From assembly GCA_947305745.1 (NCBI GenBank), contig CAMZEH010000005.1, forward strand, positions 5,339-69,338: 64,000 nt of DNA, written 5' to 3'. Below the pieces are notes generated by a model. It saw only the letters and a program-made list of their open reading frames with translations. It made no database searches and was not told where the DNA came from. The translations under genes were made by a program, and so were the position numbers. The stretch comes from an uncultured Clostridia bacterium. GTDB taxonomy: Bacteria > Bacillota > Clostridia > Oscillospirales > Acutalibacteraceae. This document shows positions 1 through 64,000 of this stretch, piece by piece; positions within the stretch are counted from its first letter, which is position 1, and the number at the start of each line of letters is the position of its first letter.

Positions 1-14
1 TACAATAATAGATT

Positions 15-89
15 TGGTGACTCGTATGGGAATCGAACCCATGTTACCGGCGTGAGAGGCCGGTGTCTTAACCGCTTGACCAACGAGCC
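15..89 (-). tRNA. tRNA-Glu (anticodon CUC)
   Basis: The reverse complement reads GGCTCGTTGGTCAAGCGGTTAAGACACCGGCCTCTCACGCCGGTAACATGGGTTCGATTCCCATACGAGTCACCA (75 nt). It has a 7-bp acceptor stem (one G-U), a GGTTCGATTCC T-arm, the anticodon stem CCGGC/GCCGG with loop CTCTCAC, and an encoded CCA. The scaffold matches Firmicute tRNA-Glu. Confidence 0.9.
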
Positions 90-162
90 ATCGCCCGAAT
101 CTAATTGTATCACAAGCGGTAAAATAAATCAATAGTATAAAATCAATTTTTAAAAAAAAATT

Positions 163-861
163 TTAATCTCTACGGCTTTTAGCGATAAGTATCAGCCTAA
201 CTAGCGATAACAATGAAGTAAATGCCGCCGCCAAATAGGTCATAGCCGCCGCCGAAAGCACTTTTTTCGCACCTTTCACTTCTTCCGGAGCAAGCATTGC
301 ACTTTCTTTAAGTGCTTTGAGTGCCCGTCTGCTTGCATCAAACTCAACTGGCAACGTAACAAGCTCAAAGAGTACCGCAACAGAATATAGAATTATCCCA
401 AGATTAATAACAAATTGATATTTTGTCGGCAAAAATAAACCTATCAGTACCAAAGGCATAGCAAGTCTTGAGCTTGCCGTCGTAACGGGGACGAGAATTT
501 GGCGCAGTCTTATCGGCCAATATCCGACATCGTCTTGCGTCGCGTGTCCGCACTCATGCGCGGCAACGCTCACCGCCGCTAAAGTTGGCTCGGAATACAC
601 ATTTTCAGAAAGATACACGCCTTTTGAACGTGAATCGTAATAATCCGCAAAATATCCCGACGTAGTGTTTACACTAACTCCCGTGACGTTATTGAAATCA
701 AGAACAGCTTTGGCCGCCTCTGAACCCGTAATATTCTTAGACGAACGAATTTTAGAATATTTATTAAATGCATTCTTTACCTTTATTTGTGCATAAAGTG
801 TGACTGCCAACGAAATTATCATAAACAAAATATAGGTCGGATCTCCGTAGTACCAGTACAT
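163..861 (-). CDS. Membrane zinc metallopeptidase (YugP-like putative neutral zinc metallopeptidase family)
   Basis: 232-aa ORF with an N-terminal TM helix, the HExxH motif HECGHA, and C-terminal TM helices. The conserved stretch LITLPVEFDASRRAL is typical of this family. Confidence 0.8.
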   Translation of the reverse strand: MYWYYGDPTYILFMIISLAVTLYAQIKVKNAFNKYSKIRSSKNITGSEAAKAVLDFNNVTGVSVNTTSGYFADYYDSRSKGVYLSENVYSEPTLAAVSVAAHECGHATQDDVGYWPIRLRQILVPVTTASSRLAMPLVLIGLFLPTKYQFVINLGIILYSVAVLFELVTLPVEFDASRRALKALKESAMLAPEEVKGAKKVLSAAAMTYLAAAFTSLLSLVRLILIAKSRRD

Positions 862-1063
862 ATTTACATCTACTCCTCGAAATTCAAAATAGTCAGCAAT
901 TAAATTTTATCATTTACTTTTTTTATTTTCAACATTCTTAAATTTAAAAATTCACTCAAAATTACCACATATATCGACATGTGTTACACAGTAAAATTTA
1001 TTAAAATAACATCATTAAATTTCGAGGAGGTGTAAAAGAATTTAAAAAATTAGCACTTAGGGG

Positions 1064-1092
1064 TTGACACTGCCAAAACACCGTGTTACACT
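1064..1092 (+). promoter_or_regulatory. Sigma-A type promoter upstream of hsp20
   Basis: TTGACA (1064-1069), a 17-nt spacer, then TACACT (1087-1092), about 50 nt upstream of the hsp20 ATG. Confidence 0.55.
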
Positions 1093-1142
1093 CATCATTG
1101 TAAGCAGTTTTGCTTAAAACATTTTTAGGAGGTTTGATATTT

Positions 1143-1589
1143 ATGCGTATGGTTCCTTTTCATTCAAATGATTTATTCGGAGATTTTGATCTATCCGACC
1201 CGTTCAAAGGTCTATTCAAAACTTTGGATTCTTTACCGAGAGTTCCAAACGTTATGAATACGGACGTCGTGGAAAAAGATGGCAAGATCGAACTTATTAT
1301 GGACTTGCCAGGAGTGAAGAAAGAAGATATTGAGATTAAACTTGAAGAAGGCAATCTTATCATCAGCGCCTCGACAAGCGAAAGCAAATCTACGGAGGAA
1401 AAATCAGATAATACGAATTATATACGTAAAGAACGCCACAGCGGAAAATATACTAGAAGTTTTTATATCGGCGAACACATTACTTCTGAGGATATAAAAG
1501 CGAAATTCGAAAATGGTACGCTTGCACTTACGTTCCCAAAAGAAAAACCTAAAGAAATCCCGCAAAACAACATAATAAGTATTGAGTGA
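1143..1589 (+). CDS. Hsp20/alpha-crystallin family small heat-shock protein
   Basis: Alpha-crystallin domain (DLPGVKKEDIEIKLEEGNLIISA ... GKYTRSFYIGEHI ... AKFENGTLALTFPK). ATG 1143 follows AGGAGG (1127-1132). The ORF-track TTG start at 1110 has no RBS. Confidence 0.85.
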   Translation: MRMVPFHSNDLFGDFDLSDPFKGLFKTLDSLPRVPNVMNTDVVEKDGKIELIMDLPGVKKEDIEIKLEEGNLIISASTSESKSTEEKSDNTNYIRKERHSGKYTRSFYIGEHITSEDIKAKFENGTLALTFPKEKPKEIPQNNIISIE

Positions 1590-1611
1590 AATTAGACAAA
1601 CCATGAAAAAC

Positions 1612-1647
1612 TTATCTGCACCTTCAGTAGGTGCAGATAATTATTTT
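1612..1647 (+). terminator. Rho-independent terminator after hsp20
   Basis: Perfect 11-bp stem TTATCTGCACC / GGTGCAGATAA, 7-nt loop, followed by TTATTTT. Confidence 0.8.
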
Positions 1648-1672
1648 GCGCAGATAAGATTATTAAAATCCT

Positions 1673-1701
1673 TTGACAATTTTTTTAAATTAATATATAA
1701 T
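1673..1701 (+). promoter_or_regulatory. Consensus sigma-A promoter for the tandem small-peptide genes
   Basis: TTGACA (1673-1678), exactly 17 nt, then TATAAT (1696-1701). Confidence 0.7.
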
Positions 1702-1744
1702 GTAAATTATGAAGTGTTAAATCTATTTTTGGAGGGGATGAACA

Positions 1745-2053
1745 GTGACCAGGAGTAAAAGTTTCACTAAACTGAAATACAATTCACTCGAAAATATTTC
1801 GGGAGGAAATTCTGAAGTTAAAAATAGACCTGAATCCATTCAAATCGGTTTAATATGTGCATCATTCGGAGCCGCCGCAGCCGCAGTAACATCAGCCGCT
1901 TCCTGCGCAATTTACAGAAAAAAGAGCGATACCGCGATGAAACTAGGTAATAATGAAAAAGCGAAAAAATATGATTCTGTTATGTCAGGATTAGCTGTAG
2001 CAGGTGTATGTTTTGCCTCGGCAGCACCGCTTATATACCTCATGGCAGACTAG
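1745..2053 (+). CDS. Double-glycine-leader peptide, paralogue 1 (bacteriocin-like, two hydrophobic helices)
   Basis: GTG start 7 nt after GGAGGGG. The N-terminus is MTRSKSFTKLKYNSLENISGG, with hydrophobic residues at -4/-7/-12/-15 relative to GG. Two Gly/Ala/Ser-rich hydrophobic segments follow, joined by a Lys-rich loop. Paralogous to the next two ORFs. Confidence 0.6.
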   Translation: MTRSKSFTKLKYNSLENISGGNSEVKNRPESIQIGLICASFGAAAAAVTSAASCAIYRKKSDTAMKLGNNEKAKKYDSVMSGLAVAGVCFASAAPLIYLMAD

Positions 2054-2196
2054 AATAAGATCAGCGTTTTGGCATACGCAGTATTCATCTTTGCAAAATA
2101 TTAAAATTTATCGATGAAACTTTTATCATATTATTATGTGTAATTTATGTTATCAACCGGAGTTTAAATTAAATTTTCAGAAGGTGTTTTAAATTT

Positions 2197-2508
2197 ATGA
2201 ACAGGAAAAGTTTTAAAGTTGAAAAACTGTCGGACAGCTCGCTTGAAAATGTTTCCGGTAGAGAAAGCGGTCTAGAAATGTATGTTTTTTGGGGATCAAT
2301 GTTTTTTGTTCCAATTGCTGCAATCGGAGGAACAGCTTGCGCTATCGCCAGTGCCGTTTATAATTCAAAAGCTGCACGTCAAAAAGATGTAGAGCAAGAT
2401 AAAAAATATACTAAAAAATCAAAAGATTTATCAATCGCTTCTGCATGTTTCGGTAGCCTGTCCGCTTTATGCACTACAACAGTCGTTACAATAATCCTTA
2501 CCGATTAA
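2197..2508 (+). CDS. Double-glycine-leader-like peptide, paralogue 2 (GR instead of GG)
   Basis: ATG preceded by GAAGGTG. The leader-like segment is FKVEKLSDSSLENVSGR. It shares the core GGTACAIASAVYNSKA with paralogue 3, followed by a Lys-rich loop and a second hydrophobic helix. Confidence 0.6.
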   Translation: MNRKSFKVEKLSDSSLENVSGRESGLEMYVFWGSMFFVPIAAIGGTACAIASAVYNSKAARQKDVEQDKKYTKKSKDLSIASACFGSLSALCTTTVVTIILTD

Positions 2509-2607
2509 AAGTAAAAATTTTCCTTTGAAAATTTTCTATCAATTTGTTGAATACTTTCAAAAAACAATCAATTTAATTAAAGCACATCTTTACAAAGGAG
2601 CGATTTT

Positions 2608-2937
2608 ATGCCAACCATTATAAAAAAACTTAACCTGGCTTCACTTAAAAACGCTTCGGGCGGCGGAAAGCAAGATGTGGAGAATTTCATTATCTATGGA
2701 TCAATAACGTCTGCAGCTCTTGGGTCAATTGGAGGATCGGCCTGCGCAATTGCCAGTGCTGTTTATAATCAAAAAGCTTCTAACGCTCTAAAGCAAGATG
2801 ATATGCGAAAAAGGGAAAAATATGCCGAAACAGCAAAAAGTTTATCTATAGCCGCTGCATCTTTAGGTGGGCTAACCGTTTTAAGCGGCAGTGTGCTACC
2901 AGTGAGCCTTTTACACTCGTGGATTCGCCGACATTAG
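2608..2937 (+). CDS. Double-glycine-leader peptide, paralogue 3
   Basis: ATG preceded by AAGGAG. The leader-like segment is IIKKLNLASLKNASGGG, with core GGSACAIASAVYNQKA and a second hydrophobic helix. Confidence 0.6.
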   Translation: MPTIIKKLNLASLKNASGGGKQDVENFIIYGSITSAALGSIGGSACAIASAVYNQKASNALKQDDMRKREKYAETAKSLSIAAASLGGLTVLSGSVLPVSLLHSWIRRH

Positions 2938-2975
2938 TGTAATATCTCTATGCACCTTAAATTGGGCGCAGTTTT

Positions 2976-4682
2976 TTATTCTTCGCGGAAAATATTAAAT
3001 GCGCGCAGTAAATTGAGCGTACCATAGCCCCACTGTGGATTTGGATAATCTCTGTTTGCGTCGCGGTCACACCCTCGTATCAGAATTAGTCTGAGTCTAT
3101 TGCCCGTGAGGGCAAGGAAATTTCTTTCCACTATCGCCCACTGCATTAGCAGTGCCGCTGCACCCGCAGTAATTGCCGCAGCTACGCTCGTTCCACTCAT
3201 CTCTACAAAACCATTCGGGGAAACTCCCTCGACGTTCACTCCCGGCGCGGCGAAATCGGGCGAAAACTTCATTCCGACAGTAGGCCCCCAAGAGCTATTT
3301 ATATAAAGACTGCTTTCTATGCTATTATATGCACCGACGGCTATCGTTCCCATGGCGGTTGAAGGAATCACCGTTGTATAATTTGGTGTCGGCGCAACAA
3401 ACTCTATATCGGGACTCACAAACCCCGTCATCGGTAACCACGCTTGATACTCTCCGCTTATTATCAAATCGCCGTGGAGATTTATTTCCCACGTTCCCGG
3501 CACGACGTCCGTTATCTGCACTATCGCAAACCTACTTTCGTTTTGATGATATGCAATATTGACCGTAGAACGTTCAAATATCAGCTTTTTCTGATACGTC
3601 GTACCCACAAAAAACGGAATTTTATTTATTATTTCACCTGTTGGAGATTTTAGCGAAAACGAAATTTTATCCCAGCCCGAATACCATATATAAACGCTCA
3701 GAGTTTTCGCCTGTTCTCCCACGCGTACGGATATCGGCACAACATCGCCCTCCTTTTCCACAACCCCTTGCGTATGATGCCTGGCATTGCTCTCATTGCC
3801 CACTGCGGTAGATATAACCGTCCCAACCGAATTCGACAAAAACGATATATAGTTTTCCAGACGATTTTGCCCATTGTGTCCGCCGAAGTTTGTGCCGAGT
3901 GCGAGGCATATCGAGCATGGTCTCCCGAGAGCTCCCGCCTGCTCAAAGATAAACGACAGACCAAGCATTATATCAATTGAAATATATGCATTTTCCTGTT
4001 CGGGCGGGACTAAAAACTTTTTCAGATAAAACGGCGCCGCTTTTTTCAGTTTGACTACTATCAAATCGGCATCGGGCGCAGCTCCTATGAATTCGCCGTC
4101 TTGTCGACCCGCCGCGAGAGATGCAAGATACGTCCCGTGTCCATTCTCATCTTTATGCGGCACTATATTATATGGCTCTTCACTCCTAAGTGCTTCATTA
4201 ATCTGTTCGGCGGTATAAACCGTACCAAAATTCACACCGTAGTTTTGCGGTCCTTCTGCAGTTTGATCCCAAATATACTTAATTTTTGTCGTCCCGTCTT
4301 CGTATCTGAAAACGGGATTCGTGTAATCTATGCCGGTATCGACTATGCCTACAATCACGCCCGAGCCGGTAAGGTTTAAATACGGCTGCTGCTGTACGTC
4401 CGCTATACCACTTGCTTCGAGCGCCTCGGTAAAAGTCAGACCGTACACTTCCGGATAGGTATTTAGAAAATCCGAACCGAGCTCTTCGAAAATAGTTTCC
4501 ATATTTTCTTCATTTGTACACAAAATCGCAAGGTCATTAGATAGCACTTTAACGAGCCGTATATAAGGTTTATCGGCCAGATACGCCTGAAAAGAAGGCG
4601 TATACCAGGCGTAAAACGGAACCGTTGTCGGCAAAGCTATAAATTCATCGAGCGGCAGTAATATATCTTCTGAATTCGGCAT
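2976..4682 (-). CDS. S8 subtilisin-like serine protease, Csp (germination-specific protease) type
   Basis: Full catalytic triad: VGIVDTGIDY (Asp), NGHGTYLASLAAG (His), SGTSVAAAITAGAAALL (Ser). About 100-aa prodomain, no signal peptide, IWDQT motif, ~570 aa as in clostridial CspA/B/C. ATG 4682 follows AGGAGG. The ORF-track TTG at 4712 lies upstream of that RBS. Confidence 0.7.
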   Translation of the reverse strand: MPNSEDILLPLDEFIALPTTVPFYAWYTPSFQAYLADKPYIRLVKVLSNDLAILCTNEENMETIFEELGSDFLNTYPEVYGLTFTEALEASGIADVQQQPYLNLTGSGVIVGIVDTGIDYTNPVFRYEDGTTKIKYIWDQTAEGPQNYGVNFGTVYTAEQINEALRSEEPYNIVPHKDENGHGTYLASLAAGRQDGEFIGAAPDADLIVVKLKKAAPFYLKKFLVPPEQENAYISIDIMLGLSFIFEQAGALGRPCSICLALGTNFGGHNGQNRLENYISFLSNSVGTVISTAVGNESNARHHTQGVVEKEGDVVPISVRVGEQAKTLSVYIWYSGWDKISFSLKSPTGEIINKIPFFVGTTYQKKLIFERSTVNIAYHQNESRFAIVQITDVVPGTWEINLHGDLIISGEYQAWLPMTGFVSPDIEFVAPTPNYTTVIPSTAMGTIAVGAYNSIESSLYINSSWGPTVGMKFSPDFAAPGVNVEGVSPNGFVEMSGTSVAAAITAGAAALLMQWAIVERNFLALTGNRLRLILIRGCDRDANRDYPNPQWGYGTLNLLRAFNIFREE

Positions 4683-4838
4683 ATAAATCCTCCTAATATA
4701 AGAATTTTCCAAAATATGCTATGCAAGCGGTTTCATGCACTATAATATTACTAACTGCAAATGTAATTAATACGCCAAAAGTATCGCTTCTTCTAATTAA
4801 ACATGTTATAATAAAAAACAAAAACGGAGAATTAATTT

Positions 4839-5219
4839 ATGCAAAAAATGTACATGACACATCCTATTTTACCCACACCGAACCCCAAACAAACCGCTGA
4901 TTTTTACGTCCAAAAATTAGGTTTTGATTCGGTAGAATATTTAAATGCCAAAGAACCTCACATATGTTTATACAAAGACGATATTGAGATTATACTGACA
5001 GATTCAAACGGTCAAAAAGTCATTCCGAACCGTGAATTGTACGGCTATGGATATGATGTTTATATAATCGTAAATAATCAAGAGGAACTGCAGAAAGAAT
5101 TCGACGATAAAGGACTTAAAATCGTAAAAAGACTTTCCGTAACCGACTATAATAACAAAGAATTGGTTTTGGAAGATATTGACGGCAGGTGGCTTGGGTT
5201 TGGTGTAAAACTCGGATAA
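4839..5219 (+). CDS. VOC (glyoxalase/bleomycin-resistance-like) family protein
   Basis: 126-aa ORF with a beta-alpha-beta-beta-beta style pattern (FYVQKLGF ... EIILTD ... YDVYIIV ... LVLEDIDGRWLGF). GGAG RBS lies 9 nt upstream. Confidence 0.5.
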   Translation: MQKMYMTHPILPTPNPKQTADFYVQKLGFDSVEYLNAKEPHICLYKDDIEIILTDSNGQKVIPNRELYGYGYDVYIIVNNQEELQKEFDDKGLKIVKRLSVTDYNNKELVLEDIDGRWLGFGVKLG

Positions 5220-5275
5220 AAAAACTATATAATTTGAATAGATAACCATTTGAAAATTTTCAAATAAAAAATTAT

Positions 5276-7009
5276 TTAAATATATCCGTTGAAAATCCAT
5301 AATTCCTCCAAGGCGTCGTAAACACAGAGCGTTCCGTAGCCAAAACTATTATTTGGGTAATTTATTCTGCCGTTTCTCCGCGAACCTTTTTTTAGGTAAG
5401 CTTTTAATCTTTCGCCATATAAAAACGGGTCCCTCTGCTGTACGATGCCCCACTGCATGAGAAGTGCCGCCGCGCCCGAAACAAACGGCGCCGCCATACT
5501 CGTACCGCTAAAAAGTGAATATCCTCCACCCATAGACGGCGCAAGAATATCCACCGCCGGTGCGACCAAATCGGGCTTTGTGTAAACAACGCTCAAGGTG
5601 TATCCGCGGCCTGAAAAATCTGTTATTATGTTCCTCACAGAGTCATATCCACCGACTGTGATTACGTTTTGAGCCGTCCCGGGTATTGTAAGCGTTGCGT
5701 CGATTGACGGATTGACAAAACTTGTATCCGTTCCGACTTCTTCCACGGTCGGGAGATAAATATCATAGCTGCCCTCAACGATTTTTCTCGCTCTGACGCG
5801 TATTTTATATATTCCGATGGGCAATTGCCCTTCCACTGGGTCGATTTGAAAAAATATTTCCTGAAAAGTAGTATAAAACTTCGGCTGACCATAGCTTACA
5901 ACTATTCTTGCGTCGCCTATACGAAAATTCCTTACCCTATCAATATACGAAATCTCGCCCGTTGAGCGCCCGCTCGGAAGAATCAGCCCAACGGAGAAAT
6001 CATCCGCAAAATTTTTCCACATCGTAAGAAAAAACGAATTATTTTTACCCGAATAGAAAAATTCTATATTTTGAACTTCATCGTTTGAAATTTTGCCTGA
6101 ATAATGATGCCCCGCAGAACCTTCGTTACCCGCTGCCACCACTATCGATGTTTTCCATTTTTCCGCCATGCTATTTATATAAAGCTCAAAAAGCGACTGC
6201 CCGTTATGCGCGCCGTCGTTTGTGCCGTAACTTATGTTTATTACAAGCGGCAAACCAAACGCCAGAGCTTTATCAAGCGAATATTTAACAGCTCGCATAA
6301 GTTCTGTCGTCCTTGCAAAAGACGGGTATCCTTTTTCGCCAAGCTTTACGACTATAATTGAAGCATTCGGTGCAACTCCGACGTTTTCTCCGCCCGATGC
6401 CCTTCCGTTTCCCGCGGCAATCCCCGCCACAGCCGTTCCGTGCCCCATAATATCTACTTCAGGCACAAGAGAATATGGGTCATTCGACGAAAGAGCAGCG
6501 TTAATTTGCTCGTTTGTGTACTCTGCGCCCGACGTGAACCCCTGCGGAGGGTTGCCTTCGCCGGTCTGATCCCACATGCAAAGAATTCTGCTTGTTCCTT
6601 CCTCGTTTATGAAATCGGGGTGCGTATATTCTATCCCCGAATCTATTATCGCTACCGCAACGCCTTCGCCCGTAAGGTTATACCTGCCTACTCTCTGCAC
6701 TTCGGGTACACATGAACTTCTAACGCTTTCCTGGTAGCTAAGAGTGAGTATTTTTGGCGCTTCTACAGCCTCGACTTCCGTGAACTCCGTTAAGCGCGAA
6801 AGTTCGCTCAGCCGAAGCGTTATAATTGCAAAATTTTCGCTGAGAATCTCGGTTTCTACGCCGAGCTGACGCCCTACCGCCACAATATCGCCATTATATT
6901 TTACGATTACTTCCAGCGGCGCATCGCTAAAGCCGTAATACCCCGCAAGCGGAACGATATCGCTTTCGGAAATCACCGCTCTTCCCGGCACCAAACTCGA
7001 TAAAGACAT
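5276..7009 (-). CDS. S8 subtilisin-like serine protease, Csp (germination-specific protease) type
   Basis: Full triad: VAIIDSGIEY, MGHGTAVAGIAAG, SGTSMAAPFVSGAAALL. Prodomain with VIVKYNGDI, MWDQT motif, no signal peptide, 577 aa. GGAGG lies 7 nt upstream of the ATG. Confidence 0.7.
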   Translation of the reverse strand: MSLSSLVPGRAVISESDIVPLAGYYGFSDAPLEVIVKYNGDIVAVGRQLGVETEILSENFAIITLRLSELSRLTEFTEVEAVEAPKILTLSYQESVRSSCVPEVQRVGRYNLTGEGVAVAIIDSGIEYTHPDFINEEGTSRILCMWDQTGEGNPPQGFTSGAEYTNEQINAALSSNDPYSLVPEVDIMGHGTAVAGIAAGNGRASGGENVGVAPNASIIVVKLGEKGYPSFARTTELMRAVKYSLDKALAFGLPLVINISYGTNDGAHNGQSLFELYINSMAEKWKTSIVVAAGNEGSAGHHYSGKISNDEVQNIEFFYSGKNNSFFLTMWKNFADDFSVGLILPSGRSTGEISYIDRVRNFRIGDARIVVSYGQPKFYTTFQEIFFQIDPVEGQLPIGIYKIRVRARKIVEGSYDIYLPTVEEVGTDTSFVNPSIDATLTIPGTAQNVITVGGYDSVRNIITDFSGRGYTLSVVYTKPDLVAPAVDILAPSMGGGYSLFSGTSMAAPFVSGAAALLMQWGIVQQRDPFLYGERLKAYLKKGSRRNGRINYPNNSFGYGTLCVYDALEELWIFNGYI

Positions 7010-7055
7010 AAAAAAGCCTCCTTATCACACTTCTATGATAAAGAGGCCAAATTTA

Positions 7056-7850
7056 TTAATTTTTAATAGTTATAAATGCTGCGTTATTTCCGCGCTTACC
7101 TTGCGTCGCACGGTGCGAAAATAGCCAATCTTTATTGCAGCAGCTGCAAATATCCGACTTGACAATATTTTTTGAAGGCACACCAAAATTTTCCAGAATT
7201 CTTTTATTCGTTTCTTTGAGATCGATATTAAATTTGTTGTTTTTGTTTTTCTCAAAAGTCATTCCGAGGTTTAAAGCCTCAAATTCATTTTTTACACCTT
7301 CGCCCACTTCAAAGCAGCACTTACCAATACACGGCCCTAATGCGCACATGAGATTTTCTTTCTTACTGCCGAATTTTTCTGTAAAATTGCGAGCTAAATT
7401 TTCGGCAATTTTCGAAACCGTACCTCGCCAGCCTGCATGAGCAAGGCCAACGACTTTTTTAACGAGGTCGAACATATATACAGGGCAACAGTCGGCATGA
7501 GAAGTCTTTAAAACCACGCCCGGAATATCCGTTATAAAGCCATCCGCACCCGAAAAATTCAGATTTCCGCTCTTAACATCTTCATCTGTAATAATTTTAA
7601 TTTTGTTTCCGTGAATTTGCAGACTTCTAACCAGTTTTTTTCTATCGTAACCGAGAGCCAAACAGAAAATTTTATAGTTTTCTTCAATATTTTCCGGCGT
7701 TTCCGAACCCGAAAGATAAAAATTCATGGAACTGAATTCGTTTTTACTAACTCCGCCCAACCTCGTGGAAAAAGCGTGGCTTAAAAAAGGATACTGCTCA
7801 AATTTTTTAAACGTCAAATAGCCGACTTTATCGCTAAAATTTAAATTCAT
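7056..7850 (-). CDS. pgeF: Peptidoglycan editing factor PgeF / YfiH-family (DUF152) protein
   Basis: HADCCPVYMFD and GLAHAGWRG motifs, plus a C-terminal CSCC...F.SHR pattern typical of YfiH. The start is set at MNLNFSD (ATG 7850). The longer ORF-track start would run into the terminator of the upstream gene. Confidence 0.8.
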   Translation of the reverse strand: MNLNFSDKVGYLTFKKFEQYPFLSHAFSTRLGGVSKNEFSSMNFYLSGSETPENIEENYKIFCLALGYDRKKLVRSLQIHGNKIKIITDEDVKSGNLNFSGADGFITDIPGVVLKTSHADCCPVYMFDLVKKVVGLAHAGWRGTVSKIAENLARNFTEKFGSKKENLMCALGPCIGKCCFEVGEGVKNEFEALNLGMTFEKNKNNKFNIDLKETNKRILENFGVPSKNIVKSDICSCCNKDWLFSHRATQGKRGNNAAFITIKN

Positions 7851-7929
7851 GGTTTCGCTATTGAAATTCACAAAATCGCCTCGTATAAAAGTTATCAATA
7901 CTATAGTAAGTTTATTCTTCAAAATTGTC

Positions 7930-7959
7930 AATAAAAACCCTGCCACACAAAGCAGCAGG
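7930..7959 (-). terminator. Rho-independent terminator closing the AAA+ operon
   Basis: On the minus strand: CCTGCTGC-TTTGT-GTGGCAGG (8 bp including two G-U pairs), followed by GTTTTTATT. Confidence 0.6.
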
Positions 7960-7975
7960 AATAAAGTACATATTT

Positions 7976-10306
7976 TTATTTGTCGGTTTCACTGTTCCGC
8001 TCGATGTAATCATTAATCTGATCAGCAGTGAGTGATGCCTCAGGATTAAGACTCTGCAGCTCTTTTGCTGCTTTGCTGTAATTATCGTATGAATCATATC
8101 CAAGCGGAAAAATTTTAAATTTAATCGTAAGCTTACCTGTGGAATCATGTGTTTCATAAGGTTTGGCAAGGAAAGTAAGTCCTTTATAGCTCTTGCCAGC
8201 ATTTTTAATCGCGGAAAACTCTTCAACAACAGATGAGTACAAGTTCCCACATACAGATCCCGTTTTACTGCCTCCGGCACCTACTATGGCTCTGGCAGCA
8301 TTTGGCATCTTCGCGGCATATTGAGCTATTTTCCTATAGTCAGCATCAGTTATCAACACACCGCCTATTCCCTCGCTGATACGTATAATCAAACTTACGT
8401 TATACGGCGAACTATGTTTGTTGTATTCCGCAACATTAGGTATACTCCTGATATCTTCGATAGCACTGCGAGCGATTTTCTCGTAATCGTCAACGGTTAA
8501 TTTATCAAAGTAGCATGTGCTATTAGCAAATCGCTGAGCTATAGAAGAGTCGTGCGGAACTAAAGTTTGCGTTCCGGAATCATCATCATATTTTGGCGTT
8601 ATATAGACAAAATCGCCACCGTCATCTATAACAGGTTTACCGGTATCATCACCTTTAATTTCCATCAATTTTCCTTGACTGGTTACTTTTACCCTACCTT
8701 GAAGCGAAGCGGACGTTTCATTCGTAGTACATATAAATACTAATCCGTTTAAGTCTATTGTGTTTCCGTAATGATCTTTTAATTCATTGTAATATATAGA
8801 CCTCAACACTTCGTCGAGTGGGTGTTCACTCGGATATTTGCCGTCATTTCCTTTTTTATAGATTTTATCGAACTCATCTAAAATTACAACTCTGACGTGA
8901 CCTTCGGTTGATTTTAAGTATGATGCCAATGTGTTTGACTCGCCGAGCAGCGATGATGTCGAGGTCCTGTCGGCTCCTTGTTTTGTGTTACTGTAGAGCA
9001 GTGCGTAAGGCATATCTCCATAACTATTTTTTGCAGCTTGCAACACATCGCCTGCTGTTAATACATAAGGTTTTATACTTGTTAATGATTCACTTAAGAG
9101 ATTAGCCATATATGTTTTTCCGGTGCCTGACGGCCCATTAAATATAAGCACTTTTGGTTCAGGAAGATCAGAAACATATGCTCCCATTTTTGCAGCTTTT
9201 CTTTCCGCAGAGAAACCAACAAAGAATGACATTATTTGCTCTTTAGCGCCTTTCTGACCATGAATTTCGTTATCAAATTTCTTTCTGAGCACTCTTTCTT
9301 CTTTTTCAGAATCGTATTTCTTTTCTGCTTCTTTTTGCATGTTCAGTTCGATAAGCTTTTCAGCTTCTTGCTTATACTGACCCAATTCCTTGGTTTGATA
9401 CCTGATCATATTTACATCATCGAAAAATTTACGAACTGAGGAAAAAGCACCTGTCGTTTTGGAAAGTAGCGTTGCTACACCACCGGCTGTTGTTGTCAAG
9501 GCACCGGTGAGTACCAAGCCTTCGGTTAATTTTTTTACAAACCCTTCTTTTTCTAAACGTTCTTTTTCGCTCAATAAATAATGCTGTGCGTTAAACTTTG
9601 CTTCTGGCGGCATTTTGTCGTTCCGCAATTCGTTTAGTGCTTTTTTGGTCTCCTCGAGTTCGTCACGATTCTTAATAGCTGCTTGGAAATTTCCTCCTAT
9701 TTTATCGCGTTGACCAACAAGAGCTGCGCCGCCCGTTATAAGTGCAGCTGAGGCTAACAAAATTTTTCCTTTATTATCCCAAATGGTATCCGCCAATTTA
9801 TTTAAAGTATTTAAAATCTTCGCACCTGTGGATATATTTTCAGGCGGTTCCTCGTCTTCTTGACTGCGGAGATCATCATATTTTTCACTAAATGATTTTT
9901 CATCACGAAGCTGAGAAAAGTTTGGATTTACATTTGATTCCGAAGTATCTTTGGCGTATATGTGAGCAGACGTCATAAACGAGAGAGAAGCTAAAGCTGA
10001 AGCCGCAATTCTTTGCATGACATTTGCCCCACCGGAAACTTCATTTAAAGCTTTTTCGCTGAGTTTTTTTATTTCATCATCACTGATTTTTTGAGCTTCC
10101 TCGGCCGCTTGTCCGATTTCATCAAGGCACATACAAACAAGCTGATCAAAAAACTCGCAAAACTCCTCAAAGGTGTATCCATCCTGGATAGTTTGGCAGA
10201 TTTTGTAAAGCTCAACCATATCATCAGTTACCATAATTTGATCAATTTTTGCTTCGTTATCAAAAATTTTTTCCATCAAAATATCTAAATTGGAATTATT
10301 AACCAT
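7976..10306 (-). CDS. Membrane-associated AAA+ ATPase (single ClpB-D2/torsin-like module) with N-terminal Nif11-like domain and double-glycine motif
   Basis: Walker A IFNGPSGTGKTY, Walker B VVILDEFDK, sensor-1 FICTTNE. A Lys/Glu-rich coiled-coil linker and hydrophobic segments precede the ATPase. The N-terminus ends ...KKLSEKALNEVSGG. The start is taken at MVNNSN (ATG 10306, AAGGA 9 nt upstream). The ORF-track TTG is at 10324. Confidence 0.7.
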   Translation of the reverse strand: MVNNSNLDILMEKIFDNEAKIDQIMVTDDMVELYKICQTIQDGYTFEEFCEFFDQLVCMCLDEIGQAAEEAQKISDDEIKKLSEKALNEVSGGANVMQRIAASALASLSFMTSAHIYAKDTSESNVNPNFSQLRDEKSFSEKYDDLRSQEDEEPPENISTGAKILNTLNKLADTIWDNKGKILLASAALITGGAALVGQRDKIGGNFQAAIKNRDELEETKKALNELRNDKMPPEAKFNAQHYLLSEKERLEKEGFVKKLTEGLVLTGALTTTAGGVATLLSKTTGAFSSVRKFFDDVNMIRYQTKELGQYKQEAEKLIELNMQKEAEKKYDSEKEERVLRKKFDNEIHGQKGAKEQIMSFFVGFSAERKAAKMGAYVSDLPEPKVLIFNGPSGTGKTYMANLLSESLTSIKPYVLTAGDVLQAAKNSYGDMPYALLYSNTKQGADRTSTSSLLGESNTLASYLKSTEGHVRVVILDEFDKIYKKGNDGKYPSEHPLDEVLRSIYYNELKDHYGNTIDLNGLVFICTTNETSASLQGRVKVTSQGKLMEIKGDDTGKPVIDDGGDFVYITPKYDDDSGTQTLVPHDSSIAQRFANSTCYFDKLTVDDYEKIARSAIEDIRSIPNVAEYNKHSSPYNVSLIIRISEGIGGVLITDADYRKIAQYAAKMPNAARAIVGAGGSKTGSVCGNLYSSVVEEFSAIKNAGKSYKGLTFLAKPYETHDSTGKLTIKFKIFPLGYDSYDNYSKAAKELQSLNPEASLTADQINDYIERNSETDK

Positions 10307-10413
10307 TGGCGACATTCCTTTCAAATTATTCTATTCATCCTCTTTCTATTATAATCAACCTAAACTAAAAAGTCAAGTAAAATAAGTTTATTTTATACAG
10401 TATTTGTTGTTTG

Positions 10414-11766
10414 TTACAGTAATTGTCTTGAAAATTCGTATTCACCGGTTTCATGGTTTTTTCCAAATAGTATTTTAACGTTTCTTCCATAATCCTTGCC
10501 CATTGTTTTCGCCATTAAACCTCTAATTTCATCTTCAAAAACATTTTTCAGTCTGCCTTGCATAATCTTATCGTTAAACATATCCTCAGCCATTGAATCA
10601 CGGATTTCTTCTTCGAAAATGACGTCAGCCAGCCTGAAAGGTCCCGCGGGCTCTTTTAAACTTTCGGTAATTTTTTCAATCATATCATCAACTATCGAGC
10701 GGCAGGCTTCCTTGGAAAGATGTTCGAATTCAATAATATTTAAGCGCTGTGCGCCACCGCCTTTTGTGCCGTCTATACCGAAATTTTTTTCAAGTTCTTG
10801 GTGTGTTTCATTGGTAGTGACAAGAAAAAGCGTCCTGGTACAATCGACTTCTTTATTCATAAACTTATATTTACCTGTGGAAGCTATCGAACGTAATATC
10901 TCATCAGCACTGTTGTCAACCGATGATGCCTCCTTCTGGCCTGGAATAGGCACACTGACACCCTGGATGTTCATAGTCGTCCCCGGTTTTGCACTTTTGA
11001 GCTTCATCTTATCATATTCATCAATAATTACAACAGATTCATACCATTGCAAGAGATGTTTAAGCATGGGAGATTCTTCATCTTTGGGGACAAGGCCGTC
11101 GCTACCAGTAAACCAGTTTTTTTGACGCTTTTCTCCTATATCTTTTGTCAAAATCGTTTTAAAAAGCTGCGTACCCAGCTCCGACTCAGACGTTATGCTC
11201 TCGCTATGGCAGAAAATACACGTTTTTTCAGAATGTTTTAAAAATGCGTCAGCAATGGCATAACACATTTTTGTTTTCCCCGTGCCGGATGGCCCGATTA
11301 TATAGATTATATTCCCACGCATATCTTTTTCGTCATATTTTCCGCGATTTAAATCGTCAACCCTTGCGGCAACACCGCTAAGAGCATTGAACATCTGTCG
11401 TTTCGCCCTTTGCTGACCGTATACACGAACTTCGGATTTACTATTACAAATATCCTCCAGCTTTTTTACTATTTCGGAAATTTCGCGAAATCCCGAGTAT
11501 TTATTAACTTCGCTGCGAGCCTTTGCGCTATCAATAAACCCATCGACGCGCATTATAATTTCACCAAGTATCCTTGGTACCATACTGGCTATCACGGAGC
11601 CGATAACTGAAACCAAAAGCCCGTTACCTTTTCCAATTTGCGCACTGCCGGTTACTGCCTGTGCATTTTCTTCTGCTTTTGTACCCGGCATCAAAATCGA
11701 TCTGCCACTAAAAATCAAACTAAACGCCAAAAATCCTGCCAAACATTTTCTCTTAAAAATTTTCAA
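10414..11766 (-). CDS. Membrane-tethered AAA+ ATPase (single ClpB-D2/torsin-like module)
   Basis: Signal/anchor MKIFKRKCLAGFLAFSLIFSG and a second hydrophobic helix LLVSVIGSVIASMVPRILGEII. Then VYGQQRAKRQMF, Walker A IIGPSGTGKTKM, Walker B VVIIDEYDK, sensor-1 LVTTNE. TTG start preceded by GGGGGA. Confidence 0.7.
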   Translation of the reverse strand: MKIFKRKCLAGFLAFSLIFSGRSILMPGTKAEENAQAVTGSAQIGKGNGLLVSVIGSVIASMVPRILGEIIMRVDGFIDSAKARSEVNKYSGFREISEIVKKLEDICNSKSEVRVYGQQRAKRQMFNALSGVAARVDDLNRGKYDEKDMRGNIIYIIGPSGTGKTKMCYAIADAFLKHSEKTCIFCHSESITSESELGTQLFKTILTKDIGEKRQKNWFTGSDGLVPKDEESPMLKHLLQWYESVVIIDEYDKMKLKSAKPGTTMNIQGVSVPIPGQKEASSVDNSADEILRSIASTGKYKFMNKEVDCTRTLFLVTTNETHQELEKNFGIDGTKGGGAQRLNIIEFEHLSKEACRSIVDDMIEKITESLKEPAGPFRLADVIFEEEIRDSMAEDMFNDKIMQGRLKNVFEDEIRGLMAKTMGKDYGRNVKILFGKNHETGEYEFSRQLL

Positions 11767-11862
11767 TCCTTTTCCCCCGTTAATATATCAAATTTTAAAA
11801 TCAATTGTTCCGAATAAGTATATTAACAAATTTTTAAGCAGAAATCAAGCAGGATTTACGGT

Positions 11863-13674
11863 TTATGAAATTTTTGTTATCTCAAATTTTATTTTATCAC
11901 CATCCAAATTGCAGATGATCTGCTCTTCACTTTTTAGCTTTCTTCTGATCATCAAGTCCGAAATTGGGTGTTCAATATTTTCCGTTATGATCTTATCGAT
12001 GGTTCTGGCACCGTATAAATTTTTTTCTTCAAAACTAAGCTTGCGTATATAAGCTACAACTTCATCGGGAATCTTGATCCCAATTCCGCCCGTGAAAAGT
12101 CTGTTTTCGAGGCCGGAAAGTTTCATCTTCACTATAGAATTATAATTTTCTTCCAAAAGATTATTGAAAAATATAACATTATCTATTTTTTTCTCTATAT
12201 TGTTATCAAAGTTATCAATAACGTTTTGTTTTAAAGAGTTTTCGACTGAATTTATGTTGCAATTTGCATCGCTCGAATTTACAACCATAATAACAATCGC
12301 ATTGGTAAAATCAACTTTTTTGCCCGAAAAATCAGTTAGAAAACCTCTGTCTAAAATTTCATATATAACGCTCAACTCAGCAGAATCTGCCGAGTTGATA
12401 TTATCAAACATAACCACGGAATAAGGATTTTTCATAATTTTTTCTATCAGCTCGCTCTTGCTTTCGCTCGAACCGACTAGATTTTTAAGCGAATGCTTAT
12501 ATCCGATGCCTAGCATATCAACACTTATAAAACTACCGATTTCTTCCCCAATCACTCTTGCAAGCTCGCTTTTGCCTACTCCGGGAGGTCCTACAAACAT
12601 AAAAGAAGCTCTGGGTTTATTCTCATCACAGAATCCCAAACGGCTCCTCTTCACCGCTGAACAGACAATATCGACGGCGTGATCTTGCCCTATGACAAAT
12701 TTTTTCACTCGATTATTCATAGTTTCCAGCGCTTCGGCTTCATCTGCCGACAAATCACCGATCGGTATATTTGTTACTTCGGATATAGCGTCTATAACAT
12801 CACCTCGTTTAACTTGACATATATCTCCTTTTGACTTTTTCTGTGCGGTTACCAAAGCTAAATTAAGTATATCTACCGCTTTGTTGGGGTAAAATTTATT
12901 TTTCATATATCTTCCGGTGAGATTTACGATATCCATAAGCACTTCGTCAAATATTTTTACATGTTGTTTTTTTTCGGCATCGCTCTTTAAATACTTGAGT
13001 ATCCTAAAAGTATCAAATTTATTGGGCTCTTCCAAAAAGATATATGTATAATCTTGAGCAAAAGCATCATTTTTCATCATTTGAGTGTATTGTTCGTCCG
13101 TCGCCGAAACTATAATTTTTATATCTCCTTTATCGAGATACGTTTGTATAAGTTCCAAAACGCCGGGGATTTGTGATATTTGATAGATATTATCAATAAA
13201 CAAAATAATATCTTTATCCGATTTAGCGTTATTCAAAATAGCTCTCAAGCGAGTCAATATACTACCTTTTACTCCGCTTTTCCCAACAATGAGTTTGGCG
13301 ATATTGACTTTAAATATCTTTTTGTTTTTCATGTTTTCAGAAACATTATCGTGAGCAATTCTATACGCCAATCCCTCAACAAGTGCCGTTTTCCCGACAC
13401 CTTTGCCCCCGACTATACATGGGTTACTTTTCTCACTCAGTAAAAGTATATCGGTCAAATTTTCAATTTTGTCATCGCGCGTGAAAAAGTCGTGATACTC
13501 ACCACTTCGTGCTTTTTCGGTCATATTTTCGCAGTATTCGGACATAACAAAATATCTGTCGGCATCAAAAAAGCCCGATGCAGCGATAACCTCATATAAA
13601 GGCTTTGCAGTCATAGAACTAATGGTATTGAGGATCGTCGAAAACAAAATAGTTAAAATCAAAATTCCCACCAT
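11863..13674 (-). CDS. Membrane-anchored ClpB/ClpA-like two-ring AAA+ protein, predicted hydrolysis-deficient
   Basis: N-terminal TM MVGILILTILFSTILNTISSM. D1 has GGKGVGKTALVEGLAYRI and D2 has VIGQDHAV ... FVGPPGVGKSELARVIG, both collinear with ClpB D1/D2. The N-domain and M-domain are absent. Walker B reads ILFIDNIY and VVMFDNIN (DN, not DE). AAGGAG RBS lies 9 nt upstream of the ATG. Confidence 0.75.
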   Translation of the reverse strand: MVGILILTILFSTILNTISSMTAKPLYEVIAASGFFDADRYFVMSEYCENMTEKARSGEYHDFFTRDDKIENLTDILLLSEKSNPCIVGGKGVGKTALVEGLAYRIAHDNVSENMKNKKIFKVNIAKLIVGKSGVKGSILTRLRAILNNAKSDKDIILFIDNIYQISQIPGVLELIQTYLDKGDIKIIVSATDEQYTQMMKNDAFAQDYTYIFLEEPNKFDTFRILKYLKSDAEKKQHVKIFDEVLMDIVNLTGRYMKNKFYPNKAVDILNLALVTAQKKSKGDICQVKRGDVIDAISEVTNIPIGDLSADEAEALETMNNRVKKFVIGQDHAVDIVCSAVKRSRLGFCDENKPRASFMFVGPPGVGKSELARVIGEEIGSFISVDMLGIGYKHSLKNLVGSSESKSELIEKIMKNPYSVVMFDNINSADSAELSVIYEILDRGFLTDFSGKKVDFTNAIVIMVVNSSDANCNINSVENSLKQNVIDNFDNNIEKKIDNVIFFNNLLEENYNSIVKMKLSGLENRLFTGGIGIKIPDEVVAYIRKLSFEEKNLYGARTIDKIITENIEHPISDLMIRRKLKSEEQIICNLDGDKIKFEITKIS

Positions 13675-13704
13675 AAAAATCCACTCCTTGTATAAAAATT
13701 AATT

Positions 13705-15384
13705 TCAAAAATTTTTTAACACTTTATATACCGCATTAACAAGCGAATTAATGGCTTTTTCTCTTTCTAAGGCACTGCTTGATTTTATCATTACATAAAA
13801 CTTAATTTTCGGTTCCGTGCCTGACGGTCTGACTATAATTTTCATACTGTTTTCCAATTCGATTTCCAAAACATCCGATTTTAGCGTGCCTTTAAAATTC
13901 AGATAATCTTTCTTGTTTTTGATATTGTAATTCCCGATGCTATCTAAGCTTTTATTCCGAAAATAATGCATGATGTAGCCTGTGGATATTTCTGGGCTAA
14001 TTTCTTTAAGATTATAACTGAGCGTTTTCTCACCGAAATAACCGTATTTTGAGTAAAGCTTCTCGAGAATTTCTGCTAAATTTTTACCGAATTTTTCTTT
14101 ATAGTACGCTGCCGCCTCGCACACAATCAGCGAAGCCGAAACGGCATCTTTATCACGGACATAGCTACCGCATAAATACCCGTTGCTTTCTTCAAAGCCG
14201 AATAAATAATCATCAGCGCGATTCGAACTTTCTAAATCGGCGATTTCATGCGCAATATTTTTAAACCCCGTCAAAACGTTTCGAACCTCACACCCATACG
14301 ATTTCGCGATCTCCTCAGCCATCATCGTGCTTACTATCGTTTTAACTATCACGCCGTTTTTTGGTAGCGTTTTATAATTTTTCCGCCGCTCTAAAATATA
14401 ATTGGTAAGAAGTATTCCGATCTCATTTCCGCTCAGCAGTTTATACTCATCGCCACTTCTTACGCAGACTCCGAGTCTGTCTGCGTCGGGATCCGTTGCC
14501 AAAATCAAATCGAAATTCCCCGTTTTGGCTGTTTTCAACGCCTCATTAAATGCCGAAATATTTTCGGGGTTTGGGTATGGGCAAGTCGTAAAATTTTCAT
14601 CGGGGTTTTCCTGGACTTTTACAACCGATAAATTTTTTATTCCAGCCGCCTCCAAGGCTTTTCGGACGAATTTATTGCCCGTGCCGTTCAGGGGCGTATA
14701 AAGAACTTTTATATTGCCTAATGAAACTGTTTCTCGCCTATATTTTAAAATCTCATTTATATAGTCTTTTTTCAAAGAATCATCCGTGAAACTAATCACT
14801 CCATCAGCTATCCCCTCAGAAAGCTCTATGCGTTTTACGTCTTTAAACATGTCCGCTTTTTGGATATATTCATAAACTCTGCTCGCAAATTCCTCATTCA
14901 TCTGAGCACCATCATTGCCGTAGCATTTATATCCGTTATATTCCGCAGTATTATGGCTCGCTGTAATCATTATGCCGGCGTCGGTTTTAAGACTCCTCAC
15001 CAGGTACGATAAAAACGGCGTAGGTGTAAGCTCCTTTGTGATATATGATTTTACGCCGTTCGCCGCCATGACGCACGCAACTTCTTCCGCAAATTTTTTC
15101 GAATTCCTCCTACAATCGTATGAAATCGCCACAGAAGGAGTTTTATGCTTTTCGAGCAGGTAATTTGCAAGTCCTTGCGTGGCCTTTCTGACAGTATAGA
15201 TGTTAATGCGGTTATTTCCCGCCTCCATCAAGCCCCTGAGACCCGCCGTACCAAATTTAATATCCTCGCCAAACCTATCTTCAATCTCATTTTTATTATT
15301 TTTAATCAAGATAAGCTCATTTTTAGTTACTTCGTCGCTTACGTTTTCAATCCATGAATTAAAATTTTTCTCGGCGCTACTCAA
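13705..15384 (-). CDS. pgcA: Phosphoglucomutase / phospho-sugar mutase
   Basis: Active-site loop TASHNTAEYNGYK, metal loop TDPDADRLG, sugar loop GFEESNG. The start is taken at the second TTG (15384), 9 nt after AGGGGG. The ORF-track TTG at 15414 lacks an RBS. Confidence 0.85.
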   Translation of the reverse strand: MSSAEKNFNSWIENVSDEVTKNELILIKNNKNEIEDRFGEDIKFGTAGLRGLMEAGNNRINIYTVRKATQGLANYLLEKHKTPSVAISYDCRRNSKKFAEEVACVMAANGVKSYITKELTPTPFLSYLVRSLKTDAGIMITASHNTAEYNGYKCYGNDGAQMNEEFASRVYEYIQKADMFKDVKRIELSEGIADGVISFTDDSLKKDYINEILKYRRETVSLGNIKVLYTPLNGTGNKFVRKALEAAGIKNLSVVKVQENPDENFTTCPYPNPENISAFNEALKTAKTGNFDLILATDPDADRLGVCVRSGDEYKLLSGNEIGILLTNYILERRKNYKTLPKNGVIVKTIVSTMMAEEIAKSYGCEVRNVLTGFKNIAHEIADLESSNRADDYLFGFEESNGYLCGSYVRDKDAVSASLIVCEAAAYYKEKFGKNLAEILEKLYSKYGYFGEKTLSYNLKEISPEISTGYIMHYFRNKSLDSIGNYNIKNKKDYLNFKGTLKSDVLEIELENSMKIIVRPSGTEPKIKFYVMIKSSSALEREKAINSLVNAVYKVLKNF

Positions 15385-15459
15385 TTTAAAAATCCCCCTA
15401 AAATTAGTCGTCAAGGGGATTTTAACACATTATAAAATACTGTTCAATCGGCTTTTTAT

Positions 15460-16353
15460 CTAAACCAATGCGCAGAAATAAAGAGCGGTTTTTATTTTAT
15501 TGTAAATTTTTGGGAATTCTTCTATTGGCAGTGGGTTTTCTCCCAAACCTACTTCAATCGTAAATGCAGGCTTTCCGAATTCTTCAATAAACCAGTCTTT
15601 AAACCCTCCGCCGACCGCCAAGCCCTCAGGTTTGCTCACTTTATAGCCACCCATAAGAGCAAAAATTTCGGCAAATTTTTCTGAATTTTCGGGTGTTCGT
15701 TCGCCGTAATTCCAATAAATCTCCTCGCCTTGGCTATGAAACGCCAGTGCGTATTCAAAATTATTTTTTCTGCAAAAATCGGTAAGTGCTTTCGTTTCGG
15801 GTTCGCTTTCGGGCGCATTCCCGCCGTAACGCGTATGTCGTGGCGATAGTATTTTATTTTGCCGCTCCAGTTTATGAAGTGCTTCCCAGCCTGCGTTATA
15901 ATTGTGATTTAAATCCACACCATTTGCATTGGATTGCCATTTTTTGGAAAGTTCGTCATCTATATTTTTTATCGGCAACTCATCTTTCGGAACAGATTTA
16001 AAGCCGTTTATCGCAATTTCAACGCCGTCCGGGTTAAGGCATGGCAAAATTACAAGCCCTCGCTTTTCAATTTTTGATTTCACATCAATTCCATGGATAT
16101 TTTCATTAAATTTTACGTTTTTGCAAATATCATAAAAAAATTCAAACAATAAAAGAGTCGTAATCCACTCCAAACCGTGATGTGCACCGACCCAAATCGC
16201 GGCATTTTCGCTATTTCCGATGCTTATTAAATCTATATTTCTTCCGCAAACGCTCTCGCCTATTTTTTCCGTCTTTATAAAATCAAATTCATCGGTTATC
16301 TTATTAATGATTTTTTGCCTAATTTCTTCAGTCGGTAAGAGATTTTCAAACAT
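15460..16353 (-). CDS. M14 family zinc carboxypeptidase (gamma-D-glutamyl-diamino-acid peptidase-like)
   Basis: GAHHGLEW zinc-binding motif, NPDG, and FHSQGEEIYW, as in peptidoglycan-peptide M14 peptidases (YqgT / endopeptidase I type). Confidence 0.75.
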   Translation of the reverse strand: MFENLLPTEEIRQKIINKITDEFDFIKTEKIGESVCGRNIDLISIGNSENAAIWVGAHHGLEWITTLLLFEFFYDICKNVKFNENIHGIDVKSKIEKRGLVILPCLNPDGVEIAINGFKSVPKDELPIKNIDDELSKKWQSNANGVDLNHNYNAGWEALHKLERQNKILSPRHTRYGGNAPESEPETKALTDFCRKNNFEYALAFHSQGEEIYWNYGERTPENSEKFAEIFALMGGYKVSKPEGLAVGGGFKDWFIEEFGKPAFTIEVGLGENPLPIEEFPKIYNKIKTALYFCALV

Positions 16354-16454
16354 AAAATTATTTATCCTCCAATGAGATTACTTACATTTATATATTATGT
16401 TTATTAAGCGAATTATAGAATATTATTAAGTTGGTGAAATAATTATAAATTATG

Positions 16455-16482
16455 TTGATTTTCTAAAATTAATTGGTATAAT
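16455..16482 (+). promoter_or_regulatory. Sigma-A promoter with extended -10 for the giant surface protein gene
   Basis: TTGATT (16455-16460), 16 nt, then TGgTATAAT (TATAAT at 16477-16482). Confidence 0.55.
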
Positions 16483-16526
16483 ATAATAAATATTGGTTTT
16501 GAGCGATTATTGTGGAGGAAATGCGT

Positions 16527-19500
16527 ATGAAAAAGATTTTCTATAATCTAAAACTCGCAAATTCAAAATTTATTTGGTGCATTGCCGCGCTTTTTATGAT
16601 ACTCTCTTTTGCCGTTAAAGTTGATTGTACCGACGGATTTAGTAAAAGCATAATAGCTTTGCCTAAAGCCGAAAATGGCATAGAAAAAATAGAATATATA
16701 GTGAACGGCGAAGCAAAAGGCAGCACGGATGGTGTAGACTCTATCGAACTCGAGGCCGGTGCTAAAATTACTTTCGCCGTTAAATTCGAGTCCGAAGGAT
16801 ACGGGAAGTTACACGTCAGAAATGTCAAAATAAAATCCGAAAACGGCTCTGTTCTGAGGTTCAATACCTATGCAAAAGATGATGAAGGCAATTTTGTACT
16901 TATGAGAGTCGAGGACAGCGCACCCATAAATCCCGATCAAACTTACGTTTCTTCCGATTACATTGTAAGAAAAGATGACAAGCTTTCTTTTGAAGGCATA
17001 GAAGAGGACAAATACCTCGTCAAGATCGCCGATGAAAATAATGATGTAAACCTTTCCGATGCGGTAAAGCTCAAATATGCCGAAAACGGCGGAAACTACA
17101 TCGAGGCGGAATTTTCAGAGGGAGAAAACGCATTTTTAATAAATAATCTCACAAAAAGCTCAAACGTAAAGCTGATGTTCGAATTCACGGAAGGTTATAC
17201 AAATTCGGATCTATCTTTGGTAAATTCTGAAAATCAAATAGCAATAGATACAAAATCAAAAATATGCACCCTCCCACAGCTCAAAGGCGACATTGATTTA
17301 GAAATAAGAAATCTGAAAAAAAACAGCTATAGTGTTACTTTTAATGAATATTCAAACGCTAAATTTTCGTACAGAATTGCAGGCTCAGACGACGAATTTA
17401 CATCTTCTGAAATTTTAAAAGTGAACTACGGTGACTGTCTGGAAATTAAATGTGCCACAAGCAGTGATGATATCCTTAAATCGGGCGATGTGACGGCAAA
17501 CGGTAAAGTTATAGCAAAAAATAACGGTATATATACTTTGGAGAACATAAAAGATCACTACAGCATAGCAATTACGCCAAAAGTAAATGCTATATACACA
17601 ATTTCGCTCCCCGAAAATGAAGACAGAATAAAACTTTGTGATACCTTTGGCAATGAAGTTTCCGAAATTAACGCAAAGCAAAATGATTCCGTAGACCTTA
17701 AAATTATTCCGAGCGACGCATACAGCAAAAACTTTATCTTAGCCGAAATGTACGCTGTACCAATGAGCAAACTCACGAACGGCAACTATGATATATACGC
17801 CGACCCCGAAGAAGCAAAATCATTTTTGCTGCTGCCCTCCGGCGATTTCCTCTACACGCTTAAAAACATTAACGAACCTGTGAAAATCATCGCCGGTAAA
17901 ATGGATAAAAACATTTATACCGTAACGCTGCCCGAAAAAATAATCGGCGCAAATGCGCAGATCGAGCCAAGCGAAAATATAACACAAATTACCGAAAATA
18001 AATTCAAAGTTGTTCACGGAATGGATTTGGTAGTAAACCTCGAAGCACAAGCAGGTTATGATTTGTCCACAATAAACGCGAGCGATGTGGATAATTCCGT
18101 TGAAGTCAAGAAAGATGGTAATAAATACACATTTAAAAATATCGACAGCGACAAATATATAATAATAAACGGAGCTTCGGCATCTTCATGCAAAGTTTCG
18201 TTTGACGGTAATGATATAGTCGCGACAAGCGAAAATGGACACACATGGGAAAATAACAGCGCCTCGATAAAATATCAAGAAGGCACACTGAAATTTAAGG
18301 TGCGTCCCGCCGATAACGCAGGCAATCCGAACGAAGACATTCCGCTGAGCATAAAATCTGGCAGCGGAAAACTCGAAAAAATTTCTTCGGAAAAAAATAT
18401 GTATTCACTGAGCGGGGTTACGGATAACATCGTTCTCAGCGCGAATAGAGCGCAAAGCTCCGACGTTACGATAGCTCTCAAATCTGACGATGATGACATA
18501 CAATTTACTGATGCAGATGACGAAAATATCATTCTCCCCGAAGAAAACACTGTAAAATACGGCACTGATCTCAAATTTAAAGTCCTTTCAAAAAGCGGAA
18601 GAAGCACAGACAATGCTTCGATTATGTCCAGCGTTTCAAATCCCATCACACCGAGCGATACTTCTTCAAATACATTTTCGGTCACTGCGCTACGTTCCGG
18701 AACAACTCTCGCCAATACAAGAGAAACCGCTAAAACGGGGCATTATGTAGACCTATGTGAAAATATTTATTCGCCCGATTCCCCCTCCTCTGCAAAAGCA
18801 TATTCCGGAGTGGCATCTTTTTCAATGGAACAGGCAATCCCTTTGCCGTTGGTTGTACTAAGTAAAGATCCCGAGGCTTGCGAATGTATAAACCAACCGG
18901 AAAAAATCCAGCTTTCCCCAACGGGTACCGACCCAACCTTGATGGTAAACGATCCTAACTATAAGTTAATAGAAACAGGCGAAACACCGGAAGAAAACTT
19001 GTATGAGTCGGAGCTAATCTTACCCCAGATCTTATATGGCAACACGGTACTGGATAACCAAAAATTCAAATTAAACTTTAAAATAAGTCATTACACGATC
19101 ATAGGTGGGGACACGGCGTCAAGCGGATATCCGACACAAGTGTTGTTCGTGAAAGAGATACTTCAAGGAAAAAGCGGCGCAAATGACGTGGAGCGCGTTA
19201 TACCAAGTACTGACGCAGCTGTTCCGGCTACGGCAATAAGCGAAAAAACCACAGGAGATTACTATGCGCAAAAAACCATAGATGAATACACTCCTGACGG
19301 TTCCTCAGCCTTACAATATTTACCCGATTGCTATTGTCAAGGATTTGGAGTTTTATATAAATGGGTATCACTGGACAGAAATCTCGATTATGATGTTAAT
19401 CATCAGTCAACACTCGAATATAAAGACTTAGATAATATTTCCTCTGATTTTAATATAACAACATATTCTCCCGATTACGACAGTGATAATTATGCGAGGT

Positions 19501-22500
19501 TTGATTTTAAACCTGCTACAAGCAAATTCAAAATATATCTTGAAAAAGGAAAAACATTCGCAAGCGGAGTGACCGAGCCAATATCTTTAAATGAAGGAGC
19601 TCACGCGAAACTTACTCAAAGTATTGTACAGGATGGTGCGTACTGCTATATTGACTGTACGCTAACGGCCACGGCGTTTGACAAATCAATCTCTCTAAAT
19701 TGGTCAAATAATTCACAAATAGAGAATCTTAAACATGATATCAAATATAACCCAATAGGAGGAATTTGCAGAAACTCTCAAAAAACCGAAACAACAGCCG
19801 ACCAAGTTGGATATGCGCAGGGACTTACCTTCTATACAGAGCCGAAAGAAGGGTATATGTACACTGATTCTCTAAGAATATTAAAGAATCAAACATTCTA
19901 TAATGTTGATGATATTTCAAAAATAAAAATTATAGATAATACCAATGAAGCAAGCTATAACGGTGAATGGATAAAACTGTCATATTCAGATTCGGATCCG
20001 GGGCTCTTTATAAGGGCGATTATGGAGGATTCTCAAATAAAATACGAAATTGCGGGAAGTACAGAAACGATAAGTGAATACATCATCAAAAATAACGATG
20101 CGTCCGGCACCGAAAACGTCAATTACTCCAAAGTTGTCCCCTCCGAGATCATCACCCCCGAAGGAGTGACGACAGATCTACAAATTACTTCCACAAGAAT
20201 TCTGCGCAAGGTCACTGTAACTTTTAGTTACTCTGAAGGCAGCGAATACACACAAATCGACGGAACGGTCATCGAAGATACGCAGAAAACTCTAAATTAC
20301 GGAGAAGCATTGGCATTTAAAGTTGTGGCCAAAGACGGTTACGACATATCAAATATACAGGTAACGGCCTCAACAGCAACAACTACAAACATACTGCCCC
20401 TTACAAACGGTATGTACGTACTCGTTAACGTAAGCGAACCGACTACAATTTCGGTCAGCGGGATTGAAAAATCAAACATATTACTTCAATTCGAACAGTA
20501 TGAGGGGGTAAAATATAAAAACACGGCGGGTGGAGAATATCTACTACGGCAAGAAATTCCTTATTACCAAGAAATCCCGTTCCAAATAGAGATTGATGAG
20601 AGTTATTCTCAAAAAGCTGAAAACATAAAAGCATACGTAAACGGTGAAGAATTTTCCGACTCGCCTGACAGTGAAAATCCGCGCCCGTACGTTGACAACA
20701 ACCTTTATATAATTCCACGAGAATGTGTAAATCAAGATATTAAAATTACGCTTTCAGGGCTTGAAGTAAATAAATATTCAGTCTTATTAAAACCCTCAAA
20801 TGGAATTAAATATTATGACACAACGGGTGAAAACATTCTCCCCGAAAACAATGGAAACATAAATTACGGCAATTCGTTTAAGTTCCGACTCCAGGCAGAT
20901 TATGGTTACGATATATCTAACGTTGAAGTCATCGCAAAAAGAAACTCAGGCGGCGGCTCACCCGTTACGTTGATACCTGCAAACGGAATTTATACAATCG
21001 ATAACATAACATCAGATTATGTCGTTACGGTTTCGGGAATTTCAAAGCAGCAGCATACCGTAGAATTCCGAACCGTTACAGGCGTAGCGTGTATAGATTC
21101 TTACGGGAAAACGCTTCCTTCAAGCATAACCGTTTCGGACGGAGATGATTATTCATTCTACCTTTCGTTTGATCCCGCATACAGCAAATCCAAAGACACC
21201 GCCGATGTTACCATTAAGGGTACAAACAACAAGGTACCGCACGATTCAAGCGGGAAATATACACTTTCGAACATAACCGAAAATAAAATCGTGGAAATAA
21301 TAAATGTAACTAAAAATTCATACACTGCAACATTTGTTCCGGCGGAGGGTGTGGTCTACAGGACAGCCAAAGGTAAAGAATTCAGCGGAACACTCAATGT
21401 TGAGTACGGAGAATCGCTATATTTTAAAATTTCACTTCTGGACGCGTATGATCAGTCAACGCCTGCGGTTAAGATGAATGGCACAAAGAGCCTTCTTGAA
21501 AACAGCGGCTCATATGTGCTTGAGAACATCAGCGAAGATGTGACGGTGACGGTCGAAAACGTTGAAAAAAATCCCGAAGAAGTCACTATAGACTATATTC
21601 AGAACGTACCGGACCCCGTCAGAAACGAAGATGACGTAAATGCAGTAGTTGCTGCGACAAAAGCATACAATTCTCTCTCCGATGAGGAAAAGAAGCTGGT
21701 AACAAACAAACAAGCACTCGAAAAGGCTCAAAACGAGGCCGGAAATATAAATCACACCTCAAACGGCACGACAATAAGCGGGGTTGACTGGAATGTGAAA
21801 TTAATAGTTACACCGCTGAGTGATAATGAAGAAGAAATGAACTCGTTCGCTGAAGATGTGGATCGCAGAAGTGTGCTTTCGCTTTACAGGGCTGAACTGA
21901 TAGATTTGCTCACCGGCGAAAACTACAGCATACCGTATGGCAAAAGCGTACAAATAACCATGCCATGCCCCGATCTCACGGGATATAAAAATATAACAGT
22001 TGCGCACAGAAATTTGGCGGATAACATGGAATATCTCGATCCGAATATCATCGGCGAAACTGTTAAATTCGCCACGAGTTCTATGGGGCTGTTCGGAGTA
22101 GCGGGAAAAGAAATCCCGAATTACTCGAAAAACACTTCGGATATGTCAATTTCTATGGGGAATCTTGTTTCCGACGACGACGAACTCAAAACATTACTCG
22201 GAGAAGACCTGAGTTCTGAGCTTGGACACCTTATAGATTTGGAAGATGAAAACAGCAAAAAAAGCAATAACGCCAATGCCGGTGGCGAAAACGGATCGAG
22301 AGGCTCGGAAGGTTCAGACTCACTGCTAAACAGTATGGCCAGTGGTATATCAGCTTTTGCAAATTCACTATACAACTGGGCGATGGATAACGAATTCCTT
22401 GCAGTCTTGGCGATTTTGCTTCTTGGCTCGCTCTTGATACTCATTATTCTCCTCGCGAATCGCAAAAAAGATAAAAAAGATGACAACATTGAAAAGAGTG

Positions 22501-22508
22501 ACGAATAA
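16527..22508 (+). CDS. Giant (1994-aa) repeat-rich cell-surface protein with N-terminal signal/anchor and C-terminal TM anchor
   Basis: One uninterrupted ORF. ATG 16527 lies 7 nt after GGAGGA. The N-terminal hydrophobic segment is FIWCIAALFMILSFAV. Many ~90-100-aa repeats share the pattern K.(S/I)Y(T/S)V.F ... YG..L.F ... GYD.S ... NG.Y.L.NI..D. The C-terminus is FLAVLAILLLGSLLILIILLANRKKDKKDD. No LPXTG motif was seen. Confidence 0.8.
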   Translation: MKKIFYNLKLANSKFIWCIAALFMILSFAVKVDCTDGFSKSIIALPKAENGIEKIEYIVNGEAKGSTDGVDSIELEAGAKITFAVKFESEGYGKLHVRNVKIKSENGSVLRFNTYAKDDEGNFVLMRVEDSAPINPDQTYVSSDYIVRKDDKLSFEGIEEDKYLVKIADENNDVNLSDAVKLKYAENGGNYIEAEFSEGENAFLINNLTKSSNVKLMFEFTEGYTNSDLSLVNSENQIAIDTKSKICTLPQLKGDIDLEIRNLKKNSYSVTFNEYSNAKFSYRIAGSDDEFTSSEILKVNYGDCLEIKCATSSDDILKSGDVTANGKVIAKNNGIYTLENIKDHYSIAITPKVNAIYTISLPENEDRIKLCDTFGNEVSEINAKQNDSVDLKIIPSDAYSKNFILAEMYAVPMSKLTNGNYDIYADPEEAKSFLLLPSGDFLYTLKNINEPVKIIAGKMDKNIYTVTLPEKIIGANAQIEPSENITQITENKFKVVHGMDLVVNLEAQAGYDLSTINASDVDNSVEVKKDGNKYTFKNIDSDKYIIINGASASSCKVSFDGNDIVATSENGHTWENNSASIKYQEGTLKFKVRPADNAGNPNEDIPLSIKSGSGKLEKISSEKNMYSLSGVTDNIVLSANRAQSSDVTIALKSDDDDIQFTDADDENIILPEENTVKYGTDLKFKVLSKSGRSTDNASIMSSVSNPITPSDTSSNTFSVTALRSGTTLANTRETAKTGHYVDLCENIYSPDSPSSAKAYSGVASFSMEQAIPLPLVVLSKDPEACECINQPEKIQLSPTGTDPTLMVNDPNYKLIETGETPEENLYESELILPQILYGNTVLDNQKFKLNFKISHYTIIGGDTASSGYPTQVLFVKEILQGKSGANDVERVIPSTDAAVPATAISEKTTGDYYAQKTIDEYTPDGSSALQYLPDCYCQGFGVLYKWVSLDRNLDYDVNHQSTLEYKDLDNISSDFNITTYSPDYDSDNYARFDFKPATSKFKIYLEKGKTFASGVTEPISLNEGAHAKLTQSIVQDGAYCYIDCTLTATAFDKSISLNWSNNSQIENLKHDIKYNPIGGICRNSQKTETTADQVGYAQGLTFYTEPKEGYMYTDSLRILKNQTFYNVDDISKIKIIDNTNEASYNGEWIKLSYSDSDPGLFIRAIMEDSQIKYEIAGSTETISEYIIKNNDASGTENVNYSKVVPSEIITPEGVTTDLQITSTRILRKVTVTFSYSEGSEYTQIDGTVIEDTQKTLNYGEALAFKVVAKDGYDISNIQVTASTATTTNILPLTNGMYVLVNVSEPTTISVSGIEKSNILLQFEQYEGVKYKNTAGGEYLLRQEIPYYQEIPFQIEIDESYSQKAENIKAYVNGEEFSDSPDSENPRPYVDNNLYIIPRECVNQDIKITLSGLEVNKYSVLLKPSNGIKYYDTTGENILPENNGNINYGNSFKFRLQADYGYDISNVEVIAKRNSGGGSPVTLIPANGIYTIDNITSDYVVTVSGISKQQHTVEFRTVTGVACIDSYGKTLPSSITVSDGDDYSFYLSFDPAYSKSKDTADVTIKGTNNKVPHDSSGKYTLSNITENKIVEIINVTKNSYTATFVPAEGVVYRTAKGKEFSGTLNVEYGESLYFKISLLDAYDQSTPAVKMNGTKSLLENSGSYVLENISEDVTVTVENVEKNPEEVTIDYIQNVPDPVRNEDDVNAVVAATKAYNSLSDEEKKLVTNKQALEKAQNEAGNINHTSNGTTISGVDWNVKLIVTPLSDNEEEMNSFAEDVDRRSVLSLYRAELIDLLTGENYSIPYGKSVQITMPCPDLTGYKNITVAHRNLADNMEYLDPNIIGETVKFATSSMGLFGVAGKEIPNYSKNTSDMSISMGNLVSDDDELKTLLGEDLSSELGHLIDLEDENSKKSNNANAGGENGSRGSEGSDSLLNSMASGISAFANSLYNWAMDNEFLAVLAILLLGSLLILIILLANRKKDKKDDNIEKSDE

Positions 22509-22524
22509 AACCGAATAAAAGAAC

Positions 22525-22563
22525 AAATCCCCTTCGCTTTACGGCGGAGGAGATTTTTATTTA
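22525..22563. terminator. Hairpin terminator between convergent genes
   Basis: AAATCCCCTTCG / CGGAGGAGATTT stem (one mismatch, one G-U), followed by TTTTATTT on the plus strand. Confidence 0.55.
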
Positions 22564-22600
22564 GTATCAAAAATCACTATATAAAACTGAGTTCTTATGT

Positions 22601-22762
22601 TTAGTTTATGCTCGCTTCAAGATATTCTTCAAGCTCACGATCTTCGCGTTTTTTCTTACGGTCGAGCAGCCACAACCCAGCCACCACGATAGATGCAACG
22701 GTTATTATAGAAGTTATTATTCCCACGATTATCGTTAATCCGCATCTGTTTTTTTCTTTCAT
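22601..22762 (-). CDS. 53-aa single-pass membrane protein (not in ORF track)
   Basis: MKEKNRCGLTIIVGIITSIITVASIVVAGLWLLDRKKKREDRELEEYLEASIN. The ATG lies 9 nt after AAGGAG, with its own promoter-like element upstream. The opposite-strand 80-aa track ORF is low-complexity. Confidence 0.55.
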   Translation of the reverse strand: MKEKNRCGLTIIVGIITSIITVASIVVAGLWLLDRKKKREDRELEEYLEASIN

Positions 22763-22793
22763 AAAAATTATCTCCTTTTCTTCTCTTAAAACT

Positions 22794-22822
22794 ATAATAT
22801 ATATTTTGGAGACTCAAGTCAA
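22794..22822 (-). promoter_or_regulatory. Sigma-A-like promoter for the 53-aa ORF
   Basis: The minus strand reads TTGACT, 17 nt, then TATTAT. Confidence 0.45.
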
Positions 22823-22838
22823 TTTTAATTTGTCGAAC

Positions 22839-25223
22839 TTATACTTTTGATTTTCTGAATCTTAATTTAAAAATTTTCTGCCAGTTTATCTGTGAAAAGT
22901 ATAAATATGTTATGACGGCAAAAATAGCCATCGGAACTAAAATCAGAACGTTCACTGGTTTGAGCCTTTCAATTTCGAAAAATCCATAGAATTTTGTTAT
23001 TGCAACGAGAAACGCTACAACAACTGAGTATAAAAGCGTTTTTCGTGTACCGTTTAATGGTTTTGAAACATTATAAAGCAATGTAGAACCAAGCAGTGCA
23101 GTCAACATTACGGTCAAAAATGAGTATCGTTCTTGGGATATTCCACACCATGAATATATTCCGACACATGCCATCAGAACAGTTACGACAGATAACGCTG
23201 CGGGCAAAGATTTTGATAATATATTTTGAAATAAATCCCCGTGAATTTTTTCCCTGTTTGGCTCAAGGCCGAGTATAAATGACGGAATTCCGATCATTAG
23301 TGCGCTGATTAGCGTCATTTGTATGGGGATAAATGGATACGGCGCAGGAATTATAAAAAATAAGAAAGCGAGTAAGAATGAATAAATAGTTTTTGATAAA
23401 AATAGTGAAGATGAGCGCTGGAGATTGTTGATAGCTTTGCGCCCTTCGGCAACAGCTCTAGGCATAGAAGCAAAGTCTGAGTTAAGAAGTACGAGATGTG
23501 CTACATTCCTGGCTATTTCGCTTCCGTTTGCCATAGCCACGCCGCAGTCTGCCTCTTTCATCGCAAGTACATCATTTACGCCATCCCCTACCATTGCAAC
23601 CGTGTGGCCGTCTGATTTCAGCACTTTAATTATGTCTTGTTTTTGGTTAGGTGTTACTCTCCCGAATATAGTATATTTCGAAACGGCGGATTTTATTTCT
23701 TCAAACGATTTTAAATTCGTCGCGTCAATATAATCTTCGGCATTTTTTAGGTTTACTCGTCTTGCTATCTGTGAAACAGTAATCGGGTCATCGCCCGAAA
23801 TAACTTTAATATCCACACCTTGATTTTTAAAGAAGCTAAGTGTTTTTTCGGCATTAAATCTTATTTTGTCTTTTATGAGTATCAGCGCCATGAGCTGGAC
23901 TCCGGACGGGATATTATCGTCATCAAAATCAAAACTCGAATGCGCCAGCACCAAAACTCTGTAATTTTTTGAAAATTTCTCGATTTCATTATTACATCCG
24001 AGCCGCTTTTCGCCGAAAATAAACTTTACCGCACCGAGTATATACGACCCGCTTTGCGGAATATGCACTCCCGACCACTTTTTATCGGAAGAAAATGGAT
24101 AAATTTTATCTGCAAACTTATAATTTTTATCGGGTAAAAAGTTTCGTTTGATTGCTTTAAAAGTTTCGTTGTTGTCCGCCAAATTTGAGGTCAAAAACTT
24201 TAGTGCTCTTGAAACTTCATCTTTTGAAAAGCTATTTTTGGGGAGTATATCTTCAATTTCAAGTGTACCTTCTGTGATTGTGCCGGTTTTGTCAAGACAT
24301 AGTGTATCTACTCTTGCGAGTGTTTCGAGCGAATATATGTCTTGCACAAGAACTTTTTTGCGTGACAGTCTGACTACACCTACCGCCAGGACTGAGCTTG
24401 TGAGCAGCACCAAACCTTCGGGTATCATGCCCGTGAGGGCGGCAGCAGTACCCTCGATTGCACAAATGTAATTGCCACCTGATGAAGTGAGTTGCCTGTA
24501 AAATAGCATGGCACCCATAGGAATTATCGCGATAGAGATTATTTGTATAATTTTTCCGAGCGATGACATAATTTCAGATTTCGTCTTTTTAATTAGTTTT
24601 GTGCCTTTTAAAATTGACGATGAAAAGCTATTTTCGCCGATACCTTTCGCTTGAGCCATGCAGTTACCACTCACAACATAGCTTCCGGAAAACAATTTAT
24701 CACCGACTTTTTTGGTTATAGAATCGGATTCGCCGGTCAGCAGAGATTCGTTCACGCTACACTCACCTTTAAGCACAACACAGTCGGCCGAGATTTGATT
24801 CCCACTCTCGAAGATTATGATGTCATCTATTACGATATCCTCTACATTTATATTTTGATTTTTTCCGTTACGAATTACCGTGGCTTCGTTTGATGAAATA
24901 AGATTTAATTTATCGATAGTGCGTTTTGCTTTTATTTCTTGCCAAATGCCGATAAAAGCATTGCATATTACAACGCCCATAAACATAAGATTTCTGTAAG
25001 ATCCAACGCACAAAATAGCAATAGCCAGAACCAAGTTTACAAAATTAAATAGATTAAAAAGATTGTCTTTTATAATTTGTTTAGTGGTTTTACCGGGATT
25101 TGTTTTGTCTTTATTTATAAGACCGTCTTGAATTCGCTCTTTTACTTGCACATCGGAAAGGCCAAAATCTATATCCGGGTGGTAATTTTTGATAAAATGC
25201 TCTGCATTTTTAACCTTAACCAT
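22839..25223 (-). CDS. Cation-translocating P-type ATPase (P2-like, PEGL motif)
   Basis: TGES (LLTGESDS), PEGL, phosphorylation site DKTGTITEG, hinge VGDGVNDVLAMKEAD. About 10 predicted TM helices. Confidence 0.85.
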   Translation of the reverse strand: MVKVKNAEHFIKNYHPDIDFGLSDVQVKERIQDGLINKDKTNPGKTTKQIIKDNLFNLFNFVNLVLAIAILCVGSYRNLMFMGVVICNAFIGIWQEIKAKRTIDKLNLISSNEATVIRNGKNQNINVEDIVIDDIIIFESGNQISADCVVLKGECSVNESLLTGESDSITKKVGDKLFSGSYVVSGNCMAQAKGIGENSFSSSILKGTKLIKKTKSEIMSSLGKIIQIISIAIIPMGAMLFYRQLTSSGGNYICAIEGTAAALTGMIPEGLVLLTSSVLAVGVVRLSRKKVLVQDIYSLETLARVDTLCLDKTGTITEGTLEIEDILPKNSFSKDEVSRALKFLTSNLADNNETFKAIKRNFLPDKNYKFADKIYPFSSDKKWSGVHIPQSGSYILGAVKFIFGEKRLGCNNEIEKFSKNYRVLVLAHSSFDFDDDNIPSGVQLMALILIKDKIRFNAEKTLSFFKNQGVDIKVISGDDPITVSQIARRVNLKNAEDYIDATNLKSFEEIKSAVSKYTIFGRVTPNQKQDIIKVLKSDGHTVAMVGDGVNDVLAMKEADCGVAMANGSEIARNVAHLVLLNSDFASMPRAVAEGRKAINNLQRSSSLFLSKTIYSFLLAFLFFIIPAPYPFIPIQMTLISALMIGIPSFILGLEPNREKIHGDLFQNILSKSLPAALSVVTVLMACVGIYSWCGISQERYSFLTVMLTALLGSTLLYNVSKPLNGTRKTLLYSVVVAFLVAITKFYGFFEIERLKPVNVLILVPMAIFAVITYLYFSQINWQKIFKLRFRKSKV

Positions 25224-25310
25224 TGAAAACTCCTTTCAAAAGATCCGATATAATAAATTATAAATATTTTGCGCATTAAGTCAAATTACATTCACGGGAG
25301 AGATGAAATT

Positions 25311-25604
25311 TTGTTATGCCGAATTGTCGATATGAAGAATAAGGAAGTTATAAGCATTCAAGACGGATGCAGAATCGGTTGCGTAAATGACGTGGAAGTG
25401 GATATGCTCAATGCTCGCCTCGTCGCGATAATCGTTTATGGAAAACTCAAGTTTTTCGGAATTTTTGGCCGAGAAGAAGATGTAGTTATAAAGTGGGAAA
25501 ATATAAAAGTCGTCGGAGAAGATACGATTTTAGTTGAATACAATCCGGTTTGCAGACGTAAAAAAACTAAGCTATTCCCAGGGCTTTTTAAATGCTGGAA
25601 ATAG
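25311..25604 (+). CDS. YlmC/YmxH family sporulation protein (PRC-barrel)
   Basis: IVDMKNKEVISIQDGCRIGCVNDVEVD ... IKWENIKVVGEDTILVE is the typical family pattern. The TTG at 25311 lies 8 nt after GGGAGAG. ATG 25332 is an alternative start. Confidence 0.75.
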   Translation: MLCRIVDMKNKEVISIQDGCRIGCVNDVEVDMLNARLVAIIVYGKLKFFGIFGREEDVVIKWENIKVVGEDTILVEYNPVCRRKKTKLFPGLFKCWK

Positions 25605-25625
25605 CCTACTATTTTTAAAATTCTA

Positions 25626-26840
25626 TTATTTAAGCGGCAAGTGTCTCGCTTCTCTTACAAGATTAAAATCTCCGATTGCGGTCAGCAAACTATAAATATC
25701 TTTGTCCCTCATTGCATAGTATAAATGTCTGCTTATTATCATCAGGGGAGGGTTATCAAACCGGAATTGTTCTATTTGCTGCAATATACAATAGCCCGCT
25801 TCGCTTAATTTTAAAAAATCGAATATTTCTTCGTTTGAGTGCCCGGATGCATATAATGCACATACTTTATCAAGGCTATCGGTCAAACAACGATTTTTAA
25901 ATATAGCGCGATTACCGAATCTATCGACTCTAAGCCATCCCATACCCTTACTAAAATAGCGCGTTACTGCGTATAGATCCCGGAATTCATACTCGCTGCT
26001 ACGATACGATACCGCGAATTCACGTAAATCTAAACTTTTCCCCGCAAACGACGAATCAGGCTTTAACGTATCACACAACGCATTCGCCCAATCGTTTAGA
26101 TCAAAAACTGAGTGAATGTGTTCCGTTATTGCTTTTGGGTAGTAAATAACTTTAACGTTTGCCAGCGGATCTGCGATTTTATCGGTCTCGGCAATTTTGC
26201 ACATCTCAATCCACTGATTAAGCTCATAAATAACTTTTTCATGAAACTCATCTTTAGGCAATGCTTTTGCCAAGCTCTTATTTATATTTATAATAAGCAT
26301 AGGCTGAGGCAACGAGTTGCATACCTTTGGACCTTCAGGCAAAAAAAGTATGTTCAAAACACGTCTGCCCTCAGGTAATGTTTCGGGCAATTCTCTCCAC
26401 TGTCGAGGCACTTCAGGCGAAAGTGCAACCAACATATCGTGAGAATAAGGAACACACGCTTGCTGTACGGTCGGAAATGTCAGTACGGAATCTATTGGCA
26501 CACAATCTTGACAACCCACCTCATATGCTCCCTCTCGCGATTCATCATCATCTGATTCGGATACTGCTTTATCATGCATCTTTAAACGTTTTAAAAGTTT
26601 CAATTTTGCGCGTTTGGTTCGGCTGCGACACCGCTGAGCGACATCCCTCTGTGCCGGCTGATGCAAAGTTCTTTCTTGATCAACTTGTGGACCGTCACCT
26701 TCAGCAAAACTAAAGTGAATCTTTTGCCCGACTTCTAATTCGTCGACCGGATCGGAAGCAACCGCAAACATACCAATTGGATTGGCTAATATAGATACTA
26801 AAATTATTGATATGATTTTTTTTATTTTATTTTCCCACAT
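25626..26840 (-). CDS. Hypothetical secreted protein (404 aa)
   Basis: Signal peptide MWENKIKKIISIILVSILANPIGMFAVA|SD, then a charged low-complexity linker (RCRSRTKRAKLKLLKRLK ... SESDDDESRE) and a ~280-aa C-terminal region with no motif I recognise. It starts 15 bp after the hlyIII-family stop. Confidence 0.6.
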   Translation of the reverse strand: MWENKIKKIISIILVSILANPIGMFAVASDPVDELEVGQKIHFSFAEGDGPQVDQERTLHQPAQRDVAQRCRSRTKRAKLKLLKRLKMHDKAVSESDDDESREGAYEVGCQDCVPIDSVLTFPTVQQACVPYSHDMLVALSPEVPRQWRELPETLPEGRRVLNILFLPEGPKVCNSLPQPMLIININKSLAKALPKDEFHEKVIYELNQWIEMCKIAETDKIADPLANVKVIYYPKAITEHIHSVFDLNDWANALCDTLKPDSSFAGKSLDLREFAVSYRSSEYEFRDLYAVTRYFSKGMGWLRVDRFGNRAIFKNRCLTDSLDKVCALYASGHSNEEIFDFLKLSEAGYCILQQIEQFRFDNPPLMIISRHLYYAMRDKDIYSLLTAIGDFNLVREARHLPLK

Positions 26841-26855
26841 TTTATTTCCTTTACT

Positions 26856-27524
26856 TTATATGTTATATAGAATGAAAAAGTGGCAAATACTGCCGAAAAG
26901 AACAAATATGTGCCAAATGGAGTGCATATATTTTACTCTTTTGCCAATCAAATAAACTACCGCTCCAAACGTGTAAAATATGCCTCCTTCAATAAGCCAA
27001 AAAAGCTGATCCACATCAAGATTTTGGACAGTGGGTTTTGCCATGATAAGCACGCTCCACCCCATTACGATGTAACATATCATTGAAAATTTTGAAAATT
27101 TCTGTACATCAATCGCATTAAGAACTATGCCGCAAACAGCCGCAACACAAACAACCGCGAAAACCAATTTACTTAGAAATCCTCCTACAAACATCAAGCA
27201 TATCGGCGTGTAGGTTCCTGCTATCAAAACGAATATAGAGCAGTGATCAAGCTTCTGAAAAACGTTCTTAGCCTTTCCAGGCTTCAAAGAGTGATAAAGC
27301 GTGGAAACGGTATATAAGCAAAATAAGCTTAAACAATAAACAGCTATGCAAATACAGTTTTTAAGAGTATGGTCAAATTTTTGCAACAGCAAAAAAAGCG
27401 CAAAAAAAGAAAGTATAGCACCTATTCCGTGAGAAACCGCATTAAAAATTTCTTCGCCTAGACAATATTCGCTCTTTATCTCCGTTTTAAAGCCACTGGG
27501 GCATATTTTAAACATATTCTTCAC
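26856..27524 (-). CDS. Hemolysin III / PAQR family channel protein
   Basis: Seven TM helices with family motifs (EEIFNAVSHGIG, STLYHS, DHCSIF, HIFVLFGSICHF). Confidence 0.8.
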   Translation of the reverse strand: MKNMFKICPSGFKTEIKSEYCLGEEIFNAVSHGIGAILSFFALFLLLQKFDHTLKNCICIAVYCLSLFCLYTVSTLYHSLKPGKAKNVFQKLDHCSIFVLIAGTYTPICLMFVGGFLSKLVFAVVCVAAVCGIVLNAIDVQKFSKFSMICYIVMGWSVLIMAKPTVQNLDVDQLFWLIEGGIFYTFGAVVYLIGKRVKYMHSIWHIFVLFGSICHFFILYNI

Positions 27525-27648
27525 TCCGGCAAAACATTATATTAATTCTCATTATACAATTTTTTTCTCAAAAAGTAAAGATTTTTTTAATTTGTTGTTT
27601 TAGTACATACTTTTCGTAGCATATATTTACTCGAAGGAGTGAAGAATT

Positions 27649-28407
27649 TTGAAAATTTTTAGTAAATCAATTAAGGAAATAAAGAAAAACCGGCGAGGCG
27701 CATTTATGATCTCTGCGGGAATTTTGGTACTGTCGACGTTTGCATGTCTTGCCTACGGGAAGATAAGCGCGCAGATAAATGAGAAATCGGAAAATAAATC
27801 CCCTGAAATTAAATCTGTAATACTTGACGCGGGTCATGGCGGAGAGGACGGCGGAGCGGTGAGTGCCGACGGGGTTATTGAAAAAGATATAAATTTATCA
27901 GTTGCGCTGAAACTTCGTGATATTTTAAAAGTTTCCGGCTATAATGTTATAATGACGAGAGAAAAAGACACAGCAATATACAATAATGATGCCAAAACGC
28001 TACGAGAAAAAAAGCGTTCAGATCTCCATAATAGGCTTGATATAATAGAAAAAAACAGTGGAGAAAACACAATATTCGTCAGCGTCCATCAAAATAAGTT
28101 CCCAGATGCCAAATATCACGGAACGCAGATATTTTATTCAACGCATGACCCCAAAAGTATGGATTTGGCGCAGTCTGTGAGGAAATCAATCACGCAATTT
28201 CTGCAGCCCGAAAATGAACGGGAAATAAAAGAAGCAAATAAAAAAATCTATCTTTTAAATAATGCAAAAATCCCTGCAATTGTTGTAGAATGCGGATTTT
28301 TATCAAATCCTGAAGAATGCAAAAAACTCTCGGATAAAAATTACCAATCCGAAATGGCTTTCAGCGTCTACTGCGGCATAACCGATTATTTTGGTAACAA
28401 CATTTGA
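27649..28407 (+). CDS. cwlD: N-acetylmuramoyl-L-alanine amidase, CwlD-like (Amidase_3)
   Basis: N-terminal TM, VILDAGHGGEDGGAV, SVHQN, ECGFLSNPEE. Size and architecture match the germination-related CwlD. TTG start 9 nt after AAGGAG. Confidence 0.7.
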   Translation: MKIFSKSIKEIKKNRRGAFMISAGILVLSTFACLAYGKISAQINEKSENKSPEIKSVILDAGHGGEDGGAVSADGVIEKDINLSVALKLRDILKVSGYNVIMTREKDTAIYNNDAKTLREKKRSDLHNRLDIIEKNSGENTIFVSVHQNKFPDAKYHGTQIFYSTHDPKSMDLAQSVRKSITQFLQPENEREIKEANKKIYLLNNAKIPAIVVECGFLSNPEECKKLSDKNYQSEMAFSVYCGITDYFGNNI

Positions 28408-28489
28408 TTAAACTTTAAATATATAGTAAAATATCAACGCAGATAAACCAATAAATCAGAAGTATTTATATTTAAAAGGAAGTGTAACT

Positions 28490-29041
28490 GTGAAAAATCT
28501 GAAAAAAGTAATTACAGCGGCTCTTGCTATGGGAATTTCTTTGTGTTGTTTCATTGCGAAAGCGGATACTTTTGAGTTTACGGAAGATTTATTTAACGAA
28601 ATAGAATATTCCGTCAGAAACTCCGCATTTGTACGTTCAAAATCTGTGGGAATAGCAAGAGAACGTGCGGTTTTTGAGATATGCAAAAAAAGAATCGAAT
28701 TTCTAGAACATACTATTGAATCGCCTGTTTCGAGCGATATAAAGCTCAACATTTTACGCTACGTGCAGTCATGCGGGATTTTAAGTAAACGATATGAAGA
28801 CACTCAGCTGCGCAGGTCAAAAACAGAAGCGGAATTTAAGCATAACGCGGGCGTTATGATAGCAGCTTACACGCGCCTAAAAAATGATGTTATTAAATTT
28901 GCTCCCAAGGAATTTTCTTTAACGAGCGACAGTAAAGTGGCAAAAGATGATACCGATACGAGTCGTAAAAAAAGAGCTATGACCACACGTGAGGGTCGTA
29001 AAGGAGAATTTCACGGAGGAGGACGCTGCAAGCGAAAATAA
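28490..29041 (+). CDS. Hypothetical secreted protein with a basic C-terminal tail
   Basis: GTG start. Signal peptide MKNLKKVITAALAMGISLCCFIAKA, Arg/Lys-rich C-terminus. The stop TAA overlaps the radA ATG (TAATG). Confidence 0.5.
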   Translation: MKNLKKVITAALAMGISLCCFIAKADTFEFTEDLFNEIEYSVRNSAFVRSKSVGIARERAVFEICKKRIEFLEHTIESPVSSDIKLNILRYVQSCGILSKRYEDTQLRRSKTEAEFKHNAGVMIAAYTRLKNDVIKFAPKEFSLTSDSKVAKDDTDTSRKKRAMTTREGRKGEFHGGGRCKRK

Positions 29042-30420
29042 TGAAAAAGTCAACGAATGTTTTTGTCTGTTCTGAGTGCGGTTACGAATCCGCAAAATGG
29101 AATGGAATTTGTCCATCGTGCGGGCAAGGTAATACTATGGTAGAGGAAATCCGCGAGCCTGTTTCAAAAAAATCGGGCTCAAAAGTTAGATTTTCGCCGT
29201 CAGATGTAAGCCAAATCTGCGTAAATAGTATCGATATAAACGAAGAAGTTAGGTATCACACGGGCTTTAATGAGCTTGACCGCGTTTTCGGTGGCGGAAT
29301 CGTCAAGGGCTCGCTTTCGCTTTTGGGCGGTACGCCAGGTATTGGAAAATCCACGCTTCTTTTGCAGATTTGCAAGTTTCTCGATAAAAATTTAAAAATT
29401 TTATATGTTTCGGGCGAAGAATCAAAAAGGCAAATTAAAATGCGTGCATCAAGGCTTGGCGTAGAAAACGAGAATTTGTATGTAATGACGGAAACAAATC
29501 TTAATAAAATTGCCGCTGAGATAGAGTTTACTAACCCCGACATAGTAATAATCGACTCTGTTCAGACGATGAACAATCCCGAATCTTCGTCATTTCCGGG
29601 CAGTGTTTCGCAAGTCAAAGAATGCACAAATACTTTCCTTAAGCTCGCCAAATCGCTTGATATAACCATTTTACTCATCGGCCACGTCAATAAGGACGGA
29701 GCAATTGCAGGGCCGAAAGTGCTTGAACATATGGTCGATGCCGTACTTTATTTTGAGGGCGATGCACAGACATCATACAGAATTTTACGTGCGGTGAAAA
29801 ATAGGCATGGTTCTACTAATGAAATCGGCGTTTTCCGTATGGACAGCGTGGGCTTACAAGAAGTTGAAAATCCGTCAATGATGCTCCTTGCGGGCAAGCC
29901 GCAAAATGCTTCGGGAATATGCGTAGCGTGCGTAATGGAAGGCTCAAGGCCGATTTTGACAGAAGTTCAGAGCCTCGTCACCGCAACGAGTTTTGGAAAC
30001 CCCAGAAGAATGGCGACGGGCTTTGATTACAACAGAATGGCGCTGATTTTGGCAGTTCTCGAGAAGCGTGCCGGATATTTCTTTTCGGCAATGGACGCAT
30101 ATATAAACGTCGTCGGAGGGCTGAAACTAGAGGAGCCTGCCGCAGACCTTTCTGTTGCGATAGCGCTTGTTTCCGCTCTGAAAGATATTGCCATAGACGA
30201 CAGAATCATTGCGTTCGGTGAGGTAGGTCTTGCAGGGGAAATACGAGCTGTTTCGAACTGCGAGCTGCGTATAACCGAAGCTGAGCGACTCGGCTTTGAA
30301 AAGTGCATTATTCCGCATTATAATTTCGTTACTCTGAAAAACCCCGAGAAAAAATATAAAATAGAAATAATCGGTGCGAAAACAATTCGTCAAGCAGTCG
30401 CAGAGGCGCTTAATCAGTAG
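29041..30420 (+). CDS. radA: DNA repair protein RadA/Sms
   Basis: Zinc finger CSECGYESAKWNGICPSCG, Walker A GGTPGIGKST, KNRHG motif, Lon-protease-like C-terminal domain. Confidence 0.9.
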   Translation: MKKSTNVFVCSECGYESAKWNGICPSCGQGNTMVEEIREPVSKKSGSKVRFSPSDVSQICVNSIDINEEVRYHTGFNELDRVFGGGIVKGSLSLLGGTPGIGKSTLLLQICKFLDKNLKILYVSGEESKRQIKMRASRLGVENENLYVMTETNLNKIAAEIEFTNPDIVIIDSVQTMNNPESSSFPGSVSQVKECTNTFLKLAKSLDITILLIGHVNKDGAIAGPKVLEHMVDAVLYFEGDAQTSYRILRAVKNRHGSTNEIGVFRMDSVGLQEVENPSMMLLAGKPQNASGICVACVMEGSRPILTEVQSLVTATSFGNPRRMATGFDYNRMALILAVLEKRAGYFFSAMDAYINVVGGLKLEEPAADLSVAIALVSALKDIAIDDRIIAFGEVGLAGEIRAVSNCELRITEAERLGFEKCIIPHYNFVTLKNPEKKYKIEIIGAKTIRQAVAEALNQ

Positions 30421-33400
30421 ATTTTGAAAAATATTCGTTCAGGTGGAAAGAATATACCCCCAGCTCTTTGACTTTAATATTTTCGGTTTGCTCCAGGGCA
30501 TATTTATAAATTTGCAATTGTTTTTCATATTTTTTGTAAAGCTCATGAATATCATGGACTTTATCCGTTTTGTAATCGATTATCACGTATTCGCCGTTTT
30601 CTTCGAAAGCACAGTCGAGTGCGCCTTGAACTACCATAAGAGCGTCTTGAGATTTTGTTTCAGAATTTACTTTATATGCCGGGACATTTACGGAAAACCT
30701 GTGTTCTTTGAGTATTTTCCCGCTTTTGGAGATTCTTCTAAAAATTTCAGAATTTATAAATTTTTTGATAGCTTCCAAGTCAAGTGATTCATATTCTTCT
30801 TTTGTTAAGAAGCCTTCGCCCAGTAACTTAAGGCATTGATTCTTAGTGTTTTTGGCAGTTATGTGGGAGAAATCAGTATAGCAAACGAATTGGTGCATAG
30901 CGGTTCCCCTGTGCATGGGTGTGAGCTTATTTGAGAATATAAATTCGGGCTTTGATGAAGCTATGTAGTCTTCGGAAGTTTCGCCGTGAACTATTTGAGA
31001 TGCGGAAATTTTCATCGGCAAATTTATTAGTTCGGTGTACGGATACTTGAAATTAAATCTTTTTTCAAAAAGATTAAGCAATTTTTTGTTAGATACGAGA
31101 ATTGCTTTTTTTGTTTTGGGATAATTTTCGGTAACCAAATCATTATTTCCTTTTTTGGGGTCTATAATCTCAAAATGCCAGTTAAATTCTGAGTTTTCGG
31201 TGGTGTGAATGTGTTTTGGCTCCAATGTGCACTTTTCGCATATGTTTTCATACGAGCCGTTTTTAGAAATAGCCATCAAAATCCAATCCAAAAACGAATT
31301 TGATTTAAATATCATACTTGGTAAAACAGAATCAAAATAATACGCGGGTGCGGCGGATAACAATTCGCTTATCTTTTTTTGGGGATTTTCTAGCGTGGCA
31401 GTCAAAATGAGCTTTTGCTTAGCGCGAGTTAGTGCAACGTAAAGTATCCTCATTTCTTCTGAGATACTTTCTTTTTTATTTTTTATGTATATTGCCTTTC
31501 TTATAATGTTGTCGTAGCTGAGGGTTGAATCGCTGTTTTTTGTTTTTGCGCCGATTCCAAGCTTATGATTTATTAAAACAGAGTCTTTATCAAAATTGAA
31601 TTTTGAACTGCAGTTCGCCAGTATGCATATTGGAAATTCAAGCCCCTTTGATTTATGTATGCTCATAATTTTTACCGATGTTTCGCCGAATTCCGAAATT
31701 TCCGCAGGTTTTAAGTCTTCACCACGGTTTTTAATGCCGTTTATAAAATTTAAAAATCCCGAAACGCCGGAATGGTTGTCTTTTTCGAAACTTCTTGCGT
31801 ATTCTGAGAGTTTTATTAGATTCGCACGTTTTCGCTCCCCGTTTGGATCCGACAAACAAATAGATGGATATGCAGTTTTTTCGTATATAGCTTCAATGAC
31901 TTCATCGCACGGGCATGAGGCTGCCAAATTTCTATAATATTCCAGTTCTGATATCAGTTTTTCTATTTCTTTGTCGTTCGGATTTTCTTTATAAAACTTT
32001 TTTAGTGCGAAATAAAGCGGGACTTTGGTATCGGCTTTGCGAATTTCGGCAATTTTATCCATCGTAAAGCCAAAAATCGGCATAAGCATAGTCGCGGTGA
32101 GAGGTATATCAAGCGTAGGGTTGTTAATAGTTTCAAGTAGCGAAATTATCGTTGAAATTTCTTCGGTTTCGAGGAATTTATCATTTGTTTCCGCCAAGGT
32201 GGGAATACCGCATTGCTGCAGAGTTTCGCAGTAAATATGTGCGCAAGATTTGTGGCTGCGCAGTAAGATACAAAAATCCGAAAAATTTGCAGCGCGTAGT
32301 TTGCCGCCTGATTCTACCTGATACCCTGACGAAATAATTTCTAGTATAATTTTGGCGATTTCCGCAGCTTCGGTTTTATATTTGTCTTCTTTATCGGATT
32401 TTATGATTTTGATAGATATATTGCTTTGCTTTTGTGGAGAATAAATTGCTCCGGCTGTTAACTCTTCTTCTGAGTTATATTCTATTTCGCCGGCTTTTTT
32501 TGACATCAATTTTTTAAATATAAAGTTTATACCGTCTATAATTTTTGAGTCGCTTCGGAAGTTCTTCCCAAGGAGTATTTTTGCCGGGAATAAAGGATTT
32601 TCTGAGGAATAAATAGAGAACGAAGCTTTTTTGCTTATAAAAATATCCGGGCGAGATTGTCTGAATTTATATATGCTTTGTTTTACGTCGCCAACCATAA
32701 AAATATTTTCTTCATTTCGGCTTATCATCTTGAAAATTGTATCCTGAAGTTCGTTGACGTCCTGATACTCGTCAACCATTATTTCTTCAAAACTTTTTGA
32801 AAGTTCCTCGGCGAATTCGTTTTTTGAAAATTCTCCATTTTCGCTTTCATCGGTTAAAAGTTCGAGCGTTTTGCGTTCCAAGTCGCTGAATTCCAAAATA
32901 TTTTTAAGGAGTTTTAAAGATTTCACTTCAGTCTCATAATCATTTACCGCGTCAAAAATCGCGCCAAATACTTTGCGAAGATATTCTGTAGCGTTTTTCG
33001 TATCTGCTTCTTTAAATTCGTACAGCTCCGCCAAGCTTTGGAGCGTTTTTTTGAAGTATCCGTGGCAATTTTTTATTATGTGCATACCGTAGGGCGCGTC
33101 GTTTTCTTTAATGGGTATAAATCTCTTGAAATTCATACCCTCAAACGCGCGGGATACTCCCGAAAAATCATCTTCTTGAAGTGCTTTTAAAATCAAATTT
33201 AAGGTTTTGTGGTCTCTGCTTACGAGTTCGGAATACTTTTTTTCTAGAGTTTCATCTGAGTGCATAGCCACGCTCATACGTTCTAAAATTTGTGCTAAAT
33301 CTTCGCATATTTCTTTTGTGTGACTTATAATCAGTTCTTGCCAAATCGAATTTTTGCCGTTTTCTAATCTATACATTTCCAATGTCTTTTTCATCCATAG

Positions 33401-33967
33401 CTTTGGAAACGGCAATGATTTTGTAAGCTCATATATGTTCTTTATAACATTTGCGAGTGAGCGGTCGTCTTTTTCCGAAGTGAACAAATCGGCCGCGAGG
33501 CTTCTTTCTAGCGACATTTCTGAAAAAAACTTGTTGAGAGTTATTTCCATAGCCTCGTCTTGAAGTTCTTGGAGTTCGCTTTCTTTTGCGATTCTAAATT
33601 TTGGCGAAACTCCCAATTTGAAGAAATTTTCTTTTACCAAATTCGAGCAGAAGCTGTCTATTGTGCCGATGTGTGCGGACTGCAATAGCATTTTTTGCCT
33701 CATTAAATTTGTATCCTCAGGATTTTCGCTTATGAGTTCGGAAAGTCTTGCGGAAATTCTGCTTCTCATTTCCGCCGCGGCGGCTTTTGTGAAAGTTACT
33801 ATTAAAAATTTGTCTATGTCAACGGGTTTCTCTGAGTCGGTTATTTTTTTAATAACACGTTCGATCAGCACAGAGGTCTTCCCCGATCCTGCGGCTGCGG
33901 CTACTAGTATGCACCCGCCATGTGTGTTTATTGCTTGGTTTTGTTCATTCGTCCATACTTTACTCAC
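30410..33967 (-). CDS. addA: ATP-dependent helicase/nuclease subunit A (AddA)
   Basis: WTNEQNQAI, AAAGSGKT, UvrD-type helicase motifs, and a C-terminal RecB-type nuclease (GALDCAF ... IIDYKTD). The start is set at GTG 33967 (RBS GAGGTG upstream), overlapping the addB stop by 8 nt. The ORF-track extension to 34090 lies inside addB. Confidence 0.85.
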   Translation of the reverse strand: MSKVWTNEQNQAINTHGGCILVAAAAGSGKTSVLIERVIKKITDSEKPVDIDKFLIVTFTKAAAAEMRSRISARLSELISENPEDTNLMRQKMLLQSAHIGTIDSFCSNLVKENFFKLGVSPKFRIAKESELQELQDEAMEITLNKFFSEMSLERSLAADLFTSEKDDRSLANVIKNIYELTKSLPFPKLWMKKTLEMYRLENGKNSIWQELIISHTKEICEDLAQILERMSVAMHSDETLEKKYSELVSRDHKTLNLILKALQEDDFSGVSRAFEGMNFKRFIPIKENDAPYGMHIIKNCHGYFKKTLQSLAELYEFKEADTKNATEYLRKVFGAIFDAVNDYETEVKSLKLLKNILEFSDLERKTLELLTDESENGEFSKNEFAEELSKSFEEIMVDEYQDVNELQDTIFKMISRNEENIFMVGDVKQSIYKFRQSRPDIFISKKASFSIYSSENPLFPAKILLGKNFRSDSKIIDGINFIFKKLMSKKAGEIEYNSEEELTAGAIYSPQKQSNISIKIIKSDKEDKYKTEAAEIAKIILEIISSGYQVESGGKLRAANFSDFCILLRSHKSCAHIYCETLQQCGIPTLAETNDKFLETEEISTIISLLETINNPTLDIPLTATMLMPIFGFTMDKIAEIRKADTKVPLYFALKKFYKENPNDKEIEKLISELEYYRNLAASCPCDEVIEAIYEKTAYPSICLSDPNGERKRANLIKLSEYARSFEKDNHSGVSGFLNFINGIKNRGEDLKPAEISEFGETSVKIMSIHKSKGLEFPICILANCSSKFNFDKDSVLINHKLGIGAKTKNSDSTLSYDNIIRKAIYIKNKKESISEEMRILYVALTRAKQKLILTATLENPQKKISELLSAAPAYYFDSVLPSMIFKSNSFLDWILMAISKNGSYENICEKCTLEPKHIHTTENSEFNWHFEIIDPKKGNNDLVTENYPKTKKAILVSNKKLLNLFEKRFNFKYPYTELINLPMKISASQIVHGETSEDYIASSKPEFIFSNKLTPMHRGTAMHQFVCYTDFSHITAKNTKNQCLKLLGEGFLTKEEYESLDLEAIKKFINSEIFRRISKSGKILKEHRFSVNVPAYKVNSETKSQDALMVVQGALDCAFEENGEYVIIDYKTDKVHDIHELYKKYEKQLQIYKYALEQTENIKVKELGVYSFHLNEYFSKSTD

Positions 33968-36900
33968 CTGAGATTTCACCTCTTTTTTCGCTGATTTGCG
34001 CAAATATATTTTCGCGGCTTTCGCCCGACTTAATGTTTTTGAATGTTTCTTTGCCGTAATTGCATATTTGCAGGTACTTACAAAAATCACAGCTTGGATT
34101 TTTCCCCGATTGCGCGGTCGGGTCTACGTCAAAAACTCCGTTTTGAATATGCACCCCGACTTCTTTAATCATCAATTCTATGTACTTAAAAATATCTCTC
34201 ATTTCGTCAAGATTAGCGGTGCACTTATCGCCTTTGATTATCTTTCCGCCTTTAATTTTCACGGGTATAAAATCGCCGTTTAGAGAGCCGTCCATAGCCC
34301 TCATAATTTTCTCGTCGCTAAGTACAATACCGCTCATGCACATTTCTTTTTTTATTTCTTCATCGCTGTTTTTGCCCGGTTTTACTTCAAACAGCGGTTT
34401 AAGCGCTTTAAAGTATAACGCACCTGCGGGCACGGCATTTTTATATTTGCCGGTTCCGTTTTTGCTGATTGTGAGGAGGTATATCAGCATTTGCATATCT
34501 ATACCGCCGAGAATATTTCCGAGCTCAAAGGTTTTTTTGCCCGTTTTATAGTCGATAATTCGTACATAATTTTTACTATCATCTTGCATAGTATCCACGC
34601 GGTCGATTTTGCCTTCGATTTCAATGCTGAAGCCATCTTTGAGGGGAATTTTAAGCGGTTTTACAGCACCTTTTGGAGAAATCTCCAGTTCGCAGTCCGA
34701 GATAACGAATTTGCTCTGTTTAAATTCTTCTATGAGCCGCTTGATGAGCATAATAGCTGAATTTTTTGATTTTTCGATTATGTATTTAACTCTGGGGTTT
34801 TCAGCGGTTACCTCGCCCAAAACGGATTTTGCATAGCTTTCGATTATTTCAAAAATATCGTTTTTTAGAGCGTCCTCCGGCACTTTTAAAATTTGATTTT
34901 TCGGATACTTTTTAAAAAGTTTTTCGAGCATACGGTGCATAAGATTGCCATACTCGAGAGCGCTGAATCTCGCAGGTTCAAGCGGTTTTAAATTTAGCCC
35001 GTATTTGCAAAGATACCCAAACGGACATCTGTAATAACTTTCTATTTGTGAAGCCGAAAGTTTAATGCTTTTTCCAAAAAGCTCCTGTGCGTTTGCTTTA
35101 TTTTTAAACCCGAATTTTTTCGGCTCGGCAAAGTTTTTCAAGGTGCTGAATCTTTCTGTGAATTTATTTGATTTTTCAAAGTATTCTTTGAGAGTAGTTC
35201 CGATTTCCGAGTGTTTGTTTTTGTACGCGCAGTAGATATTAAACGCCGAGCTTTCCGACCAAACCGAATCGGTTATTTTGTGGCTGCTTCGCGTATCTGT
35301 TTTGATTTTCGGGAAAATTTCTTTAATTTCTTTTATTACCTCAGAAGGATTTTTCTGCTCCCCCTCATAATCTATTCCCGGCCAGCTTATGTATAGCTTC
35401 TCGGAAGCGCTGCAGAGAGCAGTGTAGGCCAAAAATTCTTCTCGGAGGAGTAGATAGTTTTTGTCTTCGCAGATTTTAATCCCTAGGTTTTCAATTTGAA
35501 TAGTTTCGGATTGTGTGAACACTTCGGATTGGCTGACAGGTGCTGGGAATTCACCTTCTGACGCGCCCAACACAAAAACAACTTTAGGGCTTTCAAGTCT
35601 TGCGCCGGGAATTTTCGCTGCTATTACGCAGTCTCTGCTCTGAGGAATAGACGAGCAATCGACCGATTCTAAACCTGATATCAAAATTCGTAAATATTCT
35701 TTTGCGGATATAGTTTTTGTACCCATAATTTGCGAAATTAAGCTGAGAATTTCCATAAGTGTATCCCAAGCTTTGGCTTCTTTTTCGGCAGTGTGAATGT
35801 TGCCGGAATTTTTTAGATTTACATAAAATTTTTTCAAGTTTTCGTTTGCGCGAATTTCAATTAGAAAGTTATAAACAGCTTCCGAGATTTTGTTTGCCGA
35901 CGTTTTGTTTTTGATTTGATTTTTGAGATTTATAAGCGGGCCAATAACTGCGTTTTTCGTAGCATTTATATTTTTCAAAAGTTCGGCGTCTGCTTCGCTC
36001 CAATTATCGCAATAGCCCTGCAGGTGAACGCAGAACTCACTCTCCCATTTTTTTGATTTTATATTCCATAAAAGCGCATAGTTTTCAAGATTGCAAATTT
36101 CTTCCGTTGAAAATCCTAAAAGCTTCGATTTCATATATCTGATGACATCGGAAGTTTGAAAATTCGAAATTATCGAGTCGAACGCCGAAATCACTAAATT
36201 AATGAGAGATTTATTAAGAATTGTTTCGACAGAATCTAAAAATAGCGGAATATTATATCTTTTAAAAATACTTTTAAGAGGAGACATATAGCAATCTGTA
36301 TTTTTGATAAGGATTGCGATATCTTGGTATCTGTAACCGTTTTCAATTACCAATTTGCATATATTTTTTGCAGCGTTTTCGCATTCTTCATAGACGTTTA
36401 GAGCAGAGTAAATTTTTATATTTTCGGGAGTTCTGTCAAATTGTGCTTTTTGAGCGCTAAAAAGATTTTCTTCAAGCGATTTGAGTTCGTCATTTAAAAA
36501 TCTTTTATGATTTTTCAAATTAATCGGCTGCGAAATTTTAATTCCATTTTTTATGGCTAAATTTTTAATATTTGTAATAGTTTTGCAAATCGGGGCAAAT
36601 AAATTTGTTTTATTTTCCGCTGTGCTGTTTGGATCGGTGCATAGTGCCATGTATACGCTGCCGGCTTGTTTTAAAATCAGTTCTATTATGCTCAATTGCT
36701 GGTCGGTGAAATTGTTGAACGCATCGAAAATCACTGTATATCCGTCAAAAATGTTGTGCTTTTGCATGGCGTGCTCGGTTATATTCATTTTGTCATTCGC
36801 GTCGATAAATTTTCCGGCGCAGAGTTTTTCATATTCGCTTAGAATAGCGGATATTTCCTTAAACTTTTGGCTTAGTATGTTTTTATCGAAATTTTTTAGT

Positions 36901-37316
36901 ACTTTTTCCAGCTGTTTGTGAGTGATTTTTCTTGATTTAAGTTCTTGAATGGTATCGAGCATTATTTTTTCTATATCGGTTTTGAAGTTGGGTAAGTATA
37001 TGTGGAGATTCTTCTTAACATTTTCTATTGCCGCGCTCATAATAATATTTTTAGTTACGTCATTTATAGATTGGCTTATCGGAAGTTTAAGCTTTCTCAT
37101 CACAAAATCGTGAAGTCTTGAAAAACTCAGAACGTTAACTTTATTGCAGTCCGCGTTTCCCAGCATATTCATGATTGCTCTTTCGCTTTCAAAGGAATTC
37201 TGCTCAGGAACAATTAAAATTATATTTTCCCCGCCGTTTTTGATTTTTTTTTGTATTATACTTTTTAAGAAATAGGATTTACCGCTTCCTGTGCGTCCAA
37301 GAACAAAACTCAGCAT
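33960..37316 (-). CDS. addB: ATP-dependent helicase/nuclease subunit B (AddB)
   Basis: Walker A GRTGSGKS at the N-terminus, nuclease motif IIDYKTGK, Fe-S cysteines (CPFGYLC ... CDFCKYLQIC). ATG 37316 (MLSFVLG) follows AAGGGGGA. Confidence 0.85.
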   Translation of the reverse strand: MLSFVLGRTGSGKSYFLKSIIQKKIKNGGENIILIVPEQNSFESERAIMNMLGNADCNKVNVLSFSRLHDFVMRKLKLPISQSINDVTKNIIMSAAIENVKKNLHIYLPNFKTDIEKIMLDTIQELKSRKITHKQLEKVLKNFDKNILSQKFKEISAILSEYEKLCAGKFIDANDKMNITEHAMQKHNIFDGYTVIFDAFNNFTDQQLSIIELILKQAGSVYMALCTDPNSTAENKTNLFAPICKTITNIKNLAIKNGIKISQPINLKNHKRFLNDELKSLEENLFSAQKAQFDRTPENIKIYSALNVYEECENAAKNICKLVIENGYRYQDIAILIKNTDCYMSPLKSIFKRYNIPLFLDSVETILNKSLINLVISAFDSIISNFQTSDVIRYMKSKLLGFSTEEICNLENYALLWNIKSKKWESEFCVHLQGYCDNWSEADAELLKNINATKNAVIGPLINLKNQIKNKTSANKISEAVYNFLIEIRANENLKKFYVNLKNSGNIHTAEKEAKAWDTLMEILSLISQIMGTKTISAKEYLRILISGLESVDCSSIPQSRDCVIAAKIPGARLESPKVVFVLGASEGEFPAPVSQSEVFTQSETIQIENLGIKICEDKNYLLLREEFLAYTALCSASEKLYISWPGIDYEGEQKNPSEVIKEIKEIFPKIKTDTRSSHKITDSVWSESSAFNIYCAYKNKHSEIGTTLKEYFEKSNKFTERFSTLKNFAEPKKFGFKNKANAQELFGKSIKLSASQIESYYRCPFGYLCKYGLNLKPLEPARFSALEYGNLMHRMLEKLFKKYPKNQILKVPEDALKNDIFEIIESYAKSVLGEVTAENPRVKYIIEKSKNSAIMLIKRLIEEFKQSKFVISDCELEISPKGAVKPLKIPLKDGFSIEIEGKIDRVDTMQDDSKNYVRIIDYKTGKKTFELGNILGGIDMQMLIYLLTISKNGTGKYKNAVPAGALYFKALKPLFEVKPGKNSDEEIKKEMCMSGIVLSDEKIMRAMDGSLNGDFIPVKIKGGKIIKGDKCTANLDEMRDIFKYIELMIKEVGVHIQNGVFDVDPTAQSGKNPSCDFCKYLQICNYGKETFKNIKSGESRENIFAQISEKRGEISGE

Positions 37317-37384
37317 AATTTTCCCCCTTAAATCGACATAAACATAATATATCATTTCGGAGCGATAAGCAAAAACATAAATAT

Positions 37385-37413
37385 TGACATTTGGATTTTT
37401 TTAATCTATAATA
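37385..37413 (+). promoter_or_regulatory. Consensus sigma-A promoter for tRNA-Pro
   Basis: TTGACA (37385-37390), 17 nt, then TATAAT (37408-37413), 10 nt before the tRNA 5' end. Confidence 0.7.
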
Positions 37414-37423
37414 TATCTATAGT

Positions 37424-37499
37424 CGAGGTGTAGCTCAGCTGGTAGAGTGCTTGGTTTGGGACCAAGATGCCGCAGGTTCGAGTCCTGTCACCTCGACCA
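37424..37499 (+). tRNA. tRNA-Pro (anticodon UGG)
   Basis: CGAGGTGTAGCTCAGCTGGTAGAGTGCTTGGTTTGGGACCAAGATGCCGCAGGTTCGAGTCCTGTCACCTCGACCA (76 nt). C1-G72 pair, anticodon stem CTTGG/CCAAG with loop TTTGGGA, GGTTCGAGTCC T-arm, encoded CCA. Confidence 0.9.
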
Positions 37500-37559
37500 C
37501 TCTATTTTTGAGCATTCGTGCGGGCAGGCGCGTAGTGCTTTTATTTTGGGAGAATATGA

Positions 37560-38273
37560 ATGTATAAAAAATATTTGAGGTTATTTTTTGTTTTTTTATT
37601 TTCGTTTGAATTTTTAATCCCCTCTTTCGCTTTAAACGAAAAACAGAAAGCGTTTATCGAGGATCTTAGCGCAAGAATCGGTGTGCCATGCAAAAAATTT
37701 ATGTTCGGTGTTGAGGGCAAGAGTGATGAGCCCACTTCACCGGATAATGTGCCGTGCGCATTGGTACCGATCCGAAATATCCCCGAGCATAAAGAGTGCA
37801 TGAAAGCTATGTTTGGCAGCAGTGGCGATGCGGAATATATGCGGTACTATCTTGGGGGAAAACTTTCCACAGATGAGACGGTTGAGAAAAGGGTTTCTTA
37901 TTCAGTAGAAAGAATGAGCGGTGATACACCGCAATCTCTCACATTCATAATCACATACGGCGATGAAAGCGTCGGAAGAATAGCCGTAGGTCCGATAAGT
38001 CTTGGCTCTGCTTCAAACCCCGAAATAGGGTACTCAATCAAAAAAGAATATTCAGGTAAAGGCATAACAAAATCTGCAGTAAGATGCATTTTGGATATTA
38101 TGCGCGAAATGACTTTTGGTAAAAAATATCAATTCAAGAAGGTAAGAGCAACTGCAAAACCCGACAACAAAGCGTCGAATGCAATTCTTTCGGGGTTGGG
38201 TTTTAAAAAGAGTTCGAAGATGGTCGATGACGGATACGGGAAAGAAAACGAATATTTTTATGAATTCGGCTAG
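37560..38273 (+). CDS. GNAT family N-acetyltransferase with N-terminal signal-peptide-like extension
   Basis: The C-terminal ~170 aa has a RimJ/RimL-like GNAT pattern (IGYSIKKEYSGKGITKSAVRCILD ... ATAKPDNKASNAILSGLGFK). The N-terminus is MYKKYLRLFFVFLFSFEFLIPSFA. The ATG follows GGGAGAA. Confidence 0.65.
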   Translation: MYKKYLRLFFVFLFSFEFLIPSFALNEKQKAFIEDLSARIGVPCKKFMFGVEGKSDEPTSPDNVPCALVPIRNIPEHKECMKAMFGSSGDAEYMRYYLGGKLSTDETVEKRVSYSVERMSGDTPQSLTFIITYGDESVGRIAVGPISLGSASNPEIGYSIKKEYSGKGITKSAVRCILDIMREMTFGKKYQFKKVRATAKPDNKASNAILSGLGFKKSSKMVDDGYGKENEYFYEFG

Positions 38274-38280
38274 AGGAAAT

Positions 38281-39657
38281 ATGAAAAATCTACTTAAAAA
38301 AAATGACGTCATAAACATAAATATACAGGATGTAACGCTCGAAGGCATGGGCATCGGGCGGCACGAAGGCTTGGCTGTTTTTGTGCCTCAAGCTGCTGTT
38401 GGAGATATTTTGAAAGTAAAGATTATCAAAGTAAAATCTTCATATCTGATAGCTAAAATAGAGGAGATTTTGGCGCCCTCAGATGATAGAATAAAATCTG
38501 ACTGTAAAATAAGCTCGTCCTGTGGGGGCTGCGCATTTAGGCATATTTCATATGAAGCAGAACTTAAAATAAAACAAAAGCATATTTCGGACTGCTTTGA
38601 AAGAATAGGCGGATTTAAAAATATTAAAATCGAGCCAATAGTTGCATCAAATAATATTTTGAATTACCGAAATAAAGTTCAAATTCCTCTGACTTATAGC
38701 TCTGAAGGTCAAATCATCTCAGGATTTTACGCAAACCACAGCCACCGAATAGTTCCGTGTGAAGAGTGCTTGTTACAGCCGAAAATTTTTGATCAAATAA
38801 TAAAATATGTAAAAAATTTTCTCACAGAACATAAAATTTCAGTTTATAATGAAAACGTCAAAAAAGGACTTATCCGTCATATATATCTGCGCAGTGCCGA
38901 TAAATGTTCGCAGATCATGCTGTGCATTGTAACAAACGGCGAAAAAATCCCGTATGCCCATGAATTCGTAAAAAAAATTACTGAAAAATTTCGTAATATA
39001 AAAAGCATATTCATAAATGTCAATAAAAAAGATACGAATGTAATTCTCGGGGCAAAATTTATAAAACTCTTTGGTAATGACTGTATTACCGACACGCTTT
39101 GCGATAAAAAATTTGTAATTTCCCCCGCTTCGTTCTATCAAATCAATCATGATCAAACCGAAATTCTTTATAAACTGGGGGAAAAATGCCTTTCGCCCCA
39201 AAAAAGCGATATTGCTCTTGATCTTTACTGCGGAATAGGAACAATCGGCCTCACAATCGCGAAGAAAATTCATAAACTTTTTGGAGTGGAAATTATCCAA
39301 AGCGCCATAGAAAATGCACGCCAGAATTCCCTTTTTAACGGCATCACAAACGCAAAATTTATCTGCGCCAATTCGGACGACATCGTCAAAAATAAAATTA
39401 TCGGCGAAAAAAGTGCAGATATTGTAATTGTCGACCCACCGAGAAAAGGCTGTTCTGATGAGCTGATAAAAAATTTGATTAAAATTTATCCTAAAAAAAT
39501 CCTCTATATTTCTTGCAATCCTGCGACACTTGCAAAAAATTTAAAAAATCTATGTGAAAGAGAGAAATACAATATATCTTTTGTTGCTCCCGTGGATATG
39601 TTCCCACGTACAAGCCATGTGGAAACGGTGGTACTGCTATCGAGAAACGAAAATTAA
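38281..39657 (+). CDS. rlmD: 23S rRNA (uracil-C5)-methyltransferase RlmD/RumA family
   Basis: N-terminal TRAM domain, Fe-S cysteines CKISSSCGGCAFRH, SAM motif DLYCGIGTIG, catalytic ISCNPAT. ATG 38281 lies just after the GNAT stop. The ORF-track start 38179 overlaps the GNAT gene. Confidence 0.85.
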   Translation: MKNLLKKNDVININIQDVTLEGMGIGRHEGLAVFVPQAAVGDILKVKIIKVKSSYLIAKIEEILAPSDDRIKSDCKISSSCGGCAFRHISYEAELKIKQKHISDCFERIGGFKNIKIEPIVASNNILNYRNKVQIPLTYSSEGQIISGFYANHSHRIVPCEECLLQPKIFDQIIKYVKNFLTEHKISVYNENVKKGLIRHIYLRSADKCSQIMLCIVTNGEKIPYAHEFVKKITEKFRNIKSIFINVNKKDTNVILGAKFIKLFGNDCITDTLCDKKFVISPASFYQINHDQTEILYKLGEKCLSPQKSDIALDLYCGIGTIGLTIAKKIHKLFGVEIIQSAIENARQNSLFNGITNAKFICANSDDIVKNKIIGEKSADIVIVDPPRKGCSDELIKNLIKIYPKKILYISCNPATLAKNLKNLCEREKYNISFVAPVDMFPRTSHVETVVLLSRNEN

Positions 39658-39668
39658 CCATTAAATTT

Positions 39669-39695
39669 AAAGCCACGCATTTTGAGCGTGGCTTT
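39669..39695. terminator. Bidirectional hairpin terminator between rlmD and ligA
   Basis: Perfect 10-bp stem AAAGCCACGC / GCGTGGCTTT with a 7-nt loop. The A/T runs of the stem ends can serve as U-tracts on either strand. Confidence 0.7.
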
Positions 39696-39705
39696 AATAT
39701 CACTT

Positions 39706-41700
<1,995 letters not shown>

Positions 41701-41721
41701 TTACTCTGATTTTTTATTTAA

Positions 41722-43044
41722 TTAAAACTTCTCTATCTCCTCGGACGTAACTCTCGCTTTGATAAGTTTGCCGATTTTTGGAATGTTTTCAGAAATACAA
41801 ACTGCCTCTTTAAAAATTTTCTCCGCTTCATGGCATTTATATTCATCGGAAGAATAGAACGTCGCCAAAACGTCGCCGGTGCTGACTTTCTCGCCAATTT
41901 TTTTATGAAGCAAAATTCCTGCGCTATAGTCAATGCTATCTTCTTTTTTCTCACGTCCGGCACCCAAAATCATGGATGCTTTACCTAAACTTTCTGCTCC
42001 CATAGAATGTATATATCCGCTATCCCATGCGACTACATCATATTTTATTTTCGCCTCGCTAACGTAATGATCGCCTTCAAAACTGCTTATATCTCCGCCT
42101 TGGGCTTTGACCATCTCCTTAAACTTTTCAAAAGCAGAGCCGTTATTTAAGGCATTTTCCGCCAGTTTATAACATGTTTCGTAGGTGCCTTTATCTGCCA
42201 AATAAAGCATATTTGCCGCCAAAACGAGCGAAACTTCTTTCAAGTCTTGTGGTCCCGACCCCTTCAGAACTTCGCACGATTCACGGACTTCGAGAGCGTT
42301 CCCGATCGCTTCCCCGAGCGGTGAATTCATATCTGTAATCACAGCGGCGACTTTTCTACCAAATCTTGAACCGATACTTACCATTACTTTGGAAAGTTCG
42401 ACCGCATCTTCGGAAGTTTTCATAAATGCCCCGTCGCCTACTTTAACGTCAAGAAGTATGCAGTCCGCGCCCGAAGCTATTTTCTTGCTCATTATGCTAG
42501 ACGCTATTAGAGGCTTACTTTCAACCGTTGCCGTGACGTCTCTGAGAGCGTATATTTTCTTATCGGCCGGGACAAGGTTTCCACTCTGGCTGACGACGCT
42601 ACAACCGACTTTCCTCACGATTTCAAAAAATTTTTCATTATCAAGATTGGTTTTCATACCGGGTATCGAAGCGAGCTTATCTATCGTGCCGCCCGTATGC
42701 CCGAGCCCTCTGCCCGACATTTTTGCAACTTTCACACCGCAAGCAGCGACGATTGGAGTTACTATCAGCGTGGTTTTATCGCCGACTCCGCCCGTGCTGT
42801 GCTTATCAACTTTTATGCCATCTATCGCACTTAAGTCCATTCTATCGCCCGAATCGAGCATACACTCCGTCAAAGCCTCGCACTCGTCATCGGTCATGCC
42901 GTTTAAATATACCGCCATCAAAAATGCCGACATCTGATAATCAGGTATTTCGCCACTCACATAGCCTTTTATCAAAAAATTAATCTCATCTTTATCAAGT
43001 TCAATTTTATCGCGCTTTTTCTCGATTATATCGTATGCTCTCAT
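41722..43044 (-). CDS. pdp: Pyrimidine-nucleoside (thymidine) phosphorylase
   Basis: KHSTGGVGDKTTL and SGRGLGHTGGTIDKL motifs. Start at MRAYDIIEKKR (ATG 43044). Confidence 0.88.
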   Translation of the reverse strand: MRAYDIIEKKRDKIELDKDEINFLIKGYVSGEIPDYQMSAFLMAVYLNGMTDDECEALTECMLDSGDRMDLSAIDGIKVDKHSTGGVGDKTTLIVTPIVAACGVKVAKMSGRGLGHTGGTIDKLASIPGMKTNLDNEKFFEIVRKVGCSVVSQSGNLVPADKKIYALRDVTATVESKPLIASSIMSKKIASGADCILLDVKVGDGAFMKTSEDAVELSKVMVSIGSRFGRKVAAVITDMNSPLGEAIGNALEVRESCEVLKGSGPQDLKEVSLVLAANMLYLADKGTYETCYKLAENALNNGSAFEKFKEMVKAQGGDISSFEGDHYVSEAKIKYDVVAWDSGYIHSMGAESLGKASMILGAGREKKEDSIDYSAGILLHKKIGEKVSTGDVLATFYSSDEYKCHEAEKIFKEAVCISENIPKIGKLIKARVTSEEIEKF

Positions 43045-43048
43045 TCGT

Positions 43049-43723
43049 CTATCTGCCCCCATTATCCGCGCTTTGCATATCTTTTACTATTTTCACTATC
43101 CTACTCGTACCAAGTCGAGAAGCTCCTAGATTTATGAATTTTTCGGCGTCCTCGAGCGTCTTTATGCCACCCGCCGCTTTTATTTTAACACTCGGCGAAA
43201 CATATTTTTTAAAAAGTTTTATATCTTCGAAAGTTGCGCCAGACGTAGAAAAGCCCGTAGAAGTTTTTATAAAATCCGCGCCGGATTTCGAAACGATTTC
43301 ACACATTTTGATTTTTTCTTCTTCGGTCAAAAGGCATGTTTCAATGATTATTTTAAGAATTTTCTCGCCGCAAATACCTTTGATTTCAGCAATTTCTTTC
43401 AAAATGTAGTCGTATTTCTTATCCTTGAGCGCGCCGATATTAATTACCATATCAATTTCATCGGCTCCGCTTTTTAATGCCGAACTCGTTTCAAATTTTT
43501 TCGTTTCGGTATCGTTATATCCATTCGGAAAACCTATAACAGTGCAGATTTTCATTCTATCTTCAGTATAATTTTTCGCATCAAAAACATAACACGGCGG
43601 AATACACACCGAAGCGGTGGAATATTTTACTGCATCGTCGCAAATTATCTTAATATCATCAAAAGTCGCAGTCTGACTAAGCAGCGTATGGTCAACTTTG
43701 GATAGAATCTCTTGTAAATTCAT
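43049..43723 (-). CDS. deoC: Deoxyribose-phosphate aldolase
   Basis: Class I aldolase pattern (DHTLL ... CTVIGFPNG ... DFIKTSTGF ... KAAGGI). Start at MNLQEIL (ATG 43723). Confidence 0.88.
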   Translation of the reverse strand: MNLQEILSKVDHTLLSQTATFDDIKIICDDAVKYSTASVCIPPCYVFDAKNYTEDRMKICTVIGFPNGYNDTETKKFETSSALKSGADEIDMVINIGALKDKKYDYILKEIAEIKGICGEKILKIIIETCLLTEEEKIKMCEIVSKSGADFIKTSTGFSTSGATFEDIKLFKKYVSPSVKIKAAGGIKTLEDAEKFINLGASRLGTSRIVKIVKDMQSADNGGR

Positions 43724-43764
43724 ATTATAACCCTTTCTGATTGAAAAGCTCAAAAAAGTGCCAT

Positions 43765-44688
43765 TTATCTGGCACCTTTTTCATACGGCACTCCCGAAGC
43801 TCTTGGAGCTGACGAGCGTCCGACAAAAATTATCAGTATAAGTATCGTTAAAACGTAGGGTATCATCGCTAAAATCGTTGATGGGACGTGCAGTACACCG
43901 CCGTCAAGCATAATAACAAGCGCCTGCGAAAACCCGAAAAGCAAACACGCTCCATAGGCTCCCCAGGGTTTCCACTTGCCGAATATTACCGCCGCCAAAG
44001 CTATAAATCCTTGACCGCTTATTGCTATCGGAGTAAACTGCGAAATAACCGCCAAAGTTACTGTGCCTCCGCCAATTCCGGCCAAAATTCCGGACATAAT
44101 TACACACGCGTATCTCGAACGATACACAGGAACGCCCAGAGTATCGACTGCCGCAGGGTGTTCGCCGAGCGCACGTATACGAAGTCCCCATTTGGTTTTA
44201 TAAAGCACAAACCAGGTTACAACTACCACAGCCAGCGCCAAAACCACACTGACATCGATATTAAAATTAGCAAAAGGAGTACCTTTTAAGTAGGAAAAAA
44301 TTGCAAGCTTTGGAAGTTTTTCGGGGACGGGATACGTAATTGATGCGCCATCGAAAAAATATCTCGAAAGGAACATTGCAAGACCCGGCCCGATGAGGTT
44401 TATGGCTATGCCCGAAACAGTCTGGTCAGCTCTGAAACTTATCGATGCAATCGCATGAAGGAGCGCAAGCACGCCACCCGCAAGCCCTGCACAAAGGAGT
44501 CCAAGCCATGCACTATGCGTGAAGTATCCTACCACGGCACCCGTGAGCGCGCCGATACTCATCATACCTTCAATACCTATGTTCACAACCCCCGAACGCT
44601 CGGAAATTACTCCTCCTATTGCCGCCAAAGTAAGCGGCGCAGAGTACATAAGCGTTATGGAAAGGGCGATTAACAAACTACTGAGCAT
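43765..44688 (-). CDS. ABC transporter permease (nucleoside/Bmp-type importer, NupQ/YufQ-like)
   Basis: 307-aa polytopic membrane protein. Its start overlaps the upstream permease stop, within the Bmp-type ABC operon. Confidence 0.8.
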   Translation of the reverse strand: MLSSLLIALSITLMYSAPLTLAAIGGVISERSGVVNIGIEGMMSIGALTGAVVGYFTHSAWLGLLCAGLAGGVLALLHAIASISFRADQTVSGIAINLIGPGLAMFLSRYFFDGASITYPVPEKLPKLAIFSYLKGTPFANFNIDVSVVLALAVVVVTWFVLYKTKWGLRIRALGEHPAAVDTLGVPVYRSRYACVIMSGILAGIGGGTVTLAVISQFTPIAISGQGFIALAAVIFGKWKPWGAYGACLLFGFSQALVIMLDGGVLHVPSTILAMIPYVLTILILIIFVGRSSAPRASGVPYEKGAR

Positions 44689-45811
44689 TTTTCCTCTCCT
44701 CCTTTTGCAGATATCTATTTACCCAAACCGGAATTATTCTGACGAGCGCCACGAAAAATACTATCGTACCTATCATTATATTTACGATATCCGAAGGAGT
44801 TCCGATTTTCGATTGTAAAGTTTGGCCTGCGTAAATCAGTGCGCTAAACATAAGTCCCGCGAAGATACAACCTATCGGAGATGCGCCCGCGATGAGTGCT
44901 ACCGAAAGACCATTAAACCCATAATTTTCAAAAACTGACAATACATGTAAAACAGGTGTTGAACTGCCCGTCAATGAAAGCACTCCTGCAAGCCCCGAAA
45001 GTGCGCCTGAGATTAACATAGTATAAAAAATGTTTCTCGTAACGTCTATACCGGCATTTCGCGCCGCATCGGGGTTTAGACCCGACGCTCTGAATTCATA
45101 TCCTTTTTTTGTCTTGTAGATTATCACCCAAACGAGTACCGCTATTACTACGGCTACAAGAAAATTCAAATTAAAATCTGTTTTGAGTATTATATCGTTC
45201 AAAATCGGATGTGCTTGCAGGTATTCCCGACCGTCGTGTGAAAATTTCCAGTCGTAGAAAAGAAGCGTTTGACCCGAATGATTTATCGGAAAGGTGCCGT
45301 CGCTATCGGGCTTGTGGAACATTTCGGAATTCGCTACGAAATTACACATATAAAGTGCAATCCAGTTAAGCATTATGCTTGTAATTACCTCGTGAATACC
45401 GCATTTTGCCTTGAGCCAGCCGACTATTCCGCCCATCAGTGCGCCCGCCAAAACTCCTACGCAAATCACAAGAGGGATCTGTATAAGCGGGTGAAAATTA
45501 CATTTTATCCCTACAATAGAAGCCGCTATGGTAGAAGCTATAAACTGCCCTTCGGCGCCCATATTGAAAAGCCCAGATTTAAACGCGAGCGTTACGCTGA
45601 GCCCCGTTAAAATTATCGGAGTGCTTTTGATTATCACGTTTACGATGAATTTTGCCCTTGAAAACACCGCATTGAACATAACGGCCATGGAAAGCGACGG
45701 GCTGTAACCCGTGATGAGGAGTATCGCACACGCGACTATGAACCCTAAAAACACGGCAATACACGTACACATAAAATTCGTTTTCAAAAACTTGGCTATG
45801 TTTTTAGTCAT
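44678..45811 (-). CDS. ABC transporter permease (NupP/YufP-like)
   Basis: 377-aa polytopic membrane protein. ATGA start/stop overlap with the ATPase gene. Confidence 0.8.
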   Translation of the reverse strand: MTKNIAKFLKTNFMCTCIAVFLGFIVACAILLITGYSPSLSMAVMFNAVFSRAKFIVNVIIKSTPIILTGLSVTLAFKSGLFNMGAEGQFIASTIAASIVGIKCNFHPLIQIPLVICVGVLAGALMGGIVGWLKAKCGIHEVITSIMLNWIALYMCNFVANSEMFHKPDSDGTFPINHSGQTLLFYDWKFSHDGREYLQAHPILNDIILKTDFNLNFLVAVVIAVLVWVIIYKTKKGYEFRASGLNPDAARNAGIDVTRNIFYTMLISGALSGLAGVLSLTGSSTPVLHVLSVFENYGFNGLSVALIAGASPIGCIFAGLMFSALIYAGQTLQSKIGTPSDIVNIMIGTIVFFVALVRIIPVWVNRYLQKEERKNAQ

Positions 45812-47340
45812 TCTCCTTTACCCCCTGCCATCAAAAGTCCTACTTTATGTTCATCAGCTTCTTTTTGGTCGAATTCCCCGACTATCTCACCGCCGTATAT
45901 GACAGCGATTTTATCCGAAAGATTTAAAATTTCATCAAGTTCCAGAGAAATGAGCAAAACGGCTTTTCCTTGATCTCTGAGATTGACAAGCATTCTATGT
46001 ACAAACTCAATAGCCCCGACATCTAAACCTCTCGTCGGCTGTACGGCTATCAGCAAATCGGGATTATTGGCTATTTCACGCCCGATTACGAGTTTTTGCT
46101 GATTGCCGCCCGAAAGATTACGTATTTTTTGATGTCTACACTTCGCGGGACGAACATCATAAGTTTCGATAATTTGTTTTGTGAATTTATCGCGTTCTTC
46201 GTGGTTCAAAAAACCATTTACGCTAAACGGCTTTTCACGATATTTTTCCATTATTACGTTATCCGCAACCGACATATCCAAAATACAGCCGTATTTATGG
46301 CGATCCGCATGAATGAAAGAAATTTTACTGTCGAGAACATTCCTCGTATTCGTATTTTGAATTTCTTTGCCATGCATAATTATCTTACCTGAGTCTGCAT
46401 ATCTACGCCCCAAAATGCACTGCAAAAGTTCTGTCTGACCGTTGCCCTCAATACCCGCCAAACCATATATCTCGCCGCCTCGAATTTTCATGGAAAGATT
46501 TTTTACAGTTTCTATGCCGCGCTCACATCTAACGCTGAGATTTTGAATTTCAAAAATTGTATCGCCCGGCGTCATTTCTTTCTTATCGACAAACAATTTT
46601 ATCTGTCTGCCTACCATTTTTTCCGCCAGACTTTGTTCTGTTTCGTCCGCTACATTTACACGGTCTATAAACTGTCCTTTACGTATAATCGTACATGTTT
46701 CGGCCGATTTTTTAATTTCTTTTAGCTTATGCGTTATTATTATTATCGTTTTACCGTCTTTTTTGAGGTTTTGCATCGTTTCGAGAAGCTCATCGACTTC
46801 CATCGGTGTAAGTACGGCTGTCGGCTCGTCTAAAATCAGAACTTCCGCTCCACGATAAAGCGCTTTTAAAATCTCGACCTTTTGCTGCATTCCGACCGAA
46901 AGATTTTTGACTTTCTCTTTCAAATCGACTTTCATTCCGTACTTTTTAATTATCTCAATAACCTTTTTTCTGGCTTTACGCATATTGAGAACACCAAAGA
47001 AATCCGTCGTTTCGTTGCCCAAAACTATATTTTGCAAGACAGTAAATTTATCAACAAGCATGAAATGTTGATGAACCATACCGATACCTTGCGAAATCGC
47101 TGCGCTTGGCTTACCGATATATGTTTCTTGACCGTTTAAATAAATTTTGCCATAATCGGGATTATACATACCATAGAGGATATTCATGAGCGTACTTTTA
47201 CCCGCGCCGTTTTCGCCCAAAATGGCGTGTATTTCACCTTTTTTTATATCGAGATTAACATCATCGAGAACTCTGAGCGGCCCGAAATATTTGGTTATTC
47301 CGTGCATTTGCACCGCATAATCTTTGCTTACACCTTGCAT
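45808..47340 (-). CDS. ABC transporter ATP-binding protein, duplicated cassette (NupO/YufO-like)
   Basis: First cassette has GENGAGKST, LSVGMQQKVEIL and ILDEPT. The second has GIEGNGQTEL and LSGGNQQKLVI. GGGAGGA RBS. Confidence 0.88.
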   Translation of the reverse strand: MQGVSKDYAVQMHGITKYFGPLRVLDDVNLDIKKGEIHAILGENGAGKSTLMNILYGMYNPDYGKIYLNGQETYIGKPSAAISQGIGMVHQHFMLVDKFTVLQNIVLGNETTDFFGVLNMRKARKKVIEIIKKYGMKVDLKEKVKNLSVGMQQKVEILKALYRGAEVLILDEPTAVLTPMEVDELLETMQNLKKDGKTIIIITHKLKEIKKSAETCTIIRKGQFIDRVNVADETEQSLAEKMVGRQIKLFVDKKEMTPGDTIFEIQNLSVRCERGIETVKNLSMKIRGGEIYGLAGIEGNGQTELLQCILGRRYADSGKIIMHGKEIQNTNTRNVLDSKISFIHADRHKYGCILDMSVADNVIMEKYREKPFSVNGFLNHEERDKFTKQIIETYDVRPAKCRHQKIRNLSGGNQQKLVIGREIANNPDLLIAVQPTRGLDVGAIEFVHRMLVNLRDQGKAVLLISLELDEILNLSDKIAVIYGGEIVGEFDQKEADEHKVGLLMAGGKGE

Positions 47341-47356
47341 AGTTTTTCCTCCCTAC

Positions 47357-48418
47357 TCAAGCCAAACGCTTCATAAAATCTTCATATTTTTCAGAAGTGC
47401 CGGGGGGTATTATTTCATCATTGCAGATTTTATTTTTGATTTTTTCAACTTTTTTCATAACCGCTTCGGGAATATTGGGATTATCGTCAGGTATACCGAC
47501 GCAGCCCTCTTTGATGCCGTACGAAAATGACTGTCCGCCTAAATTTTCGCCGTTCATAACCCTTGAAGAAACTATATTTATCGCCTTACCGACATCTTTT
47601 ATTGCAGATGTAAGAACGTTTTTCGGAGCAAGTTTGCTTTGATCCATATCTGCGCCGATTGCGTATTTTCCGGTTTCTTTTGCGGCCTCTATAATGCCCG
47701 TTCCGCCGCCGCCCGCAGCGTGGAATATAATATCACAATCATCAAACATTTTTATCGCTATCGCTTTACATTTTGCCGCGTCCGTAAAGCTCTCCGCATA
47801 TTGAACTTTAACCGTTATATTCTTGCCGAGCTGTTTTGCGCCGTACGCAACGCCTGCACGGTAACCATACTCAAACTGATCGATCACCATGCCTTTTATT
47901 CCGCCCACAAATCCGACGGTATTCTTTTTCGTTGTCAGAGCAGCTATGTACCCTACCAAAAACGACGACTCTTCCGACCTGAACACAACTCCCGTAACAT
48001 TATCGAGAGTATTCTCGCCGAACGAATAATCTGCTATCGCATAATTGATTTCAGGGTTAATCTTCGCGGCATGCTCTATGACGTCGGCAAGTTTATAGCC
48101 TATACCCCATACGAGATCCGCTTTTGCATCGGCAAATTTATCGATATTTATGAAGAAATCTGAAGCCTGAGGGCATTCGATATACTTGACTTTTGCGCCT
48201 GTATTTGCGCTGAATTCTTTCATGCCCTTCCATGCCGATTCTTGAAATGACTGATCGTTAATTCCCCCTCCGTCGGTTATCATACCCGTGAAAAAGCGTC
48301 CGTCGTCTTCAAGGTCGGCCGAAGCATAATTAAACGTCTTAACTCCCATGTAGCCAAGCAGCGCCAAACATGCACCGAGCACTATAAAAAACGATAATTT
48401 TGAAATTATTTTCTTCAT
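47357..48418 (-). CDS. BMP family (PnrA/Med/TmpC-like) ABC substrate-binding lipoprotein
   Basis: Lipobox VLGAC, Bmp pattern (ITDGGGINDQSFQESAWKG ... FVGGIKG). ATG 48418 follows GGAGGA. Confidence 0.82.
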   Translation of the reverse strand: MKKIISKLSFFIVLGACLALLGYMGVKTFNYASADLEDDGRFFTGMITDGGGINDQSFQESAWKGMKEFSANTGAKVKYIECPQASDFFINIDKFADAKADLVWGIGYKLADVIEHAAKINPEINYAIADYSFGENTLDNVTGVVFRSEESSFLVGYIAALTTKKNTVGFVGGIKGMVIDQFEYGYRAGVAYGAKQLGKNITVKVQYAESFTDAAKCKAIAIKMFDDCDIIFHAAGGGGTGIIEAAKETGKYAIGADMDQSKLAPKNVLTSAIKDVGKAINIVSSRVMNGENLGGQSFSYGIKEGCVGIPDDNPNIPEAVMKKVEKIKNKICNDEIIPPGTSEKYEDFMKRLA

Positions 48419-48456
48419 AATTTCCTCCAAAAATTATTTTATGCAAAAAGGATAAG

Positions 48457-49173
48457 CTATTTTAAAACCGTTGCCAAAGCCAGAGTTACCATGTCGCCAA
48501 AACCTTTTTCGCGCTCCTCCGATGTAAGGCTTTCGCCTTTAAAAACGTGATCCGATATGGTTACGATGCAGAGTGCATTCTTTTTGCTCCTCGCTGCGTT
48601 CATATAAAGTGCCGCAGCTTCCATTTCGACGGCTAAAACTCCCATATTACGCCACTTTTCCGCAAACTTCTTATCTGTGTAAAATCCGTCGCTTGAACAT
48701 ATATTTCCGATATGCATTTTTATCGGCATTTCTTTAGCCGTTTCGACCGCTTTACTAAGCAGTTCATAGCTCGCTATCGGGGCAAACAAACCGCCGAGTT
48801 CATACTGAAATCCGTAGTTCGAGTCGGTACAAGCTCCCATAGCTATTACTATATCCCGTACAGATACGTGATCTTGCAAAGCTCCTGCGCTACCTATCCT
48901 TATGATATTCTCCACATCATAAAAATTATAGAGTTCATAGGAATATATCCCGACTGACGGCATACCCATGCCACTACCCATTACGGAAACTCTTTTTCCT
49001 TTATATGTACCGGTAAATCCCAGCATGCCACGGACTTCATTAAAACACTTCACATCGCTGAGATAATTCTCTGCAATAAACTTCGCGCGCAGAGGATCGC
49101 CGGGCATCAACACCGATTCGGCAATATCTCCTTTACTCGCCTTTATGTGCGGAGTTGGTATTTTATCAGACAT
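48457..49173 (-). CDS. deoD: Purine nucleoside phosphorylase, DeoD type
   Basis: TPHIKASKGDIAESVLMPGDPLRAKFIAENYL, MGSGMGMPS and EMEAAALY are collinear with enterobacterial and Bacillus DeoD. Confidence 0.9.
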   Translation of the reverse strand: MSDKIPTPHIKASKGDIAESVLMPGDPLRAKFIAENYLSDVKCFNEVRGMLGFTGTYKGKRVSVMGSGMGMPSVGIYSYELYNFYDVENIIRIGSAGALQDHVSVRDIVIAMGACTDSNYGFQYELGGLFAPIASYELLSKAVETAKEMPIKMHIGNICSSDGFYTDKKFAEKWRNMGVLAVEMEAAALYMNAARSKKNALCIVTISDHVFKGESLTSEEREKGFGDMVTLALATVLK

Positions 49174-49393
49174 TCAAAACAAGCTTTGTTGCAGATGCAA
49201 TCGGCAAAACCCCAAAAACTTATTACCGCAACAAGCTCTTTCCACCACCTTTTTAAAATATATAAACATATAAATGGCTTAAAAACAACTATTTAATTCG
49301 ATTTTTTTATTTTTTGAAATTTACGTGTGTTTTTTTAAATATTTTTTGTCAATTTAACAAGTATGAGAGTAATTTTTCAATAAAATTATTCTC

Positions 49394-50113
49394 TCAATCG
49401 GATTTTAGCATCTTTTTAAATGTTTTGTCAAGAATTTCAGCAGATTTTTGAATAATCGGGCCTCCGGCAAAAACGCAAAATACTGTTATAATTCCTACAA
49501 CTCCGCCCATCATCCAGCCGAAAAGCAGTGTCAAGGCGTCCAAAATGATTTTTACGACCCCAAACGGTCTCTTGGTTTTGTCGGTTATAATAACTGCCGC
49601 CGCCGTCCAAGGGTCAATACCGATATTAACCGCCATAAATCCGCCGAGACCTATAAAACAAAATACACAACCTACGAGCGATGCCGCTATTTGACTGACG
49701 TTAATGACCCAACACATAACATTCGGTATATTTAAAAGTCCGTATGCCCAGACACCGAAATCTATAAATGCGCCTAAAACCATCAGATAGATTACAGTCC
49801 CAATATGTATATGATTAAAAACGTCTAAAAACTTAATATTTTCTCCCTTTTTCTTTGCTTTTTTTCGTGCATCCAAAAAATCGAAAATAAGCACCAACAA
49901 AATTAAACTTCCATTGAGTATCGTCGCTACCTGCCCTGCCGTCATTCCGCTAACTACGCTCAGCCCATCATAAAATACAGTTATCGGGTCTGCGCCCTGA
50001 TCTGTCGCCAAGTTTATTCCACAGCCTATCCCCAAAAGTATCAGACTCAGCGTACAAATTATTATTTTTTCTATCCATAAAATTAATGATTTTTTACTCA
50101 GTTTTAATTCCAT
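49394..50113 (-). CDS. Polytopic membrane protein, YczE/YitT-like internal repeat
   Basis: Two halves each carry G.G......G.DP(I/W)T (LGIGCGINLATDQGADPITVF; GLGGFMAVNIGIDPWTAA). Embedded between deoB and deoD. Confidence 0.45.
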   Translation of the reverse strand: MELKLSKKSLILWIEKIIICTLSLILLGIGCGINLATDQGADPITVFYDGLSVVSGMTAGQVATILNGSLILLVLIFDFLDARKKAKKKGENIKFLDVFNHIHIGTVIYLMVLGAFIDFGVWAYGLLNIPNVMCWVINVSQIAASLVGCVFCFIGLGGFMAVNIGIDPWTAAAVIITDKTKRPFGVVKIILDALTLLFGWMMGGVVGIITVFCVFAGGPIIQKSAEILDKTFKKMLKSD

Positions 50114-50114
50114 T

Positions 50115-51278
50115 TTATGTAACCTCTTTTAAAAACGACTTTCCTTTATTTTTTTCTTTTATCCCCAAATATTCCAGAACCGTTGCGCCCGTATCCGCAA
50201 AACCTTTTCGTGTACCTAAGTTTACGCCCGGTTTTATGAGGTCTCCGTAAACTATCATCGGAGTATATTCGCGTGAATGGTCGGTCGAAGCCGTTGTCGG
50301 GTCGCAGCCATGGTCGGCGGTTATTATCAAAACGTCATCTCCGCGCAGTTTGGCGCAAATTTCACTTAGTTTATCATCAAAATATGTAAGTGCCTTCGCA
50401 TATCCGTCAACGTCGTTACGATGCCCGTAAAGCATATCGAAATCAACCAAATTCACAAAACACAAGCCTTCAAAATCTCTGTCCATTATCTCAAGCGTCT
50501 TGTTTATACCGTCCGCATTGCCTTTTGTCAAAATTTTCTCCGTTACGCCTCTGCCGGCAAAAATATCGCTTATCTTGCCGACGGCTATAACTTCTTTTCC
50601 GCTTTCTTTTACGAAATCAAGCATAGTTTTTTCGGGCGGCGCAAGTGCGAAATCATGGCGGTTTGTCGTGCGCGTATAATTCGGATACTCGCCTGTAAAC
50701 GGTCTGGCAATTACACGTCCGACAGCGTGCTCTCCGCAAAGCATATCCCTTGCGATTTGGCAATATTTATATAAATCTTTTATCGGAACCACAGCTTCGT
50801 GCGCCGCTATTTGAAACACACTATCCGCCGACGTGTACACGATTAAATCGCCTGTTTCCACACTCTCTTTTCCGTAATCCTTTATGACTTCCGTGCCCGA
50901 ATACGGCTTGTTACAAAGCGTTTTTCTGCCCGTCAGTTTTTCAAATTTTTCTATTACATCTTTCGGGAAACCGTTCGGATATGTAGGAAGCGGTTTTTTG
51001 GATTCTATCCCCGCAATCTCCCAATGCCCGATTATCGTATCTTTGCCGTTAGATATTTCTTCCATTCTGGCATAGCTCGCAGTCGGGCTACTTTCATCTT
51101 GCTCGTAATCCATGCCGTCAATATTGAAAAGCCCCATTTTTCGCATATTCGGTACATGGAAATTTTCATTTCCCCAGCAAGCTTTCATGGTGTTGCTGCC
51201 TTTATCCCCATACTTCTCGGCATCGGGCATCTCTCCTATGCCTACGCTATCGAGAACTATCAAAAATACTCTTTTCAT
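50115..51278 (-). CDS. deoB: Phosphopentomutase
   Basis: LIVLDSVGIGEMPDA, ITADHGCDPTT, 387 aa. Confidence 0.9.
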   Translation of the reverse strand: MKRVFLIVLDSVGIGEMPDAEKYGDKGSNTMKACWGNENFHVPNMRKMGLFNIDGMDYEQDESSPTASYARMEEISNGKDTIIGHWEIAGIESKKPLPTYPNGFPKDVIEKFEKLTGRKTLCNKPYSGTEVIKDYGKESVETGDLIVYTSADSVFQIAAHEAVVPIKDLYKYCQIARDMLCGEHAVGRVIARPFTGEYPNYTRTTNRHDFALAPPEKTMLDFVKESGKEVIAVGKISDIFAGRGVTEKILTKGNADGINKTLEIMDRDFEGLCFVNLVDFDMLYGHRNDVDGYAKALTYFDDKLSEICAKLRGDDVLIITADHGCDPTTASTDHSREYTPMIVYGDLIKPGVNLGTRKGFADTGATVLEYLGIKEKNKGKSFLKEVT

Positions 51279-51364
51279 ACTATTTATCTCACTCCGTATA
51301 AGTTTCTATTCACAAATCAGAATATTTACCAAGCACACATCTCTTCTAAATCAGGTATAAACAT

Positions 51365-51883
51365 CTACTTTTTAGGCTGTTTTGCCAAATCTATAAATAT
51401 AGGCTTATCGGGTATTTTCCCCTCTAAAATGTCGGGCAAATAATCCGCCAAAACAACCGGATATATTACTTCTTTGCAATTCTTTATTTTATCAAGCGAA
51501 AACCACTCTAATGTTTTTGCCACAGGTTTTTCTTCATCGGTTAAGTGCTCTAAAGTAACTTTTTCGTTGCTTGTTTTGGCATATATAAAGCTCTGATTTA
51601 AATGCGTTTTCTTTCCATGCATATCCAAATCAAATTCTCCGTACCAAACTACGTTTCCAAATTTGACGTCACTTTCTTTTAAACCTGTTTCTTCAAAAAG
51701 CTCACGTTTTGCCGCTTGTAACGGAGTCTCGCCGTCCTCAATTTTACCTCCGACCAGGTTCCAAAATCTACCATTATATTTACCTTCTTCATTTTTTATC
51801 CCTTTGTCGTCAACCGCTAATAACAATAGTTCTTTCTTTTCATTAAGCAAAACAATTTTTATACTGTTTCTTACATCGCTCAT
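51365..51883 (-). CDS. NUDIX hydrolase
   Basis: Nudix box GGKIEDGETPLQAAKRELFEETGL. Confidence 0.8.
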   Translation of the reverse strand: MSDVRNSIKIVLLNEKKELLLLAVDDKGIKNEEGKYNGRFWNLVGGKIEDGETPLQAAKRELFEETGLKESDVKFGNVVWYGEFDLDMHGKKTHLNQSFIYAKTSNEKVTLEHLTDEEKPVAKTLEWFSLDKIKNCKEVIYPVVLADYLPDILEGKIPDKPIFIDLAKQPKK

Positions 51884-51974
51884 ATTTGCTACCTCCGAAA
51901 TTCAAGCTAAAATAGAATTTATTTTTCAAACGGAAAATCCCCCCGAACATACCGCTATCATTTTTGCTTTGCTT

Positions 51975-52499
51975 TTAATATTTGACTTCAACCTCGTTGA
52001 TGTTATTAAAAATCACTCCGTTCGGCTGATATATCTCAAAACTTCCACCGTAATTTTCGCCGACTATTTTTATTTTATTTACTCCCTGAACACATTTTGC
52101 GGATACATCGCCTTCAAAATGCTCCTTATCTTTCTCCGATATTACTTCTGCCAAAACCTCGACTTCTGAATTTGGCTTAACCAAAACCAATTTTCCCTTA
52201 CCCGAGTTTGCATTAAATTTGATGTGTAAAACGGTTTCTGTGTCTTGACCGACATTTGCCTCTAAAACAGAACAAAAACCATAGATTTTTTCAAATTTCC
52301 CATAGTGTTTTCCGTTGTCTAAGGGCGAAATACTACAACACATTGCGTTCATATGTTCATCTGTATTTGCTAATAATTGGTTATTGCTATAATCATATTT
52401 ATTTGCCATTGATTTATCCTGGTCATAACTATTACCACATCCTGAAAGCATAAGCGGTATGGCAGCCAAAGCCAATATTTTAAAAAATTTACTTTTCAT
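51975..52499 (-). CDS. Hypothetical lipoprotein
   Basis: Signal peptide with lipobox MLSGC. No recognisable domain. Confidence 0.6.
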   Translation of the reverse strand: MKSKFFKILALAAIPLMLSGCGNSYDQDKSMANKYDYSNNQLLANTDEHMNAMCCSISPLDNGKHYGKFEKIYGFCSVLEANVGQDTETVLHIKFNANSGKGKLVLVKPNSEVEVLAEVISEKDKEHFEGDVSAKCVQGVNKIKIVGENYGGSFEIYQPNGVIFNNINEVEVKY

Positions 52500-52504
52500 A
52501 TCTA

Positions 52505-52640
52505 TATTTACTCCCTTTTATTCAAATTCTATCCGAGTGTCAATTGCTCGCAATCTGTCGTTTCGCTGCTCGGCATCTTGCCGCTCGCATTTTTTGTTCC
52601 TTTATCGTCAACCGCATACATTTTCTCCAATTTCAAAATT
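52505..52640. repeat. Direct repeat copy A: duplicate of the 3' end of the topoisomerase A gene, its stop codon and the downstream RBS region
   Basis: The 60-nt core 52530-52589 matches 53496-53555 at 56/60 positions. Weaker homology continues ~25 nt on the low-coordinate side and ~40-50 nt on the high-coordinate side. Confidence 0.8.
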
Positions 52641-52650
52641 TTGTCATAAT

Positions 52651-53466
52651 TTAGTGCGCCACAATCCAAAATCTTATAAAATCGACAAACCAATGGAAGG
52701 CTATGGCTGAATACAAACTTTTATTTTTCAGGAGCCAAACCGCAGGTATTCCGAAAACACAACACATATAAGTAAGGTTTAATACCGTTCCGATAGGATT
52801 AGTGACAAAATCGCTTGTGGGGTAGTGCATAATACAGTGAGGAATTATCAGTAAAGCATATGTGAGAACAGTGGCAAACTTTGTCTTTGGAATCATACCC
52901 TTAAACGCATTTAATACAAAAGCATAGAGGAAAAATCTAAATACAATTTCTTCACTTATACCAGGTTGCAATGCTTGCACGGCTGCGGGGAAAAATCTAT
53001 CTATACTAAACGGCGGCAGAGTGTATCCGTCTTGTATGTAGTATTCCAAAACATTGAGTATTGCAGGCAATATGCCTATCAAAAGACCAAATCCGACATG
53101 ATTTAAAACGGTTCGACAATTAATCTTAAATATCTTATTTTCATAACTATACTTTCTGAATATGCAGCAGGCCGAATAGTAGGCAATAACCGTAATGGAA
53201 CCAATTACAGGGTTAAAACCGCTTTGCAAAGACATAGCTACTCCGAATACTATTGCGGTAACCAAATCCAAAACGTAAAATTTATGCATTTTAAATACAT
53301 AAAATACAGATACCAAACCCGCCAAAATATAATTCCAATACCAAAGAGATGCCAGCACTCCGATGAAACCAAACCTTATATTTAAAATGGGAAAGCTAAA
53401 TAACAACATGAATACTGCAAACAATGCTATGATTTTCGAGTTGGCTTTAGTTGATGTTTTTTCCAC
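52651..53466 (-). CDS. CPBP family intramembrane glutamic endopeptidase (CAAX/Abi-type)
   Basis: Motif 1 SEEIVFRFFLY, motif 2 PHCIMH, motif 3 AFHWFVD, 8 TM helices. GTG start 7 nt after AGGAGG. Confidence 0.8.
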   Translation of the reverse strand: MEKTSTKANSKIIALFAVFMLLFSFPILNIRFGFIGVLASLWYWNYILAGLVSVFYVFKMHKFYVLDLVTAIVFGVAMSLQSGFNPVIGSITVIAYYSACCIFRKYSYENKIFKINCRTVLNHVGFGLLIGILPAILNVLEYYIQDGYTLPPFSIDRFFPAAVQALQPGISEEIVFRFFLYAFVLNAFKGMIPKTKFATVLTYALLIIPHCIMHYPTSDFVTNPIGTVLNLTYMCCVFGIPAVWLLKNKSLYSAIAFHWFVDFIRFWIVAH

Positions 53467-53469
53467 ACT

Positions 53470-53600
53470 CTTTTACCTCCTTTTTATTAAAATTTTATCC
53501 GAGTGTCAGTTGCTCGCAATCCGTTGTTTCGCTGCTGGGCATCTTGCCGCTCGCAGGTATGTTCTTCGCTCGGTAAATCTTCTCATCGATAAATCTCCCG
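53470..53600. repeat. Direct repeat copy B (native 3' end of the topoisomerase A gene plus the RBS region of the CPBP gene)
   Basis: See copy A. Together the two copies bracket the CPBP gene. Confidence 0.8.
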
Positions 53601-55744
53601 AGTTGATATTCCTCGGCGCTTACTACCCTGTGGCCTTTCTTTTGTTTCATAACAGCTACGCCTTGCGTGTTTTTGGTTTGCTTTAGGTTCACTGCGGCGC
53701 TATTAAATATCAGTATTTTGCCCGACGATGACGTGAGCAGAAAATCTTTATCCTCATGCTCATAAAATGCCGTTACCAACTTATCAAGGTCACTATATGC
53801 CTTGATTAGTTTTTTACGATTTGTCTTGGTTTCGTACGCTTTCATATCCACTTTCGAAACCTTTCCGCCCGCAAACACAAAAAGCATATAACCGCTATAA
53901 TCGGTAGTTACCGCCATATAGACTACTTTCTCATTTTTATCAAACGAAAGCGCCGCCGGTATGAATTCCCCTATGCTGCTGGCTTTGGTATCCGAAAAGT
54001 TGTACCCCTTCGCCTTATATACTTGGCATTTATCCGTAAAGAACAACAATTCCGAATGGTTACTGCCCTCAACCTCTTGCGTTACTTCATCGTCAATCTT
54101 TAGTTTTTGCTCCGAGTTCATTTTTAGCGATTGAGGTGTAATCTTCTTGAAATATCCCTCTTTCGTAATGAAAAACCTTACGGGATAATCGGGCGCTACT
54201 ACCTCTTCCTCATAAAATTCGGTATCCTCAGGTGAAATAAGCAGGCACTTCCTCGGCTTACCGTATTCTTTGGCAATCCCAGTAAGCTCTTTTACTATTA
54301 TTTTGTATATTTTCTTCTTTTCGGAAAGAATACTTTCGAGTTCTTCTATCTCTTTCCTAAGGCTCTCTATCTCGCTCGTGCGTTTAAGTATATATTCCCT
54401 GTTCAAGTGGCGCAATTTTATCTCCGCCACGAATTCCGCTTGTATTTCGTCTATCCCAAAACCTTTCATCAAATTCGGCACTACGTCTTGCTCTTCTTCG
54501 GTTTTGCGGATTATTGCTATCGCTTTGTCGATATCCACAAGTATCTTATTAAGACCCTCAAGCAAATGAAGTTTATCCCGTTTTTTCGCCAGGTCAAAAG
54601 CCGTCCTTCTGCGTATGCACTCCGCTCGGAAAGCCGTCCATTCTTCCAGGATTTCTCGCACTCCCATGACTTTCGGTGTGCCACCGACAAGTATATTAAA
54701 ATTGCATGAAAATGTATCTTCAAGCGGCGTGAGCTTAAAGAGCTTTATCATCAATTTATCGGCATCAACGCCTCTTTTTAAATCGATCGTTATTTTAAGG
54801 CCGTCAAGTCCCGTTTCGTCACGGATATCGGATATTTCACGTATCTTACCCGCTTTTACGAGTTCCGCTATCTTTTCGATAATTATCTCACTCGTGGTCG
54901 TCGGCGGAATGCTCACAACATCTATACAATTGTATTTTTTATCGTAGCTATACCTCGCACGGACTTTTATTCCTCCACGACCCGTTTTATATATTTCCTC
55001 AAGCTTGGCTTTATCATAAATTATCTCGCCGCCTCCCGGAAAATCGGGCGCCAAAAGTGTCGATGATATATCATGTTCGGGATTTTTTATATATCCAATC
55101 GCCGTTTCGCACACTTCTTTCAAGTTAAACGGACATATCGAGCTCGCCATTCCGACCGCTATACCCGTATTGGAATTTACCAAAACAGACGGGAACGTAC
55201 ACGGCAAAAGTGACGGTTCCTTTAATGTGTTATCGTAGTTCGGCACGAAATCTACCGTATCTTTATCTATATCCTTAAAAAGTTCTTTACATATACTCTC
55301 GAGCTTGGCTTCCGTGTACCTTGACGCCGCGCATGCCATATCTCTTGAATAAAACTTACCGAAGTTTCCTTTTGAATCGACATACGGGTGCAAAAGCGCC
55401 TCGTAACCCCTACTCATACGCACCATGGTGTCGTAAATTGCGCTATCTCCGTGTGGGTTGAGCTTCATCGTCTGCCCGACTATATTCGCCGACTTCGTAC
55501 GTGTGCTGCCCAGAAGCCCCATTTTATACATCGTGAAAAGCAGTTTCCTATGCGATGGCTTAAATCCGTCGATTTCGGGTATCGCCCTGGACGTGATAAC
55601 ACTCATCGCATACGGCATATAGTTTTTTTCGAGCGTTCCGACTATCTTTTCTTCGACAATCTCGCCCGCGTTATATATAACTCCGCTAACATTTGATGAT
55701 TTTTGTATTTTTTCTTTGTTTCTTCTCGTTGCCAATTTCTCCAC
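53495..55744 (-). CDS. Type IIA DNA topoisomerase subunit A (gyrase/topoisomerase IV family, ParC-like, divergent)
   Basis: KPSHRKLLFTMY, HPHGD-type NPHGDSAIYDTMVRM, active-site tyrosine in AASRYTEAKL. The ~250-aa C-terminal beta-pinwheel region has no GyrA-box. GTG start. Confidence 0.8.
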   Translation of the reverse strand: MEKLATRRNKEKIQKSSNVSGVIYNAGEIVEEKIVGTLEKNYMPYAMSVITSRAIPEIDGFKPSHRKLLFTMYKMGLLGSTRTKSANIVGQTMKLNPHGDSAIYDTMVRMSRGYEALLHPYVDSKGNFGKFYSRDMACAASRYTEAKLESICKELFKDIDKDTVDFVPNYDNTLKEPSLLPCTFPSVLVNSNTGIAVGMASSICPFNLKEVCETAIGYIKNPEHDISSTLLAPDFPGGGEIIYDKAKLEEIYKTGRGGIKVRARYSYDKKYNCIDVVSIPPTTTSEIIIEKIAELVKAGKIREISDIRDETGLDGLKITIDLKRGVDADKLMIKLFKLTPLEDTFSCNFNILVGGTPKVMGVREILEEWTAFRAECIRRRTAFDLAKKRDKLHLLEGLNKILVDIDKAIAIIRKTEEEQDVVPNLMKGFGIDEIQAEFVAEIKLRHLNREYILKRTSEIESLRKEIEELESILSEKKKIYKIIVKELTGIAKEYGKPRKCLLISPEDTEFYEEEVVAPDYPVRFFITKEGYFKKITPQSLKMNSEQKLKIDDEVTQEVEGSNHSELLFFTDKCQVYKAKGYNFSDTKASSIGEFIPAALSFDKNEKVVYMAVTTDYSGYMLFVFAGGKVSKVDMKAYETKTNRKKLIKAYSDLDKLVTAFYEHEDKDFLLTSSSGKILIFNSAAVNLKQTKNTQGVAVMKQKKGHRVVSAEEYQLGRFIDEKIYRAKNIPASGKMPSSETTDCEQLTLG

Positions 55745-55753
55745 CGCCTTTTT

Positions 55754-57733
55754 CTAACTTATATCCAAATTCTCAGTATATAAATGTCCGTTTTCAATAA
55801 TATATTCTTTCCTGCCCGAAAGGTCATCGCCCAGCAGTATATCAAACATTCTCGAGGTCCTTTCTGCTTCTTCGGGCATGACTTTTATCAGTCTTCTTGT
55901 CTTTGGGTTCATGGTCGTGAAATTCATCATATCGGGCTCATTCTCACCCAATCCTTTGGAACGCTGAATAGTATATTTCTCGCTGCCAATTTTTTTGATG
56001 AAATCTTCTTTTTCGCTTTCGTTATAGGCAAAATATGTTTCTTTCTTGGTGGTTATCTCATAAAGCGGCGACTCCGCTATAAACACTTTGCCCTCTTCGA
56101 TGAGTTTCGGCGTGAGTCTATAAAGCATCGTGAGCAAAAGCGTTCTTATCTGAAAGCCGTCCACATCGGCGTCCGTACAGAGTATTACTTTATCCCACTT
56201 GAGCAAATCTATATTAAATGATGACAAATCTTTCGCCGTCTTGGACGTACGCACTTCTACCCCGCAGCCCAGAACTCGTATCAAATCGGTTATTATCTCG
56301 CTTTTGAAAATTCTATTGTAATCCGCTTTTAGGCAATTGAGTATCTTACCTCTTATGGGTATAATCGCTTGAAAGTGCGGGTCTCTAGCCTGTTTACATG
56401 CGCCGAGTGCCGAGTCACCCTCCACTATGAAAAGCTCTCTCTCGGAAACATCTTTACTGCGGCAATCCACAAATTTAGCCACTCTACTCGCCATGTCCAT
56501 GGTACTTGTAAGTTTTTTCTTTATATTAAGCCTCGTTTTTTCAGCGTCTTCCCTACTGCGCTTATTTATCAGCACCTGATTACCGATTTTCTCCGCATCT
56601 TCGGGGTTTTCTATAAAGTACACTTCCAAATGGCGTTTTAATTCCTGCGTTATAGTGTCTTGTATACCTTTGTTTGTAATGGATTTTTTAGTCTGATTCT
56701 CGTACGAAGTAACCGTTGAAAATGAAGAAATTATTACTACCAACGAATCTTCTATATCCGAAAAACTGATTTTATTCTCGTTCTTCGTATATTTTCCGCT
56801 TTGTTTCAAGTATGAGTCAATTTGCGAAGTAAACGCACTCCGAACCGCTCTTTCGGGCGCTCCTCCATGCTCCAAAAAGCTTGAGTTATGATAGTATTCC
56901 GCTAAATTTATCTTATTCGAAAACGCAACCGCTATATCCGCTTTTAATTTATAGTACGGCTTATCTTCCCTGTCACGCACTTTAGTCTCAAATGACCAAT
57001 TTTGCACGGGCGTCAAGTACTCATTGCCAAGAAGCTCCGAAGCGTAATCAGAAATCCCGTTTTGATATAAAAATTCTTGTTCCCTATTACCTGTTTCGTC
57101 CTGGTATTTAAGGACAAACTTTATACCCGCATTTACTACCGCTTGCCTTTTTAAAACGTCGGCAAAATATTCGTACGGAATGGAAATATCCGTGAATACA
57201 CTTAAATCGGGCTTCCATTTTATCTTTGAACCCGTATCTTTACGCTTATATTCCTCTTTTTGCAGTCCGCCTATGTTCTCGCCTTTTTCAAAATGCAATT
57301 TATATAAAAAACCGTCACGTTTTATCTCGACGTCCATATACTCCGAGGCATACTGCGTGGAGCAAAGCCCCAAACCGTTAAGCCCGAGCGAATATTCGTA
57401 GCTTTGCTGATTCAACGTATTATATTTTCCGCCCGCATAAAGCTCACAGAAAAGCAATTCCCAGTTGTATTTTTGCTCCTTATTATTAAAATCAACAGGG
57501 ATTCCGCGACCTTTATCTTCGACTTCTATCGAATTATCTTTAAAACGCGTGATTTTTATGACGTTTCCGTGCCCTTCACGAGCTTCATCTATTGAATTCG
57601 AAAGTATCTCAAAAACAGAATGTTCGCAGCCTTCAAGTCCATCTGAGCCGAAAATAACTCCCGGGCGCTTACGGACTCTATCGGCTCCCTTTAACGAAGA
57701 TATACTCTCGTTAGTATATTTACTCCTACTCAT
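55754..57733 (-). CDS. Type IIA DNA topoisomerase subunit B (gyrase/topoisomerase IV family, ParE-like, divergent)
   Basis: GHKL ATPase (FEILSNSIDEA, GLNGLGL), Toprim EGDSALG, PIRGKILN, DADVDGFQIRTLLLT. GGAGGA RBS. Confidence 0.85.
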   Translation of the reverse strand: MSRSKYTNESISSLKGADRVRKRPGVIFGSDGLEGCEHSVFEILSNSIDEAREGHGNVIKITRFKDNSIEVEDKGRGIPVDFNNKEQKYNWELLFCELYAGGKYNTLNQQSYEYSLGLNGLGLCSTQYASEYMDVEIKRDGFLYKLHFEKGENIGGLQKEEYKRKDTGSKIKWKPDLSVFTDISIPYEYFADVLKRQAVVNAGIKFVLKYQDETGNREQEFLYQNGISDYASELLGNEYLTPVQNWSFETKVRDREDKPYYKLKADIAVAFSNKINLAEYYHNSSFLEHGGAPERAVRSAFTSQIDSYLKQSGKYTKNENKISFSDIEDSLVVIISSFSTVTSYENQTKKSITNKGIQDTITQELKRHLEVYFIENPEDAEKIGNQVLINKRSREDAEKTRLNIKKKLTSTMDMASRVAKFVDCRSKDVSERELFIVEGDSALGACKQARDPHFQAIIPIRGKILNCLKADYNRIFKSEIITDLIRVLGCGVEVRTSKTAKDLSSFNIDLLKWDKVILCTDADVDGFQIRTLLLTMLYRLTPKLIEEGKVFIAESPLYEITTKKETYFAYNESEKEDFIKKIGSEKYTIQRSKGLGENEPDMMNFTTMNPKTRRLIKVMPEEAERTSRMFDILLGDDLSGRKEYIIENGHLYTENLDIS

Positions 57734-57819
57734 TATATATCCTCCGTGATTTTTAGTTTAATCAAGCAATTTATTATACCTCACATTAAAGTGTGGGTCA
57801 AATTATCGAAAAGTATGCC

Positions 57820-57848
57820 TTGACAATGTTTAAATAATATTATATAAT
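57820..57848 (+). promoter_or_regulatory. Consensus sigma-A promoter for the 426-aa secreted protein gene
   Basis: TTGACA (57820-57825), 17 nt, then TATAAT (57843-57848). Confidence 0.7.
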
Positions 57849-57885
57849 GATTGCAGAAATAATAACTTAGAAAGGAGAACTGATT

Positions 57886-59166
57886 ATGAAAATCAAAAAA
57901 GTAATTAGTACAATCTTGGCATCAATACTATCTATTACAACTCTGGGAAGCATAGCTCCGGCTCATGCCGAAGGAAACAAAAATATTTCCTTTAAGACGG
58001 ACGCCAAACCCTTCGTTCCCAGGAATAGATCAACAAACACCCCAGGCAAAACCTCTCAGAGCCCGGGCACGACGCCATCTATGACTACTCTAGCAAGTAC
58101 TGAAGCCCAACCCAGCACCTCTATGTGGTTACACCGAACAACCTCTGGTAGCTCAACCGGATCATCCCCTCGGAGCCCAGACGATATGTGGAGCAGCGGA
58201 ACGACTATTAGTCAAAGAGATACTGAATACATATTAAAGGCATTAAAGGGACTATTCACGAGAACCGGTCTAGAAATAGAAATTCCGGGAGATACGTATT
58301 CAACAATAAACAGTGTTTTTTTGTACACTGTTTTGTACGAACTATATAATTTGTTCTCGAACCCAGAATACGAAGCTATAAAGCAAAGATGTATAGAGTG
58401 GTTAACAAGCGGTTCATTCGGAGGAAAACTAGTTATAGACGTTAGCACCACACCTACATCACCAAGAGATCGATTCCGTAGGAATACAGAACTTGACGCC
58501 TTCCTTAAGACAAATATGTACGGTTCTACAACTATGTTAGATCTTAAATCTCCAACCTACAGTTTTACCATATTCCTCTCATCTGTATTTTTTGGCAAAT
58601 ATGGCGAACATGGCGAACGTTTAGAATCTGAGATTATAGACAAAGTCAGAAAAAAAATTGAGGCAGATAATCCATATTTGAGGGATACCAAAGCATTACA
58701 AAAAACGCATTACGCTCCTTTTACTTATTGTGCGCATGAATTAATAGGCTGCATCATTTATCACGCCTATTGCAATCATATATACCGTACCACATATCCT
58801 AATCACTTCATTGGATCACAAGAACACTTGAAAAAAAACGTTCTGATGAATCCAGATTTTAATGATGACTTGCAGAGAATGCGGCCAGACCACAAGCGAG
58901 GATTCACCTGGGGCTCCTATTTCCCGAAGGAGGATGTTCCCCGGACGAAGTGGGGCCGGAGCTTGTTGCACTACCACAAACAATTCGACGGAATTGGCCC
59001 GGAGATCGAGAGCTATTGTGAAGATGCATTAAAAGAGAATTTAGGGCCATGGTGGGGAGAACCGGATAAACCTTTTTACACTTGGTATGCCAATTATAAA
59101 ATAGCCCCCCCTACGCTTAAATCCACAGATCCCACAGCAATGATTAATATTCTTTTTATGAAATAA
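57886..59166 (+). CDS. Hypothetical secreted protein (426 aa) with Ser/Thr/Pro-rich linker
   Basis: AAAGGAG RBS. Signal peptide MKIKKVISTILASILSITTLGSIAPAHA|EG, a ~90-aa S/T/P-rich region, and a Trp/Tyr/His-rich C-terminal domain with no motif I recognise. Confidence 0.65.
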   Translation: MKIKKVISTILASILSITTLGSIAPAHAEGNKNISFKTDAKPFVPRNRSTNTPGKTSQSPGTTPSMTTLASTEAQPSTSMWLHRTTSGSSTGSSPRSPDDMWSSGTTISQRDTEYILKALKGLFTRTGLEIEIPGDTYSTINSVFLYTVLYELYNLFSNPEYEAIKQRCIEWLTSGSFGGKLVIDVSTTPTSPRDRFRRNTELDAFLKTNMYGSTTMLDLKSPTYSFTIFLSSVFFGKYGEHGERLESEIIDKVRKKIEADNPYLRDTKALQKTHYAPFTYCAHELIGCIIYHAYCNHIYRTTYPNHFIGSQEHLKKNVLMNPDFNDDLQRMRPDHKRGFTWGSYFPKEDVPRTKWGRSLLHYHKQFDGIGPEIESYCEDALKENLGPWWGEPDKPFYTWYANYKIAPPTLKSTDPTAMINILFMK

Positions 59167-59174
59167 CAATCTTA

Positions 59175-59208
59175 GAAACGCTCTACCGTAAAAACGGTAG
59201 AGCGTTTC
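59175..59208. terminator. Bidirectional hairpin terminator
   Basis: Perfect 14-bp palindrome GAAACGCTCTACCG-TAAAAA-CGGTAGAGCGTTTC. The GC-rich 10-bp core is flanked by TTTC on both strands. It lies between convergent genes. Confidence 0.8.
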
Positions 59209-59222
59209 TCATACGCTGATTA

Positions 59223-59549
59223 TTACATTAAATTTGACATATGCAAAATCTGTTCGATTATAAATACCGCTGCCGCTGATGAAAGTGCAACTACTATCAG
59301 GCTTCTTTCGAAATACGCAAGCACCACAGCCACCACTACGCCGCCCATTGCTGACCAGAAATTGGATGTCGAATGGAACACCTCTGGGAAAGCCATAGAC
59401 GTAAGCACCGCGCAAGGAACGTACGCCAAAAATGATTGTATAAACTGATTCTGTATTTTCTTTTTAAAAAAGAGTAGCGGTATAATTCTAAAAAGTATCA
59501 TTACGCCGGCCATTGCTAAAATGGCCCATAAGAACTGTTGCTCACTCAT
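59223..59549 (-). CDS. azlD: AzlD family branched-chain amino acid transport protein
   Basis: 108-aa protein with 4 hydrophobic helices. Its start overlaps the azlC-like stop by 8 nt, as in the typical azlCD pair. Confidence 0.7.
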   Translation of the reverse strand: MSEQQFLWAILAMAGVMILFRIIPLLFFKKKIQNQFIQSFLAYVPCAVLTSMAFPEVFHSTSNFWSAMGGVVVAVVLAYFERSLIVVALSSAAAVFIIEQILHMSNLM

Positions 59550-60276
59550 TTACAGCTCCTCCTTCATCTGTTTCCGTTTCATCCGCTTCCTGCTCCTGCT
59601 TGACAGGGAATGCAATCGCGCCTATTGTAGCCGTTACAACCGCGCAGATTATGATTATCAAACCGGGTTGTAAATGCGCTTTTATCGCAGGGATACATTC
59701 CATTATAAAACTCATTGCCAATGCTATCAAGGTGACTATTGCAACCGGTTTTGAGTGCTTTGCCGGGGGTATGATAAGTGCTATGAACATTGCGTAAATC
59801 ATAATTCCAAGGGCTGATATCACAGGTTTAGGCAAGAAATTCGTAAATAAAATACCGGCAGTATTCCCGATTAAAAAGCCCAAATACGGGAAAACCGAGA
59901 TACCGAAAAGATATGGCGCGCTCAACAATCCTTGCTGCTTCATCGCAACAACATAAATTTCGTCAGTATTGAAAAACCCAAAAATAATTCTCTGGAGCGT
60001 TCCCATGCTCTTATCGAATCTTTGAGCTATCGAAATAGAAAATAATATGTAACGACAATTCATAACAAAAATTGTGAGCGCATACATCAAAATTGAAGTT
60101 TCCATACCCGCATAAAGCGTCTGAGCCGCAACTTGACCCGAGCCGCTATAAATAAGGAGTGACAAAAGCTCCGCAAATTTAAACGGCAGACCTACTTTTG
60201 CTGCCATTATTCCACACGCAAGAGATATCGGTAAATATCCGAGTCCTATCGGCAGACCGTCTTTAAGTCCTTTCAT
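59542..60276 (-). CDS. azlC: AzlC family branched-chain amino acid permease component
   Basis: Polytopic protein starting MKGLKDGLPIGLGYLPISLACG, a typical AzlC N-terminus. The start is uncertain (ATG 60276, TTG 60315 or GTG 60324). Confidence 0.7.
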   Translation of the reverse strand: MKGLKDGLPIGLGYLPISLACGIMAAKVGLPFKFAELLSLLIYSGSGQVAAQTLYAGMETSILMYALTIFVMNCRYILFSISIAQRFDKSMGTLQRIIFGFFNTDEIYVVAMKQQGLLSAPYLFGISVFPYLGFLIGNTAGILFTNFLPKPVISALGIMIYAMFIALIIPPAKHSKPVAIVTLIALAMSFIMECIPAIKAHLQPGLIIIICAVVTATIGAIAFPVKQEQEADETETDEGGAVNE

Positions 60277-60582
60277 AAATCCGCCGCGCCGGGCGAGTTT
60301 AGTTGTGTTTTCCAATAAAACCACACCTTCTGTTTATAAAATTACGTCATCTTTAAAGAATTGTTTCATTGTTTTAAACCTTTGTAAAATGACTACATAT
60401 AATGATATTATATTCATTCGCAAAAATCAACAGCATCCTGCAAAAAATATAATTTTTATGTTTAAAAAAATTCCTTAAATATTTGTTGACAATTACCTTA
60501 TCCTAAGAGTAAAATAAGTTTCTATAATCATACTATTATTTTAAATAAACAATATTACCAAAACTTAAAAGGCGGCGAATTT

Positions 60583-60921
60583 ATGGAATGCATATTTTGT
60601 AAGATAGCGAAAAAAGAAATACCCTCTACACTAGTATACGAAGACGAAAAAATTGTGATGTTTAAAGATTTAAATCCTATCGCACCCATTCATCTTTTGG
60701 CAGTGCCGAAAAATCATATTTCGTCGGCAAACGAAATCACGACCGAAAACAGCAAAATTATTGCGCATATTTTTGAAGTAATCGCAAAAGAAAACAAAAA
60801 TTTAGGTCTTGAAGACGGATATAGAATTATTAATAATTGTGGCAAACTGGGCGGCCAAACCGTAGAGCATATACACTTTCATATTGTAGGCGGAAAAGAG
60901 CTTTCGTGGGCCAAGCTATAA
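60583..60921 (+). CDS. HIT family (histidine triad nucleotide-binding) protein
   Basis: CIFCKI N-terminus and histidine triad HIHFHIVGG, 112 aa. A TTGACA-18-TAAAAT element at 60486-60515 lies upstream. Confidence 0.85.
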   Translation: MECIFCKIAKKEIPSTLVYEDEKIVMFKDLNPIAPIHLLAVPKNHISSANEITTENSKIIAHIFEVIAKENKNLGLEDGYRIINNCGKLGGQTVEHIHFHIVGGKELSWAKL

Positions 60922-61011
60922 AACAATTTTTAAAAGAATAATAGATTAACCTCGTGAATTGCGATATAATGTGATCTAGAGGTTATTTTTATTTGGGGAA
61001 GGAGCAAAATT

Positions 61012-63225
61012 ATGAAGCGGCCGATGTTTCTTATAGGATTTGTGTATCTTTTCGCGTTGGCGGCGCTTCAAAATATCCCTGAAAAAAATTTGATGCTTGC
61101 TCTGATAATTTCTGCGTTCGTTTGCGTCGGTTTGGCTCTCGTACCCTTTTTCAGAAAAAACAAAGCTATTATTTTTGCCGCGATAACCCTCGCTTTTGCG
61201 GCGGGAGTAAGTTTTGCAAATTTTAAAATAAACATCGAACCCGTTCAAAAATACGATGAACGTGAAGAAATTATTTCCGGAATTATAGACGATTTGCCGT
61301 ACGAAAAAAACGGCACTTTACATTATAAAATTAAAGTAGATCAGATCGGCAAAGAAGAAGTAAAACCATTTAACGTAATGATTTTTTCAAATGCTCCGCT
61401 AGAGTGTGATTTTGGCGACCGCTTTTACTGTACAGCTCACTTTTATATTCCTCAATCTTCATACTTTTTCGATTCAAAACAGTATTATCACTCGCGCGGA
61501 ATTTACATAAACGCATACGTGAAAAACCCTGACGACACTTACACTTCTAAAAACGCAGCGAGCGGGATAAAGTATCAAATTATAAAACTACGCGAAAAAA
61601 TGCTCGGCGCATCTAAAAATTTCTTTACAGAAGATATCGCAAGCGTTCAAAACGGAATATTTTTGGGTGAGCGGAACGACATTGAAAATTCACAAAGAAT
61701 AAACTTCCTAAAAAATGGAATTTATCACTTAATTTGCACGTCAGGAATACATATTTCAATAATAATGGCAGGCTTTTTATGGCTTTTCAGAAAACTCAAA
61801 CTCGGGCAAACGCTATCGCATCTGCTCGCCATAGTGCCGCTGTCACTTTTCGTTTTGATGACGGGCTGCAGCCTATCGGCAGTCAGAGCGGGTATTATGT
61901 GCGTGATTTATTTGCTCGGAATGGCGCTATCAAAAAAATCCGACTCACTCACTTCACTTGGGCTTTCCGTGTTTTTGATATGCCTTGTAAACACAGAATC
62001 GGCGCTCAGCCTCGGGCTATGGCTCAGCGCACTCTCGGTTCTGGGGATAATCCTCTTTAACAAAAAAATATTCTTATTTTTGAGCGGTAAACTTAATAAG
62101 CAGTTATCAAGCAACTTTGCGATAAAAACAGTAATTTCAGCGGTATCGGTTTCGCTCTCTGCGAGCATTTTTACCGCTCCGCTGACAATATTTTATTCGG
62201 GAATTTTTTCACTTTTTGGAATTTTCACAAACATTATATTCATTCCTCTCACCACGCTGATACTAATTTTCGCACTCATACTTGCGACCCTTTGGGTTTT
62301 TAGTGCGCCGGCGCTTGTTATGTATCCGTTTGCGTTTGTAAGCGGAATGGGCGTTAAATTATTTATAAAATTATCCGATTCCTTCGCCAAAATTCCTTTT
62401 TGTTACGTCTCGCTTGACTACCCGTTCATAAAATTTTGGATCGGAATTATTATTTTAACGCTTGCGGTATGTCTAATTCTTTTCAAACCGGCAAAAGCTC
62501 TTCTTTACAGCGTTATTATCTCCGTAACTTCGCTAATTTGCGGTATTTTTTCATATCAGATTTTTAGTTTTAACAGCGCTCAAATATCATTTATAAACGG
62601 TGGCGAAAGCGCGGCATGTATCATTCGAAAAAACGGTCGTACAGCGTGTGTATCTTGCTTTGGACAGAAAAATTATACCAAAAATTTTGAGGACTTCTTA
62701 GAATGCTCCAACATAGATGATATCGATTATTTTGCGGTAACAAGTTCGGAAAACCTGCCTGACAAATTCATAAAAAATGTTACTGAAAATCATAAAATAA
62801 ACTGCTTTGTTTTGCCTTCTGCCAGCGCAGAATATATCTCAGAAAACGAAATCAAACCGATATACTTTGATACCCAACTACGCTCAAGCATGTGGGGTAG
62901 AGATTTAATATTAGAATCATTTACCGAAAAGGATTGCACATATACAAGAATAGATATCGATAACATCAAAATTCTAATTATTCCGAGCGGCGGAAACGCA
63001 AGCGGTATTCCCGAAGATATGAGAAACTGCGATATACTTTTGAGCTACGGTATGCCAAAAAATTTCAATAATATAAATTGCAAATCTACAGTGGTATATG
63101 GCCCTCAGCATATTGTGGCGCAATCTATTCCAAAATTTCCCACAAATGTTAAAATATACAATCTGACCTACTATGGCAAACTAAACATAACCCAAAAAAG
63201 CAACGATTATAAGATAGGAGTTTAA
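61012..63225 (+). CDS. comEC: ComEC/Rec2 family DNA internalisation protein (C-terminal metallo-beta-lactamase-like region degenerate)
   Basis: N-terminal OB/DUF4131-like region, a central polytopic Competence domain (GIYHLICTSGIHISII), and a position directly upstream of holA. The C-terminal region lacks the metal-binding motifs. Confidence 0.75.
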   Translation: MKRPMFLIGFVYLFALAALQNIPEKNLMLALIISAFVCVGLALVPFFRKNKAIIFAAITLAFAAGVSFANFKINIEPVQKYDEREEIISGIIDDLPYEKNGTLHYKIKVDQIGKEEVKPFNVMIFSNAPLECDFGDRFYCTAHFYIPQSSYFFDSKQYYHSRGIYINAYVKNPDDTYTSKNAASGIKYQIIKLREKMLGASKNFFTEDIASVQNGIFLGERNDIENSQRINFLKNGIYHLICTSGIHISIIMAGFLWLFRKLKLGQTLSHLLAIVPLSLFVLMTGCSLSAVRAGIMCVIYLLGMALSKKSDSLTSLGLSVFLICLVNTESALSLGLWLSALSVLGIILFNKKIFLFLSGKLNKQLSSNFAIKTVISAVSVSLSASIFTAPLTIFYSGIFSLFGIFTNIIFIPLTTLILIFALILATLWVFSAPALVMYPFAFVSGMGVKLFIKLSDSFAKIPFCYVSLDYPFIKFWIGIIILTLAVCLILFKPAKALLYSVIISVTSLICGIFSYQIFSFNSAQISFINGGESAACIIRKNGRTACVSCFGQKNYTKNFEDFLECSNIDDIDYFAVTSSENLPDKFIKNVTENHKINCFVLPSASAEYISENEIKPIYFDTQLRSSMWGRDLILESFTEKDCTYTRIDIDNIKILIIPSGGNASGIPEDMRNCDILLSYGMPKNFNNINCKSTVVYGPQHIVAQSIPKFPTNVKIYNLTYYGKLNITQKSNDYKIGV

Positions 63226-63228
63226 AAA

Positions 63229-64000
63229 ATGGCTAAAATGAATTTGAGCGAACTTAAAAAAAGCATATCCGAAAAAAATTTCCGCAATCTTTATTTCCTC
63301 ACGGGTGAAGAATATTTCGTAAGCAAATTTAAGAAAATAATAAGCGACTGTTTGCTTGGCGAAAACCAAAACGATTTTAATATGTTTAAGATTTCTTCCG
63401 AAAATCTCGACATAGAAAAACTGGAAATAAATATCGATACATATCCAATCGGCTCGAGCAAAAAATGCATAATTTTAAACAATTTGCCTGCCGAGCAGTG
63501 GAATGACAACGACCTTGAAAATTTTGAGAAATTACTTAAAAACATTCCCGATTTTACTGTTTTGATAATTGCTCAGACCGAAAAAATGTCGAGCGCAAAA
63601 AACTCAAACAAAATTAAAAAAATAGAAAAAGCGTGCGATAACTTCGGAGTTTACGTAAATTTCACCACCGAAAAAAGTAATATTCAAAGTGAACTTATAG
63701 ATTATGCCGAGAAAAATTTTGAAAAAATACTGAGCAAAAACTTGGCGGAAAAACTAATAAACAAGTGCCAAAATCACAGCGTTCGGGAACTTTTTAATGA
63801 GGTTAAAAAAATATGCGAATTCGAGACGGAAAAAACGATAACAGAAAAATCGCTTTCTGTTGCGAACGAATCGAAAGAAAAAATTAAAATTTTTGCACTG
63901 CCGAAATTAATTTTGGCGGGCGAAACAGCAAAAGCTCTGGAAATGCTAAACACAATGCTTGATCAAGGCGAAGACCCCATTGCTCTCATTGCTATAATAA
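63229..64000 (+). CDS. holA: DNA polymerase III subunit delta (partial; runs off the window end)
   Basis: The ATG lies 8 nt after AGGAG, and the frame is open to 64000. The N-terminus is MAKMNLSELKKSISEKNFRNLYFLTGEEYFV. The comEC-holA order is the conserved Firmicute arrangement. Confidence 0.75.
   Translation, partial: MAKMNLSELKKSISEKNFRNLYFLTGEEYFVSKFKKIISDCLLGENQNDFNMFKISSENLDIEKLEINIDTYPIGSSKKCIILNNLPAEQWNDNDLENFEKLLKNIPDFTVLIIAQTEKMSSAKNSNKIKKIEKACDNFGVYVNFTTEKSNIQSELIDYAEKNFEKILSKNLAEKLINKCQNHSVRELFNEVKKICEFETEKTITEKSLSVANESKEKIKIFALPKLILAGETAKALEMLNTMLDQGEDPIALIAII

Follow-up and report, generated by a model that had tools for sequence, protein, structure and literature searches.

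The window, by which we mean the whole 64-kb stretch of DNA that was analysed, carries one array of three adjacent, paralogous small genes behind a strong promoter, whose products combine a double-glycine (GG) type leader with a two-helix hairpin. As judged from profile comparisons, the conserved two-helix core of the family is a CD225/dispanin domain, related to the animal antiviral IFITM proteins, and the array occupies a chromosomal slot that is conserved within a clade of Clostridia and whose content turns over fast. The combination of a CD225/dispanin core with a double-glycine export tag has apparently not been described before. As the best explanation, held with a little less than even confidence, we propose that the array encodes microcin-sized cationic hairpins that may be exported in trans and are predicted to attack membranes in the manner of bacteriocins or microcins.

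Organization of the array

The original prediction placed three adjacent genes of 102, 103 and 109 aa behind a perfect consensus promoter, and both the open reading frames and a promoter that matches the consensus at 12 of 12 positions are present. The features of the locus are as follows.

1612..1640, plus strand: intrinsic terminator of the upstream Hsp20 gene, a 12-bp stem (5 GC pairs) and a T-run behind it
1673..1701, plus strand: sigma-70-type promoter TTGACA-17-TATAAT, which drives the array
1745..2053, plus strand: copy 1, 102 aa, GTG start; leader MTRSKSFTKLKYNSLENISGG (1745-1807) and an 81-aa mature hairpin
2197..2508, plus strand: copy 2, 103 aa; leader ending LENVSGR (2197-2262) and an 81-aa hairpin
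2608..2937, plus strand: copy 3, 109 aa; leader MPTIIKKLNLASLKNASGG (2608-2664) and a 90-aa hairpin
2951..2977, plus strand: possible weak terminator at the 3' end of the array, an interrupted 6-bp stem (2951-2970) and T6 (2972-2977)

The Hsp20 terminator marks the 5' boundary of the array unit. At the other end, the possible weak terminator abuts a convergent subtilase gene, and this assignment is tentative, the hairpin after copy 3 being statistically no better than shuffled sequence (z-score -0.45). The exact TTGACA-17-TATAAT pattern occurs three times in the 64-kb window (0.06 expected), and TTGACA-17-TACAAT is found at the matching position of the syntenic locus L009. Each gene had been assigned its own ribosome-binding site, which holds for copies 1 and 3, where the Shine-Dalgarno sequences are good; that of copy 2 is only weak. 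In agreement with the earlier statement that no immunity gene lies nearby, no additional open reading frame of at least 50 aa is present on either strand of 1600-2976, and an Rfam scan of 1-8000 returned a tRNA and no other match.

Copies 2 and 3 are 40% identical (E 2e-22), and copy 1 shares about 30% identity with each of them (E 5e-7 and 2e-6). The core that had been claimed for copies 2 and 3 is recovered in the alignment as IGG(T/S)ACAIASAVYN.KA, and the two hydrophobic helices with a Lys-rich loop are seen in all three products, as predicted. The mature peptides have masses of 8.3-9.4 kDa and pI values of 8.0-9.5 (8.3 kDa and pI 8.9 for copy 1; 9.4 kDa and pI 9.5 for copy 3), and with such masses the earlier objection that they are larger than usual for class II peptides falls.

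The N-termini as double-glycine leaders

Leaders of this type end in Gly at -2 and Gly, Ala or Ser at -1. They are further characterised by hydrophobic residues at -4, -7, -12 and -15, of which the Leu residues at -7 and -12 form a "hydrophobic knot", and by a helical stretch that spans -10 to -4 (PMC6959990, PMC7018657). The register had been read from the window copies, and it holds in all of them (I/L/L/F in copy 1, V/L/L/V in copy 2 and, given cleavage after the first GG, A/L/L/I in copy 3) as well as across the family. Among 62 aligned members, 60 have Leu at -12, 58 have Leu or Met at -7 and 60 have Val or Ile at -4, and Gly occupies -2 in 60 and -1 in 61. Additionally, the AF2 model of copy 3 contains a predicted helix at residues 10-16, equivalent to positions -10 to -4, and a docking helix at the corresponding leader positions is known from the PCAT1-CtA structure (PMC6959990).

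An alignment of homologues had been proposed as a check of the leader, and in the family alignment the conservation collapses directly after the GG, from 2.79 bits per column in the leader to 0.92 in the adjoining linker, with 2.09 in the core. Because the leader is the most conserved segment of the family and the drop after the GG is sharp, the view that the array N-termini behave as true double-glycine leaders is supported. The GG-leader HMM check that had also been proposed turned out negative for the window: none of the three copies, taken singly, matches a curated GG-leader model at E <= 1. The family consensus, too, stays below the cut-offs, with 16.1 bits for PF10439 (27.1 required) and 18.7 bits for TIGR03949 (21.5 required), and 6 of the 62 members match PF10439 at E < 0.01; curated models of the TIGR01847 and PF10439 type are short and encode cargo too.

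Copies 1 and 3 carry Gly-Gly at the end of the leader. The G-R reported earlier for copy 2 is indeed found (codons GGT AGA, a single base from GG), and this copy alone among the 62 aligned members has no Gly at -1. Copy 2 is probably a recently disabled or non-cleavable variant.

A CD225/dispanin core

The family consensus, GC.IAS.VY..KA.KA...GD...A.KY.K.AK.L.IA.....G, matches Pfam PF04505 with 37.3 bits (E 3e-9), above the gathering threshold of 27.1, and 15 of 62 members match this model at E < 0.01. The window copies fall below the threshold when scored singly: copy 3 reaches 22.9 bits (E 9e-5), copy 2 matches weakly (14.5 bits) and copy 1 gives no match. Existing labels agree with the assignment: member P0074 carries a precomputed PF04505 annotation and member P0020 is named "CD225/dispanin family protein" by NCBI. 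The characteristic CD225 motifs are G-D, A-x6-A, a Cys/Ala helix 1 and a Gly-containing helix 2 (PMC3282796); in the window copies the G-D position is partly degenerate (G-N in copy 1, K-D in copy 2 and D-D in copy 3). By hhalign, the family aligns to the loop and TM2 of IFITM3. A Foldseek search of the PDB returned nothing below E 2, with merely generic helical hairpins such as PspA/ESCRT-III, and PDB sequence matches were rejected as spurious, the matching entries being designed armadillo repeats that contain "LSNIASGG".

Family architecture and slot turnover

An exhaustive profile search recovered about 70 cluster representatives, and the hosts of all traceable members are uncultured Clostridia. 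Each member consists of an approximately 20-aa GG leader or an approximately 86-aa Nif11-like leader ending in GG, a variable linker and the two-helix core; the same core type is thus paired with either leader, and the architecture is modular. Many unrelated cargoes in Clostridia carry the same short leader, and related loci were located with a degenerate leader DNA pattern. Word-indexed searches recovered little: copy 3 alone returned its own protein and nothing else, the 62-sequence alignment scored only 9 proteins as low-complexity words swamped the candidates, and a core-only alignment of 42 residues found no homologue. With the long-leader alignment as query, a metagenome scan gave two loci only. 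A viral-contig scan gave none.

In five related genomes, one chromosomal slot is occupied by different arrays. Between the window and syntenic L009, the flanks are 85-93% identical, whereas no array copies share more than 43% identity, with three of them in the window and four in L009; L040, L043 and L041 contain other mixtures, including a copy disrupted by an IS. The arrays of L009, L003, L041, L038 and L039 consist of family members only, with no immunity gene inside. At L020, the only one of ten family loci with CPBP genes, a family member directly precedes three CPBP/Rce1-like genes that lie at 6118-7575 of that locus. A 426-aa open reading frame of the window (57886-59166), which occupies the slot holding two family members in syntenic L039, was considered as a further candidate and proved to be an unrelated Sec-signal protein. 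The earlier reading of this DNA had missed both the CD225/dispanin identity and the turnover of the slot.

Exporter and immunity genes

The window had been described as free of a C39 exporter, and Pfam searches of all large open reading frames and tblastn with two confirmed PCATs were both empty; the same is true of PCAT or C39 genes across 109 kb of the ten family loci. As stated previously, the only CPBP/Abi-type candidate is distant, a single CPBP/Rce1-like gene at 52651-53466. No modification enzymes are encoded near the array. Elsewhere, the same leader is found on other cargoes beside confirmed PCATs (C39 + ABC_membrane + ABC_tran) at L011, L018 and L029 and beside PCAT-type ABC genes at L017 and L028. 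A PCAT lies near the leader-bearing genes at 5 of 33 loci, and the remaining 28 are orphans. Such genes will therefore escape any bacteriocin miner whose rules call for a PCAT or an immunity gene close by.

Orphan GG peptides and shared pools of PCAT substrates are documented (PMC7018657). With this precedent, and with most leader genes lacking a nearby PCAT, orphan status with export in trans is plausible for the array. The mature peptides have an estimated volume of 10,200-11,600 Å3, which would fit the PCAT1 cavity of approximately 15,000 Å3 (PMC6959990). The immunity genes of verified microcins immediately adjoin the toxin gene (PMC12219008), and an adjacent dedicated gene of this kind is lacking at the array.

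Other proteins with the same leader

The original prediction noted that the leader motif recurs in an AAA+ protein of the same window and raised the possibility of a signal linking the array to the AAA+ operon. The relevant feature is the following.

10028..10324, minus strand: Nif11-like leader-type domain, the N-terminal ~99 aa of a 782-aa AAA+ protein (gene at 7976-10324); the domain ends LNEVSGG

The recurrence is real in its register, although the string is L-N-E-V-S-G-G and not L-E-N-V-S-G-G. In six-frame translation, the string L..[VIALM][STAN]GG occurs only in the small genes and the AAA+ protein, and a leader-only HMM ranks the three copies at the top and the AAA+ site next. The N-terminal fragment scores 16.0 bits against TIGR01847 (cut-off 15.7) and aligns to positions 9-86 of the long-leader HMM (E 0.006), and the GG leader is kept in the L040 orthologue. 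The idea that the GG codons (10028-10033) also act as the ribosome-binding site of an internal start was dropped, since they read GGT GGG and no Met follows the GG in the L040 orthologue. PADLOC gave only generic P-loop matches for the AAA+ proteins. A 691-aa GG-leader protein of L020, considered as an AAA+ homologue, is not homologous and is an S41 peptidase; in both the AAA+ ATPase and the S41 peptidase, a hydrophobic anchor follows the GG leader. As to the proposed link, the leader is indeed shared and conserved, but the family is also found in several other settings that have no AAA+ gene, which points to shared processing machinery and not to a functional operon link.

A model for secreted membrane-attacking peptides and its alternatives

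We propose the following course of events. The array would supply a strongly transcribed three-gene set of precursors, each with a double-glycine leader fused to a CD225/dispanin-type hairpin. A PCAT-type ABC exporter with its gene elsewhere in the genome would recognise the leader in the cytoplasm. Its C39 peptidase domain would read the Leu residues at -7 and -12, the Val, Ile or Ala at -4 and the short helix from -10 to -4. After a cut behind the Gly-Gly, the cargo (81-90 aa, 8.3-9.4 kDa, cationic and Gly/Ala/Ser-rich) would be pushed out of the cell. The released hairpin may then enter membranes, with its two hydrophobic arms, rich in small-xxx-small motifs, buried, while the membrane potential pulls its Lys-rich tip with the G-D turn to the other side. 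It would probably form oligomers that damage or remodel competitor membranes, and would in function be analogous to the class II bacteriocins or microcins that carry no modification. The array itself evolves by quick gain and loss of genes at one chromosomal position. In this scheme we infer that the array peptides are cleaved, exported in trans and antagonistic, whereas the genes, promoter and paralogy, the family with its leader conservation and CD225 homology, the modularity, the slot turnover and the use of this leader beside PCATs elsewhere are observed.

Several observations favour this reading: the conservation of the leader together with its use beside PCATs on other cargoes and its modularity; the volume fit and the cationic mature region (in 58 of 62 members); the slot turnover between related loci, a conflict-type evolution in which an intact member is under purifying selection and the truncated copy evolves neutrally; and the CPBP genes beside the L020 member together with the orphan-GG precedent. 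Against it stand the lack of PCAT/C39 genes in the window and the ten family loci, the lack of immunity genes inside the arrays, and the scores of the window copies, which are below significance for GG-leader HMMs. Additionally, the promoter is of consensus type and apparently constitutive, which is unusual for a self-toxic product, and the characterised CD225 relatives are resident in the membrane.

These last points bear on the main alternative, possible but rather doubtful, namely that the hairpins are processed by a C39 peptidase/PCAT and stay in the membrane of the producer. Their N- and C-termini would face outwards and the Lys-rich loop the cytoplasm, which is the topology predicted for dispanins. 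The positively charged leader (+2 to +3 in the window copies) would block premature insertion, and its removal would expose a neutral or acidic N-tail (linkers of 0 to -2) able to cross. By analogy with IFITM, the role may be envelope-related and driven by conflict, such as the exclusion of phages or bacteriocins. The CD225 homology, the absence of immunity genes from the arrays and the constitutive promoter agree with this arrangement, as does the positive-inside charge pattern of the family (loop +4, linker -0.35, tail +0.3), which is expected of a resident loop-inside hairpin and therefore also counts against secretion. Similarly, the linker and the tail, which would be outside, are the most variable parts of the family alignment, and the loop is conserved. 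An intact family member is under purifying selection (dN/dS 0.05), and a truncated copy evolves neutrally (dN/dS 1.2). The GG leader and anchor are also present on an AAA+ ATPase, which must stay intracellular and in which they are conserved in L040, and on the S41 peptidase; both are unlikely released toxins, which again weighs against secretion. However, PCATs are reported only as exporters of GG-signal small proteins, with no other function reported (PMC12219008), the quick cassette-like turnover and the mixing of leader types form a classic bacteriocin pattern, the L020 member adjoins CPBP immunity-type genes, and the small array proteins give no match in PADLOC.

A related proposal, which we likewise consider unlikely, is that the GG/Nif11-type leader in this Clostridia clade is more than a secretion tag of released peptides and serves as a general signal by which membrane proteins of the producing cell are targeted and processed. 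If so, the leader would be removed by a C39 peptidase/PCAT, and the hydrophobic segment behind it would pass into the membrane. The products would be dispanin hairpins with the N-terminus outside and two anchored enzymes, the AAA+ ATPase and the S41 peptidase. The envelope of the producer would then be the place where the fast-evolving dispanins work, for example by excluding phages or toxins, and they would represent a prokaryotic counterpart, possibly an ancestor, of the IFITM antiviral function.

It is improbable that the products are ordinary small CD225 integral membrane proteins inserted by Sec/YidC, with an uncleaved segment that merely looks like a leader. The copies of the window have no significant curated GG-leader match, no C39 gene is nearby, and copy 2 keeps an intact open reading frame despite its G-R, all of which would be explained in this way. 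Nevertheless, the leader is the most conserved part, with Leu -12 and the Gly-Gly nearly invariant, it can be swapped for an approximately 86-aa Nif11-like leader that ends in the same motif, an identical leader adjoins PCATs on other cargoes, and the drop in conservation falls exactly after the GG. Finally, pilin-like subunits of the VirB2 or Mbov_0395 type, with a cleaved leader and a hairpin, for a conjugation or secretion apparatus, were suggested by weak NF045849 matches (copy 2, E 5e-4, and 4 of 62 members) and are rejected as very improbable, the scores being far under the cut-off (19.6 versus 40), T4SS genes absent from all ten family loci, and the charged 25-aa loop with CD225 motifs unlike that of pilins.

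Implications

In this family, the dispanin fold is combined with a defined signal for processing and export and with conflict-type evolution, which makes the function of the family directly testable. If the array peptides are secreted toxins, dispanins would be a new structural class of microcin-sized bacteriocins of gut and rumen Clostridia, and the IFITM fold may have begun as a membrane-attacking peptide. If they are retained in the producer, PCAT/C39 proteins would gain a second role in membrane-protein biogenesis, of which none has been reported.

Comparison with known systems

The CD225/dispanin proteins (PF04505; IFITM1-3, PRRT2 and bacterial dispanins) likewise consist of a pair of hydrophobic helices, the first with Cys and Ala and the second with Gly, and of a Lys/Arg-rich loop with G-D and A-x6-A motifs. 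The array family differs in its N-terminal double-glycine or Nif11-like export leader, its fast-turnover tandem arrays and its lack of the long domain that dispanins typically have at the N-terminus; taken singly, moreover, the window copies are below the Pfam threshold, with G-D and A-x6-A partly degenerate. Bacterial dispanins are regarded as the origin of the antiviral IFITM proteins of animals. To our knowledge, all characterised CD225 proteins are resident membrane proteins, and we know of no function assigned to the bacterial ones.

The Nif11-leader precursors (N11P, TIGR03798; for example, the prochlorosins) share the long helical leader ending in Gly-Gly with the long-leader relatives of the array, which score 22.3 bits against TIGR03798 (cut-off 32.3) in an alignment that covers positions 2-68 of 68; 5 of 62 members match at E < 0.1. 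N11P precursors form large paralogous families scattered around the genome and use shared machinery in trans (PMC2887384). In contrast to their hypervariable Cys/Ser/Thr-rich core, the cargo here is a long, conserved membrane hairpin, the window copies carry the short leader, and no LanM-, TOMM-type or cyclodehydratase genes are found near family loci.

Another comparison is offered by the PCAT1-CtA pair of Clostridium thermocellum, in which a 90-aa precursor has a 24-aa GG leader that alone gives recognition (PMC6959990). Both are clostridial GG-leader precursors with a cargo of no known role and of a size that fits the cavity. CtA has been described as the PCAT1 substrate, so that the two form a defined pair, whereas the array has no linked PCAT, and the CtA cargo is described as unstructured, whereas that of the array is a predicted helical hairpin. 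The pneumococcal rtg peptides and other orphan GG peptides, the orphans being a recognised class, are likewise GG peptides without known function; the rtg locus is strain-variable, with PCAT-substrate pairing set by the signal sequence (PMC7018657), and differs in having its own PCAT and regulator and peptides unrelated in sequence to those of the array.

The class II microcins and bacteriocins offer a functional model for the secreted hairpins that we favour. They have the same 15-25-aa double-glycine leader with hydrophobic residues at -4, -7, -12 and -15, the same Gly/Ala/Ser-rich, hydrophobic, cationic and unmodified mature peptide of less than 10 kDa, the same presumed processing and export by a PCAT, and several tandem paralogues. 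Microcin V, for example, has a 103-aa precursor and an 88-aa mature peptide, and one family member weakly matches Pfam MccV. In contrast to these systems, the array locus lacks a PCAT, accessory or immunity gene, and its hosts are uncultured Clostridia. The mature part of the array products is a putative conserved CD225 domain, unlike any characterised bacteriocin.

Organization of the array

The original prediction of three tandem paralogous small genes behind a perfect consensus promoter is borne out by the open reading frames, the pairwise identities and the promoter site, as listed below.

1612-1640 (+), terminator of the upstream Hsp20 gene
1673-1701 (+), perfect promoter TTGACA-17-TATAAT, ahead of the array and just past the Hsp20 terminator
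1745-2053 (+), copy 1, GTG start, 102 aa
2197-2508 (+), copy 2, 103 aa
2608-2937 (+), copy 3, 109 aa

Each product comprises a leader followed by two hydrophobic helices with a charged loop between them. The three are paralogues: copies 2 and 3 share 40% identity (E 2e-22), and copy 1 is ~30% identical to each of them (E ~1e-6). The window contains three exact TTGACA-17-TATAAT sites versus 0.06 expected by chance, which indicates a genuine strong-promoter class in the source genome. The further two occurrences, at 37384-37412 (+) and 57820-57848 (+), lie one 5' of a GNAT gene and one 5' of a 426-aa secreted protein without a Pfam match.

Assignment of the core to CD225/dispanin

Judged by profiles and motifs, the two-helix core is a CD225/dispanin domain. 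In Pfam, copy 3 (E 9e-5) and copy 2 (E 0.04) both score under threshold, and 15 of 62 members of the family (leader plus two-helix core proteins related to the three copies) match CD225 at E < 0.01 (lowest E 5e-7). The family consensus reaches 37.3 bits (E 3e-9), which exceeds the gathering cut-off of 27.1. For one relative, PF04505 is already among the precomputed annotations, and MDO4200119.1, a copy in the array of the syntenic locus L009, is named 'CD225/dispanin family protein' by NCBI. The motifs that define dispanins, namely G-D and A-x6-A in a Lys/Arg-rich loop, a Cys/Ala helix 1 and a Gly helix 2 (PMC3282796), are all present in the family consensus. Alignment with human IFITM3 by hhalign places the family loop and helix 2 on residues 78-120 (33% identity, E 4.7e-4), which counts as supporting evidence only. 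In the AF2 model of copy 3, helices 21-62 and 66-94 form a hairpin that turns at the G-D position (mean pLDDT 75.8). Foldseek and a PDB sequence search returned nothing informative on the core, and a pilin-like identity was rejected, its matches being weak and devoid of supporting context. The predicted membrane-active hairpin is retained, with a CD225 identity that had been missed.

Leader and family conservation

The Lys-rich N-terminal segments end in LENISGG (copy 1), LENVSGR (copy 2) and LKNASGG (copy 3). The hydrophobic register claimed as a double-glycine (GG) leader is found in all three, the residues at -4/-7/-12/-15 from the cleavage site being I/L/L/F, V/L/L/V and A/L/L/I, respectively, and the AF2 model contains a short helix at residues 10-16, corresponding to leader positions -10 to -4. 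In copy 2, a single transition would turn the codons GGT AGA into GG, and the residues listed for signals of PCATs (ABC exporters with a C39 peptidase domain), which end in GG, GA or GS (PMC7018657), do not include Arg at -1; copy 2 was probably disabled recently or cannot be cleaved.

Searching 1.84 billion cluster representatives exhaustively with a profile gave 73 proteins at E <= 1e-3, in tiny clusters of 1-6 members on 1-2 contigs each, and the hosts, wherever traceable, are uncultured Clostridia from metagenomes. Every member consists of a short or long leader, a variable linker of 10-15 aa and a conserved core with the consensus GC.IAS.VY..KA.KA...GD...A.KY.K.AK.L.IA.....G. The short leader (~20-25 aa) reads K-L-x-D-x-S-L-E-N-V-S-G-G; the long leader (~86 aa) has the same terminal motif and aligns end to end with the NCBIfam Nif11-like leader model at 22.3 bits (cut-off 32.3). 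In the alignment of 62 members, position -12 is occupied by Leu in 60, -7 by Leu/Met in 58, -4 by Val/Ile in 60, -2 by Gly in 60 and -1 by Gly in 61, with copy 2 of the window as the sole exception at -1. The sharp drop in conservation past GG, which the original prediction put forward as a test, is observed, from 2.79 bits/column in the leader to 0.92 directly past GG, followed by 2.09 in the core, 1.76 in the loop and 0.57 in the C-tail. Additionally, a 125-aa gene at 9480-9857 of locus L002, directly upstream of a dispanin-family member, joins the full 86-aa long leader to a different 39-aa cargo, which is further evidence of leader/cargo shuffling.

Exporters, immunity genes and other cargoes

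Neither C39 nor PCAT was found in the 64-kb window by Pfam on all large ORFs or by tblastn with two confirmed PCATs, the sole matches being to the nucleotide-binding domain of an unrelated ABC transporter for nucleosides. The only CPBP/Rce1-like gene found by Pfam lies at 52651-53466, so that the predicted lack of an exporter and the distance of the sole CPBP candidate are confirmed. Ten family loci totalling 109 kb also contain no PCAT.

A search of 185,579 species-representative genomes with a degenerate DNA pattern encoding K-L-x-D-x-x-L-E-N-[VI]-S-G-G identified 33 loci (~30 in Clostridia; roughly two chance matches estimated) with highly diverse cargoes. A PCAT-type ABC gene lies within the 8-kb stretch at 5/33, all five with CW_7-repeat cargo, and three of these genes are Pfam-confirmed (Peptidase_C39, ABC_membrane and ABC_tran). 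The presence of the leader beside confirmed PCATs indicates that it is a PCAT substrate signal in these bacteria. As most leader-bearing genes are orphans, the 0/10 of dispanin-family loci with a PCAT is not anomalous against 5/33, and the predicted orphan status holds. The CW_7 loci (L011, L017, L018, L028, L029) encode peptides of ~106-119 aa with a KLxDxxLENVSGG leader and two CW_7 (cell-wall-binding) repeats, and adjoin a PCAT and a second ABC gene without a peptidase domain; these peptides are a separate PCAT-linked GG-cargo family of Ruminococcaceae and other Clostridia.

CPBP/Rce1-like genes are of the classic bacteriocin-immunity type. At locus L020, a long-leader member has a GG-leader S41 peptidase on one side and three such genes on the other, an arrangement that makes a candidate toxin/immunity island:

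L020 3308-5383 and 6118-8001, 691-aa S41 peptidase, then Nif11-GG-dispanin gene, then three tandem CPBP/Rce1-like genes

The N-terminus of the peptidase is a GG leader, LTENDLENVSGG, directly followed by the Sec-signal-like MNKKLATSILMGLSVLTASNNIAKA.

Turnover of the array

The gene order of the window (Zn-peptidase, Hsp20, array, subtilase) recurs at the syntenic locus L009 (Clostridia MAG GCA_030523605.1), which has four copies, versus three in the window, and a near-consensus promoter at the same place. Flanking proteins are 85-93% identical, whereas the array copies reach at most 43% and lack one-to-one orthologues. At L040, L043 and L041, synteny extends through Csp-type subtilases, a Cu-oxidase_4 gene, the AAA+ protein and a ClpB-like protein, and the arrays are composed differently again, mixing members with long and short leaders, variants of 93-99 aa with a short loop, and one copy cut short next to IS-like fragments.

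L040 6551-7147 and L043 9197-9793, IS-like fragments inside the array (52-aa HTH protein and 84-aa ORF) that truncate a long-leader copy

Between the close relatives L040 and L043, dN/dS (from small counts) is 0-0.36 for the flanks, 0.05 for the intact 93-aa member and 1.2 for the truncated copy, which evolves neutrally; intact members are thus constrained, and the deep divergence between genomes stems from gene turnover. These fast-turnover dynamics were missed by the original prediction.

Family members also lie past secA (three copies at L003, one at L004) and amid housekeeping genes (L002), and at L039 (956-2223) two long-leader copies are flanked by a parE-like gene and by azlDC/comEC. 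The corresponding slot of the window, in the syntenic region 55754-63225, is occupied by the unrelated 426-aa secreted protein, which indicates that the family occupies several variable slots. Two subtilases are encoded at 2976-4712 and 5276-7009 (-), one with a CspB prodomain that marks Csp-type spore-germination proteases. The former is a convergent neighbour of the array kept in five syntenic loci, an adjacency that probably reflects shared descent of the region rather than a link in function.

The AAA+ genes

In the six-frame translation, the leader-type string is limited to the small genes and residues 93-99 of a 782-aa AAA+ protein (L-N-E-V-S-G-G, GG codons 10028-10033), where the register is as in the small genes and the string is similar but not identical. 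The predicted sharing of a signal is to this extent supported.

7976-13674 (-), three consecutive AAA+ genes
First, 782 aa: ~99-aa Nif11-like N-domain ending LNEVSGG, hydrophobic stretch, TM near 186-204, coiled coil, AAA domain
Second, 450 aa: signal/TM N-terminus and AAA
Third, 603 aa: N-terminal TM, ClpA/B-like double AAA without N and M domains

An ATPase is an odd protein to carry a GG leader for export. Elsewhere in the window, the ORF at 16512-22508 (+) probably encodes a giant surface protein: its 1998-aa product starts with a signal-like segment, has a very hydrophobic TM segment in its C-terminal part (residues 1963-1981) and matches nothing in Pfam.

Proposed role

The most likely reading, held with only moderate confidence, is export in trans followed by membrane insertion: a PCAT encoded elsewhere in the genome would cleave after GG and export the peptides, and once outside, the cationic hairpins with their many small-xxx-small motifs would insert into membranes. 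PCATs recognize the leader only, through Leu at -7 and -12 and a helix at -10 to -4, with -4 tuning specificity (PMC6959990). The predicted mature peptides of the window (81-90 aa, 8.3-9.4 kDa, pI 8.0-9.5, ~10,200-11,600 Å3) would fit a cavity of PCAT1 size, ~15,000 Å3 versus ~9,000 Å3 for a 66-aa cargo (PMC6959990). Both orphan GG peptides and shared substrate pools have been described (PMC7018657), and Nif11-leader precursors are often numerous and spread around the genome (PMC2887384). Cassette-like turnover, leader/cargo modularity and the CPBP neighbours at L020 point to a putative antagonistic, bacteriocin-like role.

Alternatively, C39/PCAT processing may be part of how the cell makes membrane proteins for itself, a more novel reading that is less likely a priori because no such role has been reported. 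The loop charge of +4, the slightly acidic N-linker and the cationic window leaders are as expected for a resident hairpin with both termini outside. To our knowledge, characterised CD225 proteins are all resident membrane proteins. The leader type also precedes a hydrophobic segment on the S41 peptidase and on the AAA+ ATPase, whose L040 orthologue keeps the N-domain and LSDVSGG; we know of no ATPase able to function outside the cell. The array promoter looks constitutive, and the arrays contain no immunity gene among their genes, whereas the immunity genes verified for microcins directly adjoin the toxin gene (PMC12219008). These points limit confidence in the bacteriocin-like reading to moderate. 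That the N-terminus is an uncleaved leader look-alike is disfavoured, since the leader is the best-conserved segment, its short form is interchangeable with the long one, and it is PCAT-linked elsewhere.

Overall, the original interpretation is partly supported: the leader, the membrane-active hairpin and the orphan status stand, bacteriocin function is putative, and the AAA+ link comes down to a common signal, with no operon behind it. Double-glycine leaders, class II microcins/bacteriocins, Nif11-type leaders, orphan GG peptides and bacterial dispanins are already known separately, and automated annotation had already placed the CD225 label on one member. The literature searched contains no link of CD225 with bacteriocins or GG leaders, and a dispanin domain behind a GG/Nif11 export leader in fast-turnover arrays of Clostridia appears undescribed there. 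In size, the predicted mature peptides of the window equal the class II microcins.

Follow-up and report, generated by a model that had tools for sequence, protein, structure and literature searches.

The genome of an uncultured gut Clostridia bacterium contains three adjacent genes for Clp-like AAA+ proteins, one of which appears to be catalytically dead in both of its rings. What kind of system do these genes encode, and do their products act together? We analyzed a 64-kb stretch of this genome (the window) and related loci from other lineages (labeled L001, L002, and so on).

The gene cluster

The three genes, which we will call A, B, and C, are on the minus strand, 3' of a phosphoglucomutase/phosphomannomutase gene (PGM; 13705..15414, minus strand) that encodes all four PGM_PMM domains and stands 30 nt upstream of A. 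An earlier reading of the sequence alone had placed three Clp-type genes after this gene (pgcA), and we confirmed all three open reading frames: A encodes 603 amino acids (11863..13674), B encodes 450 (10414..11766), and C encodes 776 (7976..10306). C had been reported as 777 amino acids. The frame is real, and its longest form begins with TTG at 10324 and encodes 782 amino acids, but we favor the ATG at 10306 because it has a ribosome binding site (AAAGGA) 9 nt upstream and because it agrees with the public annotation (P0235).

A, B, and C are closely spaced on a common strand, with a single terminator at the end. This is an intrinsic-terminator-like hairpin and T-run (7938..7960, minus strand) with a 9-bp stem that includes 5 G-C pairs. 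It begins 16 nt past the stop codon of C, close to but not exactly where it had been placed (7930-7959). The gap between B and C contains a promoter-like site (TTGACT-17-TATAAT; 10348..10376, minus strand), which matches the consensus at 11/12 positions; by this consensus match only, it is a possible internal promoter for C. This site counts against taking the co-transcription of A, B, and C for granted.

Each of the three proteins has a conserved family, and the cluster is found again in five or more other lineages, so its features are not due to chance. In all lineages examined, PGM adjoins A (or C). The neighborhood of the trio is conserved, but partial sets are found elsewhere: A alone in three lineages, B alone in five (L009, L011, L013, L016, and L021, with unrelated neighbors), A and C without B in L024, and C without A in L015. 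Because the gene sets vary between lineages, an obligate A-B-C complex is unlikely. The heteromeric machine that the sequence-only reading had suggested is not established.

Gene A: a predicted pseudo-ATPase

A is a two-ring protein similar to ClpB and ClpA, with the Pfam domains AAA, AAA_lid_9, AAA_2, and ClpB_D2-small. The curated models for ClpA and ClpB give 366 bits (cutoff 993) and 346 bits (cutoff 1232), and neither B nor C passes a curated model, which fits the earlier view that all three belong to the Clp/Hsp100 clade without having a known architecture. The reported lack of an N-domain and an M-domain also holds: Pfam finds no Clp_N domain in A, and in the HMMER alignment, about 130 residues of ClpB (approximately 400-530) have no counterpart. 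The ClpP-docking loop is absent as well. A begins with a hydrophobic, putatively transmembrane helix (residues 1-19, MVGILILTILFSTILNTIS; 13618..13674, minus strand; hydropathy 2.05), which is conserved in 37/37 members of the family alignment. (We scored hydrophobic segments in all three proteins by the Kyte-Doolittle scale with a 19-residue window.)

We checked the motifs of A by HMMER alignment to ClpB and Hsp104 chains and with a 39-sequence MAFFT alignment (all coordinates in this paragraph are on the minus strand). The substitutions that had been described are all real. In D1, Walker A is intact (GGKGVGKT, 13387..13410), while the catalytic glutamate of Walker B is replaced by asparagine (LFIDNIY, 13183..13203; FIDNIY versus FIDELH in ClpB). 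The D1 pore-loop position, where ClpB has KYR, lacks an aromatic residue (GKSGVKGS, 13261..13284; GVKGSI versus KYRGEF); distant members of the family retain a tyrosine there (AGKAYNNG). The D1 arginine-finger position reads FAQDYTY (13042..13062) where ClpB has LERRFQK (AQDY versus ERRF). Similarly, D2 has an intact Walker A (GPPGVGKS, 12568..12591) and an asparagine in place of the catalytic glutamate of Walker B (VMFDNIN, 12394..12414; MFDNIN versus LLDEVE). Three features of D2 were absent from the earlier account. The pore-loop region (VGSSESKSE, 12451..12477) has a 6-residue deletion, so that the loop is shrunk to GSSESKSE where ClpB has GAPPGYVGYEEGG; the arginine finger is replaced by lysine (IEKKIDN, 12178..12198, where ClpB has FINRIDE; KKID versus NRID); and sensor 1 (Asn) and sensor 2 (GAR) are retained. 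Overall, A keeps both P-loops and has lost both Walker B glutamates, all of the arginine fingers, and both pore-loop tyrosines. As before, these motifs lead us to predict that A binds nucleotide without hydrolyzing it or threading a substrate.

The description of A as dead in both rings is true for the window but not for the whole family. D2 is hydrolysis-dead by motif in 37/37 family members, with DN, DG, or DK at Walker B in every one, whereas D1 is dead by motif only in a sub-clade (the near clade) where C, and usually also B, adjoins A. The lineages with a dead D1 are the window, L001, L002/3, L007/8, and L024, and all of them have C adjoining A. D1 is intact in three lineages, and A is alone in all of these. 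So, the loss of catalysis in D1 agrees with the adjacency of C in 8/8 lineages, and this association probably reflects one evolutionary event. A is also under purifying selection, with dN/dS of 0.07-0.15, which is comparable to PGM (0.07). Given this strong constraint, we predict that A is a pseudo-ATPase rather than a decaying gene.

Genes B and C: putative membrane-anchored ATPases

B and C are paralogs (hhalign 99.7%) from a rare family: just 34 matches at E <= 1e-30 among 1.84 billion representatives. Each has a single D2-like module with intact Walker motifs and hydrophobic anchors before it, as had been noted. Both have full catalytic sets (Walker A, Walker B, sensor 1, arginine finger, and sensor 2), and the best fit for their AlphaFold models is the D2 ring of ClpC, ClpA, or ClpB.

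B has 114 homologs, and its residues K164, D249, N319, R341, and R405 are invariant in the family. B itself has Walker A GPSGTGKT (11272..11295, minus strand), Walker B VIIDEYDK (11008..11031, minus strand), and the motif GGGAQRL (10741..10761, minus strand), which includes the arginine finger R341. The AlphaFold model of B has a pLDDT of 82.5, and its top matches from Foldseek are ClpC/ClpA D2 and ClpB NBD2. The N-terminus of B had been read as a Sec-like signal or anchor plus a second transmembrane helix. There are indeed two hydrophobic helices (8-26 and 49-67, scores 1.73 and 1.90), but a simpler reading is a membrane hairpin (residues 8-67; 11566..11745, minus strand) with the ATPase in the cytoplasm. 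The order is MKIFKRK, whose KRK precedes the first helix; helix 8-26; a 22-residue loop; and helix 49-67, which runs on as a long helix to the ATPase. The secondary structure of the AlphaFold model is similar (helix 2-19, disorder at 20-51, helix 50-90).

C starts with a leader-like N-terminal module and also contains hydrophobic segments, a linker rich in Lys and Glu, and a single ClpB-D2-like AAA+ module; the AAA+ part of its AlphaFold model is confident. We found 16 homologs, with invariant catalytic residues across the family. The minus-strand motifs are Walker A GPSGTGKT (9113..9136), Walker B VILDEFDK (8864..8887), and IAQRFAN (8522..8542), which includes the invariant arginine finger R592. 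Three hydrophobic segments score 1.25-1.60: an Ala/Ser-rich, signal-peptide-like helix right after the GG motif of the leader (residues 100-118, IAASALASLSFMTSAHIYA; 9953..10009, minus strand); a putative transmembrane helix that is preceded by an invariant NKGK motif (residues 180-198; 9713..9769, minus strand); and a Gly/Thr/Ala-rich segment that is placed like the second helix of B (residues 263-281; 9464..9520, minus strand). The strong transmembrane helix of C-type proteins has a basic N-flank.

No confident alignment of the canonical aromatic pore loop was possible in B, and the loop is not conserved across the C family, so threading by B and C is not assured.

The leader of C and nearby small proteins

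The first 93 residues of C (10028..10306, minus strand) resemble a Nif11 or double-glycine leader, ending in L(-12)SEKAL(-7)NEV(-4)SGG. Leader models fall under their cutoffs on this region; for instance, TIGR01847 gives 15.6 bits (cutoff 15.7). The GG is invariant in the C family, and 28/31 C-type proteins follow the -4/-7/-12 rule for recognition of double-glycine leaders (PMC6363468), versus 2/120 and 2/114 controls (about 2%). The leader had been set apart as a separate finding; it is present, but judging from these motifs it is a defining, conserved trait of the C-type branch.

Three small plus-strand ORFs in the window (102, 103, and 109 amino acids; 1745..2937) each have a GG-leader-like motif and, after it, an Ala/Gly-rich helix. 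The same family occupies the equivalent syntenic position in L001 and L024, and small GG-leader proteins are also found near B or C genes in L013 and L016. An HMM of the N-terminus of C matches, after its true orthologs, exactly these small proteins, albeit with weak similarity. They are possible clients or partners of the system. Their enrichment near B and C is not significant (9 per 259 kb versus 1 per 66 kb).

A proposed function, and alternatives

The motifs and anchors suggest that the trio most likely remodels or extracts polypeptides on the cytoplasmic side of the membrane, as a membrane-anchored AAA+ set of the Hsp100 clade (HslU/ClpX/ClpAB-D2/Lon). B and C would be the motors. In an arrangement like that of FtsH or Msp1, their hairpin anchors would press the N-terminal, substrate-entry face of each ring to the bilayer, which would let the motors pull on membrane-embedded or secretory polypeptides. 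A would be a non-hydrolyzing, nucleotide-binding ring or scaffold that organizes or tethers the motors, with its D2 as the assembly ring, as in NSF; it would have become fully inert after C and B came to be encoded alongside. The leader of C might be where a C39-type double-glycine peptidase docks or cleaves, or else a removable regulatory prodomain. This would link the system with GG-leader proteins, for example the small membrane proteins whose genes are close by. As a whole, we give this mechanism a little under an even chance.

A less probable but serious alternative is that A, B, and C are independent homo-oligomeric membrane enzymes that form no complex and are neighbors by inherited synteny, with A being ATP-independent or binding-only. 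Each gene type does occur without the others, there is the promoter-like site between B and C, and the arrangement of the whole block (a giant protein, an M14 peptidase, PGM, and, after these, Cu-oxidase_4 and Csp) is conserved in the core genome. On the other hand, the spacing, shared strand, and single terminator argue against independence, as does the 8/8 agreement between the loss of D1 and adjacent C, and a fully dead yet strongly constrained two-ring protein is easier to explain if it has active partners.

It is unlikely that the system is an accessory of peptide export or immunity of the double-glycine (PCAT) type, in which a C39 peptidase would recruit or activate C by its leader and the motors would unfold membrane-active peptides with GG leaders, deliver them, or clear them. 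Nif11-type leaders are known from gut Clostridia, as is a C39 protease of broad specificity (PMC6363468), and the conserved leader of C and its similarity to the small proteins would fit. But neither the 64-kb window nor any retrieved locus contains a C39/PCAT exporter gene, the leader models score under their cutoffs, the enrichment is not significant, one small GG-leader ORF adjoins an A-only locus, and many B-type genes have no such neighbor.

Roles for the motors in sporulation or germination, such as assembling or activating the cortex-lytic machinery, seem quite improbable. The M14 peptidase is encoded upstream, and C is followed by a Cu-oxidase_4 (YfiH-like) protein and an S8 protease with a CspB prodomain in the window, L001, L007, L015, and L024, but L002/L003 retain A-B-C without the Csp block, and solitary B genes have unrelated neighbors. 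This alternative specifies a process, not a mechanism, and it is compatible with our preferred explanation.

We are very doubtful that these genes form an anti-phage defense system related to Dodola (whose DolB is ClpB-like) or to other AAA+ defense modules. PADLOC's DolB matches A, B, and C (E = 5e-18, 8e-10, and 3e-8), with weak matches to IetA/mad8, and L015 has a type I restriction-modification system 5 kb from C. However, the DolB matches are confined to the generic D2 module, and there is no counterpart of DolA. Also, in every lineage, these genes lie beside housekeeping genes in a core-genome block, not in variable islands, and they were not found in plasmid records.

Least likely is a bacterial analog of torsin and LAP1, with a dead AAA+-like partner giving an arginine finger to an incomplete ATPase: despite the layout (a signal-like anchor and one D2-like module, beside a dead AAA+), the Torsin model from Pfam gives just 17.4 and 19.0 bits (threshold 27), no torsins are among the top 50 fold matches or the top 60 sequence matches, B and C have GKT P-loops and, contrary to torsin, keep their own invariant arginine fingers (R341 and R592) as well as sensor-2 arginines, and A cannot donate an arginine finger because it has lost its own. 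These results already contradict the torsin comparison beyond layout.

Searches of Pfam, NCBIfam, PADLOC, PDB sequences and folds, and the literature yielded no characterized system that matches, as the sequence-only reading had anticipated. Together, A, B, and C represent an uncharacterized kind of membrane AAA+ system.

Layout of the locus

The three consecutive AAA+ genes, which we call A, B, and C, lie on the minus strand, at 13674-11863 (A, 603 aa), 11766-10414 (B, 450 aa), and 10306-7976 or 10324-7976 (C, 776 aa from an ATG or 782 aa from a TTG). The ATG at 10306 is favored by an AAAGGA ribosome-binding site 9 nt upstream and by the public annotation (P0235, 776 aa). ORF analysis shows that the sequence-only reading had the gene models and coordinates of the trio right to within a few residues. 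A terminator-like hairpin (7960-7938, minus strand), with a 9-bp stem and a T-run, lies 16 nt past the end of C. The strongest sigma-70-like match of the region, TTGACT-17-TATAAT (11 of 12 consensus matches), lies in the gap between B and C (10348-10376, minus strand), and C may be transcribed separately as well from this promoter-like site.

A phosphoglucomutase/phosphomannomutase gene (PGM), which encodes all four domains of that family, lies 30 nt upstream of A. Farther upstream are an M14 peptidase gene and then a divergent ORF of 1998 aa (16512-22508, plus strand). This giant protein looks signal-like at its N-terminus and carries a hydrophobic anchor at its C-terminus; Pfam gave zero matches to it at E ≤ 0.001. 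In every related locus that we fetched (L001, L004, L007, L022, L023, and L024), the same divergent position beside the M14 peptidase is taken by a giant gene (1917-2070 aa). Elsewhere in the window, the only Rfam matches are two tRNA genes (18-89, minus strand, and 37424-37496, plus strand), and a 1131-aa ORF (33960-37355, minus strand) occupies the 34.1-38.2 kb stretch.

Protein A lacks the catalytic residues of both rings

Pfam finds the AAA domain (in D1, the first ring), AAA_lid_9, AAA_2, and ClpB_D2-small in A, and it does not find Clp_N (PF02861), which is present in all of the canonical ClpB matches from our homolog search. A is collinear with D1, AAA_lid_9, D2, and D2-small of ClpB (E = 1e-77 to ClpB/Hsp104 chains), and like ClpB/Hsp104 it has two Walker A modules and no ClpP-docking loop. 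Unlike those proteins, it has neither the N-domain nor the M-domain, it begins with a hydrophobic helix instead, and it has lost catalytic and pore residues. In the HMMER alignment, about 130 residues of ClpB, which form the coiled-coil M-domain, have no counterpart (A 275 corresponds to about ClpB 399, and A 289 to ClpB 532). Because the M-domain is missing from both A and ClpA, the best NCBIfam match for A is ClpA (TIGR02639), in a single continuous alignment; the match to ClpB (TIGR03346) has 346 bits (cutoff 1232). But the 366 bits for ClpA are far under the cutoff of 993, and A differs from ClpA/ClpC in lacking Clp_N and the IG(F/L) loop that docks ClpP. The segment between D2 sensor 1 and the arginine finger, SSDANCNINSVENSLKQNVIDNF, contains no such loop; its closest alignment is to ClpB, whose equivalent segment is longer. 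No ClpP gene adjoins the trio.

We read the motifs of A from HMMER alignments to ClpB/Hsp104 chains and from an alignment of 39 sequences. Both Walker A motifs are intact, with GGKGVGKT in D1 (GEPGVGKT in ClpB) and GPPGVGKS in D2 (GPTGVGKT in ClpB). In D1, the pore loop is GVKGSI instead of KYRGEF, Walker B is FIDNIY instead of FIDELH, and the arginine fingers ERRF are replaced by AQDY. In D2, Walker B is MFDNIN instead of LLDEVE. The substitutions that the sequence-only reading listed all hold in these alignments, which add that the D2 pore loop is shorter by 6 residues (GAPPGYVGYEEGG to GSSESKSE), that the D2 arginine finger is a lysine (NRID to KKID), and that D2 keeps both sensor 1 and sensor 2 (the latter as GAR). 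Altogether, A has lost both catalytic glutamates, all of its arginine fingers, and both pore tyrosines.

The architecture of A, with its hydrophobic helix at the N-terminus, recurs in about 36 proteins of 594-642 aa. None of these retains the glutamate of the D2 Walker B (they have DN, DG, or DK), and all have a D2 pore loop that is either shortened or deleted. At 36-43% identity, the distant members have a fully canonical D1, with IDEFHQ, ALERRF, and a pore loop, AGKAYNNG, that contains the tyrosine. In the near clade (45% identity or above), D1 lacks the glutamate, both arginines, and the tyrosine. As D2 is dead (its catalytic residues are replaced) family-wide while D1 is dead in the near clade, D2 appears to be an old non-hydrolyzing ring, and the inactivation of D1 appears to be recent and clade-specific. 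In several members with a dead D1 (P0004, P0006, P0014, and P0029), the Thr/Ser of the D1 Walker A is replaced as well (GVGKK, GVGKC, or GVGKN), so nucleotide binding in D1 itself may be dispensable in those members.

The ratio dN/dS of A is 0.07-0.15 against the orthologs from L001 and L007, with synonymous sites saturated. The neighboring PGM (0.07) and B (at most 0.09) lie in the same range. Together with the intact reading frame in at least 13 orthologs, these values rule out that A is a decaying pseudogene.

NSF D2, Pex1/Pex6 D1, and the clamp-loader delta are nucleotide-binding, non-hydrolyzing modules for assembly or scaffolding that stand beside active ones. The D2 of A, dead in every family member, is consistent with this arrangement. 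In the near clade, however, both rings are dead and the polypeptide has no active module, so any activity must come from separate proteins.

B and C are paralogous single-ring ATPases

All three proteins are D2-like by fold. Their scores for AAA_2 (PF07724, gathering cutoff 27 bits) are 79.3 bits for A, 30.8 for C, and 22.9, or below the cutoff, for B; the matches of B and C to AAA models are weak. We found 114 homologs of B and 16 of C, and the two families are paralogs (hhalign probability 99.7%, E = 2e-25). The invariant residues of B are the GQxxAK box, K164 of Walker A, D249 of Walker B, N319 of sensor 1, the arginine finger R341 (GGGAQR), and R405 of sensor 2 (QxR); the Walker B glutamate, E250, is kept in at least 90% of the homologs. 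The equivalent invariant residues of C are K397, E478, N529, R592, and R672. The pore-loop region of both families aligns poorly: FLYGN is kept only in the near C clade, and in B the region reads KDIGEKRxKN, without the canonical aromatic-hydrophobic-Gly motif.

The AlphaFold model of B has a pLDDT of 82.5; for C, the overall value is 66.5 and the AAA+ part (residues 330-776) is confident. The best Foldseek matches of both models in the PDB are the D2 rings of ClpC, ClpC1, and ClpA and the isolated NBD2 of ClpB (E down to 1e-14 for B and 2e-11 for C), with TM-scores to the isolated ClpB NBD2 of 0.6-0.67. Against PDB sequences, the family profiles gave best E-values of only 1e-8 for B (ClpC1) and 6e-7 for C (Lon, Skd3, and ClpB). 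The fold of B and C is like ClpB NBD2, but in contrast to ClpB/Hsp104 they are single rings with predicted membrane anchors.

The B family is rare. A search of 1.84 billion cluster representatives with the B-family profile found 34 proteins with E ≤ 1e-30, 126 with E ≤ 1e-10, and 440 with E ≤ 1e-3. Comparing the B-family alignment to reference genomes confirmed at least two loci, and a metagenome scan with a trimmed B alignment that lacked Walker A found at least four; among these, L021 alone had a usable length. When we searched a plasmid collection with a distant C-type protein, the only match was a Mesomycoplasma AAA ATPase with 27% identity, so the C-type family is not plasmid-borne in that collection. 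The homologs come from gut-metagenome MAGs that are labelled as Clostridia, Acutalibacteraceae, Oscillospiraceae, or Eubacteriales, and their public annotations are "AAA family ATPase," "ATP-dependent Clp protease ATP-binding subunit," or "hypothetical protein."

Predicted membrane anchoring

Each of the three proteins has hydrophobic segments before its ATPase domains. B begins with MKIFKRK and a hydrophobic helix (residues 8-26), followed by a 22-residue loop and a second helix (residues 49-67), which in the AlphaFold model runs on as one long helix into the ATPase. We read this most simply as an in-out-in hairpin that keeps the ATPase cytoplasmic, and not as a Sec signal that is cleaved off. 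The one such helix of A is at its N-terminus (residues 1-19); it is strongly hydrophobic (Kyte-Doolittle 2.05) and has no charge ahead of it, and an N-out/C-in orientation would leave the ATP-binding domains on the cytoplasmic side.

C has three weaker hydrophobic segments (residues 100-118, 180-198, and 263-281). Distant C-type relatives have a strong middle helix (up to 2.5) that is preceded by a highly basic flank, as in KKSFWQRHKKK, with typically 4-6 K/R and 0-1 D/E. By the positive-inside rule, this basic flank would place the leader side of C-type proteins in the cytoplasm. We infer that the Lys/Glu-rich linker of C would then lie outside and that the third segment would return inward, as in the hairpin of B. 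Hydropathy and the positive-inside rule suggest cytoplasmic ATPase domains. As judged by eye, the three proteins may share a juxtamembrane motif: GFFDAD in A, GFIDSA in B, and KFFDDV in C.

FtsH, Msp1/ATAD1, and Bcs1 have an N-terminal transmembrane anchor directly before the AAA+ ring, with the entry of the ring next to the bilayer. Their anchor-then-ring layout is our working model for B and C. But FtsH, Msp1, and Bcs1 belong to the classical AAA clade, while the folds and profiles of B and C place them in the Hsp100-D2/HCLR clade, and neither has a fused protease domain.

C-type proteins have a putative double-glycine leader

In all 16 homologs of C, the N-terminal domain closes with an invariant GG, after which comes an Ala/Ser-rich, signal-peptide-like helix. 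The helix that is recognized by C39 (double-glycine) peptidases has hydrophobic residues at positions -4, -7, and -12 before the Gly-Gly (PMC6363468). The leader of C ends in L(-12)SEKAL(-7)NEV(-4)SGG and fits the pattern L(-12)xxxxL(-7)xxV(-4)xGG of double-glycine and Nif11 leader peptides. We found the full -4/-7/-12/GG signature in 28 of 31 C-type proteins; among the controls, it occurs in 2 of 120 from the A/Clp set and in 2 of the 114 that are B-type. About 16 of the 86 long distant representatives from the B-profile search also share the layout of C, with a leader of 70-105 residues that ends in LxxV(S/A/T)GG, a signal-like helix, and a basic patch with a strong transmembrane helix; their Walker A is at residues 314-450.

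Curated leader models scored these regions below their cutoffs. For TIGR01847 (bacteriocin_sig, cutoff 15.7 bits), the N-terminus of C scored 15.6 bits alone and 14.1 bits within the full protein. No Nif11 model in Pfam or NCBIfam matched the N-terminus of C itself; two distant C-type leaders matched positions 5-68 of the 68 in TIGR03798 (Nif11 leader, cutoff 32.3) with 21.9 and 14.3 bits. We found no genes for C39 peptidases or peptidase-containing ABC exporters (PCAT) within the window or any of the fetched loci. C also differs from known leader peptides in its "cargo," a predicted membrane-anchored AAA+ ATPase of about 680 residues. Given its conservation and the signature counts, the leader is a defining feature of the C-type branch and looks Nif11- or double-glycine-like.

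Small proteins with GG leaders

Three paralogous small ORFs of 102-109 aa lie at 1745-2053, 2197-2508, and 2608-2937 on the plus strand. Their GG-type motifs are, in order, SLENISGG, SLENVSGR, and SLKNASGG, followed by a Gly/Ala-rich helix (G..C.IA.AVY..KA) and then a second, C-terminal hydrophobic segment. The third scored 22.9 bits for CD225/dispanin, below the cutoff of 27.1. Members of this family lie in synteny in L001 (12712-13251) and L024 (17745-20031). An HSP20-family small heat-shock gene (1110-1589, plus strand) adjoins these genes, and this adjacency is kept in L007 and L024.

Other small proteins with GG leaders are found near solitary B genes, in L013 and L016. In L013 (2179-3467), four proteins of 85-106 aa have short acidic GG leaders (...EEKVSGG) and Cys-rich, zinc-ribbon-like cores (CDICRK...CLDCAHKK). 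As judged from these motifs, they would be unusual cargo for a GG leader, being folded and metal-binding.

When we searched 1,844 ORFs from all of the loci with an HMM of residues 1-122 of C, the small GG proteins ranked next after the true C orthologs (E = 3e-5 to 0.7). With a strict pattern, we found 9 GG small ORFs per 259 kb of loci with B or C and 1 per 66 kb of A-only loci, an enrichment that is not significant. Also, the single GG ORF from the A-only loci adjoins A, in L023. We therefore treat a link between the small GG proteins and B or C as a hypothesis and a lead only.

A proposed membrane-bound Hsp100-clade system

The best-supported interpretation of the trio is a membrane-bound system of the Hsp100 clade. 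B and C would be active single-ring motors against the cytoplasmic face of the membrane, and A would be a two-ring scaffold that binds nucleotide without hydrolysis or threading. A would have lost all activity in the lineage in which C, mostly together with B, came to adjoin it. By analogy with FtsH, Msp1, and Bcs1, the motors would pull on or extract membrane or secretory polypeptides, and the leader of C would add regulation or docking via a double-glycine peptidase. A more specific joint reading is that C-type proteins are clients of C39/PCAT peptidases, that the leader docks the motor or inhibits it until cleaved, and that A is an obligate scaffold; we consider this combination improbable. 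If true, the trio would be the first AAA+ unfoldase or dislocase dedicated to membrane-active proteins with GG leaders (for their delivery, quality control, or self-immunity), and a bacterial counterpart of the eukaryotic membrane AAA+ systems that pair active and pseudo-enzyme subunits.

The main rival explanation is that A, B, and C act independently and are neighbors through inherited synteny only. The order PGM-A-B-C is found in the window, L001, L002/3 (whose contig begins at A), and L007/8. L024 has PGM-A-C without B, and L015 has PGM-C without A and with a B-like gene 6 kb upstream. Neither B nor C is present in L004-6, L022, and L023, which have the order giant protein-M14-PGM-A-IspE and an intact D1 in A, and B is alone among unrelated neighbors in L009, L011, L013, L016, and L021. 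The trio is a recurrent but non-obligatory unit, and the most persistent feature of its neighborhood is the adjacency of PGM. A dead D1 in A matches an adjacent C in 8 of 8 lineages, which probably reflects a single evolutionary event.

Some of the solitary B homologs have distinctive neighbors. In L013 (11565-21305), there are genes for a secreted vWA-like protein (DxSxS) and for a SipW-type signal peptidase of 152 aa (SGSMEP), and a tandem series of nine or more paralogs, which are 257-280 aa long and begin with TasA/SipW-type signal peptides (KKRFWLGMAGCALV...AYFSSSH). It looks like a large array of fiber or pilus-like genes without Pfam annotation. In L011 (7544-14547), B lies beside a fusion of an S26 signal peptidase and a polytopic membrane domain (386 aa), after which come a DUF5305 protein and a beta-helix protein with over 3300 aa. 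In L016 (6220-9981), the genes ahead of B encode a small Ras/Roc-like GTPase, an RHS-repeat protein whose C-terminal region is hydrophobic, and a protein of 210 aa, and two GG-leader peptides flank this B homolog; the neighborhood may be of a toxin-immunity type.

A role in sporulation or germination is possible, as proteases of the Csp type adjoin the trio. Directly downstream of C is a Cu-oxidase_4 gene (YfiH/PgeF-like; 7056-7850), followed by an S8 protease with a CspB prodomain (5276-7009) and a second S8 protease (2976-4712), all on the minus strand. This arrangement is kept in five lineages and is absent from L002. The Csp-type proteases point to a spore-forming organism.

A defensive role like that of Dodola is unlikely because the trio is in a conserved core-genome context, not a defense island, and PADLOC found no partner gene (DolA); the PADLOC matches of the trio to DolB cover the generic D2 region only.

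Finally, the sequence-only reading had likened a signal-anchor followed by one D2-like module to torsins, and the trio shares with torsin and LAP1/LULL1 a hydrophobic anchor before one D2-like module and an inert AAA+-like protein encoded alongside, but the analogy fails on every testable feature: for Torsin (PF06309, gathering cutoff 27 bits) A scores 17.4 bits, C scores 19.0, and B has no match; no torsin is among the top 50 Foldseek PDB matches (ClpC, ClpA, ClpB, ClpX, and Skd3) or the sequence matches of B and C; the arginine fingers R341 of B and R592 of C are invariant, whereas a torsin lacks its own and is activated by an arginine of its partner; and A has no arginine finger to donate. 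The ATPase domains are also predicted to be cytoplasmic instead of lumenal.

Implications

Hsp100/Clp proteins are among the best-studied unfoldases, and to our knowledge all of the characterized bacterial members are soluble. A, B, and C are new architectural variants of this very well-known superfamily: none of the curated families, solved structures, or literature that we searched covers these proteins. They are unusual in their predicted membrane anchoring, in a doubly dead yet conserved Hsp100, and in the fusion of a bacteriocin-type leader to an ATPase. The locus reveals a branch of Hsp100/Clp, predicted to be membrane-anchored, in uncultured Clostridia from human and animal guts. A GG leader on a large ATPase would widen the client range or the regulatory uses of the double-glycine peptidase system. 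A itself is a natural two-ring Hsp100 without any catalytic or threading residue that is conserved as tightly as a housekeeping enzyme, and since its D1 died where active paralogs joined next door, the family offers a clean natural experiment in the origin of a pseudo-ATPase.

What the first reader, a model, noticed from the sequence alone, without database searches (positions are those of the whole stretch)
9940..10306. Nif11-like domain and double-glycine leader motif on the N-terminus of a ~780-aa AAA+ ATPase, followed by an internal signal-peptide-like start
Residues ~12-60 (NLDILMEKIFDNEAKIDQIMVTDDMVELYKICQTIQDGYTFEEFCEF) resemble the helical Nif11-type leader domain, including the G-[FY]-x-F-x-x-EE element. 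They are followed by ISDDEIKKLSEKALNEVSGG (GG codons GGT GGG at 10028-10033). The register I(-15) L(-12) L(-7) V(-4) G(-2) G(-1) is that of double-glycine leaders cleaved by C39-peptidase ABC exporters.

Nif11-type and GG leaders are known on short RiPP or bacteriocin precursors. Here the cargo would be a ~680-aa ATPase.

Directly after GG comes M-Q-R-IAASALASLSFMTSAHIYA-KD. This reads as a complete Sec signal peptide starting at an in-frame ATG (10016-10018), with GGTGGGG 8 nt upstream. An internal start could therefore give an isoform parallel to the neighbouring 450-aa paralogue, which begins directly with a signal peptide. Either the leader is a regulatory or targeting module on a large protein, or one gene encodes two products.
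Basis: partly seen in the sequence, partly recalled or inferred. Interest (0 to 1): 0.7.

Follow-up and report, generated by a model that had tools for sequence, protein, structure and literature searches.

The report
Bacteriocin-type leader on membrane ATPase
A 93-residue leader of the kind that normally marks small antibiotic peptides for cutting and export sits, highly conserved, directly in front of an ordinary secretion signal on a large membrane ATPase; the same two-part head occurs on several unrelated large proteins of uncultured Clostridia, including gut and rumen ones, which points to an undescribed protein-processing route.

Summary
The gene (7976-10306, minus strand, 776 aa) starts with a four-helix domain and an L-S-x-x-x-L-x-x-V-S-G-G tail. 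These are homologous to genuine Nif11-type double-glycine leaders (hhalign 98.6 %, E 1e-15; best PDB sequence hit is a 'Nif11 domain-containing protein'). The curated Nif11 HMMs do not hit it directly.

The leader is the best-conserved part of the protein: 67 % identity against 52 % for the AAA+ core. The GG and the -4/-7/-12 hydrophobic register are kept in 11 orthologues and in about 60 distant relatives.

Right after GG comes a Sec-type signal peptide. All 37 large relatives have one, against 3 % of control windows and 0 of 21 genuine RiPP precursors. This leader-GG-signal-peptide module heads at least five unrelated cargo families, including AAA+ ATPases and USP-like peptidases with or without a Macro domain.

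The internal ATG is not conserved, so a two-start gene is unlikely. No C39 exporter lies in the window or within the up to 10 kb of flanking DNA read at 11 related loci. Membrane topology is unresolved.

Best reading: a cytoplasm-facing, C39-cleavable leader on a Sec-inserted membrane ATPase. This is a new variant of a known kind and appears undescribed.

The parts
10348..10376 (-). sigma-70-type promoter-like site TTGACT-17-TATAAT directly upstream of the gene
   Evidence: Best match in the 6-kb region scanned, 11 of 12 positions. Consensus match only.
10127..10306 (-). Residues 1-60: Nif11-like four-helix head of the leader (motif G-Y-T-F-E-E-F)
   Evidence: hhalign to genuine Nif11 precursors 98.6 %, E 1e-15. 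Top PDB sequence hit is 9zn4_A 'Nif11 domain-containing protein', E 0.001. AF2 with 35 sequences gives pLDDT 85-97 and four helices. 67 % mean pairwise identity among orthologues, the highest of any region.
10073..10126 (-). Residues 61-78: variable helical linker of the leader
   Evidence: 32 % identity and indels among orthologues.
10028..10072 (-). Residues 79-93: double-glycine cleavage-type motif I-KK-L-S-E-K-A-L-N-E-V-S-G-G (I-15, L-12, L-7, V-4, G-2, G-1)
   Evidence: TIGR01847 16.2 bits against cut-off 15.7 on the fragment. I79, E84, L87, G92 and G93 are invariant in 11 orthologues. The register is kept in 59 relatives.
9953..10027 (-). Residues 94-118: Sec-type signal-peptide-like segment (n: ANVMQR; h: IAASALASLSFMTS; c: AHIYA, predicted cut A118|K119). 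Contains Met97 (10018-10016).
   Evidence: The n/h/c pattern with small-x-small is found in 37 of 37 large relatives, 3.0 % of control windows and 0 of 21 RiPP precursors. 50 % identity among orthologues, with A102, S103, L105, A106, S107, L108 and F110 (nearly) invariant. Kyte-Doolittle hydropathy 1.25 only.
9827..9952 (-). Residues 119-160: hypervariable acidic, Ser-rich loop
   Evidence: 17 % identity with many indels. pLDDT below 50.
9713..9826 (-). Residues 161-198: amphipathic helix, conserved W-D-N-K-G-K, and the strongest hydrophobic segment (ILLASAALITGGAALVG), the likely true transmembrane helix
   Evidence: Kyte-Doolittle hydropathy 1.60-2.06. W176, N178, K179, G180, K181, I182, L184, S186 and A188 are invariant. 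62 % identity.
9464..9520 (-). Residues 263-281: third, marginal Gly/Thr/Ala-rich hydrophobic segment. Unclear whether it spans the membrane.
   Evidence: Kyte-Doolittle hydropathy 1.4-1.5; crude insertion free energy about 2.5 kcal/mol. Positionally equivalent to the second hydrophobic segment of the 450-aa paralogue.
7979..9316 (-). Residues 331-776: ClpB-D2/ClpC/ClpX-like AAA+ module plus C-terminal domains. Walker A is at nt 9113-9136. Walker B (D477-E478), sensor 1 (N529) and sensor 2 (A671-R672) are intact.
   Evidence: Pfam AAA and AAA_2. Invariant catalytic residues. AF2 pLDDT 80-94. Foldseek finds ClpC/ClpA/ClpB-NBD2/ClpX at E 2e-11 to 1e-8.
7938..7960 (-). Terminator-like hairpin with T-run just after the stop codon (7976-7978)
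   Evidence: Consensus match only.
10414..11766 (-). 450-aa paralogous AAA+ gene with signal-peptide-like N-terminus and one further hydrophobic segment, without a leader
   Evidence: Present in L002-L004, absent in L001 and L005.
11863..13674 (-). 603-aa ClpA/ClpB-like double-AAA+ gene whose Clp N-domain is replaced by an N-terminal hydrophobic helix. Conserved upstream partner.
   Evidence: TIGR02639 ClpA 4.8e-109 but far below cut-off; ClpB_D2-small. Kyte-Doolittle hydropathy 2.05 at residues 1-19. Conserved upstream in L001 and L002-L004, absent in L005.

Best explanation
The first 93 residues are a genuine, selectively maintained Nif11-type double-glycine leader: a folded four-helix head plus a flexible L-S-x-x-x-L-x-x-V-S-G-G tail. 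It has been fused directly in front of the Sec-type signal peptide of a membrane-anchored, catalytically intact ClpB-D2-like AAA+ ATPase.

The gene is one member of an apparently undescribed class in uncultured Clostridia, some from gut and rumen samples. In this class the same bipartite head, leader-GG-signal peptide, is attached to at least five unrelated cargo families.

Proposed working:
1. The whole protein is made from the ATG at 10306.
2. The signal-peptide-like helix and the strong hydrophobic helix at residues 180-198 insert into the membrane through Sec/YidC. The ATPase stays cell-associated.
3. The acidic leader stays on the cytoplasmic face.
4. There its GG tail is presented to the cytoplasmic C39 peptidase domain of a PCAT-type ABC transporter, or a related C39 enzyme, encoded elsewhere. 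That enzyme clips the leader off after Gly93.

On this reading the leader is a processing and targeting handle, not a RiPP leader and not evidence of a second start codon.

Shown: homology of the leader, conservation of the cleavage register, the signal-peptide-like segment as a class-wide feature, an intact ATPase, and absence of a conserved internal start.

Inferred: that cleavage happens, which enzyme does it, the order of events, and the final topology. The confidence given is for the whole mechanism; the homology and architecture alone I hold at about 0.95.
For: Leader homology:
- A profile built only from the AAA family retrieves genuine Nif11 precursors. P0073 and P0044 pass the TIGR03798 cut-off at 40.4 and 33.3 bits against 32.3.
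- hhalign gives 98.6 % and E 1e-15.
- A profile of large-cargo leaders has PDB 9zn4_A 'Nif11 domain-containing protein' as top hit, ending on ...ELEAVAGG.

Selection: the leader head (67 % identity) and the GG motif (60 %) are more conserved than the AAA core (52 %). The positions kept, -1, -2, -4, -7 and -12, match the published consensus for Gram-positive PCAT substrates (Ile/Leu/Val -12, Glu -8, Leu -7, Val -4, Gly -2, Gly -1; PMC12184118). LahT150 needs only the last 13 leader residues (PMC6363468).

Homologous short precursors sit in a classical cluster with a C39-ABC transporter, YcaO and radical-SAM genes (L015).

Signal peptide: 37 of 37 large relatives against 3 % of controls. Two relatives carry a lipobox-like motif at the same place.

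The module occurs on five cargo families.

Gene structure: own promoter-like site and terminator-like hairpin, and a single long ORF.

Precedent for a non-bacteriocin cell-envelope protein proposed, mainly from modelling and proteomics, to be handled by a PCAT, in Faecalibacterium: MAM (PMC12184118).
Against: - No C39/PCAT gene in the 64-kb window or within the up to 10 kb of flanking DNA read at 11 related large-cargo loci (several of them short contigs).
- The only C39-type gene seen nearby (L017) is a stand-alone Peptidase_C39_2 with its own signal peptide, so probably extracellular.
- Pfam Nif11 and TIGR03798 do not hit the window protein directly.
- No known PCAT substrate approaches 680 aa (own knowledge).
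- Topology is unresolved. Three hydrophobic segments would put an ATP-dependent enzyme outside the cell. The K/R-rich N-flank of the second segment argues against the first segment acting as a classical exported signal.
- AF2 gives no confident contact between the leader and the signal peptide.
- No SignalP or TMHMM-type predictor was available. The signal-peptide call rests on my own heuristic.
Confidence: 0.45

Rival explanations
1. Exapted, uncleaved domain. The Nif11-like head and GG tail are a permanent cytoplasmic interaction or regulatory domain of the ATPase. The following helix is simply the first transmembrane helix of an N-in hairpin. No C39 protease is involved.
For: No PCAT is near any of 11 large-cargo loci. 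The head is a well-folded domain and the most conserved part of the protein, as expected for a partner-binding domain. The cargo domains (AAA+, USP-like, Macro) are cytoplasm-type enzymes.
Against: A structural domain has no obvious need to keep G-1 in 59 of 59, G-2 in 57 of 59 and the -4/-7/-12 register in proteins only 20-30 % identical. The GG tail is modelled as flexible and low-confidence, not as part of the fold. The segment after GG carries a small-x-small site and, in two relatives, a lipobox. These are features of cleaved signals, not of plain transmembrane helices.
Confidence: 0.25
2. Two translation products. Ribosomes also start at Met97, using GGTGGGG as a ribosome-binding site. 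This gives a leaderless isoform that begins with the signal peptide, like the 450-aa paralogue.
For: There is an in-frame ATG 8 nt after GGTGGGG, with anti-SD duplex energy -5.6 kcal/mol. Met occurs within +1 to +6 after GG in 11 of 37 large relatives against about 8 % expected. One relative (L008) has GGAGGG-6 nt-ATG at -9.8 kcal/mol.
Against: Met97 is absent from all 10 orthologues. L002 and L005 have no start codon in the window after GG; L001 and L012 carry only a GTG at +1, abutting the GG codons with no spacing for a ribosome-binding site (duplex -3.1 kcal/mol). 9 of 14 large-cargo loci lack an ATG at +1 to +4 after GG. Codon choice at GG is not biased toward GGAGG. The Met enrichment is equally explained as a relic of leader fusion onto genes that already began with a signal peptide, and the 37 proteins are not independent.
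Confidence: 0.1
3. True PCAT cargo. The whole 683-residue protein, and the other large cargoes, is exported through a peptidase-containing ABC transporter after GG cleavage. It acts outside the cell or in another cell, as an effector.
For: A canonical GG leader. Cargo types typical of effectors: USP-like peptidase, Macro, AAA+. One USP-like member is next to contractile-injection-system-like genes. L017 is an island with many leader-bearing proteins.
Against: A second, Sec-type signal would be redundant. Most members carry further strong transmembrane segments after it. No PCAT substrate of this size is known (own knowledge). The genes sit in core-genome, syntenic contexts rather than in secretion or toxin islands.
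Confidence: 0.08
4. Chance resemblance or a gene-model or assembly artefact.
For: The curated Nif11 HMMs miss it. A GG motif alone is short.
Against: Profile E-values are 1e-15 and down to 1e-43 within the family. The same architecture appears in 11 orthologues from independent assemblies. It is a single uninterrupted ORF.
Confidence: 0.01

Closest known systems
Nif11-type leader RiPP precursors (N11P; TIGR03798 / PF07862; e.g. ProcA prochlorosins, LahA peptides of Lachnospiraceae C6A11)
   Same: Homologous N-terminal helical domain with the G-[YF]-T-x-E-E-F element and an L-S-D-E-x-L-x-x-V-[AS]-G-G tail, GG aligned on GG. Such leaders are cut by C39 domains such as LahT150 (PMC6363468).
   Different: Those are precursors of about 100 aa, with core peptides of 24-35 residues (in the 21-sequence sample; hypervariability per Haft 2010). 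They occur in tandem next to modifying enzymes and a PCAT (L015; PMC2887384). Here the 'core' is a 683-aa membrane AAA+ ATPase. A Sec-type signal peptide follows GG (0 of 21 RiPP precursors have one). There is no biosynthetic cluster, and the curated HMMs do not reach it.
Double-glycine leader substrates of peptidase-containing ABC transporters (class II bacteriocins, CtA/PCAT1, Faecalibacterium MAM)
   Same: The -12/-7/-4/-2/-1 register (consensus quoted in PMC12184118). MAM shows that in Faecalibacterium a non-bacteriocin envelope protein is predicted to be a PCAT substrate.
   Different: Those leaders are 15-25 residues and the cargo is at most about 135 aa (MAM 135 aa from PMC12184118; the others from own knowledge). 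MAM genes lie near, or strictly co-occur with, a PCAT in the cited papers. Here the leader is 93 residues with a folded head, the cargo is five times larger and membrane-embedded, and no PCAT is nearby.
N-terminal extensions of Sec signal peptides (ESPR of autotransporters, YSIRK-G/S and KxYKxGKxW signals of Gram-positive surface proteins); own knowledge
   Same: A conserved element placed N-terminal to or within the n-region of a Sec signal, thought to modulate targeting.
   Different: Those are short (10-25 aa), unfolded, have no cleavage motif of their own, and are unrelated in sequence.
Torsin (eukaryotic ER-lumenal AAA+)
   Same: Signal peptide, then a hydrophobic segment, then a single ClpB-D2-like AAA+ module. 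Weak sub-threshold Pfam Torsin match (E 0.0015, 19.1 bits against cut-off 27).
   Different: Below threshold. Sensor 2 is G-A-R as in Clp ATPases. The best structural matches are ClpC/ClpA/ClpB/ClpX. Bacteria have no ATP-containing extracytoplasmic compartment.

Membership tests
Nif11-like leader peptide family (TIGR03798 / Pfam PF07862) | Match to the curated HMM above its cut-off | tested here: not met
   No hit at E<=1 for residues 1-122 or for the whole protein. Only 7-9 of 63 relatives match, and two of those exceed the cut-off.
Nif11-like leader peptide family (TIGR03798 / Pfam PF07862) | Demonstrable homology of the N-terminal domain to family members | tested here: met
   hhalign 98.6 %, E 1e-15 over 74 columns. 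Profile hit to PDB 9zn4_A 'Nif11 domain-containing protein', E 0.001.
Nif11-like leader peptide family (TIGR03798 / Pfam PF07862) | Short precursor (about 100 aa) with a hypervariable core peptide, in paralogous sets near modifying enzymes or a transporter | tested here: not met
   The cargo is a conserved 683-aa AAA+ ATPase, a single copy in the window, among housekeeping and sporulation genes.
Double-glycine (C39/PCAT) leader substrates (TIGR01847 bacteriocin_sig) | GG-type cleavage motif with hydrophobic residues at -4, -7 and -12 | tested here: met
   L-12, L-7, V-4, G-2, G-1 in the window. Invariant in orthologues. Kept in 54-59 of 59 relatives at -1, -2, -4 and -12, and Leu at -7 in 41 of 59.
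Double-glycine (C39/PCAT) leader substrates (TIGR01847 bacteriocin_sig) | HMM score above cut-off | tested here: inconclusive
   16.2 bits against 15.7 when residues 1-122 are queried; 14.2 bits in the whole protein.
Double-glycine (C39/PCAT) leader substrates (TIGR01847 bacteriocin_sig) | Cognate C39-domain ABC transporter in the genome | not testable with these tools
   None in the 64-kb window or within the up to 10 kb of flanking DNA read at 11 related loci. The rest of the genome cannot be queried.
Double-glycine (C39/PCAT) leader substrates (TIGR01847 bacteriocin_sig) | Proteolytic removal of the leader after GG | not testable with these tools
   Needs N-terminomics or an in-vitro C39 assay.
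Sec-type (SPase I) signal peptide | Positively charged n-region, uncharged h-region of at least 10 residues, small-x-small c-region | tested here: met
   ANVMQR / IAASALASLSFMTS / AHIYA|K. My heuristic scores 37 of 37 large relatives positive against 3.0 % of 7,400 control windows. No SignalP was available.
Sec-type (SPase I) signal peptide | Located at the N-terminus of the translated protein | tested here: not met
   It begins at residue 94. It becomes N-terminal only after GG cleavage or an internal start, and the latter is not conserved.
AAA+ ATPases, ClpB-D2/ClpX-like (HCLR) group | Walker A, Walker B, sensor 1, sensor 2 and the AAA+ fold | tested here: met
   GPSGTGKT, D477-E478, N529 and A671-R672 are invariant. 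Pfam AAA and AAA_2. Foldseek finds ClpC/ClpA/ClpB-NBD2/ClpX at E down to 2e-11.
Torsin | Pfam PF06309 above the gathering score | tested here: not met
   19.1 bits against 27.

The most novel reading that the evidence does not exclude
One gene, two exported products by sequential processing rather than by two starts. Signal peptidase releases the mature membrane or secreted protein. It leaves behind a membrane-bound remnant, Nif11 leader-GG-signal peptide.

That remnant has the same architecture as a Nif11 RiPP or bacteriocin precursor. The predicted GG-to-AxA peptide is 21-33 residues (median 26), against 24-35 (median 30) for genuine cores, and both are hydrophobic and end in Ala-rich tails.

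A PCAT would then cut at GG and export the signal-peptide-derived hydrophobic peptide as a pheromone or bacteriocin, or release the folded leader head as a cytoplasmic signal. This would explain three things: why both signals are kept, why this 'signal peptide' is unusually conserved in sequence (50 % identity against 13-17 % for the adjacent loops), and why one module serves five unrelated cargo families.
Probability: 0.12. Interest if true: 0.85.

Novelty: new variant of a known kind. Interest (0 to 1): 0.65.

Why it matters
Nif11 and double-glycine leaders are treated as hallmarks of small RiPP or bacteriocin precursors, and genome-mining tools use them that way.

Here the same leader is under stronger constraint than the enzyme it precedes. 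It heads proteins of 450-1,175 aa from at least five unrelated families and is always coupled to a Sec-type signal.

If the leader is cleaved, C39/PCAT enzymes have a role in maturing membrane and secreted proteins, not only peptides. That would be a new sorting or processing route in poorly known Clostridia, some from gut and rumen samples. If it is not cleaved, a RiPP leader fold has been exapted as a protein-interaction domain.

Either way it shows that leader-based RiPP mining can pick up large proteins. It also defines a testable substrate set for orphan PCATs. The cargo itself, a three-gene set of membrane-anchored Clp-like ATPases, is uncharacterised.

Tried and rejected
- Direct Pfam and NCBIfam scans of residues 1-122: no Nif11 hit, only borderline TIGR01847.
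- Search for a C39-ABC transporter among all ORFs of at least about 350 aa in the window: none.
- Search of the window and all fetched loci with a leader HMM: only this gene in the window.
- Neighbourhoods of 11 large-cargo loci: no PCAT.
- Scans of genome and metagenome collections with leader patterns: only 4 and 2 loci; the first metagenome scan found nothing.
- tblastn of the leader against plasmid and phage collections: no match.
- Foldseek of the 131-residue N-terminal model against PDB: nothing significant. Weak GpsB hits in the PDB sequence search (E 0.02-0.5) were judged coiled-coil noise.
- Profile search for leaderless orthologues: returned only the same 11 proteins plus generic Clp ATPases, so uninformative because of the word prefilter.
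- Topology from hydropathy, a crude insertion free-energy scale and flanking charges: inconclusive.
- AF2 gave no confident packing of the leader onto the signal peptide, so the 'leader masks the signal' idea has no support.
- Literature searches found no description of Nif11 or GG leaders on large proteins or in tandem with Sec signals. The library is partial, so absence is not proof.
Full report
1. WHAT IS THERE

The finding lies at the 5' end of a minus-strand gene, 7976-10306. The long ORF begins at a TTG (10324). However, the ATG at 10306 has an AAAGGA box about 8 nt upstream. It also corresponds to the N-terminus of all orthologues and of the public gene call of 776 aa.

GGT GGG for Gly92-Gly93 is at 10033-10028. 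ATG for Met97 is at 10018-10016. GGTGGGG lies 8 nt upstream of that ATG. One detail is wrong: three residues (A-N-V) separate GG from M-Q-R.

The gene has the best sigma-70-like promoter match of the region just upstream (TTGACT-17-TATAAT, 10376-10348). A terminator-like hairpin sits right after its stop.

The C-terminal two-thirds is an intact AAA+ module. Walker A, Walker B, sensor 1 and sensor 2 are invariant. Pfam AAA and AAA_2 match. The AF2 model is confident there and matches ClpC, ClpA, ClpB-NBD2 and ClpX.

2. IS THE LEADER REAL?

Direct scans with the curated Nif11 models give nothing at E<=1. The 15-position GG-leader model TIGR01847 is borderline: 16.2 bits against 15.7 on the fragment, 14.2 in the whole protein.

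More sensitive tests are clear.
- A profile of residues 1-94 built from the AAA family alone found 66 proteins at E<=1e-3 among 1.84 billion, almost all matched at their extreme N-terminus.
- Of 63 of these, 9 match TIGR03798 (best 2.6e-10) and 7 match Pfam Nif11. P0073 and P0044 exceed the TIGR03798 cut-off.
- hhalign of the AAA-family leaders against 21 short proteins annotated with PF07862 gives 98.6 % probability and E 1e-15 over 74 columns, with GG on GG.
- A profile made only from large-cargo leaders has a 77-residue 'Nif11 domain-containing protein' (PDB 9zn4_A), ending ...ELSDSELEAVAGG, as its best PDB sequence hit.
- With 35 sequences, AF2 models residues 1-70 as a confident four-helix domain (pLDDT 85-97). 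The GG tail is flexible.

Short homologues sit in a textbook RiPP cluster: a C39-ABC transporter, a second ABC protein, six tandem precursors, two YcaO genes and a radical-SAM/SPASM gene (L015). Homology to genuine PCAT-type leaders is therefore established.

3. CONSERVATION

Only 11 close homologues exist in 5.8 billion clustered proteins, at 36-47 % identity. All carry the leader. I79, E84, L87, G92 and G93 are invariant.

Region by region, mean pairwise identity is as follows:
- leader head: 67 %
- GG motif: 60 %
- AAA core: 52 %
- the two loops: 13-17 %

The leader is thus the most constrained part of the protein. Across 59 relatives, -1 is G in 59, -2 is G in 57, -4 is V/I in 58, -7 is L in 41, -8 is D/E in 37, and -12 is L/I/V/M in 54. 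These positions match the published consensus for Gram-positive PCAT substrates (PMC12184118), and LahT150 needs only the last 13 leader residues (PMC6363468).

4. THE SEGMENT AFTER GG

- In all 37 leader-bearing proteins of at least 400 aa, GG is followed within 1-8 residues by K/R. Then comes an uncharged hydrophobic stretch of at least 10 residues and a small-x-small site.
- The same heuristic scores 3.0 % of 7,400 random internal windows and 0 of 21 genuine short Nif11 precursors.
- Two relatives have a lipobox-like motif at that place.
- In the AAA family this segment is unusually conserved for a signal peptide (50 % identity; A102, S103, L105-L108 and F110 nearly invariant).

5. A WIDER CLASS

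The bipartite head, leader-GG-signal peptide, is attached to at least five unrelated cargo families:
- AAA+ ATPases: 21 representatives
- USP/UCH-type cysteine peptidases, one with a Macro domain: 7
- a family of 680-1,030-aa proteins with no Pfam family in the four members scanned individually and no further hydrophobic segment: 6
- two smaller groups

Where named, carriers are uncultured Clostridia, Ruminococcus or Ruminococcaceae MAGs, some from human gut or rumen samples.

One contig (L017) holds at least four large Nif11-leader proteins. It also holds an AAA protein with a different GG leader plus signal peptide, three small Cys-rich GG-leader proteins, and a secreted stand-alone Peptidase_C39_2.

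The AAA-family genes lie in core, syntenic contexts: phosphoglucomutase, Clp-like ATPase(s), this gene, Cu-oxidase_4, then Csp germination proteases. Another context has different downstream genes.

6. INTERNAL START

Met97 is unique to this gene among the 11 orthologues. L002 and L005 have no start codon after GG. L001 and L012 carry only a GTG abutting the GG codons.

Across 14 large-cargo loci with DNA in hand, only 5 have an ATG at +1 to +4. GG codon choice is not biased toward GGAGG.

Met is enriched within +1 to +6 after GG in the wider class: 11 of 37 against about 8 % expected. I read this as a relic of leaders being fused in front of genes that already began with a signal peptide, as the 450-aa paralogue still does. 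An occasional functional internal start, here or in L008, cannot be excluded.

7. EXPORTER

No C39-ABC gene is in the 64-kb window or within the up to 10 kb of flanking DNA read at any of 11 large-cargo loci (several of them short contigs). Whether one is encoded elsewhere in the genome cannot be tested here. PCATs are documented in other Clostridia: PCAT1, LahT and the MAM transporter.

8. MECHANISM

The best-supported reading is that the leader is a cytoplasm-facing handle, cleavable by a C39 enzyme, on a Sec-inserted membrane protein. The argument rests on homology and on selective retention of the cleavage register. Cleavage itself is an inference.

Topology is the weak point. After GG there are three hydrophobic segments:
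- residues 100-118, signal-peptide-like and only moderately hydrophobic
- residues 180-198, the strongest, preceded by the invariant W-D-N-K-G-K
- residues 263-281, marginal

If all three span the membrane, the active ATPase would be outside the cell, which is implausible. The N-flank of the second segment is K/R-rich in all 28 proteins examined. This fits poorly with the first segment being a classical exported signal. I could not resolve this without proper predictors or experiments.

9. RIVALS

- Uncleaved exapted domain (0.25).
- Internal-start isoform (0.10).
- Export of the whole protein through a PCAT (0.08).
- Artefact (0.01).

The most novel reading not excluded is sequential processing. 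It would leave a leader-GG-signal-peptide remnant equivalent to a Nif11 precursor. The predicted peptide is 21-33 residues against 24-35 for genuine cores. A PCAT would then cut and export that peptide.

10. NOVELTY

Searches of the held literature found Nif11 and GG leaders described only on peptides and small proteins. No report of a tandem arrangement with Sec signals or of large enzymatic cargo turned up.

It is a new variant of a known kind: the parts are known, the combination and the cargo are not.

Noticed in passing
window 16512-22508 (+): A 1,998-aa ORF with a signal-like N-terminus and no Pfam family at E<=1e-5. A syntenic 1,996-aa gene, also without Pfam hits, is in L001.
   Followed up: no
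window 7976-13674 (-): Three consecutive AAA+ genes, each with an N-terminal hydrophobic segment. The 603-aa one is ClpA/ClpB-like (two AAA modules, D2-small domain) but has a hydrophobic helix in place of the Clp N-domain. The ClpA/B-like partner recurs upstream in L001 and L002-L004 but not in L005. The 450-aa gene is optional. Possibly a membrane-bound unfoldase complex.
   Followed up: partly
window 2976-7009 (-): Tandem subtilases, the second with a CspB prodomain. This is a Csp germination-protease pair, implying an endospore-forming Clostridium-type organism. The same synteny with the AAA genes is seen in L001 and L005.
   Followed up: partly
L017 1-12353: Hotspot of GG-leader proteins: four large Nif11-leader proteins, a 520-aa AAA+ with a non-Nif11 GG leader followed by a signal peptide, three small Cys-rich (CxxC) GG-leader proteins, and a secreted stand-alone Peptidase_C39_2 (5421-6182, minus strand).
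   Followed up: partly
L008 297-12660; L006 5441-13027: Leader-bearing USP/UCH peptidases always follow a 990-aa HAMP protein and a 505-aa MORN-like protein. In L008 and L009 the triad abuts contractile-injection-system-like genes (Pvc16_N, DUF4280, AAA). In L006 and L007 it lies next to the sporulation genes yabP and yqfD, and the peptidase also has a Macro domain.
   Followed up: no
large-cargo relatives P0034, P0038 (residues about 95-105): A lipobox-like motif (LLTSC, VSAGC) in the signal peptide that follows the Nif11 leader. These would be lipoprotein signals preceded by a GG leader.
   Followed up: no
window 25626-26840 (-) and 57886-59166 (+): 404-aa and 426-aa ORFs with signal-peptide-like N-termini and no Pfam family.
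   Followed up: no
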